Shown: positions 1 to 64,000 of the stretch, piece by piece
Position numbering within the stretch: position 1 is the stretch's first letter
How the letters are laid out: each line of letters begins with the position of its first letter
Source of the DNA: Tubulanus polymorphus
Lineage: Eukaryota; Animalia; Nemertea
Direction: 5' to 3'
NCBI RefSeq assembly: GCF_964204645.1
Contig: NC_134030.1
Span: 3,762,778-3,826,777, forward strand
DNA length: 64,000 bases
Translations under genes and position numbers: made by a program
Notes under the pieces: model-generated
The model's database searches: none
The model's input: only the letters and a program-made list of their open reading frames with translations
What the model was told of the DNA's origin: nothing

Positions 1-1702
1 CAGCAGGCCCAAAAATTTAAAGATTGAAAACCACAGCACCAGCATTCACAATAAAAACACATTTGACAAAAACTCGCGCCAATTTAACAGATTATGACAT
101 CTTGTATCCTTTTTAATATTTGAAAAATACTTGCGGGCTTTAATGAAATAAAATCTGGCGCCTTACTATGAGATGAGATTTTACGCCAGTTTATAGCAAG
201 AAATCTCGCGCCATTTTATAAGATGAAACTTCTGAAGAATAACAGTGGTGCATCATCAAGACTACACAGTAGCGAGGTATGTTTATAGGTTTTAGGTGAC
301 AGCAGGCCCAAAAATTTAAAGATTGAAAACCACAGCACCAGCATTCACACTTAACATACATTTGACGAAAACTCGCACCATTTCAATGGATGATGACATC
401 TTGTATCCTTTTCGATATTTGAAAAATACTTGCATGCCTCTATGAATTAAAACCGCGCGCCTTTCCATGAGGGGAGATTTCAAGTCATTATATGAGAACA
501 AATCTCGCGCCATTTCATTGGATGGAATCAAACAGGAAAAACCACAGTTTATCAAGACAACAAAGGAGCAAGGTATGTTGTAGGTTTTAGGTAACAGCAG
601 CTTCAAAACTTCACCGATAAAAAGAGCACAGCACCAGCATCCACACTTAACACACAATTGATGAAAACTCGCGCCATTTTAATAGATGATGACATCTTGT
701 ATCCTTTTTGATATTTGAAAAACACTCGCGGGCCTCTATGAAATAAAACCGCGCGCCCTTTTTATGAGATAAAATCTCGCGCCATTTTATTAGATGAAAC
801 TTCTGAAGAAAAACCACACTGCATCAATACTTCACAGTAGCAAGGTATGTTTATAGGTTTTAGGTAACAGCAGCTTCAAAACTTAACAGATAAAAACCAC
901 AGCACCAGCATCCACACTTATCACACATTTGACAAAAACTCACGCCATTTTAATAGATGATGACATCTTGTATCCTTTTTAATATTTGAAAAATACTTGC
1001 GGGCTTTAATGAAATAAAATCTTGCGCCTTTCTATGAGATCAAATCTCGCGCCATTTTATTGGATGAAATCTAACAGGAAAAACCACAGTTCATCAAGTC
1101 AACAAAGGAGCAAGGTATGTTTGTAGGTTTTAGGTTTCAGCCTTAAAACTTCACCGATAAAAAGAGCACAGCACCAGCATCCACACTTAACACACGTTTG
1201 ACGAAAACTCGCACCATTTTAATAGATGATTTCTTCTCGTATCCTTTTTGATATTTGAAAAATACTCTCGCGACTTTATGAAATAAAGTTTTGACCCATT
1301 TGATGAGAGGAGATTTCGCGCCATTTTATTGGATGAAACATCTGAAGAATAACAACAATGCATCATCAAGATTACACAGTAGCAAGGTATGTTTATAGAT
1401 TTTAGGTGACAACAGAACAGCCCAAAACTTTACAGATAAAACTACAGCACCAGCAGCATCAACACTTCACACATTTGTCAAAAATTCGCGCCAATTTTAA
1501 TAGATGATGACATCTTGTATCCTTTTTAATATTAACAAAATACTCCGGGCTTTTATGAAATAAAATTGCGCGCCATTTTATGAGAGATTTTAAAAGATGA
1601 AATCTCGCACCGTATTATGTGATGAATCGTGCCTTTTTAAAGGTGATTAAATCTCAGGTGAAAATCCACAGTGCATCATGACTACGCAGTTCCAAGGTAT
1701 GT
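1..1702. repeat. Tandem satellite, ~270-300 bp unit, ~6 diverged copies (cut by window edge)
   Basis: Unit start cagcaggcccaaaa/cagcagcttcaaaa recurs at 1, 300, 595, 868, ~1137 and ~1411. Recurring internal blocks: acagcaccagcatccacacttaacac, gatgacatcttgtatccttttt, tctcgcgccatttta, aaggtatgttt. Confidence 0.95.
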
Positions 1703-3302
1703 TTTTTCTTAGGGGATGGCCCCAGACCTGCGTTCTGCGTTCAAAACGAAACCACCCACATATTCCTCTCGCTACGGGTCTCAAATTGGATATGTTCGAA
1801 CTTGGGCAGACCGAGGCAATGATCATTGCCATAGTATTCATTGCTAACGCTGCCCCCACGATATCGCCTTTTGTGCTACTCCCATCGGTACATCATAAAT
1901 TTCTAGAGACGTATGTTTTCAAAGCCTTCATTAAACTGGCTAGGGGTTATCGATGAATTAGGTCGAGGGTTTCTTTCAACAGTATGCTCTTATTTTGACT
2001 TTAGAGGTGGTAGAAGAATCTGGAATAAATTTCTTCTCCTTTTTATACGGGGCATTAAAAACAGGCAGTCGATTGACGAATGAACTGAACTTAATAAATG
2101 CATAACAAAATGGCACTTGCATCTAGTAAGCAAAACAGAGTTTCTCTTGGACCTATCACCAATCGTTCTAATCTTTGCTGTCCGGATGATGATACCCCAC
2201 GGATTATGGCTTGGTTCGAATTCGTGCATCAAGTATCGAATGAGATGCGAATATTGCGAAAAGATCATTTCAATCCGTCCATAATCATAAAGAGAAAAAA
2301 TAATTAAGCCTTCTTTCAAATGCTATAAATCTTTCTATTTACAACTGAGTTTGAACAATAATACATGACCTATTACATGTAAAGTACAATCGACAAACCA
2401 TACAAAATTTACATAGGTTTAACAACTTCAGGTTTAACAACTTCAGCTACCCTTCATTTGAGGAGTGTTACTCATCAACAAATACGAAGATTAAAGTTAC
2501 GAATGGTAAGTTAATTATTCTCGAGTTCTTTTCGTTGACTAATTATTACACAAAAATTTCTATATGCACAGATCTGTACTTTCTGAAACCCTTAAATATG
2601 TGATGACGAAACAATGACTAGATTAAAAGATGGTGGACGATGTTTGGAAGATTGCGAAAATGACACTTCTATATTCAACAATTACACAACAAAACGTAAT
2701 ATTCTATTATCAGAAGAACAGAAATCTTTTCTAGAGGTTTTAGTCACTAGCCGTTGGATAACATTCGTAATTTTCAATTCATAGAAATTGTTGGTCCTAA
2801 GAAATCATCAATGGTCGTATTAGGTTATGAATGATATTGTAAGGTTTTACTGTAATGGTCAGTATTTTTTGATATGTCATGATAAATATCAATATGTACC
2901 TGAATAGGTACAATACACATTCATTCATACACTCCCTAAAATTAACATTCTAGACATACATGTATTATGCCACTCATTGTGAGAGCAGTTTTCAGACTTT
3001 TCAAGTCAAATTAAACAGCCCCAAAGAAAATAAATAATCACATGCTTCGTATTCAACATTCATATTTCAATAAATTAAACATTATCAATTATTGATCACA
3101 GAATAATACTATAAACTAATCTAAGAGATATTACATGAAAAACACCGGTTGACTATAGTGTATCAATAACAGCAGACTCGGCACTTCCTTAAGTCAGCAA
3201 GCAATTGGTTGAAATATTTTTCTTTCCCTAAATTAGCTGAATTCAGATACTACTCAAGTAAAATTTCAGTCCAAAAAGATCCAACCTGAACCGAGTCTAC
3301 TG

Positions 3303-3429
3303 GGGCCAGTTGCTCAAAAGTTGGTTAAAGATAACCGGCCGTTAAATACCATAGTAACAATGAAATTTCAATTGTCACCATATCAACCAACCACTGGTTA
3401 ACTCCAACCAACTTTTGAGCAACCGGCCC
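3303..3429. mobile_element. MITE, ~25 bp TIR, CTG TSD (PIF/Harbinger-like)
   Basis: gggccagttgctcaaaagttggtt ... aaccaacttttgagcaaccggccc, with ctg on both sides. Confidence 0.85.
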
Positions 3430-4162
3430 CTGGAGTATAAGCAAGTTCCAGCTATACATGATAAAGAAGGTACGTAGAGCCTGTTGCAGTTTTGCCATTT
3501 TGATTAAATATGGTATCAAGGTTTTTTTATTTCAAATCAAAACTTTCATTCATTTGAACATAAAAATGATCTGAGATCTAAGCAACAAATTTAACGAACA
3601 ATGCCCTGTGAAAAACAAGATATGCTCTAAGACACGAAAAAAAAATATTCTTTTTCCAGTAACACAAATGTTTGTTTTTTCAGTCACACAAATCGTTCGT
3701 AATTGTTTTATACGGTGAAAACATTAAATAGAAGACTCTCGAGTTTTAGAAGTAAAAACGTTATATCCCTTTATAAGTTTATATCACAATATCGCAATCT
3801 AAGCCGAAGTCTTTGGTTGCAGTTCCGTAGTCCCGCTGGACACAGGTTGATGCACTGTCTCACAGTACGCATAGCACTCAAACCGGTTTAAAAGCCATTG
3901 ATATCCATTCACAGTGTCACGCATAAATTCAAATAATCCTCATTTCAACTTCGACCGGAATATCTACTGCACTATTCTAAATCTAGCGCTCCTGCAAATA
4001 TTTCTAAATTCTCTTTTTGGCATTGGTGGTTACCATAGTAAACTGTCACGAGCACAGATAGAGAGTTTGAGAGAGAGAGAGAGAGTGGCTGCCACGATCT
4101 GTAAGTTTGGAAGTACGCATACACGATACAGGAATAATTCACACGAGTCCGGGGGTAGAGTC

Positions 4163-7100
4163 TTAACTATTCGTAGCACCACCAGATGTCGCTGTGTTGC
4201 TGGAATGCTCGCCGTGAGATCGGTCAATACTTTTCTGTAATTCAACTAACGTTGTTTTCATCTGAAATGAAGAAATAAGTTCCATACGATTGGTTAAGCT
4301 ACACTGTGTATTGGACAATACATGGGCAGATTAAGGGGGTGGTCTCACAGGGATCCCTGCATTCCCACAAGAGGTTGCCCTTTTTGCCAAGACAGAGATC
4401 ATTAAAATGTACAATTTGACATTCATTTCTCTCTGATATTACATATTTTCGAATAACTTTCTTCAAAAAAAAAAAACGAACAGTGGGGAGGAAAACTTGT
4501 GGCATTTGACGAGGCTGCTTCATCCAGGAAATGCTTTATATACTTCAGGATCTCTGCCTTCCAATTTTCCTATATCCACCCCAGCAATACGCTCTATAGT
4601 GCCTTGATACTGTGCTGCTCAACTCTATTCACAAATCAGCACTGTCAAGCCTCGAGAAGACTAACAGCTAGATTTTCATGATTTTTGAGGCAGGATCCCC
4701 TACCCATGCTGTTTTTGTATTAAGTATCTCATACTTCCCTTGTCAGAGGATAAAAATGTGCCTTATTTCAAGAGTTATTGCCTCCTGTCTGGTTCCACCC
4801 TGGATTTGGCACGTGTCTACAATGGATTGCCTAGATGACGCATTGAAGGTACATACCTGTTCAATTAGAGTAATAGACGAGCCTAAAATTCCTTTCCAAC
4901 GTTCCAGTTCATTGTCATGTAAATACTGCTGCGTTTTCAATAATGCTAACCATTCCTCTTTATTCTTCGGATATTTCCTAGTAGAAACAACAAAAAGAAA
5001 CGGATTTCATTTCTGAATTTTTCAATTTTTTGAACGCAGAATTTGATCTCACTCATCACTCACCCTAGATCGTCGAATCTATAATGATATTCGGCGGGGC
5101 GATGAAAACGCGCAGACTGAGACTCCAGGGTCCATAGTTTATAGTACAATAAGCCATTAAACAAAATCAATACCAACAAACTGAAATAACCATGATTTTA
5201 GGATCTCGTTATTCAGTAAATACAGATGAGAGAATTCACATGGGGATCATTCATTTATTACGTATGCATTAAATTTGACTTGAACATTACAGTACGCAAT
5301 TGCACTTACCACTCCCCCTCCCCTAATGTGTATGTAATAAATGAATGACCCCATGGTCTTATCTGTCATTAAAAAGAATAATTAAAATCCATGCTAATGA
5401 GAACAGAGAAAACTTGTTTAATCAAAAGCTTTGATGAACAAATTTGATTATAGATGAACAGATTTGATTATGAAATGATAGACTAGATTTGATTTGGGTG
5501 AAGTATTCTAGCACATACTGGGGCTGAGACTAGATTATTAGTGGATTGATTAGCTATTTCTTGATTGCGGGATTGTGAAACTAATTGGAAGATCAATAAC
5601 GCACAAGTGCCTCTTACCAAATGCCGAGTATTCGTACAAGCGTTTCGGCGTTTAGTCGAACTACCCATTCTTCCCTAACGATTGCTCCTTTCATCGCAGT
5701 CGGTGGCCCGACGATTGTATTAACGTCCGGTGTAGCTCGAGACGTCACCTGATTGTCCGTGATACTTTGCCCGCGACGTTTACGCCGTACTTTCTTTTTC
5801 ACCGTCTGCTGTCCGGCCAATATGGCTGCTTTATCGGATTCATCGCGTAACTTCTCAGCTAATAACGACATAGATCAATATCAATTAAACATAATAAGAC
5901 ACTAAAGTAAAACTCCAAAGGACCAATGAAAAATAGGTGTTAAAATGAATTTGGTGTTTTAAAGAATAATTTTCATTGAATTCTAGTTCAATTTCTCTTA
6001 AAGGTTTTGGCAGTTCGTGAGCAGTGGCCTTAGAAAGGGTAGCTTTAATTGAAAACTGATCTGATAAATGAGTTATCTAGACAAATCAAATCTCTTGCAC
6101 ATGGAGTTGAGGGACTATTCAAAACGATTGTACGCAAAATTGCGTTGATTTTTGCTGAACATGCTTCGACCCAACAACGTAATTTTCAAGTATGATGTCC
6201 ATAGGGAGCAGTGGCCAATGATCCAAAATGTTGAGAACATTAACTAGTATTTGGAAGATCTGAAAATCCAGGGCTCACATAAATGATTGATAAAAGGACT
6301 TACCCAACATTTGAAAATGTTCGTTCAATCCTATTGTGCAGTTCTTGTCGATGATTCCTGGATAATAAATATAGACTATTATTTGACTATTGTAAGAGGA
6401 AGCGAATTAGACGATAACAGCTGCAGGTATTGATATGACTGGGGTGGGGGCGGGGGGGGTTGCGGATGGGGGGAGGTAAATAAGATATCAGCCTGATGTC
6501 CCACTCCATTCTTTTCACAGCTCAGAACTGTGTAACCGGCTTTTGAGCACCATGGCAGCACCAGATCAAAAGAACAAATGTGACTTTCCATTAAAAAGAA
6601 TATATATCTCCTTACCGCGCTGTGCATTGTAGCGAACAGAGGGGAACCTATCCATATTGGTGCCCACCATCCGTTCCAACTAAGTTCTATATGAATATAT
6701 GCGTATTGATGGTCCCTGCAACACTGTGTATAATGATTGTCACCCAGCACAGAAATACATAGAAAACACATACTGCGACTACATCAATCAGCCATAAATG
6801 CTTATATCATATTTACATTATGTATATGTAGTATATATCTGCGAGGCCCTATTTCAGCAGATGATTTCAGTGCCAACAAAATATCATAATATATTCCATC
6901 TAAACATATGTCACATTCATATTACCGCAACTGTGGCTGTTTAAATAGTTAACCGTCTCAATTACTGAAGTCTCAATAAACATTGTTTTAATCCAATACG
7001 CTAGCTGCTGTTATTAATATTATTACTTTCATTCCGTATGAACGTTTTCGTTCAAACTGCTGTTTAACGTTACGTAATTATTGGCAATGCTTTCGATTCT

Positions 7101-10100
7101 GTTCTACAGCTTCTATCTTTACATACGGTGGTTTAATAACGTTTTATCGAATCCCGATTTGAAATGAAACCTTGTCTGAACTGGTTACCGACCAATTCGT
7201 ACTACGTAAGTATTACATGTAAGTATTACACGTAGGAGTGATAAAAATTCCACTGGTTTCCATTCATGATGATCCCTATTAGTGAATGATTGAGCAAATT
7301 ATCATAGTGTTTAATAAGTGAACTTTTATTAGGTCAATGGGTATTCATGTACTAAGAGCTAATGAATGTTCTATTTACATTATGTAGTAGTAGTGGAGTA
7401 GCGGAAAGGAGACAATCCTTTTGATTTGTCAGTTTTGAAATGAAGCCAAATATCCGCGTAGTATTTATTCAAGCCAAGAGATAATTCGTGGAAGTGTTTG
7501 AAGAAGTGTATTCAAAAACAAAATACCAGACTCATTGAAGTGTATTTATTTGTAGGCGGAGTTGAAATGAGTTTAACTCAACGAACTGAACGAAAAAAAT
7601 GTGAATGAATTGAGTACTAGTGTACGCGCTATTGGAATAAAGAATTCACTGCAAGCATGAAAAATTCCTAAGCAAAATACTAGAATAGCTTCCATAAATC
7701 CCCCAATGACATCACAAGGCAAAATTAGATCAATGATTAGACGACAAAAATGAAATAAAATATTCATTATCATCATCATCACCATGTACTATCATGTTAG
7801 TACAGTAAACCTAGCCTTACTCATAGGTTGAGTACCGACAACTTGGACAAAAATTGAATATTTTTCCGACATCCTAATGTATTGTTGTCCTATCCTCAAC
7901 TCGGACCAATCATGCCAATCCCACTCGGTCAGAATAAGGCGAGATTAACTGTATAGAGTACTTTTGTAACTATCAATAGGATGCTGGCAATGCTACAATG
8001 GCACGTGAGGATTCAGCGATGATCCACCAGGATCGCTAGTAGCACTGGGTTACCGTGCTTCAAGTTCCTCCCATATTTCAATTAAATTTCAGTAAAATAT
8101 AAACAATACACTGAGTGAGGAAGCAGATCGGATTTGGAAGCCTAAAGATCAAGTTCAAATTTCATTAAAAATTAACTGATTGTTAAAACAAATAACCCAG
8201 TGTTTTGTTGCGCCATCTGGAGAGTGCTGGTATCCCATTTCTTAAGGGCACGGGACTCGGGCACAGCTCATGTGGTTGTCCCGTGTCCATCTGGATCATT
8301 AAAGAATTGTATCTTCTCGTTACTTCGTTCTTCTTAATAGAGGATTTTAAAATACAGTGAAACCCGTTTAATCTGGATTACGACTTAATTAGGATATCAT
8401 TTACAGATAAATATATAGAAAATATGTTTGATTCAGACTTTTCATAAACCCGTTAAATTTCATAAGTCCCAAATTATCAGAATTATGCGGGTTTAACTGT
8501 TTTTGAATAATGGATCAAATTGATCTGTGGAGGCGGCAATATTTCTTGCAAAGGTCTATATACATACAGTGTACAGTATGCTCTGCCTAGAATCTCCAAA
8601 ATGTTATCAGTATAGACAAATACCGGTATAGATTTTTGGATTTTTTCGCAGTGACAAACAGTAGGGACAGAAAATCTTTTGATTATACTACCAGTTTGAA
8701 TGGATTTCTGGATAGACCTGCACTGCTATAGGAGTCTACTGTTGAAAAATAATACAAACCTTTCACCATTCCCCAGACGGATTTCTTGTACACGATTTCA
8801 CTGGTGACTTTCAGACGACATTTCAACGTATTGACGCGCGTAATGCAGTATCTATTCAGAATACCGAATGAATCTCCGTACGGAATGCGACCATTTATAG
8901 TTTCACAATCTATCACATAGATCACTCCCGGTTTACTGTGCGAGTAATACAACTGCAATTAAGAACATGGAAAGGAGGATTAATTTCTTGCATATTTAAT
9001 CATAAATTTCTATGGGACCGTTCATGTGTAAGCCATAGCTTGGACCTTAATGTCAAAAAGCATAAACTCTATCTGCGTACATAGCTCTAGTCAGTGTTTA
9101 AAACAAAGCGTACCGGTACGTATTTGATGAATCAAAATGCAATAGTATTTGACTTGTATATGTAACAGGTTGACATCAAAATCCTAGATGATTTTGTCTA
9201 TGCCACCCTCTATGTTTAGATTATACGGCTAGACACGTTTAGAACAAAACTGACTTTGACCTAAACCTGGGGCTTTTTATTGGGTAATGTAACTAAAGCC
9301 GCCATCACACAAGCATTTTTGCCAAATTTGGCCCGTGCCAAAAATGTCGGACCAGGCCCGAGCCAAATTTTAGCACCAGACAAATGATTGCATTTGAATT
9401 GCAACTGGCACCGGAAATGATCCACTTCGCTTTGTTTGAGCATTGTTTAGTATCGAGTGAATGGTTTGTGTGTGAACGCGCTCTCTAATTAGGCACGGGC
9501 CAAATTTGGCCCGAGCCTGATCCGTGCCAATTTGGCCCGGGCCAAATCGTCCCGTGTGATCGTGGCTTAAGATGGTGAAACATTGCTTACCTAAGGTAGG
9601 AAGTTATCAACAATGCAGTGCAATGTGCGCACACAAGGCAGAACCTTAAAATTATGCTCAATTTTTATTTACATACATACTCTATGAATGGTCCGTATAG
9701 ATTATTACAAACACACAGTGAATAAGAATTTGGACTTAAATATTTGCTCAAATTTTAACGGGTTATTTCACAGCTGTCATGCTGGTTTATATTCTCTGAA
9801 TGAACGGTACCTGTTTCTCAGTTGTGGTCGCTACTTTCGGCCCGAACGAAGCGTTCAGAGTAACCGTGTACGTTATCTCCCTGTTTCGGTCGCCATTTGC
9901 ATCCGTTTCATCTTGCCACGGATTCAAAATCAAATCTGAATGAAATAATCATGCTTTTTTTCTAAACTTTCAAATACATACATAGTAGCTAGAATGTCTC
10001 GGGAGCGTGGGCACCAATAGAAATGATATCTCAATAATACAGTAGAATAGCCACACTCAGAAATGGAGAAATTGATATTAAGATTAAAACCCACTAGTCT

Positions 10101-13100
10101 CCCAGAAAGAGACAGAGAGTGTGAAACATTGTGTCTTTTAATTAACTCTCGACTTAATTAATTCTTGATAAACAATTTTGCTTCAAATCTAAATTTGTAT
10201 TGAGTGGGTTTTTTAACTTGATATCTCAACAAATTCGCCATCTATCAGTGTAGAGTCATACTAAAAGTAAATAACACAAGATAGAGAGCACGACCGTTAA
10301 GCCCAACGCACACGGCAAAACATTTGTTCCGCCGAAACAGAAAACGTTTTTTGCTCGTGAAAAACGTTTTTAAGTTTGGCGTTTTGTTTTGCCTCCCCCG
10401 CACACGGCATAACAAAAAAACATTGAAAACGTTTTTTCACGAGGAAAAAACATTTTTTCGGTGCCATGTGCGTTGGGCTTAACGATTAGGGCTCCAGTTC
10501 TAGATACGTACCGAAGATTTTCCGAATATCGTAGAATTCACGGAAGAAAGCGCTGTCCGTGAACAAATTGTTGAACATCGTGTCGACGTTTATATGGAAT
10601 ATTTCATCTATCATTGTCAGATGTAAATGATCATGACCCGCGCACGTCACTTCCCCTTAAATGAGACATTTAAATTAAACTGAAAGTCTACTGAAGTCAG
10701 TTATAAGGCGACGATAAGAGAAAAATCCACAATATTGAAAAAAATGCTATGAACCGTATTAAAAAACGGAAAAATAATTGTTACCATTACAACTGTTTTT
10801 GGTAATGAAGCAGTTATGAAAATTGCTCACTGCAATTTACTTGAAACTATGGGAACTTTCATAGTACTCCATTTCTTTGAGTTTTTCTCTTAAATGACAA
10901 TACTGACACTGATATAATACTTACCCTCGCTACAATCTGTATTATCGCTCACATCAGTTGGAATATCCGCGTCCGGAGGAGCCGAATTCATATTCTTATC
11001 GACGCTCTTTTTCTGATTGTTGTCGTTGATTTTCGTCGGCCCGGCATCGACGTCGCAGCTTTCGCCGTCGTGAAGCTCTTCGACACCTGATGGCACCATC
11101 GAATCGTTGTCTTTTCCGTCGACAAATGAATCGTTTTCCTCATTTTGAAACTGATCCTAAAAAACGAAATTTACATCGCAATTAGAACACACTGCGTTTC
11201 AAGGTACTCTTGTAACTCTTAGTACCACATTCTGCGATGAATCATTGAAAAGCAGTTTCGAAAATCTAACAAAATCCCGTCCACCACAATTTGAGGGTTC
11301 CAATACTAGTAACCATTAGTTTAATTTAATCGACACATAAGTGTATGAATTAGCTGATGAATTTTTCAATATATCCGTAATAAGCATAACTGCACGGCTT
11401 GCTGAGGACTTCACATCTACCAGTTGACGTGTTAAGTCTAAACTAAAACTCAAAACCTGAATTTTACAATTAATCTTCCTAATCCAATTCTACGATCGAT
11501 GAAGAAACTTCAGAAAAAATGATATGAACCTGTCATAGTTAGGAGCTGCTGATATACAGTACTAATCCATGAAAAATATAACAAAAGTGATAGTTCACAA
11601 TTGATGACTAATAATTAAAGATTATTGCACCTGATGATGGCTGCAACAGTCAAAACATTGTGACTTCAATAAACTCTTTAATTCTTAGTCGCCAATTGTG
11701 GGATTTTGCTTTCACCTCCTTTCATCTTTTTATCCTTCCTCTCGGCCTTCTCGTCACTGAACGAAAACCATCGGAAGAAACTAGAGGATAATTGTTGACA
11801 ACGCACAGCTGCTTATAGATTATATAGACAGCGTTACACGTAATGTATACGTGCGTATGAGAGGATAATAATAACACATATAAATCAATTAATCGATCTT
11901 GAAGGGTGGCTTATTATTGTTACACACGTCGTCTATGTCTACCCGGTAACGTTAACCCTTTTAAAAATATCTAAACGTGGCGAACTTCACTCGAATAGCC
12001 GCGAGCACACGAAATATATTCGCCACGCCACCGCCGCACGCAGGCGAGCGCACGCGTGTAGAGTCTGCATTCGATACTGAACTAACCAATTAAAATATGT
12101 ATTCGAACACGCAACTTCTAATTCTCAGACCCGATGGAATTATATTTTCAAAGATCAATTCTTCTGGCTATATTATATATTAACAGCTGGTGAAACTTAT
12201 TGAGGTTTGATTATTATCAGTCAAAATGACAAGCATCCAATAACGATTGGTATGTTCGAGGTTAACAAAGCACTCGAAAACAAACACCTTTTTCACTTCT
12301 TTTTATGGCGTATGTGACATATGGATGTTTGTTATTTCTTAATGCATTCCAAAAGCTAGGGTAGGGAGAGCATGGGCCCACAACTGCTAACGATACTGGT
12401 TCTTTAAAAAACCTCCACTCTGAAAAAATGGATCTAAAATGGCTGCTTGGAATTCATACCTTTTCGTCGGACACATTCCACTGACAGTGATTCAATCGAC
12501 TTTTTAACGGACCCCAGATCAAATTCAAGGCCGGAGATGATGAACTTCTACGCTCGAGCAGGACTGAATTGAAAGTAGTTGAACTCGTAGATTTGTGAAC
12601 GCGACGAAATGTGCTGGGCGAAGATGGAAAACATGTCAATAACGCTTTACGCTTCGTGCTGACCCCGTTCATTTTTTGGCGCCGCGATTTCAATTTTGGT
12701 CCGTCAGAAAAATGCTGGTGTTTGTCGTCGACATCTAGCCATCTATTGTCAAAAGTGATTCCCGACGCACTCCGCATCATGATTTTCGATATCAGACTTA
12801 TCGAAAATCACAGTTGTTTCGACTCTGAAGTCTTGATCAGTTAAAAGAACTACTTCTACTACAACAATTCGATAAAAATAGTACTTCACAAATTATTCTT
12901 TCGTCCCCACAGCAATTGAAACAATGACAAATCATCAGAATGAACCATCTACAAACATTGCATATTCCTATTCCAAGTCACAGAACACTCTTAGCTCAAC
13001 ACAACGCTCAGTATCCTCAACATCCCAAAAAGCTGTCTTTCTCTCTCATCTGCCAAATGCTGAGTGTCAATTTCATTACCAAGCGATATTCCTGAATCAT

Positions 13101-16100
13101 GCAGCTGACTGGGGCAATGTGAGTGTCGTATATGATGAGAAAACTTAATGAATATACAACACGCGACAACCGGGCAAACCGACAAATCTAGGATTATCTT
13201 CTATACATGCGTATGGTAACTGTTACCGGAAGTAATCAGGATTTCACGAGATTCGACATCAAAATTAAAACTGCACCATAACCGCTCGCTGGGTATCTTT
13301 ATTACTGTTGTTGTTAATCCAATCGTGAATCTATAACAATAAACATTTAAGCCGCGTTCACACAACGTTATTAAGAATGTTTTCAATGAAGTCCGTTCTA
13401 CATAGCATTCGCACTAGAGATATGTTTGTTCTAAATTGGTCCATTCCATTTTTTAAACTTTTCAAAATTTTAAGGCGCCCCATTTCTCTGTGCGCGAATA
13501 GAAACTTTAGTCAATCACTGTGTTGTGTCAAACTGGACCAGTGACAATAGTTGATATCATATGCGTGAATGCACAGCATTGATTCGGTCCATTCTATATT
13601 GGTCCATTCCAAATAAGATTGTACATACTAGCGATAGTGGCTTCAGTCAAAACTGTAATAAACTCCGACTGCAGAACTCCAGTAATACACCAACAGTTCC
13701 AGTAATGCACTGACTGATCCAGTAACAGCTCCAATAATGCACTGACCAACTGCTCCAGTAATACGCCAACAGCTCCAGTAACACACAGACCCTCCAGTAA
13801 CTTTGGTTGATTCATTCACATTGCTTACATTCAATTCATGTTTATGTACTGTCCATAAGATGAATAAATAAACACATCCAATAATTCAAACTAAAGTATC
13901 GACTAACACCAACACTGTTCCATCAAACAAGCGTCGCTCCTAACACCTGTTAATTAATTTGTTATAACTTACGTCCATCTAATCGTATAATGAAACTTTT
14001 CATAAAAATTATGCAAATTATCCGGCGAGAATCAAACGAGTGTCCGACATGAAGAACCTGATTAAGTGAACTCGCGATGACTTCTTCACCGTGTCTAAAC
14101 ACGGCAGTTAGAAACTGAGCCTCGCGTTACCACCGGAGATAATGGTTGTGGGAACTAACGTATGCATAAGTCGCAAACAAACCGATAAATACCCAACGAT
14201 ATAGATAAATTAGTCGACCATTCACAAGGCAATTAATAATGCATCGAGTCTTAGTTTCTGAGTATTACACACTATATATATATATATGTACACTAGAGAT
14301 ACCACATAACATGAATGTCAACGAAATATTGCCCGCTAATTACTGTTTAAGATGGTCAAGAAATCATAACAATAAAGCTGTGTTCACACTGCATCATTTA
14401 GAATGTTCTGAATTCAGTCCGACATTTAACCTAACCTATTACTCCTTAAACCGCCTGCAACCTTTCTTCACATGGTACACAAAAATGGTTTCAGTGGGAT
14501 TCAAACCCATTAGTTTAGGATAAGCTAGACATCGAGGATGTCAAAATTCTTCCTATCTGAAATTCTCGAATATTTAGGAATTCTCGAGTATTTAGAATAT
14601 GAACATGACAGAACTGAGCACTCACTTATACCTTATCCAAGTAAGTCTAGATGATTTTTTTTTTTGGGGAGGGGAGTTGCAAGAGGTCAGAATTTTGGTG
14701 GCCCACCTGGTAAAATCTTATATCGTATAAACGCAGTGTGTTTATGACAGTGCGGACGAAGCTTAATACATGTGGTGGAAGTGGCAACAACATACTGAAA
14801 ATACTGTTTCGATTACTAGATGAAGAAAAGAGTGATATCTCTTCTTTAGCTATAAGATCACTTCCTCATTCTGTATCTATAACTGTTATTCGCAGATCTG
14901 TCATATAATCTGCCATGCAATTATAACAAACTTTCCAGCCGATATTCTTATATCACACGATTGCGCCCGACCTGACAAATTCTGTGTGTCATTCGCTACA
15001 CAGATAGGATGATAATAACAGCTCGATGCAATCCACAGTATATTCAATGAACTCACTGAGGAGAGAGGGAGAGAGTGAGGGATTAGCAATGTCATAATCT
15101 GGACTCAATGAATGAGGTTTCACGCAATATGCATAAACATGTAAGGTGATATTGTGGCCACCATTAGCAAATTGCTTCGGTGCCAAATTGCAAACCGACA
15201 TAACGGAACATAGGCTTTTTATTGAGAAATTCACTTAAAACTAGACACCAGTTAATTAAGAGATCAAAAAATCCTCCAAAATGCACCCACAATACTATAT
15301 TATTAATGACCTTACCTTTTCACCAGCAATTTGCATATTTGAATATAGACAAACTGTCAATACGCACACATCATAGACACCTAGACAGTGCTACATACGC
15401 GTGACTAATCTGATCTAAACACTAAATATATACAGCAGAACTGACCGTCTTCTTCACAATATAGAGCAAATGACCGGGCAATGTCCAAATAAGTTAAACA
15501 TATGGTGAACTTCCTATAGAACTTTCTATGCTGTAAAATGATCTACGTACTAGTCAGCACTAATTCAAAGTAATTCAAATGATGGGCTACAGGCTCTCTA
15601 CTAATCAAAACAAATTCCTTTATGACCCAACCGATTCGATTTCGGATAGTTTTGTGGTTCCCTATTTACCGCATATGCTATTTGGCCAAGTTTCTCATGA
15701 AAGGTAACATGGCTGATTACTACGAAGAACCATTTCATAGATCATAGATGTAAGGCTATAGCAGGCAATGCAAAATCTAAAATCAGAAAATTATCCTTAG
15801 GGTACAGACACAAGAACGGGACAAACAATTTCACAATAATCAGTGCATCCTGCCGTGAATGATGAACAAAGTTAAAAAAAAACAAAGAAAACTTTTCAAC
15901 AGCGAGGATGGCCTGAGTTTTTCAGTTTATCGATCTACCCATGTACCGGTACATACCTACACTTGTACCAGTGCATACAAAATCACAAGTGTTAGACAAG
16001 TACTACTACATATATAAGCATAAAGCAGCATATTGGCTCGGATCTACTTAAAATAAAACAATAACTCAATCAATTATTGATCATTGTCTAACTCAATTAA

Positions 16101-19100
16101 TCAATAGTGAAAGCAGTATTAAAGGGATATGCATAGATCTGAATTCCTTAAATCTTTTTCTTGATAAACGAATCATCTATGGCTGACTAAACCGATTGAT
16201 GAACTTATTTTTGCAGTAGTTTAGTTTGAAATAGTGTGAATGAATGAGGCAAATATTATGAAAACTATTAAGTCAGTAAGTGCATGTACTCGAATCCATG
16301 GGCCAGTTTCATAGACTAGAGATCATCGACACCTGACGATGATCTCTAGTGTGAGATCGAGACGTCATGTTCTTATATTTCAAATTGTTTCAATAAATAA
16401 ATTCTCGATTTTAGATTTCTTTTAATTTATAAATAGTGGGTTTTTATCTTATAGGCTTTAACTTAAACCCCTTTAGGCCAAGCTATCTGAATATGATCTT
16501 AATCCTAAGACTGGCCTTTATAGTAGTTGCAAGATTGGTTATAGATTAGACCGCTGTAAAATCTAAACCCTGTCCATCGAAATGGCCTCTGGATATTTAT
16601 TCTTGGGTCATCATCAGTTTTCTGCACTCTTTTTAGACTTAGCATTGTTTTTTGCATATCCCTTCATGAGTAATAATGAAAAAAAACCAAAAGCGCACTA
16701 AATGCATGATATAGATATGAAAAAAAGAACAAAATACAAAAATATATGCGGATTTAAGAAGAAAACATCGTATAAATATATGTATAGAAAATAACCTTTG
16801 TAGAGACATCAACCGGCTTATGAGGGGAGGCTGACGATGTGTCCAGTGTGTCGTGTTGGTGATGGTGTGTTGCTTCATCGCAAGAGGGCGCCTTGGTGAT
16901 ATTAGTCTGCAAATGAAGTGACCCATTGACGAAAAACCATTTAACTTACTGTGTTACATACATACATGTATTACGTACAGAAATACACATTTCGCCGGGC
17001 GTTTGCGGTGTTACGTGTTCCAGAGAGGTATACAGAAAAAGCTCAATGATTTAAACCCATAGATTCTGTCCGGTTAAATAGTTAAGTTTATATATTTAGA
17101 TAAAGTTATGTGAAGTTATATCAAACATCATTCAAAATATTGATATTCCGAAAGGAAGAACAGAGCATTCTTGACCATTATTCCGACATGCTCATACATG
17201 TTGAGGGCGGATCTAGGAAAATATCAAAGGGGTGTGCAGACACTAATTCTCACAGGAGGGTTTGGTATTCCTTGCCCAAAAAAATGTAAAATGATTAAAG
17301 CTTTTTAGAATTTTTAGGCTGACATTTTGTAGGACTCGGAAAAAGGGGGAGCGCGTGCCATGGACACTTCCTAGATCTACCCTTATGTACATAGACTTTC
17401 ACCGCTGACGAATTTTGTGCCAAGCGCAGAACCCAGCATACAAAACGCAGTCTCATAGGTAAATTACATATAAGTCCAACAAGCCCGACCAACCAATGTG
17501 GCTATAGTGAAAAGAATAGGTGGTTAGCTGTAGCAGTGAACTTACCAGGCTAGAATCTGTACCCGGCGATACTTGATTATCAGAGATCTTATCTTCACTC
17601 GATGGTGGAATGTAGTCATCGTCGCTCGAAGTCAGACCTAACTCTTCTCCGTAGCTGTAGTGAACCCACTGCCACAGTTCAGATGGAGACATCGGCTACA
17701 AACAATAACAACTATTTCTTTATTCGGTTTTCTATGAGTTAATGATATATTCATGACATTTAATTATATTTTGGCCCTTATCAACAAATCTTATGACCTG
17801 TAGTTAAAATGTTTGATACTCGGAGACACTTTTTTATTGGTTAGGTAAGTAAACAGGATTCTTACAGATCAGAAAATCAAAATTCCCAGATAACTGCCTG
17901 ACCCTACAAAAAATTTCCTGATCAAATAAGATATCCTCAGTAGGGTCTGTTCCTTATCAAAAGATTGCTTGTGCCACTTGTCACTAGCAAGAACAATAAG
18001 ACACCAAGTGTTTACATACAAGTTAACCCTTTCAGTGCTGGCTGGCGATAATAACTTCAAATTTTTTGAAAAATTCCACCCCAGTGCATTGAATAATATT
18101 GTATACCCCTAACGTAGCTGCGGTGTATAGGTAGTTACTAATATTTCAAAATGTTTGACAGGTGCTGCCATCTTTCACTAGTTATAAAAACTTATTACTA
18201 ATTACATCAATACACAGTGGTGCAGTGTACTGACTAAGTCCATCACCGATTTGCACCGCACTGCGGTGAAGGTGCACTGGAAGGGTTAAGTCAAAAGACA
18301 TTCAGCAAATCACAGCGTATCTAATTATTACCTGTTCTAACAGTGCGTTTTGCCACACTCTGAACAGCATCAAATACGTTTTGTCTCGAGCTCCGAACGA
18401 CGTGAAGAATAATTTCTCGTTGTTGTTTTTACAAATTTGTATCGCGTTTGGAATAACTCGCGCCGTTTTCTCTTTCGTCATCGACGTGATGTCTTTTAAA
18501 CGAATCGTAATCTACAACATAGAAATAAACGTTCTTTATAATCGTGCACATACTCGTCTCATCGCGCTAAATACCGAAACTTACCACAGTCTCCCATCGG
18601 AAGATGTTGGCATAAAAACAAAGCCAATTCTGCGTTATGTACAAACGACCGTGGACGAGAATATCTTTTTGTAAAGCGCAAGAATAATCTGAAATTGATT
18701 AATAACAAGCATTTAAATCTTGCAGGAATCCTATATAACTTAACCATCAAATGTGCTCATAGTTTGGTATTTCTTAGAGGAATATTTAGGATTCATAATA
18801 GATGTATATTCACTGGGATGATGGAGCTGGGGTGGCTGTGAAAGGGATAAAAATTTTGCGGATGATATTTTTCTGAAGGTTATTCCAAAACCTTTGCAAG
18901 GCCTGTTCCAATACCTATAAAATGCTGTGCAGGATAACTATGATCTTAAATAGCCCCAAAGTATTCGAAATGTTTCCATTTAGAAAAATACATATAGATA
19001 TAGAACTTGCTTCCATTGGCCCCGATTCAGGACACAGACAATAGCAGTAAAAGGACCTAAGGGGCTAACACATTTATATTTGATCACAGCAATGTTCTCC

Positions 19101-22100
19101 ACAAGGGCCAGATGTTTATATCCAACTCACTGAATATCAGCTGTCCATTAGAATATCTACTTTCCCTCTACATAGACGCAAGTTGATTTCCCTTTACGAT
19201 TACTACTTTCTAAAGTGGCACATAGCAGCAGATTGAAGCATAACTATCAATATCTTTGAAGCTTTGCTTCTTAATCGGCCACAATTCTTTCTATACGCTA
19301 AAGAATGAATTAAATGCGTTTACAGACATTGCTCGGTGAAGCTTACCCACGACCAGTCTTTCTTCATTCGGAATATCTTTGGAGATCTTCTTGAAATCTT
19401 CACATTTTGACTTGTACGTAGGACTGAGAACCTGAACAGCGCAAAAATTCAGTTAATCTAATACGCACGAATCCAACCATTAGTTCAGCTTAATGTATAT
19501 ACATTCACTGCGCAAATAGTGACGAAATACGGCAAATATAGTTAGTAATTTCTAATAGACACTTACATTATACCAGTAGGAAGATTTTCGTTTTTTGTCG
19601 TTACCGCTAACGTTTAGACGTTTCTCCGAGCCGACCGATTTAGAGAGCTCTCCGTTGGTCAGGTCAATCGACCGGTCACAGATGCTCAGATTACTACTAT
19701 CACAGCTATCGACTGAATCAGTTTTCAACCGACCGCCGCCTTTCACCGCGAGATGGGATCCTTCATCGTTCGAATCGAGGCCATTCGATGCCAAACTGAA
19801 ATTCAAACGAGAAATTCAAACTATATAATTGTTGTTTTTCAACAGTTTTTTCACAATCTTTGCGATTGTTCAAGACTAACAGCAGTTTTAAGCTGTTAAA
19901 AGAAGCAAAACCCACAAGAAACACATATGGCGTACACTTCTGTCCATTCAGGGTATTTGCTTGAAAAAGGTATCATGAAATATTCTGGGGTCATTTGTTA
20001 CCAGTGGATATTTGACAGTTCAAACTCCATAGTTATTATAGTATTGATTAGGACCAAATTCCACAGTTGTGAGGATATGATTGAAAATGAAATTCTCACT
20101 TAATGAACTCGAACTCACAACTTCGAGCAAGTGACCCCTGCCCAAAATGGTGGAACCATATACCCGTATGTTAGCTGTTATTCTGATAGTGTGTTTTCGC
20201 TTCTACTATAGTTCTACTCTGTTTGTCTTTACATACATAGCATCCAATATCAGGGAAGAATTACTCTTCATTTATCATACAGGGTAAAATATACCTGGGT
20301 TAAGGGGCACAATATAAAAGCATAGGCCACATCATATATGTGTATGAATATCTAGAGCATTGGGGTTAATATACAAGTGTTAGTAATATAAAAGATAAAG
20401 CCAAATATAGAAAAAAAAATATGTTAGATAATAGTAAAGGTAAGACACACAACAATTAGTCATAAAGACACTTAAAAACAACTTTGATTCGAATTAGGAA
20501 GAAAACAAAAATCAAGAATACGGAATGAATCTACAGCTTTCCATGATTTTTAATTCAGCGCTGAACATATGATTCATTCACTAAATTCATGATTACAAAA
20601 CATGAATTGACAATTCTTTTCGAATCGGGGTCTCATACCTATACTCCTCTCCAGAGCTGCAGATTTCATATAAGAATCATATCGAATTGATTAATAATTG
20701 ATCAATTAGTGTTTTTTAATTAATGGGTAGGGTTGGCTAGTGCATACTGTGAGATTAGTGTAAAACTGACACATACGTCATCTGAATTTTCAAGTCAGCT
20801 GTCACACATAAACCAAGCTATATAAACATACAGCAACATGCCCCTCAATAACATACAGAGAGATAGCAGTAGCCATTCGAAATTCTCCTTCATAGGACCA
20901 TCTCCCCTAAATCTTGAACTATACATATTTTAGTAAAAGCACAGCCCAGATAGAATAACTGATATTCAAAAATGGGAGACGTTCATTAAGCACCAACGCA
21001 TCACCCATGAACACAATTTCAAGCATAACTTACCCAAGGATACATTATAGGAGAGATGGCTGATTTCAGTACGTAAAATTGTACACTATGAATGTTTCTG
21101 ATGTATTGAAAAATTTTCCATTATCAAAACTGATAACAAAATTCATATGAAACAGAACCCGCTCGATTCGGATAATTTGGAATTGATGAAATCCATCCAG
21201 TTTAGAGAAATCTGGATTAAACATCACATTCTACATACATTTACATAAAGGTATACATATATCTGGATTAGATCAAAATCCAGATTACGCAGATCTGAAT
21301 AAGCCATTTCAGTGCTGACAAATTGATACCTGAAAGCGCTGGCAATAATTTGAAAATTCCAAAAAATTGCACCCAGTGTGTTGAACAACTTAGTGCGTCT
21401 ACACCACGGCGCGGTGTATTGTTAGTTACTAATATTTCACAATGTTTCGCTAGGTGTTACCATCATCCATTAGAGATTAATACTATTTACTAATAACATT
21501 GATGCCGTGTACTAGCGAAGTCAAGCACCGATTTATACACTGCACTGCCATGCAGACGCACTGAAAAGATTCTAACTGGGTTTGATATGAACATTTCGAA
21601 ACTGAATAATTGAGATCATTCATATCTGGACCGAACGAAGAAAGGTTAATGGGACCATACCACCAGTCAGGACGGATAGAGTATATCCCTGGCAAGCGAG
21701 GATACCAATGAGTCTTACCTATAAGTATCCGGAGCCTCTTTAGCTTTCACCGATTCAGTGGCCGCGTTATAACGGAATGTAAGATGAGCCGGTAAACTAG
21801 CGCGACGAGGAACTGAACCTTTCGCACCGGATCCCGATTTTACTGTTAATCGAGGAGATGAATTCAATTCACCGACTTCATCATCGACGACTTCTACATC
21901 AGTAGCTGCAACTTCCATTTTCAGATCAGCCAGGCTCCCTTCCTCAGTAATCACATCCGTTTTAGCCGTAGGAGTCGTCACCGTATCAGCATCGATAAAC
22001 GACTTCTCATTCTCGTATTCGCCGCTAGGTGGCGTGTTTCTCAATTCAGCGGGCGGTTTTTCGATGCTACGAAAAGCGCTTAGCGGCTCATCCTTATCCG

Positions 22101-25100
22101 ACGCAACGGGACTAGACCTACTGAAATCTTGTAATAACGGGGACTGCCGATGGGGAGCGTGTTTTACATTCACAGTACTAGACTGAATATTAATAGTTTT
22201 CGGGGATTCGAGACTGTTTTCAAATTCTGCGTGTTCCGTCGTCTTAATTGGTTCGAATGCAGATTCACCGGCTCGCGCTTCAGAAATTGTGGGCGACCCC
22301 TGGTGGACGATATGATCGTCGCCGTTGCTGCATTCATTACTGTTCGTCGAGGAGACAGAGTTGTTATCGCTGTTACGTCTAAATTTACTACGGATACTAG
22401 TCTGGAAACGTCTAGAAATCAACAGTGAATACAACATGAAAATACACAACGCAAAACAACGAAATAATAAACAACAATCAAGTGAAAAACAAACTTCAAT
22501 ATACATTGACTTTTTCACCATTGATAAAACAAAGAATCCGTGATATGATGATAATACAAAGAGAATCCCAAAAACGAAATAAATTAAGTTCCAAAATTAT
22601 TCCTTGAGGTAGTTGTTTATTCTATGTTTCCAGTATATTATAATAATCATTTTCAGGAATACCGAACTGTATTCCTGAAGATGACTATTAGAATATAGTG
22701 GAAACGTTGAATGGTTTAAAGAAAAGTAGAAAATTTGATTGAAAATATATCGTTATGATAAATGGATATTGAAGTCTATGTGTATTTAAAAAGTATAGAA
22801 CGAAGTGAACTTGAAAAAACAAATCTAAAATGACTAAAAGGTTCAAAATACGACACGGCCGACGATTAGGTTCAAAGTCCTCATGACTGTTATTGATATT
22901 GAAATAGGAATAAAGCAAATGTTACCCGAAAACGGCCATATCAAGTGCTGTCCAATTACTAAATCCAATATCTCAATAAAACTTAGCTGAAATGTTTTGA
23001 TCGAAAAGCAAAAAATTCTATGAAATAGCACCCGTCCCGCTGACAATAGTCTAATGCATGCAGAAATGTTCATATATAATCATGAAAACTAGATTCATTT
23101 CCTTTTTGTTATTAATTGGGTCAGACATACCAGGAACTTATTTCTACCCCTGGTACATGGAGTCTCGTGGGTTTCCCTAATACCGGGGCTGGAGAAATGT
23201 ACAATAGCCTTTTCAAATATCATGAATACCAGTCACTGGACGTGTTCATATGAGTCGTTTTGCGCCTCAATTCAAGACAAAATTTTCCCCCAGAGCAGAC
23301 CCTTTCTTAACTGAAAACCATAAATCGATAGTGTAAACTTACACTATATTAGTAACTGACTAGTGATAAATCTGTCTTCCAAGACTTATTCTTACTTACT
23401 GTACTAGTACTTGACTAGTGATAAAACTGTCTTTCCAAGACATATTCTTACTTACTGTACTAGTACTTGACTAGTGATAAAACTGTCTTTCCAAGACATA
23501 TTCTTACTTACTGTACTAGTACTTGACTAGTGATAAAACTGTCTTTCCAAGACATATTCTTACTTACTGTACTAGTACTTGACTAGTGATAAAACTGTCT
23601 TTCCAAGACATATTCTATTCCGCGTAGAAAATGTAACCCATGATGATTTTCCGGTACGAATTGAACACAATATCCTCTTGAATTACTGCTCGAAAAAATT
23701 ATCATTGAGATCATAATCTGATAGCAGACATTATCATCATCGTCATCATCATCATCACCGGTCTAATTTGTATGTATTCCTGTGTGATGTATATTGATTG
23801 TTCACTGTATGGAGTAACGATGGCACAGCTTGTGTATGAAGAATGACAACCAACTCTTTCAATCGTCAAATCCTGCACGTCAAGAGCCCAGTTATATTAT
23901 AAAATAGCTCAAATTTTTATCTCACATGATTGGACGTTCCGTTCTACATATCATATTCTATACAGGTACATAGATAGAAAATTGTGCTTAATAAACTTTG
24001 GACTTTCGAATTCGATAATAAACTCACCACAAATTCTCAAGTCAGGCCATTCGTAAATCACACCACTATTTTTGGGTGAACGATTAAATCAAATCGTTTT
24101 ATGAATTCAAAAGCCAGTCAGCAATACAGTGCTGTTAGATCTGTACGCAGGAGGCCATTATATTCATCAAAAATAATGGTGAACTTGAAAATAATTACCG
24201 GTACTAAGGTCTCATGGAAAAGAGGATTTATGACGATGCCCTGAAGGAGTAATTCAGTGATATTGCATTGAATACAGAAAATACAATAGACAACAGTTGA
24301 AAAATGATCTAGAAAGGTATTTATTGATTGGTGTAATGAAAAACTTTTAATAACTGATGCGCACTGATATAAGCAGTTCTACTACTTAATAAAATGTGAA
24401 ATAGGAAAAACTATCCCTTGCCTCATTGGCATTGTTAATGTCTTCGCAGTGAGAACAAAAAGGCTTTTCATATGATATAGGCCTAATAAGGGAATAAGGG
24501 ATGTTTGTAATAATCTGTGGTATATTTTTATAGGTGTATCCCATATCTTTATCATCCAACAAAAAAAAACTTTTGAAAAAGTATTTTGCCCAGGTCATCA
24601 AACTAGTCGATTTTGAACCTTTTTCGTCGGTAACATCTGTGAACATTTATTTCTACAATCGATCTGCGTGATAAGAAAAACATACACAGTGGTCTTCAAA
24701 ATAGGATCTATGTAGGTCTTAAACAAGCCTACATTGATTACATTGTATACAGATTGAATTCAAGCACACACCTGTGTAGGCTTTAAAATGAAATATATTC
24801 AATATTTCAATATAGATTACGATTCTATTCAAAATCATCTAATCTAAAGAGTAATGTTCAAAAACCTTGTTGAATTCTATTGTTTTCAACACAAATTTCA
24901 TTAAAAGAACTTTAAATGTTTTGTACCAAATACTTAAGGTTTTCAACACAAATAAATTTCATTAAAAGAACTTTCAATGTTTCGTAACCAAATACTAAAG
25001 GTTTTACTTTTTACTTTGTTATGAATTAAACAAGGTTTTCCCTATTTCATATAATAAATAATTATGAAAATTTTGCATCTACAGTCGCACAAGTTCTGAT

Positions 25101-26653
25101 TGAGCTCCTTTCTCTCTATCTCGTGTGACTGTTAGGTGTCGAGTGCAACATCAGGGTGACACAAAAACACAGTTGCTAGAAGGCGTACAATATAATTACC
25201 TTTGTTCATCGCGGAGCGTTGTTGTGGAAGAACTTTCATTACTGTTTTGATTGAAGTTAGACGACGTTTGAGAAGCTTGAATTGCGATCTGAACTGATTC
25301 TTCACTTGAAGTCAGAGCCGCTTCCATTTTTCTGGAAATAGACACGAAACTCATCAGTAAAGGGTCTTTATACAGGCTCCCTACAGATCAGTCAATCCTG
25401 GGTATAAGGAGTTTTAAGGAAAAAATTACAAATTTTGAGAAAGCGGCCGCATCAATCCCAATTACAGTAGACTGGCAAATTAGTACTGTTTATCTCGGTA
25501 CACCTGTAATTTGGTGGTTTTGTCTTTTTTTGATGTATTTAAAAAACCTTTCATTGCGGGTTTGACACTCCATTCTAAGGCCAGACAAATTATCAAAAAT
25601 CTCTTGAAGAAATTGATGCATTATGGAACTATTGCTGGATGGACAGGTGTTTGTGAGGGACGGTTGATGAAACATGTTAACCCTTTCAGTGCATCTACAC
25701 CACAGTGCTGGTGGACTTAGCTAGTACACGGCAGTGTATGGTAATTAGTATTTATCTCTATTGAAAGATGGCAGCACCTGTCCACAGGCACTCGCTGATG
25801 GGATTGGGTTATCGCGATAATGTATCTTCCTTGGTCTTGGTTATTCTATGACTATATTACTGAAAGACGTTTCGACAAATTTGATAGTTTCACACAATCG
25901 ATGTAATAATAGGATATATCAGCGTCATAACACAAGTTTATGTCACATAAGATGAAAGTTTTAATTTTACATTTGATAAACGAGATTTTGTTATAAGCAT
26001 TTTGTGATGTCGCCATGTGGAGCCAGCGGCCAATGTCTTTTTAAACGCTTTCAGTAGCAAGACGTTTTTTTCTGATTATTGCAGAATAACCACTCAAAAC
26101 ACAGATACATTATCAATAACCCGAGGATCTATACCCTAAGCCCATCAGTGAGTGCCTGTGATATTTAATTCAATTCAATATAACTCTTTATTATACTGTT
26201 ATATCCATTACATATGGAGGTGTACAGAGAGTATAGATAGAATGTAAAATATTATTATCTAACAATACATCGCTCCGTGGTGTAGACACACTATAATGGC
26301 ATGCCTGTTATTCGATGCTTGGGGTAGAATTCAAATAATCTCCAGCACTTTCAGGTATTTACTAAACAGCACTGAAAAAAGGGTTAAATAGATAAAGATA
26401 ATTTCAATATTTACTTGTTGAAGACGATTGCGAAACTGTTATTATTCATCAATAATGCAGACGGGCTGCTGCTGTTTCCGACGACGGTCGATCCAGCCGG
26501 AATAATCGGTAAAATACTCGGCACAACGACTGAATCTATTTGACTTGTAGGTGAATTCCGCGTCCTATTATTGAGTTGATGTTGTCTGAGATCTCCTCCC
26601 GCTGCTGCTGCTGCTGGTGTCTGAGATGATTGTGGTAATTCTGCTTCAGACAT
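4163..26653 (-). CDS. GRAMD1: GRAM domain-containing protein 1 (Aster; GRAMD1B-like ER-PM sterol transporter)
   Basis: Phase-consistent exons: 26653-26415, 25331-25200, 22411-21719, 19795-19567, 19431-19347, 18688-18585, 18511-18332, 17695-17546, (16906-16796), 11156-10925, 10655-10512, 9935-9811, 8952-8760, 6357-6304, 5858-5618, 5180-5064, 4977-4857, 4261-4163. GRAM domain: VLSPTYKSKCEDF..DYSCALQKDILVHGRLYITQNWLCFYANIFRWET..KEKTARVIPNAIQI..FFTSFGARDKTYLMLFRVWQNAL. VASt domain: IPYGDSF..NRYCITRV..WGMVK. TM: LLVLILFNGLLYYKLWTLE. Luminal helix: EEWLALLKTQQYLHDNELERWK. Confidence 0.95.
5242..5352. mobile_element. Tourist/Harbinger-like MITE
   Basis: TIR gggg(a)tcattcatttattac ... gtaataaatgaatgacccc. 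Confidence 0.7.
7801..7953. mobile_element. Tc1/mariner-like MITE (TA-CAGT ends)
   Basis: tacagtaaacctagcctta ... gcgagattaactgta. Similar TA-CAGT-ended elements at ~8353-8500 and ~28334-28659. Confidence 0.55.
9297..9567. mobile_element. Harbinger-like MITE, TAA TSD, with internal ggcccg/gccaaatttggc palindromes
   Basis: taa-agccgccatcacac ... gtgtgatcgtggct-taa. A right-end fragment of the same family lies at ~32905-32987. Confidence 0.8.
10300..10479. mobile_element. MITE with ~20 bp TIR at a TTAA/TWA site
   Basis: ttaagcccaacgcacacggca ... tgccatgtgcgttgggcttaa. Confidence 0.85.
11628..11662 (+). ncRNA. Degenerate minimal type I hammerhead ribozyme motif inside an inverted-repeat element
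   Basis: CAC-CTGATGA-T-GGCTG caa CAGTC-(A)AAAC(A)TT-GTG. Stems I and II pair; two G>A changes in the core. Confidence 0.6.
13677..13800. repeat. Degenerate minisatellite (ctccagtaat... units of ~20-24 bp)
   Basis: ctccagtaa/tccagtaa/ctccaataa recur about 7 times; this explains the spurious ORFs here. Confidence 0.7.
16329..16370 (+). ncRNA. Minimal type I hammerhead ribozyme motif (one core substitution), Penelope type
   Basis: ACAC-CTGACGA-T-GATCTC tagtgt GAGATC-GAGAC-GTC-ATGT: perfect 6 bp stem II and GUC triplet; GAAA is GAGA. Confidence 0.65.
18027..18285. mobile_element. piggyBac-type MITE (TTAA TSD, CCCTT TIR)
   Basis: ttaa-ccctttcagtgc ... gcactggaaggg-ttaa. Homologous copies at ~21300-21576 and 25681-26383. 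Confidence 0.85.
21300..21576. mobile_element. Degenerate copy of the piggyBac-type MITE
   Basis: Shares aaaaattgcacccagtg, gtagttactaatatttca and caccgattt with 18027-18285; ends are eroded. Confidence 0.7.
22671..22713 (+). ncRNA. Minimal type I hammerhead ribozyme motif (intact CUGANGA/GAAA core), right arm of a palindrome
   Basis: ATTC-CTGAAGA-T-GACTAT tagaat ATAGT(G)-GAAAC-GTT-GAAT. Stem I is ATTC/GAAT; stem III is the self-complementary ACGT. Confidence 0.7.
23358..23617. repeat. 56 bp minisatellite, ~4.6 nearly identical copies
   Basis: gactagtgataaaactgtctttccaagacatattcttacttactgtactagtactt starts at 23358, 23413, 23469, 23525 and 23581. Confidence 0.95.
24882..25005. repeat. ~60 bp tandem duplication
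   Basis: ttttcaacacaaatttcattaaaagaacttt...ccaaatact.aaggtttt occurs twice. Confidence 0.8.
25681..26383. mobile_element. piggyBac-type MITE (inverted copy) interrupted by a nested TIR element
   Basis: ttaa-ccctttcagtgc ... gcactgaaaaaaggg-ttaa. Nested element at 25783-26160 with TIR cacaggcactcgctgatggg / cccatcagtgagtgcctgtg. Confidence 0.85.
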
Positions 26654-27273
26654 GACTTTCTACAATTGACAGCTTTCAATCTCTTCTACAAATCAATTCG
26701 TAAATCTTCATTTTATGAATAAGAGTTTCGTTGAGTTAATTATTACCAATATTCAACGACTTATCAACTGATTTGCAGCTGTCTCTCGCTCGAATTCGAA
26801 TGAAAACTGCGGTCTGCGGAAACAAAAAAAAATCTGGTCCGGTCGACAAAATGATCGCATTGAATGAGGTGAAATAGCGGCGTCTTATCCTTATCTATCT
26901 CGACACAGAACTGTCTAAAATAATGGACTTAATCGATAACGACATAGAAATGAACCAGTCAAAACGAGCGAACTAAAGTGTTTCAATGTCGGAGCGAGAC
27001 TTGACAAGCCGCCATTTTGTTACAGCTGGTCGCAGCGCTGCTTCGTCTAACGGAATGCTCCGAAGCTATTAAGGGTGACTCCCAAAAAAAATCCAAACAA
27101 CGTGTACTAATAAAGTTGAAGTGAATTGAACTCGTGGCGGGTTCTCGAGGTCGTGTGGAATCAGGAAGTGAAGGCAAATTCAATTAAACTTTATTTACCG
27201 CTGCGAAATTTATTTGCTATCTAACATATTGTCGGCTTGACAGATACCTAAGATTGAAATTTTGGTATCTAAA
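26654..27273. promoter_or_regulatory. Bidirectional promoter region of GRAMD1 and CDK5RAP3
   Basis: Divergent ATGs ~620 bp apart. CpG-rich, with a YY1-type gccgccattttg (~27008) and an ETS-type ggaagtg (~27164). Confidence 0.65.
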
Positions 27274-30200
27274 ATGGAGGTAAATTCTAAGCAATGACAA
27301 GAGACCAGGGAAAAACTGTATGAAAATCCTTTCAGTCTCAAAAACGGCTTTACTACAATTAGGGAACTGCTTCAAAAATGCAACAACAAAAAAATTTCAA
27401 TTTTTTTCAATTTCATAGAAAAATATGACACCGTTTTTACTGATCACAAAAGCTAATGTTTGAAGACGTGATGATTTCAGGTTGACAATTTGCCAATTGA
27501 TATCCATTACAACAAATTGCTTGGTAAGTTGTAACATCAATAAATGTCCCTCTTTCGGTTATTGTGTTTGTTAACATCGTACTACGATTCATAGATAGGA
27601 GAGAGAGGTAGATAAACAATTATTCATTCCGCTCTTTTGGTTGTAGATTGGTTGATTAACCGACGACATTGTCTGCATCAATGGCAGGCATCAGCAATAA
27701 CAATCAGAGAGAAAATCAATAACGCCATCCAAGATATGCCTGCAGTTGAAGAGATTACAAAACTTCTGCAAGGCACATGTAAGTTTATTTTCATTATGAA
27801 ATCTATCAAAACATGACATCATTTGTGATGAAGATCGCCGACCTGAGCCAGTTGATTTGTAATTACACAGCTGTGGTGTCTGAGAAATGATTTGTGTCAT
27901 ATCTTTTTCTTTTGTTTTACAGATATCAACTATTTCCATTGTTTGCGTATTGTGGAAATACTGAAAGACACCGAAGCAAACACGAAAAATATCTTCGGTC
28001 GTTATTCGTCTCAACGAATGAAGGTACAATAGCTATTTATATCATCTCTATTTTTCATTATCATGAAATTCTACCTATACTCACTCCATGTTTTAACAGG
28101 ATTGGAATGAAATTGTTCAGTTATACGAAAAAGATGGCATTTACCTAGGTATGTATAAAAATCACATCATAGACTGTAGGTCGTAGAGGTTACAATCGGT
28201 TGTGATCATTTTTGAAATGTTTGTGTTCAGCTGAAGTTGCGCAGTTGCTGACAAGAAATGTCAATTATGAGATACCTTCCCTGAAAAAACAGATTGCCAA
28301 ATGCAAGCAGACACACGATGTAAGTAACATGATTACAATAAACCCTGTTTACCCCAGAGTCGATTGCTTCTGATTACATTAAGCGTGCCCAAGACAATAT
28401 GTTATTTGTTTTCTTACCTCAATACGCTGGATCCATCATTTAACATCTTTTGTTTATTCCGAATATTGTTAAAAAACTTATCTTGTATTGTAGTTTAACT
28501 ACAATACAAGATAATAATTCATTTTTCATTTAATAAATGAAAAATTAATTATTATCATTAAACCTCGTAACATCAACCCTGCTTCAACTGCCCCAGAATT
28601 TCGACCCACCTCCGAAAGGAGTTATTTGTCGTGTGAGATGCAAGAGGGAGTCTACTGTAGTAAGAAATCACAATAATATCTTGATTCGTGCGTTTCAGGA
28701 GACAATTAAAAAGGAAGCTGAATATGTCACTTTAGAAAATGAATTCAAACAGAAGTATCATGCTGCTTGTAAACAAATGGATATTCCGGTAAGTACATAA
28801 TGATATATTAGATCCTGGGTTCGTATCCTAGTTGTATTACAACTAAATGTATTTAAATTTCATAGATTGATTATGTTATCTCTTTATTCTAAGGGCGTTC
28901 GCATTAAAACTGAGTTGATGGCATTATTAAATGATCTACCGTCTGAATTAGACAACGTTGTCAAGTCTACGTCAAATCTTTCATCAGCTGTTGAATATTG
29001 TCGTTCATTCGTTCAGTTTATAAGTGGCAGGTATAAACTCAATAGATAAATCCATTTCCTCACGTAGATATAAGTTTCTGTACCAATATAGAGATAACCA
29101 CACTCAAACGTGGTGAACGGATAATAAGATAAAAACCCACTATCTACAGATTAAAAGAATTTAAAAACAAGAATTTATTAATTCAAGCAATCTCAAATAT
29201 ATAGAATACACAACGTTTCGATCTCACCCTAGAGATCATTGTCCATTGTCTGGGGTGAGATCGAAACGTTGTGTATTCTATATATTTTAGATTGCTTGAA
29301 TTAATAAATTCTTGTTTTTAAATTCTTTTAATCTGTAGATAGTGGGTTTTTATCGTATTTTCTTTATCAATACTTGAGAATTTTCTGTAATTACATGGAA
29401 AACTCAGGGGATATCTAAATGGGCAAAAAGAGTGTCCACCCTGTCCCTGTACTAGGGATTGCGTGAACGGTCGCAGCTATAACCAGTTAACTGCCAGCTT
29501 TGCGAAAAAAATGATTTCTCTTCCAGTTCAAATCATCAGTCGTCGTCATTTAGAATGTTGGATCACTTAATGACGAAAGGAAACACAACAATTTATGAAT
29601 GGAAGAACGGCGAGGCTCCTCGACGCGTTGAAGAAACACCACTTGATATTGAATTTGAAGACGAAGAAGAGAAATCTGACCAGGTAACAAACTCATCGAC
29701 ACAATATCAACAATCAGAGTTTTCACCATAGAATTTTTCTCATTTATTCGTATTATCTCAGATTGATTGGGGAACAGAAGATTTGGATCTTGGAAATCTA
29801 GAATCAGCTCTGGACAACATCACATTTGAAGAGGTGATTTATTTTGATATTGATGCGCTTACAATTCAATGATGTCTATTGAAGATATTGCATAAATATA
29901 ATACTTGTATGTTATATAAGGATAATTGATTTTATATGTTAGGGTGCTATTGATTTCGGAGATGGAGATGGAGGTGAAATAGACTGGGGTGATGTTGAAA
30001 GTGTTGATATCCAAGTAGAAGATGGTGGCGACACTATTGACATAGCTGTAGAAGGTAATATAATATACGACAGTATTTATGTAACTGAAACTTCATTAGG
30101 TCTATAGATTGATTCACAATAAAGACAGCTTAAAAAATTGTATCTACCGGTGAGGCCTTTTTCAGATAAGCCAGAAATATTTTAAAATGTCAATGATCGA

Positions 30201-31787
30201 TATGGTCTGTTTTTTTCGTGCAGAAGAACCAGGTGTTGCAAAAGGAAATGATGCCCTAAGTATATTAGACGATACTGAAACCAGAAATCTGTTTCTTGAT
30301 GATCTGTACGAGGTCGGTGAAAAGTAAATTCGTAAATTCAATCTCAAATTCTACTGTCAAATTAGAAATTAATGTATATTTGAAATTTTTTAGTTGCAAG
30401 CATTTTTCCATCAACGATTAGATGATTTAAACGGTCACACGGACACAATTTGTGACATCATGTTTCAGTCAGCGCCGTCAGAATTACAGCTCGACGTGTC
30501 CGCCGTTGAAAAGATGTTAGCTCGAATCGATGATGTCTTACAGTTGATAAATGCAACAAAAATGCAACATATGTTAACTATACGCAGTTTCCCGAGGTAA
30601 GGAATATAATCATTATTTACTGTTGACTTTTTTCCGGAAAATATGAATTCTTGATTTTTTTTAACACCCGCTAAGTGTCACGTAGGGCATTATAAGCGGG
30701 TTCGATGTTTCTTTTTCCCAATAGGGGAGAGACCAGAGAAGAACCTTCGACCAAGAAACTCTGTTGCCACCAGGGTTTGAATCCATAAACCCTGGATCGA
30801 CGAGACCAGTGACCGGTGGCTTAAACCACTCGGCCACTGCACCTCACTTAGATTCTTGAAGATTAAATGGGCTAGGTGTAACAGATTAAGAAAAAAGAAA
30901 TTTTTTTTCTTATGAACTTTTCATCAAATTTCAGATACGTTCATCGGTTAGCGGAGAACATGAAACAGCATATGTCACAAGCGGAAAAATATCACCAGAT
31001 GCAAAAACTAATGGTCGAGAAACGTGATGAAATGAGAGAGGAAGAAAAGCGCATGGAACCGAAAGTTAAACTCATTAGAAATAAAACGTTGGAATTAAAA
31101 AAACAGGTGCTGTTTAGACAAAAAAAAGTTGATACCCTGTTTCTCATTTCTGCTAAGGTTAAAAGTTGACCTGGTCGGCCACCTTTCTATCCTGTACTTA
31201 ACTTTCTTTTAAATCGTGATCAAGCCAACCATAAGTGACCCAGCAGTTATAGAAATGAACTGATTACAAATTTTATTGCTGTTTACAAAATTACATGGTC
31301 GATTATGAGAAACAAGTTAGTTACTGGCATTGTCTGTGAAGTCAACTAAAGATCCCAATACAACTGTTTGAATCGGAGAGCATTTCATGTAAACTATTTT
31401 TTTTGGCTTACATTTCAATGCATTGATAGTGTTTAGATAAAATACTCCTCTTATTCAGACTGTTGTTTTGGGATCTTTTGAGGACTCTAAAGACAATAAC
31501 TAACCACAAAATACGATATAATCCATCTTCACAACATGCATCAACATCTTACAATCTTTCATGTTACCTAGCATTATTTGACCTTGGAGTAATCATTTGA
31601 TAAATTAGACAAATGATTACTCCAAGATTGGACAAAGACGGTATGGATCAATGTACGTATTACAATACGCCATGCGTAGCTTTGATGTCTTAAAACTGAT
31701 TTCTTTTACTTTCAGATCGAGTCAGAAATTTCGAAAAAGTATAAAAACCGACCCGTAAACATCATGGGAGAAATAAACGTGATTTGA
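27274..31787 (+). CDS. CDK5RAP3: CDK5 regulatory subunit-associated protein 3 (C53; UFM1 E3 adaptor / ER-phagy receptor)
   Basis: Exons: 27274-27279, 27481-27523, 27647-27778, 27923-28023, 28100-28148, 28231-28319, 28699-28788, 28894-29030, 29527-29683, 29762-29833, 29943-30054, 30224-30312, 30394-30596, 30935-31106, 31716-31787. Protein: MEVDNLPIDIHYNKLLDWLINRRHC..REKINNAIQDMP..YINYFHC..KNIFGRYSSQRMKDW..RNVNYEIPSLKKQ..IDWG..ISKKYKNRPVNIMGEIN. Confidence 0.96.
29124..29358. repeat. Near-perfect palindrome, ~105 bp arms (inverted dimer of the hammerhead-bearing element)
   Basis: Left arm gataaaaacccactatctacagattaaaagaat...caacgtttcgatctcaccc; right arm gggtgagatcgaaacgttg...atagtgggtttttatc; spacer ~22 bp. 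Confidence 0.92.
30655..30845 (-). mobile_element. tRNA-derived SINE
   Basis: Minus strand GAGGTGCAGTGGCCGAGTGGTTTAAG (A box) ... GGATTCAAACCC (B box), then a non-tRNA body and an A-rich tail. Confidence 0.7.
31139..31315. repeat. Interspersed repeat (second copy at ~47836-47998)
   Basis: Shared tttctgct..aaaagttgacctgg..aaccataa..gaccc.gcagt..aattttattgc.gttt.caaaat..gagaaacaa. Short inverted termini tgtttctcat/atgagaaaca. Confidence 0.75.
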
Positions 31788-32792
31788 TTTTAATTTCGGT
31801 TATTTATTTATGGAATTGTTGGTGTTCAAATAAATTTTATGTACGTCACTGTATTTGACTGTTTCGTTAAAATTGACGCACGAATCCGATGGTTGATTTC
31901 ATTACAGCAGACTCATAAGTATTTCACCGGAGAAAAGAATCGGGGAATTTCAAGATTTTTCCGAACAGATTTTAGGAAAAATTATCAACCCGATCGATTC
32001 ACCCGAGTTGATCAGTACCGAGTAAGCATGAGTGGGGCTGTAATTGAACTACACGTGCATTGATGAACTTATCGTAAGTCAATCGATTGAACTTCAGGCA
32101 GAGCCGCACGCGCAGATTAACAAAATTTTCCTGGGCCTACGTTGGATCAAATAACGTTCTATCGAATAGTGAGCCTAGTCATCCGCATTGTCTGGAGGCC
32201 AATGTACCTTCAAGTGTTGCTAAATATTCGTCAGCTGGCCTTGTCATTACGGTCCCGTTGTTGCGAGTCGCGCTGCGCAGTCGTTGGAGTGGTCTTTTTC
32301 GCGAGGGAAAAAACGTTCGATTTGCTGCTGAACTCGACAAACGCCTGTTGATAATTGCAGGCGGCATCTGTTACCTCATTATTTATGTACAAAAGCATTC
32401 ACTCTACGGGACATAGAGGCAGTCAGTGAAATATTACACAAATATATTCATATATATATTACGCAAAAAAGGTGCGGGAATCTAGGAAAACAAAAGGTGA
32501 GTTTTACGCGTTTTAGGGGATCAATGTGAGCGTCGTATTGTATCAATGACGTACGCAATCATTTTGCTATAGTCACAAGGCTACAGGCCCGAGACAAATT
32601 AGTGGCCTGTCGTTTATGAAGGAGAGAGATAGAGAGAGAGTGTAACGTCAATCACTCACTCGTTACTGAAATGCTATCAAAACGAAGCCGATTCAATCTC
32701 ACAACAATAGTCTAGTACCTAGCCGTCGTTCCACAAACAACCCGTTGTAGGGAACCCGTAACAACGACTGGTATTCAGACTACCACAACCTG

Positions 32793-32900
32793 GATCCAGT
32801 TCCACAGTTCTGAGTTAGAGTTGACTCTGAGTTAAAATTAGTTCATTTTCAATGTTTTAACTCAGGGTCAAATCTTCACTCACAACTGTGGAACTGGGCC
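32793..32900. mobile_element. MITE (CWG site); same family as 59563-59668, opposite orientation
   Basis: TIR ccagttccacagttctgag ... ctcacaactgtggaactgg; the interior is the reverse complement of the 59.6 kb copy. Confidence 0.85.
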
Positions 32901-33779
32901 CAGTGTGCTAAATTCACACGGAATTATTTGACCCGCGCTAAAATGTGGCACCGGCCCGGGCCAATAACGCTCGTGTGATCATAGCTTAGAATTCTTGCTT
33001 TCTTAAGCTCTATTTTTGCTTCAGAAATTTCCCAGTCATGAATAATCACAACTGATGTTTGTTTGATGTATTTATGTAATTGCAATCGATGTTCAGCAGC
33101 GCATTTTCTAAACGCGATCCGTATTCACAGTTTCTCTAAAAACACCTCAACCACGTAGAGTCATGCGCGGCATCCCCATGGAAACCTGCTCAAAGCTAAT
33201 CAGATATCCAGGCGGACCCACAGAGAGAACCAAGAGCACCGATACTATAGACGGGTAGAATGAATTTAATGCTTCGAACATGGCCAATAGGCCTACCATA
33301 TTTTTCCAGGCAAATTTTACCGCATTGAATTTCGATTGTGGTGGACTATAGTTGATTATCTTGAGGTATACATTTCGATGAAAATGAAATCCCACGCTGT
33401 AGCAATTGACCAATTGTGCGACTCAGCATTGGACGAATTCAAACCGCTGAAAAGAAGTCCACAGCCAACGCAGTTCGTTTTCGCAAAAACGCGCAACCTT
33501 TGGTGGACCTTTAGAAACGGCGATATAAATTTAAGACGTCTCATGGAGGCGGTAAACACGCTCATAATATTCTAGGCTACCCATGGAATCCGCTACCTGT
33601 TTTACGTGCAAGGACCGGGAGTAAGCGACAAGCCTAGGATTTTATTCAATTTCTGAGAATTCATTTTTCAAAAGTTGACGTTTTTCCGATTTGGACGGTT
33701 TGCCGTCAACACCCGTAACTCCCCCTCCGCAAGCCTGAGTGTATACGTACATAACTACGTAATTGTTACTCTTTTTAGG

Positions 33780-34358
33780 ATGTCGTCAAATGAAGGACAA
33801 GCTACGGTTACCCGCACTACGACGTCGACTGTCGGCCCGCCGTATCCGAATCGCTGGGTTCTTATTACCGGTATCGGTGAGATGGTCTGTGCGCTCATAC
33901 TGCTCGTATTAGGGATAGTTATCGCGTCCGTAAGGAGTGGAATGAAAGTACAGATAGGACAGTTCCAGTTGAACAGTGCGAAAGCGGGCGATTTACAAGT
34001 TCACTGGTGGGCGTTTATATTTTTCCTCGCAGGAGGTGTCGTGGCTATGATTTCGTGGAAAGTTCCGAAATGGATAGTTCGGATTTTTGCAACAATCGTA
34101 AGCTGCATCATCTGCGTATTGGCGCTGATAGCTTTCATATGCGCATGCGTGAATACAGAAAGCTACAGAAAATACATGAATCAGATGAAACTTATAAACA
34201 GTTCCGAACCTACGACCCTTTATGCCCTAAGTATATGCGTCACGATCGTTACATTGGCCGGCGGGGTCTTCTTCGGCATCCAGGCATTCTTTTGCGTAAA
34301 ATGGGCAATAGCGACGCATCAACAAACGAGTACGTCCACGCACACTGTCAGAACATAA
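33780..34358 (+). CDS. Four-TM membrane protein (CD20/MS4A-like tetraspan), 192 aa, single coding exon
   Basis: Acceptor ctttttag|g immediately before ATG 33780. Four hydrophobic helices: LITGIGEMVCALILLVLGIVI; HWWAFIFFLAGGVVAMISW; IFATIVSCIICVLALIAFICACV; LYALSICVTIVTLAGGVFFGIQAFFC. Confidence 0.8.
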   Translation: MSSNEGQATVTRTTTSTVGPPYPNRWVLITGIGEMVCALILLVLGIVIASVRSGMKVQIGQFQLNSAKAGDLQVHWWAFIFFLAGGVVAMISWKVPKWIVRIFATIVSCIICVLALIAFICACVNTESYRKYMNQMKLINSSEPTTLYALSICVTIVTLAGGVFFGIQAFFCVKWAIATHQQTSTSTHTVRT

Positions 34359-36158
34359 ACTACACGATCATTCGCTCTTAATAACATTTAGTTCTAGAAT
34401 ATATTATGAATAAGGTTACATATCTATCATTAACATGTCATTATCGTATAAGTAATTTTAAATGCATTTTGTGGCCCTGCAATCTGAATATCCGGCTGAG
34501 TACTAATGTAAGAATAATTTTTTATAAATTTCTATATATGAATTTTTCTACCTAATCCTATTGAACCAGTGTCGAATGAGTCAATTCATCTCCTGCAGAA
34601 CATGTGCTTGCTTTTTAAATTTCATTTATTATATATATTATTATATGTACAAATAATTATATCTGTATAGTATATAGGCCTACTATCATTGAACACTTCG
34701 TCAATTTCACGATTGATCTTTTTACGATATTCGATAAATCAATTAGACAATTTACATGAATATAATATGTATACGAGGATTTTCCGGTTATAATGATAAT
34801 AAATTTATGATTCTATTGCTTTTTGCGGTCAATAAAAGATGTTTATTCAATTTACTGTTTGAAATACACACATTCCAGAGAGGATACGTCGTATGATGTC
34901 AGACGATTACAGAAAAGACGGTGGCAGAGAAGACATGTTTTACTGTTCACACAACGACTAGTCAGTCGTGGCGCTGTTGTTTTGAAAAAGGATAAACGGT
35001 TTTGTCCTTTTTCAAAATCTTGCGGCTCGGTCCTGTGCCCATGAGAATACATTGTGGTAGAGTACACCATGGACGTATAAAGTCTAGTATATACGTCCAT
35101 GAGTACACTTGCCAACCGCTTGATTTCATCCAAAATGAATAGGATTCGCGCAGACGGCGGCCCTTCTACAATGTCGAGATTCTTAGATTGAACATTTTCA
35201 CAAGTCTCATTAAAACGAGTATCATTTCGTACCAATTACTGATCATAAAAAATCAAACTAACCTGGGAAGTAATATAAAAATTTTAGGTTCAAATAGTAG
35301 GGCCTACAATTCATTGTCACTTTGAATAATAAAGGTTGAATAAATATGTACACTGCACTCTAGATCTACATTTTTCATTAAATACGGTGTGACACGTGCA
35401 AATGCAAGACATGAACGGGGACTGTATACGACAACCTAAACATGTAAGTATACAGTACTGTAACTGAAAACTTCTATTACTTCGACTTAATACGTTGAAA
35501 AACATGTTTTCACGTTGTTTCTACATTTTCAGCTCTAATTCAATAAGTATTTCTGGCCAACCACTTGGTTTACGGCAAGTCAATTACCAAAACTATACAT
35601 AATTCTACATGCCATCCTTGAAAACACAATTTGAGGCGTCGAAAAGAGAAGTGTATTTTTAATACGCCTATACCCGAGAAAAAGGATTTTTTCCAAATAT
35701 TTATATACATATCACACCAATACACACTGAATGATTTAGACACTAAATGTATTAAACACATATCGACAACACGTGCTTTTTCAACAGCATATTTGCTTTG
35801 CCCGGCCCATATATAGAAATTGAATATCTCGCAGATGCAACGTGCTGACGATGGCTCTTGAAACCACTAGCGAGGCTATGTTATATCGGAACATTGATTG
35901 AGACAGCAGTTTGCAAACAATTGGATATAACGGTTAACAGCATGTATAAAATATTTCAAAATATGAAAATACAACGTACTACATAGAGGTACTTATATAC
36001 CTGGGCCCAGTTGCACAAACAAGGCATAGATCACATTTAACTGAGAAAACTGGTTTATTAACCTCGAAAAATCTTTTTAATAGACATGTCCCCATGTCGC
36101 TATTATATATTCAAGCAACATAATTTTCTTACTTTATTTCTAAATTCGTTCGCAGATA

Positions 36159-37603
36159 ATGGCCTATTTGATCGCACTGATACTCGCTGCGGTATTTGTA
36201 AGTCACGGATCATGTTACAGTAGTGGAGCTCCTCTCAAGGTATGCGGTAGCATGCAACCGGGACATGGAGGAGCGTTACGGCAAACCTCGGCATCGCCTT
36301 ACACCATCACCGTCACATTTCAGAACCGGACCGCCGCAACTACCTACGACAAAAACAAGTTATTAACCGGTAAAGAGTATACGTTTTACCACACTGAAGT
36401 GCACATAAACCATTTCAAACCTTTTTGATGCATTTCTAAGATTTTCATTTTTGCACGTTTTGCCCGGTAACATATTTTGTAGCATAAAGGCTTTATGAAT
36501 TTTTGGTTGACGTAGTAATACAAGAAGAATAGTTTTCTAGTAGATAAAGAATTGAATTAAAGCAATTAAATTGAATTGAATATAGAAAATGTATATATTT
36601 TCATCTTGCAGTTACTATCTTTGGTAACGGTTACAAAGGTTTACTACTACAGGCGCGTGAAGTAGGAACTACGACCCCTGTCGGTAGATTCGATGCCACG
36701 TCACTTCCGGTTGACACGAAATTGATCACGTGTACATCAACGGATGATTCGTTAACTCACTCCAATTCAAACAGTAAATCTAACATAACCGTCCGATGGG
36801 TGGCTTCGACTCAGACTCCGAAAAAAATCAAGTTTGTGTGAGTTTTTCTACGTAGATGAACAATAAAGCTTATTCAATGCTTTTAATTCGAATGATTGCA
36901 AAATGTGAAGCGTAAAAAATTGAAATTGTTTCTACATGACAATTAACAGTCTACACGTCACATGATTATACATTCACCAAACAGAAATAACAGGCTATAA
37001 TTCGTGGAAACAGGTTTTTAGTTACGTATTCGATAACTTCCCATATGTACATCATATCGTGCTAAAGCCAAAGTTGATGTTTCAACTGCACCAAAGTGAA
37101 TTACAATCTTTTTAGTGCTCGCTTACAGCTCGTTTTTTAATGGAGGAAAAATAAATGACGTTCAGTTATACTAATAAAAACGGGGTTTCTGCAAAACCCG
37201 GAGAATAACAAAAGGGGTTTCTGCTAGGGTTTTTTTTCTAATTGAATGGCGATCACAACACTTTCAGTGATCAGCGTATGTATAGATATAATTGAATTTT
37301 CAGCGCAACTGTCGTCCAATTGAAGCCGACTTACTGGATGGACGTTTCATCCCCCGAACTTATATTCACTGGACAAGCAGCTAACTGTAAAGGTGGTTAT
37401 GATAATAATATTGAGACAGAAAGGAAAATATCCTGTGAAACTAAAGTGCACTCGCGCTGAGACTACTGTGACAGAATATCTCAATGTCCCTTACAATAGA
37501 TGCCGTCTTTATGTTTCAATTAGATAATATCTAGCTATATATTTCAGGTGCGGGGATATTGGTGTTATTGATGTCGTTAGTCCAGCAACTATTACTCATC
37601 TAA
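36159..37603 (+). CDS. Reeler-domain putative defence protein with signal peptide and GPI-like hydrophobic tail
   Basis: Exons 36159-36369, 36612-36837, 37304-37392, 37548-37603. YSSGAPLKVCGSMQPGHG..SPYTI..YKGLLLQAR..PVGRF..CTSTDDSLTHSNSNSK..VRW..FVATVVQ..YW. C-terminus GILVLLMSLVQQLLLI. Confidence 0.92.
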
Positions 37604-37999
37604 CGATGAAAGCTAATCGTCTCTCTCATCATTACCATCGTCGTCTCATTTGCAACAGAAATGAATTTTACGTATTTCACTGTTTAATGTGTATACTGTA
37701 TAATGGACGCTGAATTAACTGTACCAAAGGTAGTCCGCTTACGAAGAGACAATTCACATATAAAATAGTTGAGCACACATGATCGTACATGGCTCTCATT
37801 GATTTAATGTCAAATCGAAAAAATCATTTGGTCGAGAGATTGATGAGTGTTCTATATATACACGCAATGATGGAATATCTAAAGCTTTAGAGCATATAAG
37901 TTACAATTTCATAGGCCTATATACTGTAAAAATCAAAACCACAGCTTCGTTTTAAATAACCTCAGCAAATATGTAACGTCGATGATAAAAAGTGGTCCT

Positions 38000-38117
38000 G
38001 AGGCCTGTTCCACAGTCGAGACGTAGTCGAGAAGTCCAAAAGTTGTCTTAGGTCTTAAATAGTTTCGATTGGCTTTATAAAACTATCCGTCGACGCCATG
38101 ACTCTGGAACCGGCCTC
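38000..38117. mobile_element. MITE (CWG-site, Harbinger-like family)
   Basis: gaggcctgttccacagtc ... gactctggaaccggcctc. Confidence 0.65.
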
Positions 38118-39218
38118 CAGTTTTTTTACGCGTATGTATCCAATTATTTAATTTCAATACCATCTTATCTTATTTTACAATATTTTGTATTGTCAATTGT
38201 TAATTGATTCTCAGATAAAATGAAAAAAAATAAAATCGTTACAAAATTATCACAATGAGCAAAGGACTTAATAAATAGATGAATGAAACAATTCCCGCGA
38301 AGCGGGTCAACCTTATCGTAAACGCGCTCAACCAGACTCTGCGTGTTAAGTTATCGTCCATAAACCAATGTCACTTTCTACTGTTACTCCATCTGTTGCA
38401 ACGAAACGCGTGTTGATTCATTAACTCAACAGATTGTACTTCCAAGGGAAATGAGAAACGTGCGTGCATTTTTATTTTTCATTTTACGGAAGATCGGAGA
38501 TGCCGCGAAAAAAAAACATGCACACCATGCAATTGGGAAATACAATATCAATGACTCGTAATTCTATCTTCAAAAGCATCTCATACTGAAGATCTAATCA
38601 ATTTTTATGAAAATATATTACACATTTTCTAAGACGATTTTTCGTGGAGGTTTTGAAAATTATGTGGCATATAATTGTGGCAATTATAAACAGCAGTTCA
38701 TACAATACACTGAGATACACCTAACATATGTCAAACTTGAACAAGTAAAACCTTTGGAAATGTATTTTCCAATTGAATTCCGCAACTTGTTATCAGTTAT
38801 CAAATGATCTTCTCGCTCTAAAAGTCGTATACGTGACAACTGGGATTATCTTAAATGCGATACATCGTGCATTTTAATTGACTGTCGGTTGCGCTGGAAT
38901 TAACGAAATGCTAATCAATTAACGGCCTTTGTGATTAATTATCTCGCCGGTTTTAAGAGTATTGGAAGGCCCACGAAACTCACATGTTCGTATGACGACC
39001 GAGAGCGATGCGTACGTGTATGTGTTACAGAATGAAACAATTGCATTATAGCGTTCTGACTCGCGGCGGTAAAACGTATTTCCATAGTGACGACATTTAT
39101 GTTGCCGCCGACGATTTTGCCCGTACGTCAACGTCAGCAGCGTCGAGTAGAGCGCACGACGTTCACACGTTCTATAACAGTTACGAGACAAACACTGAAT
39201 TGATCATATTCGATACTG

Positions 39219-39878
39219 ATGGTGACAATGATGATGATGATGACAATGTCGAGGAGAATATTTTTACGTGTATTTGTCGCTGTAACGATCATTAATTGTG
39301 CAACTGGTCAAAGTACGTATTCATACCTAAATCTATATAGACCTATATCTATGAAATCATCTTAATGTAAATTGGTTGCAATTTTGAAAATGGCTTATAT
39401 ATCTCACTTGTCGATAAAGTTTGACTCTTGACTCTATATTTTTCAAGTATCTTTCACTTCATGGTCTTGATAATTTTGCATTTCGAGTTCATTAATTACA
39501 ATAATCCTTTTTCGTAAAAACTACGAAGTTCGAAATGATCTCACAAATCAGAGTTGAATTGCATCTCATGGGTGTAATAAACAAAATTTGTTTTTTAATG
39601 TAATTTTTGTTAAATCTATTGTCTTTTTCTTTTATCGTTCAGCGACTAGATCTGCAATGTACGCGCGTGTGGCTGATCCTAACAGTGTATCCTACGGAAC
39701 GCCTACAACCGGAGTTACCTACCTGATGGACTGTGCCCGAGAATGCTTGATAGCGGACACAAATTGCGAAACTCTGAAATATGACAGCACGGGTGATACG
39801 TGCGCCATCGCAGCAGCGAAAGCTACAACGGGCGGCACCACATCTCCTGCGGGCACGGAGGTGTTTGTCAAAATATAA
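39219..39878 (+). CDS. Small secreted PAN/Apple-like domain protein (~110 aa)
   Basis: Exon 1 39219-39312 (..MSRRIFLRVFVAVTIINCATGQ, signal peptide, phase 1 donor gtacgt). Exon 2 39643-39878 (phase 1): LMDCARECLIADTNCETLKYDSTGDTC, the PAN C-x3-C...C...C pattern. Exact start Met uncertain because of a Met run. Confidence 0.78.
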
Positions 39879-41659
39879 TGAATGAAATATACGTGGTGAT
39901 CTACGAACGTCTAATGACGAATAACAGCAACGGAATTCTTTGTAGACACGCTCCGAAATTCTAACCAGCCTGAACAATCCGTCCATAATTATTCCCTGCG
40001 TGTATTCTGTATATAAACGTTGTATTTGTATTCTCTTTTGATCCAATGATCGACGATTGATATATGACGTGATTTCTAGGTAGCAGCTCCGGTTAGAGAG
40101 AGGTTTGTCAATTTTACTGATTGTATATGTATTTGGAACGTTAAAAAGAAAATGAAATGGTTTACCGGTGTGTGTAATGACTTTACGGTAGATAGCCTTA
40201 TGAATAAATTAGATATTTCATCTATTAATCAATATGGATATACGTATATATTTTCTGACTAATGAAACCCGTTCGGATAGATTCAGCCATTCTACTCGTG
40301 TGCGCATATGCTATATTTCTAATAAGTTTGAATAAATTGCTACTCTTCAATTTGTACTATAAGGATGATATTGTTTTTTTCTTGACGATGATTTTCCACT
40401 TGAAACGGCTTAGCATATACGTAAGCCACTATGTGTACCGTATACTATGAATATGACGCGCTCATCATTATTGATATTCATAGGCCTCTCCGCTTCGGGA
40501 GGCTGATACCGGCACTCACTCGTATTTTCTGTCCTCTGCCTCTTGAAAAATAAAATACGCACGCGACAAGGATCCTCTAGTTGTCGCGTTCCAAAACCGC
40601 CTGCCGACATATTTCGTTTTGTCGTCAAAACGTCACGATATGTTTATATATTTACGTCGACTTGACGTAGACCACAGGCGCCTTATTGCTTCCGGGGTGA
40701 AAGGAGTAAATGGAATCCGCAGCGATATTTCAACGACTTATGCTCCTCGAATTGAATCTAATACGTTGTAGCTCCCAGCCATAAATGATGCGAACCATTA
40801 TACCAATTGGTAGTAGACTTTTAAACTCATCGAGTTAACAATTTGTGCTCAAAAAAATCTACTGAAATACACTTTTCACCAAACGGAACGGATCCAGTAT
40901 TATCGGAATTGTGGCCATTCTGCGATTAAACGATCGATCGTCAAAGCTTTATGTTTTCGGCTTCAAGGCGCAACGACGACATTCTGGCTACGAAATATTT
41001 GAGTTTTTTTGTTGCTGTTAATATCATCTACGCCTACAAAGCGATATCGATATCTCATTAATCATCAATGCAATGAGATTATGATATTTGATCAATCCTC
41101 CGCCAGAATATCACGTGATATCTTAAGCGCGCCTGTTGTCGAATTTTGAATAATACCTGTCGCAATCAATAATCCTTCATCCGCCCGCAGTACATACACT
41201 CACAGACACCACCGAAAACACTTTCATCATTTATTTACTAAGTCTCTAAAGTCTTCGGAGAATTCATCAATATCAACTATAGACATTAAAGAGCCGCAGA
41301 GGAATTAGAAGGATAATGCCGAATCAAAATTTCACGCGGAGGATGTTTGGATCGTGTCAATATTACCAGTGTCGAAGCCGATACGGTATAAGTCTTGTTT
41401 ACTGTATTAGAAAAATAAATAAATAATTTTTCTCAATGTAACTAAGCTATAGTAACAATGCTATAGTATAGTATAGCTTATAGTTTAGTAGTTTATTTCC
41501 ACAATAAATTACAACAAGCCATAAAGAAATATACAAAAATATACAAACATGAAATATTGTAATGTAATGTAATGTGAAGATCAGAATATAGACCAAACAT
41601 AGTGATATATAGAACTTATTCATCTCCGTTCCGTGTGATTTGTTAGGATGGAAAAATCT

Positions 41660-42118
41660 AATTTTTTGTCGAACCACCAAGAACAAGGTTTATTGTATAG
41701 GGAAACAAATAACACATAAAAAAGAAATTATTCAACTATTAGAAATGAACAATTATTTCCATAATGAATTTTTTTTCTAATTTTTCAAACATATCGTCGC
41801 GTTTACAACTATTTTATGACACTTCATTCCAAATAGGTTGAAAACATAAAATCATATCGATGGATTTCTTCTATTTCGATTTCCCCAGTGTGTCATATGT
41901 TATACGATCTCCAGGGCACATTGCCTTTTTAAACCAATAATATCTTGAAATGGGTTTGAAATGCGTGGTGCCGGTATACAACTTTTTCAGAAGCCCCCCG
42001 GTGGTAGCCGTAAAGAGCCTCAGAACGTAACGGTCGGATTTTTGAATAATTTCTTTTTTTATGTGTTATTTGTTTCCCTATACAATAAACCTTGTTCTTG
42101 GTGGTTCGACGAAAAATT
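41660..42118. mobile_element. Foldback/MITE with ~75 bp terminal inverted repeats
   Basis: gtcgaaccaccaagaacaaggtttattgtatagggaaacaaataacacataaaaaagaaattattcaa, with its reverse complement at 42042-42110. Confidence 0.88.
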
Positions 42119-43489
42119 GTGATCTCGTTCGAATCATTTTACGTGGGAGCTTTTTTATTCTACCTTTGCGAATGAGTTTATGAGAAAATATCTTTAATGA
42201 ATTTGCATTCAACAATATTTGACTCCATAATGGTGTATATAATATTCAGCTTTATATCGGTAAGGTAGGCAAATACAAATCAATATTTGGTCATTTATTT
42301 ACATGGTATGTGTATCGTATTTCGAGAGAAAACAAATGAAACTCATTGTATTTCTCACGTTGCTATGGTATTCTCCATAGAGGAGGTGTCAAATTCATCG
42401 ACTTTATTAAACGAATTTCTGCATATAAGAACAGGGTGGTTAATATACATATCGGCGTTGTGCATCAATATTTAATGACTTGTATTCGTTAAGTATCTTC
42501 GATCATATTACTATCGTACATTTATCCACTTCCCGCTGCAGCGTTCGTGGGAAATAGTCAACAAATATACAAAACGAACGCTTAATGAAAAAAGATGGAG
42601 TCCATAATCCAGCACAAGTAGTGAATTCTACCATCGATTCTGAAAAGCGCGGTGCAGGTTAGTGTTCTGCGCCATGCCAATGGTGATTAGCAATTCAGGC
42701 AAAACATCGTTGTAGTTAATATTTGACTCTCAGTTATTGACCAATTTGTTGATTATCACAGTAGCACATTGTATCATTCTGTATATGGTTAAATGATTTA
42801 TTGACGAGGAGTCGACGATGAATGACAAAGATCCAGGGAACGAAGACTATACAACTAGGATTAGATTATGCATGCGCTTGTTGTCGTCTTCAGCTCGTGG
42901 TTACAATCATCTGTCGTCGCTGAAACATACATGAAATTTTAAGTTGATATCGGATCAACTAGACGCAATGCTGCAGCCGTGTAGTGCCAGCTCGATGTGT
43001 CGTGTCGCGGGAGAGAGAGGACTGGTTGATAACTGACTGCGCGCTGCTGTAGAGATGAAGATGGGGATGGGAGAAGCGCACTAGCATGTCGCATGTACGC
43101 ACGCATATCCGTCACCGATATGGAGATATCGGTAAGATATCGGAGTGGCAGCATCGGCGTCATAGGATAAGAGTGTGGGCATATATATCCATATATTAAT
43201 GAAACTGTGAGTTGTGAATACGGTCAGCTATGACGTGTATGTACTGCTTAATGTAGTAACGTAGGAACAATCGTTATAACGCATCATCAATATACATATT
43301 ACTTCGGTCAGTCGTTACGTGAACGTGAACAACAGTGTTCAATTGACGAATTGCGAACTAGAAATGGACTATGCCGGAAAGTGGTAGCTGTTTACTTGAG
43401 TTCTGTTGACGACGAGTGTGAAAAACGACCGAAATAGTACGAATAATTTGATGCAGATATAATCGTCGTTTTTTAGAAATTCATCAACG

Positions 43490-44560
43490 ATGATCGTTGG
43501 CGGAGGAGTAAGCACGACGATGTACGACGTCGAGGAGGTTCCTGATTTGTTTAAAGAACCGTATATACAAAGTGGTTATCGCGGTAGTAGGAACACGTTA
43601 CTGCAATGCGTGGGCAGTATTTTCACGGTCCATAACGAAACACTGAACGTTTGGACGCATCTACTACCGGCGTTGGCGCTCCTCGCCATTCTGCTCTATA
43701 AACAAACCGAATGGCTTTCCGATGCGTATACGGTACCGTTGGCTATCGTATTTTTGACCACAAGCGGATACATGTTGTCGAGCGCCGTGGCTCATATTTT
43801 CAACGCTATGTCGACCCGTGCCCGACATCTTTGTTTTATGGTTGATTACGCGGCGTTGAGCGTGTACGGCTACGGAGCCTCTGTAGCTCACTTCACGTAC
43901 AGTATACCGGAATATTGGATCGGAGCGCGGTATTTATGGATATATCTTCCTACTTCGCTATTAGTATCGACGGTGTGCACGATCATATCATTTACATCTC
44001 GATTTCTAGACACGCATTCGAAGCGTATCGTATGCAGATTGGGAGCCTTCGTTATGCCTTATTTACACGCTTGCATTCCGATCATCTTCCGCCTCGTCTT
44101 TTGCGCCTCCGAAGCGACGCCTACTTCCGTTTGTCATTCGGTTGGCACATCCGGTTACTTGTATATGAACTGCCTTGCCGTGCTGGCCGTTTTCTTTTAC
44201 ATAACGAAAATACCTGAGAAATATCTACCCGGATGTTTCGATAGAGTCGGCCACAGTCATCAATGGTTCCATACTCTTTGCGTTATCGGCAGTTTCATTC
44301 ATCTGCGTTGCTTGGTAACAGATATGAAAGAGAGAGAAGATTACATGATTACAAACCACGTTGTTCCGGACAAGATGTGGACATCTTATTGTTTCATGTT
44401 TGTCATAGGGATTAATTCAATTTTCCTGCTCGCAATATTCTGTTATTTGAGTTTCGTTGATAGCTCTAGTTTAGGGGACAGACGTCCACGGTTCGAACAT
44501 GTCGCACAGTCTACGACTAATGGTAATTCATGTTCCCAGCAACATGAGAAATCAAACTAA
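43490..44560 (+). CDS. PAQR5: Class II PAQR, membrane progestin receptor gamma-like, 356 aa
   Basis: EPYIQSGYR, HNETLNVWTHL, SAVAHIFNAMS..ARHLCFMVDY, PEKYLPGCFDRVGHSHQWFH; 7-8 TM helices. Assignment to PAQR5 among the class II paralogues is by eye only. Confidence 0.9.
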   Translation: MIVGGGVSTTMYDVEEVPDLFKEPYIQSGYRGSRNTLLQCVGSIFTVHNETLNVWTHLLPALALLAILLYKQTEWLSDAYTVPLAIVFLTTSGYMLSSAVAHIFNAMSTRARHLCFMVDYAALSVYGYGASVAHFTYSIPEYWIGARYLWIYLPTSLLVSTVCTIISFTSRFLDTHSKRIVCRLGAFVMPYLHACIPIIFRLVFCASEATPTSVCHSVGTSGYLYMNCLAVLAVFFYITKIPEKYLPGCFDRVGHSHQWFHTLCVIGSFIHLRCLVTDMKEREDYMITNHVVPDKMWTSYCFMFVIGINSIFLLAIFCYLSFVDSSSLGDRRPRFEHVAQSTTNGNSCSQQHEKSN

Positions 44561-45415
44561 CTATCGAGTCATCCTACACGCTGTCTGTGTCGTTATTACC
44601 TTGCATTTTGTGACCGGGATTTATGGAGAACTCGGCGGCAAAATGATCTAGTTTCATTTCTTACGCGGCGACACGGCGTGGCCGCCGAATTTCGTGTCCG
44701 TCAAAAACTGGCAAGAATTAGAATCTAATAATGAACCGAATTAAACGAATCCGTCAAACTCGAATGGAGATCGTGTAAACAAAAACCTCATTTTAGGCTC
44801 ATTTGTCGACGCTCATAATCACCCGTTGACCGTATATCGTTTATAATGAACTCAGGGTATATACGTAATATACATACAAATCATGTATTTGATATTTCAA
44901 GAGCAATTTATTATCAACATATCCAATCAGCAGAGGGCTTTGATGTATGAAATTGCATTTTAATGTTCATTCCACGTTTTATCATCGCGCATATCAATAA
45001 CCATGTGATATTGTTTTATATTATGTACATGAAAACATAACTAGAAAAGGGAATTTTGAAACAGTTTTTTTCTTTGATCTCTTTCATGCTCTTAATGTAG
45101 TCAGTCTGTGATCATGCACCGTGTACGCGACGGGTATTTATTTATCACTCGATCACCCATTGTTCATTGATAATCCTCTTGATTCGTTTTTAGTGAGCTC
45201 TACGTGCGATACATTTTGATTTGTTTTGTTTTTAAATTCTATGTATATTTAACACTTCACCTGTTTGCATATCAATAAATCTTAGTCGAAGTCTATCGTT
45301 GTTGTTCTACAGTGTTCTAGTCTATCGAAAAATTCATCGATGTTATAAGCATAATAATTTCAATTGTTTCGAAATCACTTAACCTCGTAGTTAACTAGAA
45401 TCTTCAAAAGAAATG

Positions 45416-45549
<134 letters not shown>

Positions 45550-46012
45550 CTACAAGGTAGAATGAAAGGGGTTGTGTATTGTTGAAATATTCAGGAGCAC
45601 GTGGTGCCACAATACGAAATACGAACTACCATCCAACTCGTAAAAGTGAGCTGACGTTTTATACGTTTTTACGCGTTTATTATTGTTTAGTGATTTATGT
45701 ACAAAATAAAGTTTTTAACGAGTTAAACTTCAGTGAACTTGGTTTTTCTTTTAAGGTTTACGCATCGGGTCAAAGGATTGTTTGAGCGATAGTCCGAATA
45801 AGTGGATACAAGTGCGGCAATTTATAATCGAAATGGAATAAAATATCTTTATTACATATATATCTTATAATTCTGAAAAGAAAAGAACATCCGAGTTGAA
45901 CAAAAATGCGAAGGTCATCTGTGGTTATGTGCTAAAATATGTACATATATATTCGAGAATCAGCAGATGGTGGCGATGGGCATTCGCTATACCATTGTCC
46001 GAAATAAACGGC

Positions 46013-47136
46013 TTAATATTTTGCGCAAGTGCATCCCACATTTACAGGAGTTGATGTTTTCCGGTACCTCAGGAATCCTTTTTCACAAGGTCGCCGCGTA
46101 TCGAGTTCTAATATATCGATGTTGTAGGTAATCGGTTCGCACCGTCCGCCGAGCTCTGCGCATCGCGTGCATTTCTGACAGTGAGCTTGCAACATGTACA
46201 TCGGAATGCGAGTCGAATTGTACGGCATCGAATAATAAGGGCTCGAACACAGCGCCCTCTGCGTGACGGAATCGACACGTAACATCCGGTTGAGATACGT
46301 GTCTCGTTGCTTCTCGTAGGCGGCGTGAACTGCGTTCGCGTCGGAGTTCATCGGCAAATAGATGATGTTACTATCGCCGGAAAAGTTCGGCGGAGACGCG
46401 GCGAGTCCGTCTGCTGACGATTTCTCATCGGTTTCGCATAGGTGTCGATAGTCGTCGAGAAGCAGCGTTGAACCGACTTGGCCGAATTGCGATGATAGAT
46501 ATACCAGCAACAAACTGAAAGTTATCTGAAAACATTGACACCACGTTAATTATATACGTTTCATTATGCACGAGTTCAGTGGAGGTCGCCGATCCTACTA
46601 TATAATGATATCAACTGTTTCCGGTGGAAACTGGGATATGGGATAAGACAAATACAGAGGAACTATCTATGTCCTATGTAACAATGGTATCGGTGATGAA
46701 TATCATATCTTTAGTTGTGATCATTTCAGCGATCCCCCAATATTTTCTGGCTGATCAAAATCCTTTCAAATTCAGAGCTCTGGATGCAACAAAAAATGAA
46801 AATCTATCAAAAGATTTGTGAATGTTTGTATCAACTGTTATGAAAACATTCGCATATAGTTTCGGCCATCTGTAATTATACTTGTACCATTTTTTGATTT
46901 TTTTCCTTGTTTATGTATTACGCTCTAATTGTCATATATAAATTAGTTTATCGGAAATGAATTAAAGAAGAACTACGCGTTTGTTTGAAAAATATCTATT
47001 CATGTTCAAATTTAAATCGTGATTTTTGCATTTTTATTTTGAGTTAGCTATTCGATAAACTATATCTCAAATTAATCGAAGATTTAAGATGATCAATTTT
47101 TTGCACAAGCGATTAAGCATTAAAATCACTTACCAT
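46013..47136 (-). CDS. IL17: Interleukin-17-like cytokine
   Basis: Exon 1 is the ATG only (47136-47134, donor gtaagt); exon 2 is 46525-46013. Signal peptide MITFSLLLVYLSSQFGQVGS. Cystine-knot IL-17 pattern QRALC.PYY..RIP..LQAHC..C..CEPITY.IDIL..C..Y..VNVGCTC. AATAAA on minus at 45853-45848. Confidence 0.9.
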
Positions 47137-47239
47137 GATTGTGAAATTTTTTTGTCAATTTTCAATCGGTGCTTATATATAAACTCGATCAACCTAAATC
47201 TACCTGATGAAATTGAAGTCTAGACTAAAAGTTCTCGGA

Positions 47240-47545
47240 TTTATATACTATGCAGAAAACAATGGGTCGTATCAGTTTTCCCCGAATGTATATTTATATT
47301 CGTAAATATTTCAATCTTTTCATTTTTTGTGAAAATTTCCATTTTCAACCACGCGTGAAGTCGGCTTGTTCGTGCGGCAGGTGGTGGAAATCCCGTCGTA
47401 AAACTAACAGCACAATACAGCCATGCGGCGCGTGTGAATTTTAATGGCGCATTTTTTCATGACTCCGTGAAGAACAAGATCCTCAAACAATAACAACACT
47501 GCTGGGATATGAGGGGAATACCTACTGCCGACAGAGAATTCCTTT
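47240..47545 (-). promoter_or_regulatory. IL-17 promoter: TATA box and clustered kappaB-like sites
   Basis: Minus strand: GTATATAAA (47248-47240), GGGGAAAACT (~47283-47274), GGAAATTTTC (47340-47331), GGGATTTCCA (47394-47385), GGAATTCTCT (~47542-47533). Confidence 0.6.
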
Positions 47546-48307
47546 ATGTCATTCTTCTATCCATTTTTTCCATCGAGGTGGTGACGATATGGATATTTCT
47601 TGCGTGTCATCATAAGCTATTTTAGTTATTTTATTTCTTCGCGCTTTATTTTGGTTACGCCCCGAGGCAATAGCAGAAAAGTCGGGCGTACGTAAGAAAT
47701 AGGAATGATGATTGCCTGAACTTCCTGGTGCAAAATGCAAAATCTATAAGCAAGATCACGATAGCAGCAAGAAATGTGATATGTTCATGTTTAAGTCTCC
47801 ATTTATCCTCTATCAAAAATCTATCGCTACGTTACTTTCTGCTGAACTTAAAAGTTGACCTGGCGGCCGCCTATCTACCCTTTACATAACTTTTTAAAAT
47901 TCAAGCGAACCATAACAGACCCGGCAGTGTTAGAAAAGAAATGATAAAAAATTTTATTGCGGTTTCCAAAATGACCAAGCCTATTAGGAGAAACAAAGTA
48001 TATTTTTTCAGCCTTCGACCAATATTCTAGACAACATATTGAAACGACTGTAGGACTGCTGCCTCATTCTTGGGAATCAGGGAAAGCCCGTCTACTGAAA
48101 CAATTATATTGGCTATTCCGATACCTACGAAAAAACACGCTACTACAATTTATATCGTATTAGAAAATTATACCAAGTAGAATATTACACAGCAGAAGAA
48201 CAATGTTAATAGTAGGTTGTTATTTACGGTTTTATGTGGATGAAAAAATGCATTCGCATAACAGTGTTCACCACATTACAATCATAACGAGCCTGTCACT
48301 GATCAGG

Positions 48308-51300
48308 ATGACGCGAGTGAAGTATTGGTGTAATCTGTTCGTCTTGCTTCTTACCTTGGTTGATTCATTACTTTATGCAGAAGGTAAAGATTTCACATAA
48401 TGTTACCGATTAAAAACTACTTCATTACATCTTCGAATATCAGCTTCGTAGGTCGTAGGAAAATATCAATGACGCAACGGATTTTCTCGTTTTTCGTTCA
48501 GTTGTATATTTGTTAATACTTGTTTAGACTTCCTTCCGTCGGAATTATGTAGGCCTATAGATAGTGTTGTCGTAGCATATGTTGGGGTGACCACAGAACA
48601 GTTGTAGCTAGTCGTTGTTTTTTGTTGTATTGTGTATAGGTACATGTTTTGGTAGTAGTTGCTCCGGTTGGTTGTGTCATTGCGAAGAAACGGTCCGCGG
48701 TAGGTACAGCACTTACAAAAAGAAATCGTGTCCGTTGCAGTCATCAGATAGCCCTCTGACATGTCCAGAGTCGTCAACGCGGTGTGATTCTCATAGCAAA
48801 GATGGTCTTGAATGGCGATGGAAGGGACCCGGCTGCCAAATAGGTAATTTGTGATACTTAGTTTAAAACAATGTATAACAAAAATTTATACTCTATCCAC
48901 TCTACCGATAGCTAACATTTAGATATGTGTATATTTGTGTACATACATGATATATTGGCCTAACCGAAAATGCCTCATTAACAATAGCGATAATAGTCCG
49001 GGACACTTAAATTCTCGGCTATAATATTTTGGACCAAATCGCATTAACAACGCAATTAGTTATTAGTTATTTGCGTGAATAGCATTTCGATTATTGGGAT
49101 ACGTACATAGATTTATAGGACATATACGTAAGATTAGTTGAATAAATAAATGACTCTAACTACAGTGCATTTAAAATTGATACATTTTCAGTGGGTTACA
49201 TTCGACCATTCCTGAAAATGATATCAACGAAATAATATATACATAAATGCATATTTTCTATGTTTTCACAAAATTGGATCATCTTTTTCTTGCGCGCTCT
49301 GCATCGTCGATTTTATCTATTCTGTTGAATTTGATTCAAGGTAATGTAGCCTATTCAAAGAGTGTTACATTGTCATCGACGGGATCGAGTTGGTATGCAC
49401 CACGGTTATGCACGGATGGTAGAGCGTCAAACACATTTTGCGAAACAAGACAAGAGGATAATCCATGGCTATTGATCGACCTCGGCTCCAAACATGTCGT
49501 GCACTACGTGAACATCTGGCAAAAACGAAGCATCTCCTGCCATGGTAAGTACTGATTGGGACCGCGCGCGTTCTCTCATATTAGCATGCACGTATAAACT
49601 AGATTATACGTCTAGTTTATACGTCCATGATCTTAGTTGTGCAGCTGTAATCCCAATAAAACTGACCTTGTCGGTAACACCAGACCACATTGATTTGCAA
49701 CAATGGCGGAATTTTGCCAGTATTAGCAATAAATTGATATCTTTGCTTGTTGTGAGCAGATACTTATAATTGTTAAGATCTAAAAACAGATAATATAAAA
49801 AAGATAAATATTTTTCCTATAAGTTACATGTTTATATATACGTATATACTTTTTGCTATAATAATTCTGAAATTTTTATAGCAAAGTGGAACTTGATACA
49901 GAGTCGCGTTGGTGATAGAAAAGATGTTGGTAACGCATTGTGCGCGAACTATACACGCGTCGGTAGGTGCACCAAAAAGACAGAGAAACGTTGCGACGAA
50001 GCGCTCGTAGGACGGTATGTTTCGGTGCAAGTTTTAGGCTACGACAGATTGAGATTTTCAGAAATCGAAGTAACCGGATTCAAATATATCGGTAAGTAGT
50101 AATGGTTATGTAACTGTTCGTACTCGTTCATGAGTTAGGAAGTGAATTAAGAGACGATGAAACAATTTCAGATCCGAATGAGTGCACATATCCGGGTTCG
50201 TTCGGTTGTATGGCAGACGCTCGATGCAATCTCAACGTTCCCAATAGAGTCGACTATCTTACTGGATATTGCCACGGTGGCTGTAGCGCGAACTATATGG
50301 GCGAATTCTGCAACAAAGGTAGACATTGATCTTCCAGATTTTGTCTTCATAATAAAAAAAACGTCTAATTTCGTCAGCTTTCCGTAGACTCTTATTCACG
50401 GTCTCACTGATGCAAGATTTTAAACCTAATAATAAAGTTTGGCCTGAATCCTAACGATTAATTTCCAGAATTCGTTAATACGACGGGGATGGAATTTGTA
50501 TCCCGGCTTAACAGTATCATAGTCAATGTGAGCGGTATACAATATACGGACAACGTTGATTCGGGGAATGGTCGTATACGCGTTGGTTACCGCCTGCTGT
50601 ATAAAAAATGGGGAGCCAAGGACTGGATCGTAGCGAGCACTGAGCCACCGGCTGAACCGGGGGATGATCCTAACAAAGTAAAACCGCTACGGCAGAAGGT
50701 TGTAACGGGTCTCGAAGCTAACACCTTTTACGAGTTTGCCGTCGCTTTACGTAAAATCAAAGCCAATTTGAATTCGACGCTACTGAGTGGAGGTAAACCA
50801 ACGTATACACTGTGTCACGGTAAGTAAACTGAAGCTGTAGTTACGGAATTAGATTTTTGAAAGAAATCCAATAATCATAATCAAGTGTGTTTTCGTTAGA
50901 ACCATTGGTTGGTCCACAGGTGACTGGATTACGACAGGACGTTTCGGAAGACACGTTTATTGTACAAATCGAACGTGAGGCAAGTCAAGTTCTCCATGCC
51001 CGAACACGGGATGTCTCACAGAGTATCGCTTTGTGTGACACGAAGCATTAGTCTTATGTCTTTTTGACTAGACAATTTCATCGACATTTTGCAACATTTT
51101 TCAGTCGCTTGGACCGGTTCAACGACGATGCAGCGTACCGGGTACAATGTATGCAGTTTTCTTGAGCTCAGCAACGAAACCAACATGGGAAAATTATGGT
51201 CCGGTCATACGAATTAGAGACCTTAAACCCTACACGAAATACCGACTTAAAGTAGGTATCAAGAATAGAGGGAACGCTAATTTTGTCTTCGGAAAAATTC

Positions 51301-53030
51301 GCGAATTCTTCACTGGATCCGCAGGTATTCCATAGTAGCACATGCTGTTGATCTTACTTCCGGTCCGAAATTATGATTGAAATATTCTGTAAAATATGTC
51401 GTCATTATTAATTTCTAGTCACCCAGGTGACAGCAACAAACACGTCATCAGGTGCCGTGAAAATCGCGTGGAACGTTCCAGAACCTCTGCAAAATCTACG
51501 GTTTAAGTTCACTGGAAGATATCGGTTGAGAAATTTCATAGCCTGTCCACAGCGTCGCCTAGATACTTATCAGAAACTAAGGGATAGATATCCATTTCCG
51601 ACGAAAATCAACGAATTAGAAGTGTTCGGATTAAAGGGCCACGCCGTGTATGAAATGACAGTAAAACCGGTTGCATTAGATGAAAGTATCCTGGATCGTG
51701 AAGCAGTTACGATAAATGTAACTACAGCCGCTACAGGTAGTCCTTAATGTGTGTGTGTCGAACCCCAGTTCAGCCGTTTTCATAGTCTAAATACGTTCAT
51801 TGTCAATTATTTTCTAAAACTTGTGGAACTTAGCCTTGCCATCATACATCTTATCGTTTTTATTAAGGGATTAAACTTTTTTTTTCAGCTCCCGAAGGTA
51901 CACCAGATCGACCATTTGTAATGCCAGAACGATTGGATCTCGATACAGTCAAAGAAAAGACCTTAGCCCGTGTGACCTTCCATGATATTCCGTGTGACAA
52001 GAAAAATGGCCAATTCACCGGCTTCCACTATAAACTTTACGAGAAAGATACCGGTGAATTGATTCAGGATAACGTTACAATGAGAGAAGAACGGTTTATT
52101 CTCTCCGATCTGAAGCCGTTCACGGAATATTTACTGAGTTATAGTTGGACGAGTAGAGCTGGTGAAAGTCTTCAATCGGAAACTAATCAATTCAAGACGG
52201 ATGAAACTAGTAAGTAACGCGTTAAGCTTGTAAAATAGGAATGAATTTAACGCTTTACCAAAACAACCTCGCCTAAGCAACGACTGTACACTTAAATCTC
52301 ATTACAACAAACTTCAGGGCAATGAAAATAATATTCGTTATAACCAATAGTTCGTTGTATTTAGTATGAAATGAATAAGCTTGTTTTACTCGTGACAAAA
52401 TTTCTGTGTTGGTTACGTATATCATAAATCGTGTCATACCCAAGTTTGTTATAACCGGATTCCACTATATTCTTACCATTTGTTACTTAATACTGTCTTC
52501 AAATTTTCACACTTTCCACTCCTCTTTCTCCCGAAAGTAACTTAATATTCAATATCAACTTTCTCGTCCTCGTGATTTTGATTCCAGTCCTTTTAAGGGT
52601 GCAGATAAAGCTTGAATTGGCTGAACGCGACGGTAACAGTGATACAGGCTTCACCGTCGAGTTCTATCACGACGCAATCGTTCCCGGAGTTCTTCTAAAA
52701 TATGCCTTGCAGTGTGGAGAGACGACCAGTGCCGGCGTCGAGCCGGGTAAACCAACTCTTTCATATTGGGATGTCGACAAATCTGTCAAGAAACTACCTA
52801 TCCAGGTTGATGACTTGAAGCCAGTTACGTGGTATGGATGTAGGGTAAGTAAGGCATGCGATTCAGTAGCATTACTTTCTCTGCAGGTAGATAATGATAT
52901 GATATGATATGATATGATATAATATGATATGATATGATATTCTTATTTGATTCAGGCAAGCGCACGAAGCAAGAAGGGTTGGGGTCCGGCTTCACCGTAC
53001 GTCTACATACAAACAGCACCACGTGATTAA
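48308..53030 (+). CDS. Secreted F5/8-type C (fucolectin-like) + EGF-like + 5x fibronectin type III protein (~820 aa)
   Basis: Exons 48308-48383, 48640-48843, 49341-49544, 49882-50091, 50172-50318, 50469-50819, 50900-50979, 51105-51324, 51419-51736, 51889-52209, 52588-52844, 52956-53030. F5/8: NVAYSK..CTDG..NPWLLIDLG..GRYVSVQ..FSEIEV. EGF-like: GYCHGGCSANYMGEFC. FN3: GLEANTFYEF, DLKPYTKYRL, GLKGHAVYEM, DLKPFTEYLL, DLKPVTWYGC. Confidence 0.87.
52895..52940. repeat. (GATAT)n pentanucleotide repeat in an intron
   Basis: About 9 gatat units. Confidence 0.9.
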
Positions 53031-53676
53031 GTTGTATCTAAGATTGCAACGGAAGTGAAACAGCATAACAATAATGCGTATGGTAGTTTCAATATAGATT
53101 GTACGAGAAATTCCTAGTAGTGGTCTGGCAAAAGTACTTTCAAACAAAATATAGCTCTTTATGCCAAAGCAATGCAGCTTATAGTTTTTTCTTGTATCTC
53201 ATTTGAAAACTCGTTCTTTGAGTCGTTACCAGTTCAGAAACTAACCAAACGACGATGACAATCTTCCACGCATCCGAAAGGACAGATCTACATAAATGAC
53301 TGGGGTGTGCTCTTTCTTTAATTCAATTTATTAACAGCAAACTGATATAAGATACAAAAAAGATACCTGCCAGTCTGGAATAACGCATTATGGACATGTT
53401 GATCAAATAATTACAAAATATATATGATAACATGACTTGAATGATAGTTAAAACAAAGTGTGATAAAAGTAATTATGAATGGATTGAAATTTGTAAGATA
53501 AAGAATTGAATAACACTTAAAAATGTAAAAAATTGGAAATTGTAGTGGACGAAGAAAGATACGTACCGATGAATAAAAACAAGATAGTAACAAAAAGATG
53601 ATTTGGTAACACATTAAATGGGTGATCTTCTAACAGATATGTATGAATAAACACACATAAGAATAAACACACAAAA

Positions 53677-56600
53677 CTACAAAGCTACATCCCAGATAAC
53701 CAATTCATCGATGAGATATGTCCAGTCTTTGCAGTAATTCCGACTATTTTTGTGGTTAACTTCCATTTGCCACGAGCAACCGTCATCAACCAAGTCTTGT
53801 AGCAGTTCACCGGCGAGGACGGCGTGCCAAATCGATGCGTCTTCGATTATCATTTCGGCCACGTATGTACCGTTGTTCGGTCTTATGGAATACCCGAGTC
53901 TAGTTGGACTGGATAAACGAATCTCGTCGTTGCTTTCGAAGGCTTTCATCGTATCCGAACATAACTCGTCGTCATACGAGGTGATTACTAGTTTTGGACG
54001 AATGGTGAAACCATCGGCGCTATTTTTACTCACGCTGATTTCGAGCGTTATTTTAGCCGTCAGATTTTCACAGGATATCAAAGAAAATGTACACGTTTGT
54101 CCGTTCGTAGGCAACGCATCGGTAACATAGGTTTCATCGAAATCGAAATGCAGTACGACCGACATTGACGGTGATTTGGCTTTCAACAGTTCTGCATCGC
54201 GCGCAAATTTCACTAGAGTACCGTAACTCCCTTTAACTAGCAAACGTCGGCCGTGATATCCCGGCACAAGAACGGGCGGTGGCCCGTCTATTGTGGCCCT
54301 CACACCGGATATGTTATCGATGAAGGAGGACTCGTAAAACTCATCGAATGACCAATAATGTCGTACGCGATTCGACCACCAACCTTCCGGTCGCAGTTCA
54401 TTGTCGAGCAGTCGCGAACTTATCGGACCTAGGAAAAACCACGAAAGATACGAATCATCACAGAACTGATTTTACAATTTGTCTTAAGCCGGACGAAGGT
54501 CGACCTTGCGATGCGACGCGATCGTCGCTGGCGTTCGCAGTGAGTCGCGTCGCAGTGAGTCGCAAGCCGTCGCAAGGCCGACCTACGCCCGGCTTTAGAA
54601 TCGTCCAGATGGCTAGTAATTGTCGGTACCTTTTTTCTTTTGACATATTGTACCTAGAGGCTGGCTGTCACAACGAACTTTCGTCATCTTGCCAATGGAG
54701 CTCAGTAACACACAGTTCTCTTCACTGGCGCTCCTTTCTACTCGAGAGGATGGGTCCCTTACGATATCTACTACTCCGAAAAATAGTTGTTTGCTACCAT
54801 CCCGGGCTAGGTAGACTGTCTTATCGGACGTTTTGGCCCAGTCTAAAGATATAAAAAAGTTGCTTTTTATGAGGTAAGCAATACAGAACATCCGTACAAC
54901 ATAGTCTATTTTACCTATGAACGTTTGGTCAATATTTTCCGCCAGTATAATTTCTGACAGGAACATAAGTTCTTCAACGTTTCTCGGCGATGCGACTTTA
55001 GCCTCGTCTAGTTTGGCGCATTCTCTATCGGCAGTTATTCTATCGACACGGGATTTCACCATGAAGTAGCAGTAGGATTCAAATTCGACCCAACCATCAG
55101 GACACGGATAGTCTGAAAAAGGATTGCGCTTTTGAATGGAAGATTGATGATTGATTTATTTGGATATAGATGTGTTGTGTGGTTCTTTCTGCCCGATTAC
55201 CGATTGGTTCTTGTTGGTCGCAGATGATAAAATCAACTGCGAGTCCAACACGAGTCTCCTGTCGTGGAACAGTTATCTCCGTGCGATTCGTTAAATTTCC
55301 CACCAACCGTAACATGCCATTTTTGGTGGATGTTGGACCCTATAAAAACAATATGAGACCGTATAATATGACGAAATCACGGATAATATTAGTTTAATTA
55401 CATAAGCCCATGTAACAGTTCATGATATAAAATCCCGCATTACAGATGAGAGACGAGTGCAAAAAGTTTCCTTATTAGTTAGTTCATAGTATTCGACATT
55501 TCGAATACATTGTCATCTGCACTTATATGACTTGTATCCTGACGATGACGACTCAAATTTACGTGTTTAAAACAATTTTTCATATCTACCTGTAATCGAT
55601 TTGATACCATTGTTTTTACACCGTTCGGCCAAACATTTTTCACAACCAATGATTCGACGTAATACGTCCTAGAAGCACGCACCACTGGGCGAATTAATAA
55701 CCCTCGCATATTTTGGAGCTGAAAATTAAAGAAGTTTTTCCATTCTCAACCCGATATGACTTTAAATTAATAATCAGATTTGCATGTGATGCAACTCTTT
55801 AACATCGAGGCAGATTATGGGAAGGCTTAACCACCTGAATGAAAAAAGGCAATTTCCAGCTTTGACGGAATGACATGAAATACGAAAATGTTCCCGATTT
55901 TACATAATAATGTTTCAAAATAAATGCACTGTATCACGAGCGTTCATGGGATTATAACTAGCACATCTTCATATACGGCAAGGTTGCTGGGAGGCAACAT
56001 GCTATACTTCTGATTCTAGATATTTCAGGTAATTATTATTTACCTCTTCAGCTATGGATATAATAATAGTGACGTCAGTATTGACAACTCTGTCGGCGAC
56101 CCACCCAGTTGACCAATCAGATTCGTCCTCGAAGCCACCCAATAACGAATTCGGGTATTTTCCGGATGTCGACACTGTAACTTCTGCTCTCGGTCGCTTT
56201 ATGTTATTCGTAGTAGAATAAACATTACGACATTGCGAGGATTTCTTTGCATCTGTTGCTGTAAGTGAAAGAGACGGATGCGCGATCATGTACAGTTTCT
56301 TCTTTATAATAATGTGCACATTTTTGAACAATCGATTACTTATCATCTCACCTTTCTTATCGTACATACATAATACGTATTTAACATCTCTATCACAACT
56401 AGCTCCCACTATGCTTCCATCGTTTTTTAAAGTCATACAGTCATCATCTGGAAATACATGTAATAATTACCGGAATCGATTACTGTAATTTAGTTTCCAT
56501 AAATTTGACGAAAGGACAACAATGTTAATACGAGATTATCAAATCGTTAACAGTCGGTTTTATAGTTGGAATAGGTAAACATGGTGGATTCTAATGTGCT

Positions 56601-59600
56601 AATTTTGTGTGAGAAATTGAAAACGATGATTACTTATTGCATGAAACGGATTTGAAAAACTGTAGTCTGTAAAGGTGCCGCCGCCTCCTATGATCTTCCA
56701 TGGAGTCGCCGGATTTCCATTTTCCCGCCAAGCGCCGAGCCAAACCCTAGAATAATTTTATTAGATTAAATTTCAAAATGGAAATAGTTAGAAATTCTTC
56801 ACGATTTCAAACCTGATCATATGTATATAACATAATTTTGATTTAACTGCAGAGGAGCCACAGTAGGGTAAGAGTGACAAAAGTTTTGATAGTTTGCTGG
56901 AAGATACCTGTCGATATTTAATTCTTTTATATAGTCAGTGACCAGCTTTCGTGTCTGTGCCGTTTTCAGCAAGGCCACATCGCCTCCGAGAATCGTTCTG
57001 CACATGTTCTGAGCGGTAAAAAGTCTTACTCTTCTTTCTCTCTGGGTTTTCAATAACTTGAAATAAAGTCCAGTGTACGGGTCACGGCGCCCGGCTGAAA
57101 ATGACAAAAACACGTATATATCATTGAATATCGTGGGAATTACTTTCTTTCTTAACATAAACCTGCCTGAGTTCAAGGAACAGAACGTTAGCTTGGTTTG
57201 TGAGCACGCCGATGTCGTGTATGTATCTGATGAGTACGATACACATCCGTTGCTCGATAAGTCTAACGCCAGCACTGCCGGGTGTTGGATGCTGACGTAC
57301 GGGTTACCGTCTGAAAATCTGCAAAATTGCAAATCATCGATGTGTATTTTGTATTTGCATTGATGATAAGTTATTCTTCTATGTAATACAAACTACGATA
57401 AAACTGATTTTGAAAATGTTCACCTCGGTTCTGATTCGGTGACGTATACTCCCGTCCAAGTATGATCGTTCATCGCCTCAACCTGCTTTTTGATTGCTAG
57501 GCGGGAGCTGACGAGATTACCCCCAATTCTGCGACACCAAAACTCAGCTTCCAACCACTGCAATCTTGCTCCTATCCTCGTAGTAGTTTCTGCCGAAAAT
57601 TCGGCGGCTACGTCTGAAAACATTAGGACTTTTAACTGTTAATTGATAAGAAAGAAGATTATTTAAACAGAAGTAAATTCAACTCTCTACATTGTAGAAC
57701 ATATTTTAAGGAGTCATGCGTTCTTACCTTTGATATAGCGATTTCTATTGTCATTTATGGGGATAGACATGATTTGTTTTGTTATTTAGCACTGATGATT
57801 ATCATGATATATCATAATCATTAAATGATTATGCTCATGAATATATTGTTTGCAATATATTAACACGAGATGATAATGGGTTTGAAATATACCGAACATG
57901 TTCTTACCATTCGGGCAATATTGTTTGATGAATGCAGTTGAATTAGCCGTCGACGGCTTCAGATTAGGCCGTGGAGAAATAGTCGTGGCGCATGATCCGC
58001 TTGAGTATTGAAACCCGGTGCAAGTTGCTGCATTCGCGCATTGCTCACGACACGTCTTCTTATCGATAATCGTCGGTGTTCCACTTATCGATAAGATATG
58101 ATGACGTATTTCCCGAAAGTTATTCACCGATTTACAAATTTCTTGGTTGAAATCGGTATTTTCTGTATAAAGAGACACGTGGTTGAGATATACGCACGAG
58201 AGAAATCCCACAATAAATATTCAGCCGAAGATGAAAAAAACTTCTTGAATAGAAGTGTGAAAACTATGACCAATGTTTCAGCTAAAACTGTTAATTATGT
58301 ACTTCGATTTAAACAAAAACAAAAAAAAATTCTGTAAACTCGACCGCCGATCACACAACTATATCTGTACTTCGATTTCCGATTTCAAAAACACCTTGTT
58401 TCGCTCCCGGCAGGTGTGTTGGGTATATGTAAGGGACACTAAATCGAAAAATCAAACGAAATTTTCCAGCCAAATAAATAACAGAGACAATCCCTATTTT
58501 AAGATAAAAAAAACTGTTGGCCATCAACAGGCGTACGTGCTTAAGATATACAGGATATCGACGAGGTCATGGTGGAGCTATTCGAAAAGATGAATGATTG
58601 TGGAATGAACCTCAAACCTGTATATTTGCTGTCTACATCTCGTATCCACATTTTGAAATGTCTGCTTGCTACATCTGTAATCCAGGACACCAAACTATCG
58701 TTTTTACTGAACAGCGTTCCTGCATATTCACAAGTCGAATTGAAATCGTCAGCAGTTGTTATCATTCTGTAGAATAATGCAACATTTACTATAATTTCTT
58801 TATTCATACCAGACTCTAAATAAAGATTTGATATAAATCAAAACACTCACCCGGCAGGTACTACCAGTCCATTGGCATCTGTGATATTTTTTGAGACTGT
58901 ATATGGTTTCGTTTGACTGATACCGAATCCTGGTTTTTGGTAATCCCACGAATTGAATATGCGGGTCAATATGATGTCATGATTGATAGGGTTTGCTGGT
59001 TCGATGAAACGTCCATTTGGTTTGGGGTGGGTCCATATACCACCATAGAAACTATTGCAACAGCAGAGAAATACGAGCAAATTAGAATCAAATAAAGCGT
59101 TCATAACGTTTTTATCTATTTTCAAAAAGGTTGGGGCTATAGAACCGTCTTATCATAAATAATCAGTTATAAAACTTACCCAGATTCCAATTCTATCAGA
59201 TATTGAAACGATGATACACCAGGACTCGGGGTAAGCAAAGGTTCCAGGCCGGTATGATTGGTCGTCAAAATATTATGTGAACCAGCTGTAAATAGGAAAT
59301 GATAAAGTATTCGATATTTTGCAATCACGATATTTGTATGAATTAATGCGCATTTACCTAAGAACAGGGTCCAATCTCCGCCGTAACGATACATGTCGCA
59401 GTAAACACGTGTCCAACCGATTGTTGCGTTTTCCAGCCAATAGTATCCTGTAGATATCGCGAATCTATCTTTGAACATTCTATAGACATCCGAACACTTC
59501 TGAGGTACTAATGTGAAGATCAAACATGAAGATCAGATTCAGAATGTACCTTTATTCTCCTGGGTCCAGTTCCACAGTTCTGAGTTAAGATTTGACCCTG

Positions 59601-62600
59601 GGTTAAGACATTGAAAATGAACTAACTTTAACTCAGAGTTAACTCTCTCACAACTGTGGAACTGGACCCTGTAGTTTATACTTCAACAAATAAACCGAAG
59701 TCTCTATTTTACTCATGAACTTTTTGTTTTGTTTCTTACACTTTCTGTCTTCAATGAGTCTCCATTTAACGCCTGTAACACTACCCGTTCCAACCATTTT
59801 AGACACTGGATTCGTCCCAGTCACGATTGCTCGATTGGCTACGTCAAACCATGGTAACGCGTCATCCGGCCATTGCTCGTAATTGTTCACTTGAGATTTT
59901 GATATTGAAACTTGCGGGTCGGCACTCGTGCGTACAATCTTTAACATATTTGATGCGGAAAACTGTGAAATTATTTTCTCACCATCTTTCAAACCTGAGA
60001 TTGTGTACTGCAAATAAAGCATTGATTTATTCAATTGACTTTCTCATGATTAACGGAATTGTTTGAATAATTGTTTTTCTTATCAATGTAAAATCCAACC
60101 TGAAATGTTCCCTCGTTGCCACCATACTTAATATCATCTGCCATCATGAATATTGAATAATCACCCTCGGCCGACATTGTTGGATAATCGAATATTTTCT
60201 TTATTTCTGCCCAAGGTGAAGTTGTCTCTGCCGCCAGTATCAGGGTACTCGCTGACTTCTGACGCCTTGAAATTCGACAGTGTACCGCCACATTTCGCCC
60301 ACGAATTTGGACATTTTGCGCACTCGTCTCGAAATTGTGCGCTACTCTGCCGTTGAGTGCCATATTGGTAATGAAAATATCGTTACAGGATGATGGATAT
60401 TCTAAAGAGATTGCCACTATATGATTATAATTTTGACAGTTCATCTCGTTGGTTTTTCTCTTCACGGTTGAAATTACCTGAAATCTGTTTTTCTCTTATC
60501 CAAATATGAACCCGGTATCTGCTGGGCACTAGCAACTTTGTACCTAAGTACAACTTGTTTTGTACGACGCGTAACATTCTCAAATCAATGTTAGCAAAAG
60601 TTGATCGAAATTCATCAGACATGTAAACAACTTCAATCGAACCTTGATTGTCGAAAACGCTGTTCATACCATACGAAGTGCTAGCTTTCGCTATCAGAAA
60701 CTGTTCGGTATTCAATTCAATACGAAACTGTAAAAGCCATTAGTTAGAACACATTTTGGAACTGCTCGAAAAAATGACTGATAGCAAGATTAATTAAATG
60801 TACGAGAGCTTAGCTCACCCACCTCAAACTCATTCCCACAACCACTAGCAATGATTTCTTTAGATAACCCCAATATGGAATATTTATCGGTGATAGTGAC
60901 TGTCCCGGTGTTGGCGAAAGCTGCCGCGTTCTGCCATTCTTGAGTCGGTGGCGCCGACAAAACCAACGTCCACCCACCGCCGTGACGTTTCATGTCACAA
61001 ATCACCCGATGGATGTTACCGTCGACTGTGATCTGGTAAAATCCATCGCGCGGGTGCTGGTCTAAGTACGAGCGCGTCATGAAATCGTTACAAGATGTGT
61101 ATATCGAGCCTTCGAGAAGAAAACAGGCGCAAAATGATTAAAATCGGACTGAATTTCAGTTTTAACTAATCTGGTCGAAATTATATGTATCAATCGCGTC
61201 AAATCAATCGATACGTTTGTTTACGCGCGAGCCATTTGATATATCGTATGTACCTGTTCCGGGTGATGGTGGCGGATATCCGATCGTTGCAGCGATCTTT
61301 CGCGGTAGATCTCTCGTCAAAGTTGGACTTGACAATTCGAATGATCTCCATGTAATACCGTAATCATAAGCAGCAATATTTAATTCCAACTAAACGTGGA
61401 ATCAACAGAACGAATCATAAATAATCAGAATCCGTTATTTGGCAAAATCGGCGCAAACTTTGCCGGAAATAGAATTCGACATAGATTATTTCTAAATTCA
61501 AATAAGACTTCGATCAATTTGAATTCACATTTAAAACCGATACATTACATACATACCGACGTAAGAGACAATGCGATACTGCTCGTTACTTTCACCGATG
61601 AAATATATTCGAACTCCACTGGACATCGGAAATAAACAACCCTATAAACAATTACGAACGAAGTTCCTTTATTACAAACGACTCAAATAGATACACAATA
61701 ACACGCGTGAAAAGATATATGAAAAGGGGACGGAGTTTCGTGAAAAATCGAACTAATTTCGGCTTAGGTTTACTCAAATTAGCGATCGTTTGAAAGCTAA
61801 GTTTCTATTTTCATTGTGTCAATACGGAGCGACGTAAAATATGAGATTTAGAATAAATTAAAAAAATCATCATAAATGACATATATAAAGACCCCTAGTG
61901 ACCCAATGGCTGTGAACACATTGGCTGTAGCATGAAAGTTTTTTTTTTGTGGAGCTGGAGGACTCGGACACATACTGGACCTAGGTTCTGTGTTCATTTG
62001 GAATGGCGATTCGATCGACAACCATAAACTGTCTCGATTTTGCTATCGTTGTGACTTTCACGTCGAATGATTCCCGATAAAACCAGAGAGATAATGATCG
62101 TTTTGAATGATTGCAAAAATGAATTATTCAGGTAAAACGCGCTATTGCCCGTTACTGTACTCCAGTTATGAGGTTGACAACCATAAACTCGATTTTAATA
62201 ATTTAGTATAAACTGTTTAATAGTGAGGAAATAAACACTCCAATGCACTCAAATTGATTGAATTTGACTGTCGGGTAGCCTGAAACTCAATCTGACTGTC
62301 TTATTGATATACATGTAACAGCGCACCATGTCAAGTTCATTAATGATACCCCTTGCTCCGTGAGAATAAAACACCGAACTAGATTTGCAGCAAAATTTTT
62401 AATAACACGTATGCATCTAACACGTATGCGTATAGGAAACCCAGACGGACTGAATCGCCACGAGGTTACTCAGTGGGCGGAGTTCAACAAGTGATAAGAA
62501 ACGTGTTTGGAACACGTGATAAATAAACTACGCTGGCTCTCATAAAACATTTTATCTCCTAACGTAAATAAAATTCCTATTGGGAAACAATTGATTTATC

Positions 62601-63556
62601 GTTATTACAAATGTAATAAGTCTATTATTTAATAAGTTCATGATTTTCAGTTGACAAAAATATATTACCGGGCAACATTCACAGTAGAACCTTATCTTGG
62701 AGTTTGAATTTTCTAATTTTACTTTTCATAATAGAAATCATATCAATATATATATGTATGTTAAAGGGTACGGTTAGAAAATGTTCACTAATGATTCGCA
62801 AATTTTCAGTTAGATTCGTCATCAGATGAAGAGGTTAATTCATTAATCACTTCCATCTCGGAAGTTACCGCACTCGAATGGCGTATCAGATCGTACCGAA
62901 AAGTATGATTTTACCCACGAGATTCAACATTTTCTGATCTCTGATTTCGGCCTCTTTCATATCTCCGTGGAACTTTTATGTATATAACATACCATTCAAG
63001 TTGTCCTGCTGACGTTACACTAATCGGGCTCGTTGGTATATGACAGCATAATCTAGGATAAGATGTGTGTATAGTGAACTCCATTTCAAATGATGGTAGC
63101 GCCGGTAGTGACGGCGCACTTGTCAACGTACCCCTCATCTTGTTGATGTGGGCATCTGGAAACATAGATAGACGGAAGTAAAGAACAATTCTAAATTCTA
63201 AAGAAGATGCTCTAAATTCGCTCAATGCAAGACTTGAATAGATTCGCAGAAGGCAGCAAACGTGGTTTGATGTAAAACTGACATGGTTGATTTACCCGCA
63301 CTATCGGTTGCAAACATTTCGGCTTCGATCTTACAAACATCAGGAGTGGTATCAACGCTTGCTGCGAGAATTGTTTGGATGACCTACACATTCACAAAAT
63401 TTATGCAATCATTTTGCGTCCAAAAAGAATATTCGTGGTAGAATCAGTATTAACGGTGATGATACATTTATAAAATCTATCCAGAAACACAGGAGTGAAT
63501 AATAAATTTACCGTAATAAATACTAATATCCTCTTCTTAAATACGTCAAAATTCAT
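53677..63556 (-). CDS. Large secreted multi-domain lectin-like protein (~1600 aa): signal, discoidin-like, 3x fibrinogen-like, PAN, 2x C-type lectin, discoidin-like, C-type lectin, LamG-like
   Basis: About 25 exons including 63556-63512 (MNFDVFKKRILVFIT), 63383-63296, 63155-62993, 61641-61557, 61389-61254, 61109-60823, 60727-60478, 60401-60100, 60007-59740, 59507-59358, further exons at 59.3-55.2 kb, ~55112-54915, ~54842-54629, 54428-53677. Motifs: VICDMKRHGGGWTLVL, VYCDMYRYGGDWTLFL, CREQCANAATCTGFQY, WLEAEFWCRRIGGNLVS, CPDGWVEFESYCYF, HYWSFDE. The 5' exons are less certain. Confidence 0.82.
54487..54594. mobile_element. GC-rich Harbinger-like MITE, TTA TSD, in the last intron of the lectin gene
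   Basis: tta-agccggacgaaggtcgaccttgcga ... tcgcaaggccgacctacgcccggct-tta. Confidence 0.85.
59563..59668. mobile_element. MITE, CTG TSD (same family as 32793-32900)
   Basis: ctg-ggtccagttccacagttctgag ... ctcacaactgtggaactggacc-ctg. Confidence 0.88.
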
Positions 63557-64000
63557 ATCGAACGATTCCGTGTTACTGGGCTATTGGATTTCCGAAATTT
63601 GGAGCCGTTAAGAAATTAAAAGCTGTTCATCGCCCACATTTTGTTCAATACCGGTTGATGATTTGGCTGCGAATCAGCCGTATCCGCGCGACCGAAGATG
63701 ATTCAGAACGCGCTGCTGCTGATGATCAATGGTTTCATTATCGCGCTAAACATTATATCTATATGAATGATTGGATTATATCATATCAAATAAAAACTGA
63801 AAGTATAATGAATTCCAGAAATCTATTGAAAATGGGAAATATGGGGATAAGTCGTTTGTTCATTTAATGATCGTTCGTCCCCGTGTATGATATATGAATA
63901 AGGCTACCGAATACAGTGCCTTCGTTTCTATGTCCTATTAGAAATTAAGGGGCGAAAGTGTTGCTCCCTTTTCGGTGAAACAGGGCACCTTCAAAATCGC

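Follow-up and report, generated by a model that had tools for sequence, protein, structure and literature searches.

Four sites in a 64-kb stretch of DNA (the whole of the sequence analysed, called the window hereafter) carry short palindromic units that resemble hammerhead ribozymes. This raises the question of where these units come from and of whether the strand of their cores matters to the genes that host them. An earlier note had read them as ORF-less elements, Penelope-derived or retrozyme-like, of at least three subfamilies, whose recognisable cores would lie only antisense to the host pre-mRNA. The four elements very probably are decayed, ORF-less 3'-terminal pieces of Penelope-like elements (PLEs) that belong to three lineages and were inserted by an RT/GIY-YIG enzyme, mostly as head-to-head pairs. 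They do not show a new ribozyme, a regulator of host genes or an orientation-dependent selection.

Hammerhead motifs in the window

The elements, with the evidence on which each rests, are the following:

11596..11703, plus strand: decayed family C2 PLE tail unit (inverted repeat, covariance model match, alignment)
16315..16452, plus strand: family A unit of the UAGUGU-loop subfamily (sequence, inverted repeat, covariance model match)
22600..22715, both strands: family B head-to-head pair (inverted repeat, covariance model matches)
29088..29365, both strands: family A head-to-head pair in a CDK5RAP3 intron (inverted repeat, covariance model match)

Inverted repeats had been claimed at all four sites and are indeed found there, with arms of 17–114 nt and 86–96% identity:

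11596-11621/11675-11700: 26 nt, 88%
16315-16331/16334-16350: 17 nt, 94%
22619-22662/22669-22712: 44 nt, 86%
29120-29233/29249-29362: 114-nt arms, 96%

A covariance model built from genome copies, among which 22668-22715(+) is a training row and 16326-16373(+) is not, was run over the whole 64-kb window. It retrieves exactly five arms at E<1e-3, all at the sites already pointed out, and nothing else below E=1:

11624-11666, plus strand: 22.8 bits, E 5.7e-4
16326-16373, plus strand: 47.4 bits, E 8e-11
22616-22663, minus strand: 24.1 bits
22668-22715, plus strand: 58.7 bits (training row)
29205-29245, minus strand: 38.6 bits

Within the window, a simple pattern does not exceed chance (2 matches for 1.0 expected, a number reached in 25 of 100 shuffles); the window alone therefore cannot decide, and a genome search is needed. 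Rfam models run over 10-31 kb detect no hammerhead family at gathering score or even at E<=10, because these copies lack the helix III hairpin.

The three motifs of identical form announced by the earlier note reduce to one. The core CUGANGA...GAAA + GUH keeps every base, among the arms of the window, only at 22675-22708(+), which reads CUGAAGA...GAAAC-GUU; the motif at 16.33 kb has GAGAC and the one at 11.63 kb AAAAC-AUU.

The 11.6-kb unit consists of a hammerhead remnant, 11624-11666(+), followed by ~37 nt of tail; in front of the remnant, the end of the tail recurs as an inverted 26-nt copy (11596-11621). Alignment with family C2 copies (L083, L084, L089 and L100) reveals a 5-nt deletion that shortens loop II and two substitutions, G12->A and G16.2->A. 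A BLAST search of the genome found no close copies of this element and one partial locus only. A chance origin of the motif was rejected, since family C2 emerged from the generic pattern and homology is apparent in the alignment; a 7-nt deletion considered for this copy was replaced, after MAFFT alignment, by the 5-nt loop deletion plus point changes.

The 16.3-kb unit carries a hammerhead at 16326-16373(+) with A13->G (GAGAC for GAAAC) and a tail that extends as far as the short terminus (GGGTTTTTATC+TTAT). At 16315-16331, the first bases of the unit recur as an inverted 17-nt fragment, a type of junction also present in L044 and L030.

In the 22.6-kb pair, the longer arm (minus strand, 22600-22663) has the core CUGAAAA, i.e. 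G8->A, with GAAAC-AUA among other changes. The shorter arm (plus strand, 22668-22715) stops just past helix I and has an intact core, with C11.1 changed to G, so that G.G replaces the G10.1-C11.1 pair. This right arm is 96–98% identical to the units of 69-nt arrays, and the pair has 329 first-look candidates genome-wide.

The 29.2-kb element was described as a core-less inverted dimer, which holds: CUGANGA is missing from its long arm (minus strand, 29088-29245), whose 3' terminus is complete, and its short arm (plus strand, 29249-29365) is 5'-truncated, the break lying in loop II. The pair is flanked by what probably is an imperfect target duplication of 8 bp (ACCAATAT / ATCAATAC).

Every arm (5/5) is thus defective at a conserved position, and the window copies are therefore probably inert. 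As for coding capacity, a frame of chance length, 22688-22918(-), overlaps the 22.6-kb pair, another, 16639-16926(-), lies outside the elements, and Pfam gives no match for the window ORFs tested.

Families and helix covariation across the genome

The four elements fall into three families: A (16.3 and 29.2 kb), B (22.6 kb) and C2 (11.6 kb). The earlier note had called for a genome-wide scan. Searching with the loose motif CUGANGA-U-N12-24-CGAAAC-GUH, which imposes no stem requirement, yields 3,631 matches (1837 on plus, 1794 on minus) versus 2 in the reversed control. The core-plus-helix II pattern of family A has 623 genome matches and that of family B 1,214, the control giving 0 in both cases.

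The expected covariation is found as well, helices I and II covarying between families over 48 distinct copies. In these copies, paired cells make up 84.1%, versus 26–45% when the partners are slid, and the covariation score is reached by none of 500 shuffles. Helix II is 95.5% paired, with both sides changing in five of its six pairs (GAUCUC/GAGAUC, GACUAU/AUAGUC, GGCUAA/UUAGCC, GGCUGU/ACAGCC). In helix I, both sides change in four of the five pairs (ACAC/GUGU, AUUC/GAAU, CCAC/GUGG). The unit is organized as a helix I of 4–5 bp, CUGANGA, one unpaired U (invariant at alignment column 15), a helix II of 6–7 bp and GAAAC joined directly to GUH; the 16-33 pair of the alignment (G10.1-C11.1) is G-C in 43/48 copies. 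Given this direct GAAAC-GUH junction, found in all families, helix III is predicted to form only between two copies, via ACGU, and predicted cofolds of two hammerhead copies bring a small gain only.

Some family B copies form tandem arrays with one hammerhead per 69-nt unit (8.3 copies at 95% identity in L075, 5.4 copies in L079), and a 95-nt palindromic unit is arrayed too (L076). These arrays recall retrozymes, whose hammerhead RNAs would be cut from multimers, circularised and recopied by the PLE enzyme, the window copies being dead members of a family of strict, non-autonomous retrozymes. Most family A arms, which start at a discrete point without a PLE body, would also fit this scheme, and it is argued in a 2026 preprint that the retrozymes of animals derive from PLEs and are non-autonomous. 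However, rolling-circle copying predicts a head-to-tail and not a head-to-head order, whereas each of the four window elements is either a single unit or an inverted pair and none is tandem; moreover, the lizard PLE inserts mainly uncleaved RNA (PMC11167929). A strict retrozyme origin of the window copies thus appears rather unlikely.

Relationship with Penelope-like elements

Full-length relatives had been proposed as a check, and an ORF with RT and GIY-YIG domains does lie beside a hammerhead elsewhere in the genome for each family, which thus resides in the end region of a PLE: A in L059, B in L080 and C2 in L103. In L080, the 802-aa ORF matches RVT_1 and GIY-YIG above cut-off and lies between two family B hammerheads, identical to each other and separated by 2,857 nt. 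In L103, a C2 hammerhead follows the 669-aa RT+GIY-YIG ORF and another, inverted, precedes it. In L059, the ORF located directly upstream of the family A hammerhead matches RVT_1 and, weakly, GIY-YIG, the latter below the Pfam cut-off (18.6 versus 22.6 bits); the end of this ORF has >1,000 first-look candidates in the genome, often in adjacent inverted pairs. Another locus, L082, is downstream of an 817-aa open frame.

The motif form given by the earlier note, with an extra U after CUGANGA and a loop-less palindromic helix III, is that of the minimal hammerhead (min-HHR) of the pLTRs of metazoan PLEs (Cervera & de la Peña 2014, PMC4209133). Besides the definition of this ribozyme, that paper describes its unpaired base, the G10.1-C11.1 pair, the palindrome at 15.2-16.2 and the occurrence of dual motifs on opposite strands. 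The families found here share with it the CUGANGA + GAAA core, the absence of helix III and loop 3 with palindromic 15.2-16.2 (ACGU; positions 15.1-16.1), the single unpaired base between A9 and G10.1 together with the G10.1-C11.1 pair, a long helix II with a short helix I (4–5 bp), many covarying families in one genome, adjacency to RT+GIY-YIG ORFs and close opposite-strand dual motifs. Differences are a helix II of 6–7 bp here for 7–8 bp in the published elements, a host that appears to belong to another animal group, and mutations at conserved positions in the window copies. Altogether, the adjacency of the families to PLE ORFs, the insertion signature of family A (see below) and the min-HHR match support the reading of these elements as Penelope-derived, devoid of coding sequence and of three subfamilies.

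More distant likenesses exist. Metazoan non-LTR retrozymes (Cervera & de la Peña 2020, PMC7229834; Li et al. 2026 preprint) are likewise short non-coding repeats with type I hammerheads and a link to PLEs, and the family B tandem arrays found elsewhere in the genome resemble them; the window elements differ in being inverted or single rather than tandem and in carrying a hammerhead without helix III. Canonical type I hammerheads, as modelled by Rfam Hammerhead_1 (RF00163), have the same catalytic core and type I topology (open helix I) but possess the helix III hairpin missing here.

As end pieces of PLEs with an already described minimal hammerhead, the elements are real but ordinary, and the value of the result is modest. 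It adds one more animal genome whose retrotransposon tails carry Penelope-type minimal hammerheads by the thousand, in several covarying lineages.

Orientation relative to host genes

No GRAMD1 domain was detected by Pfam in ten larger ORFs of the 12-34 kb region, the exons being located by six-frame family scans:

8758..18695, minus strand: located part of a GRAMD1-like gene (six-frame Pfam scans, above cut-off)
8758-9003 and 9793-9942, minus strand: VASt exons (PF16016) of this gene
18344-18514 and 18579-18695, minus strand: GRAM exons (PF02893) of this gene
27640..31109, plus strand: CDK5RAP3, seven exon matches (PF05600 six-frame scan)

The plus-strand cores had been placed inside the minus-strand GRAMD1 gene. 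This is true at 11.6 and 16.3 kb, between the VASt and GRAM exons, whereas the 22.6-kb pair lies upstream of the last located exon. The 29.2-kb element is intronic in CDK5RAP3, between exons 28690-29061 and 29516-29854.

The proposal that selection acts on orientation holds that sense-strand intronic cores cut the pre-mRNA and are purged while antisense cores remain. The three best-scoring arms of the window are all on the plus strand, two of them in introns of the minus-strand gene, and a vertebrate study reports a depletion of retrozymes from introns and exons. Nevertheless, n is 2–3, and finding three arms out of three on the same strand has a probability of 0.25 by chance (two-sided). Furthermore, sense and antisense arms are alike defective (all five), and the antisense arm in CDK5RAP3 has lost its core too, which runs counter to the proposal. 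Whole-genome strand counts are symmetric, as expected, and are uninformative about genes. Published min-HHRs cleave poorly in vitro, and only as dimers (PMC4209133). Selection against sense cores is thus quite improbable, and the suggestion of the earlier note is not supported. More generally, many retroelements show an antisense bias in introns, so that such a bias alone would not implicate cleavage.

Insertion anatomy and possible mechanisms

Family A provides the insertion signature. Target duplications of 9–13 bp, unrelated in sequence, surround the whole pair in a small sample of six clear cases (L002, L007, L009, L011, L015, L026). Within family A pairs, one arm ends ~123 nt past the hammerhead and the other ~83–90 nt, i.e. 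there are two discrete 3' ends ~35–40 nt apart, the stretch between them being an optional "tail". Thirty arms were chosen by position on one contig (C1). Of these, 17 are paired with an inverted partner whose inner end varies (5'-truncated partners), nine are bordered by unrelated DNA immediately 5' of helix I and four continue into the PLE body; in this sample, the outer ends of the inverted partners cluster at unit positions ~126 and ~160.

These ends also bear on whether the elements are MITEs, other foldback DNA transposons or genes for hairpin or miRNA-like RNAs that merely resemble hammerheads. Near-perfect palindromes of 90–280 bp fold into long hairpins, the 29.2-kb pair reaching a predicted folding energy of -174 kcal/mol (z -26) and the 22.6-kb pair one of -48 kcal/mol (z -8.4), and Rfam miRNA precursors match at 29202-29280 and 22625-22708. 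However, these matches, which any hairpin would yield, are far under the gathering scores (49 versus 90 bits, 38 versus 100 bits). The arms are copies of PLE 3' ends, their outer ends are asymmetric with two discrete termini, the target duplications vary in length and sequence whereas a fixed length is expected from MITEs, and single non-palindromic units are common. Such an origin is extremely improbable. If transcribed, an inverted pair of PLE ends would fold into a long hairpin that may lock the ribozyme away.

The anatomy agrees with that of PLE insertions studied in vitro with a different element, a lizard PLE (Frangieh et al. 2024, PMC11167929). PLE insertions comprise partial copies in tandem or inverted order. 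In the lizard system, both target strands are cleaved and extended, uncleaved RNA is the main insertion substrate and the optional 30–40 bp tail is the stretch between two internal RT start sites (TPRT with internal initiation). Shared features are the two 3' ends ~35–40 nt apart and the variable target duplications, and the inverted partners found here are as expected from nicking and extension on both strands. The copies described here differ in that most are ORF-less and start exactly at helix I, and in that each pair, among those read, combines one long-end and one short-end arm. The genome offers a clean example of the two-ended tail and two-sided insertion recently shown in vitro for the lizard element.

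We know of no earlier description of this long-end/short-end rule. Together with the sharp 5' boundary at helix I, it provides small clues to template choice and copying by PLEs.

The inverted pairs probably result from nicking and priming by the PLE enzyme on the two strands of the target (inferred from Frangieh et al. 2024, PMC11167929). Reverse transcription would begin at either of two internal sites, and each priming event would copy a short template RNA as far as helix I, where its 5' end would lie; the inserted pieces have decayed since.

The arm that is truncated inside the hammerhead varies, being the full-3'-end arm in some pairs and the short arm in others, and some junctions hold just the first 12–17 nt of an inverted unit. 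Two-sided priming consequently also needs later junction deletions or fold-back synthesis. A simple snap-back model alone was not adopted for the inverted arm, the short arm holding more of the hammerhead in several pairs.

A more specific variant seems improbable: the ~165-nt unit from helix I to tail would be a template RNA of its own, a SINE-like mini-Penelope made separately, and not a random 5' truncation. Two such RNAs, which may be joined via helix III (ACGU) of their hammerheads, would be copied by a dimeric PLE enzyme from both nicked target strands, the long RT start site serving for one copy and the short one for the other. If this were true, the ribozyme motif would gain a structural role in template pairing, and the head-to-head pair, the commonest form in the sample read, would be accounted for. 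Fainter still is the additional suggestion that intact sense-strand cores would be purged from introns.

Most units begin exactly at helix I; hammerhead cleavage predicts a 5' end located after GUH, not before helix I.

Hammerhead motifs in the window and in the genome

In a window whose GC content ranges from 34 to 44%, the four small inverted repeats at 11.6, 16.3, 22.6 and 29.2 kb are present as the earlier note had described them. The note had also recognized three motifs of the form CUGANGA...GAAAC-GUH. The motif at 22675–22708 (plus strand) fits this form strictly; the two others deviate, since the 16.33-kb copy reads CUGACGA-U-GAUCUC-UAGUGU-GAGAUC-GAGAC-GUC (i.e. A13→G) and the 11.63-kb copy reads ...GGCUG-CAA-CAGUC-AAAAC-AUU. 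Inside the window, a simple hammerhead pattern is not found above chance (2 matches versus 1.0 expected), and Rfam, whether at the gathering score or at E ≤ 10, gives weak hits to miRNA-like hairpins but no hammerhead. Therefore, the window alone cannot settle whether the motifs are real.

The assembly searched comprises 268 Mb in 77 contigs (the window bears the internal handle G000:C6:3762778-3826777). Throughout this genome, the generic pattern CUGANGA-U-N12-24-CGAAAC-GUH, without any stem requirement, has 3,631 matches (1837 on the plus and 1794 on the minus strand), far more than the 2 found in the reversed control, and its search turned up additional helix II variants.

The window copies belong to three families. 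For the palindrome at 29.2 kb, a first look at the genome yields at least 1,391 candidates; 40 of these were scored, and all of the 40 are full-length, with 82–93% identity. The 16.3-kb unit belongs to the same family (family A), whose intact core and helix II, CUGANGA-U-GAUCUC-N-GAGAUC-GARAC, match the genome 623 times versus 0 in the reversed control. The 22.6-kb element represents a second family (family B), with 329 candidates genome-wide and 1,214 matches of its core (control 0); its right arm is 96–98% identical to the units of tandem arrays. BLAST with the 11.6-kb motif found no family. Alignment of this motif to copies of a third hammerhead variant, C2, shows that its loop II has lost 5 nt and that it carries the substitutions G12→A and G16.2→A, plus C→U in helix II. 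The motif is an old family C2 copy rather than a chance match.

Covariation and covariance model

The hammerhead helices were assessed on an alignment (A1) of 48 distinct copies with 7-nt flanks, a non-random sample in which identical rows were counted once and family A is over-represented. In these copies, 84.1% of helix cells are paired versus 26–45% when the partners are slid. Helix II is paired at 95.5%, with five of its six pairs changing on both sides, as do four of the five pairs of helix I. The covariation score of the copies is matched by none of 500 shuffles. With filters off, the covariance model R1, derived from this alignment, was applied to the entire window. It matches five arms at E < 1e-3, every one at the sites of the earlier note, and nothing else at E < 1.

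Penelope-type genes adjoining the hammerheads

Hammerheads specific to families A, B and C2 each adjoin, somewhere in the genome, a Penelope-type ORF, reverse transcriptase and GIY-YIG sequences being found for all three (below the cut-off for the GIY-YIG of family A). At locus L080, an 802-aa ORF (RVT_1, E 5.8e-10; GIY-YIG, 25.6 bits for a cut-off of 22.6) is bracketed by two identical family B hammerheads in direct orientation, 2,857 nt apart. At L103, both domains score above cut-off in a 669-aa ORF, which is followed downstream by a C2 hammerhead; on its upstream side, one C2 hammerhead lies inverted and another, decayed, lies in direct orientation. At L059, a family A hammerhead lies about 80 nt downstream of the end of an ORF for RVT_1 and one for a weak GIY-YIG match. 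More than 1,000 genomic candidates match this ORF end, including one group with at least 90% identity and a second with 51–53% identity and open frames of up to 841 aa; its copies are often adjacent inverted pairs. L082, located downstream of one such open frame, has a further hammerhead variant, C1. The Penelope or retrozyme-like part of the first reading holds. Penelope-like elements (PLEs) with a GIY-YIG endonuclease are reported to be absent from mammals; the present genome carries thousands of them, and the contig is not taken to be human.

Anatomy of family A and a possible insertion mechanism

The 5' strand of helix I, (C)ACAC, opens the family A unit, which then runs through the 34-nt hammerhead into a tail. 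Among 30 intact family A arms of contig C1, classified in positional order, 17 are joined by an inverted partner that, at its inner end, is anything from complete to a few tens of nt, 9 have unrelated DNA immediately 5' of helix I and 4 run on into a PLE body. Junctions vary, some keeping only the first 12–17 nt of the inverted unit (e.g. 16315–16331 in the window). In family A pairs, one arm has the full terminus, about 123 nt past the hammerhead, and the other ends about 83–90 nt past it. The outer ends of inverted partners cluster around two positions in the unit, separated by about 35 nt. Each head-to-head pair read (L027, L038, L053 and others) has one long and one short 3' terminus. Whole head-to-head dimers are surrounded by a 9–13 bp duplication of unrelated target sequence (six pairs, a small sample).

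The minimal hammerheads of PLEs, as defined by Cervera & de la Peña 2014 (PMC4209133), lack helix III and loop 3 and have a short helix I, a long helix II with an unpaired base at its 5' end, a conserved G10.1-C11.1 pair and a palindromic 15.2-16.2. They occur in massive copy numbers as covarying families, include dual motifs on opposite strands 100–700 bp apart, and cleave poorly in vitro, only as dimers. Frangieh et al. 2024 (PMC11167929) showed that the enzyme of a lizard PLE cuts the two target strands and extends both, mainly uses uncleaved RNA and starts reverse transcription at two internal sites whose spacing corresponds to an optional genomic "tail" of 30–40 bp. The anatomy of family A is consistent with both descriptions, and the elements are a real and well-supported example of an already known kind. 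The pairs would most likely result from two-sided target-primed reverse transcription of a short tail RNA, and their long and short 3' ends may reflect the two start sites. No description of the rule of one long and one short terminus was found in either paper.

State and genomic context of the window copies

The arms in the window carry the following changes.

11624–11666, plus strand: G12→A, G16.2→A
16326–16373, plus strand: A13→G
22616–22663, minus strand: G8→A, G16.2→A, helix II change
22668–22715, plus strand: C11.1→G, a variant found elsewhere mainly in arrays
29205–29245, minus strand: CUGANGA lost
29.2-kb plus arm, plus strand: cut off within loop II

A family-conserved position is defective in every one of them. 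As RNA, the inverted pairs are predicted to fold into long hairpins (-174 kcal/mol, z -26, for the 29.2-kb pair; -48 kcal/mol, z -8.4, for the 22.6-kb pair), which would sequester any core. Because of these defects and core-hiding folds, the window copies are regarded as inert insertion remnants.

Six-frame family scans located exons of two host genes.

8758–9003 and 9793–9942, minus strand: VASt exons of a GRAMD1-like gene
18344–18514 and 18579–18695, minus strand: GRAM exons of the GRAMD1-like gene
27640–31109, plus strand: CDK5RAP3 exons

Given the minus-strand VASt and GRAM exons, the elements at 11.6 and 16.3 kb lie in introns of the GRAMD1-like gene, in antisense orientation. A CDK5RAP3 intron contains the pair at 29.2 kb, and the 22.6-kb pair lies between these two divergent genes, about 100 nt beyond a minus-strand ORF. 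This 268-aa open frame (21715–22521, minus strand), between the GRAM exons and the 22.6-kb element, has no Pfam match and may represent the GRAMD1-like gene's N-terminal exon. The hint of selection against sense intronic cores is not borne out: the two to three informative arms are all defective, and the antisense arm in CDK5RAP3 is broken too. The genome-wide symmetry of plus and minus motif counts carries no information on gene orientation.

Tandem arrays and other inverted repeats

Two loci, L075 (G000:C1:31400050-31400800) and L079 (G000:C2:31329950-31330400), are tandem arrays of a 69-nt unit. Each unit carries one family B minimal hammerhead, with C and G mixed at 11.1. Further arrays of this kind exist, and most of the arrays are within about 1 Mb of contig ends. 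At L076 (G000:C12:4086300-4087050), a head-to-head hammerhead pair, with one arm intact and the other broken (CAGAAGA, GAAACUU), forms a 95-nt unit present in 6.5 tandem copies, which indicates that a palindromic insertion was amplified as a satellite.

The window contains other features. A 227-aa ORF (33675–34358, plus strand) matches CD20-like (MS4A) weakly, at E 1.9e-4, short of the cut-off. At 10330–10463, a hairpin of about 105–130 nt gives no hammerhead signal and matches miRNA precursors on either strand at sub-threshold scores (MIR7504, 30.9 bits for a gathering score of 83); it is probably one more small inverted-repeat element within the GRAMD1-like gene. At 25783–26160, two nested inverted-repeat pairs (30-nt arms, 87%; 32-nt arms, 75%) around approximately 235–320 bp look like a small terminal-inverted-repeat element. 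Finally, two abutting palindromes with 1-nt centres (18-nt arms, 100%; 23-nt arms, 96%) occupy 28478–28556, part of an AT-rich stretch that lies between two exon matches of CDK5RAP3, 28227–28316 and 28690–29061.
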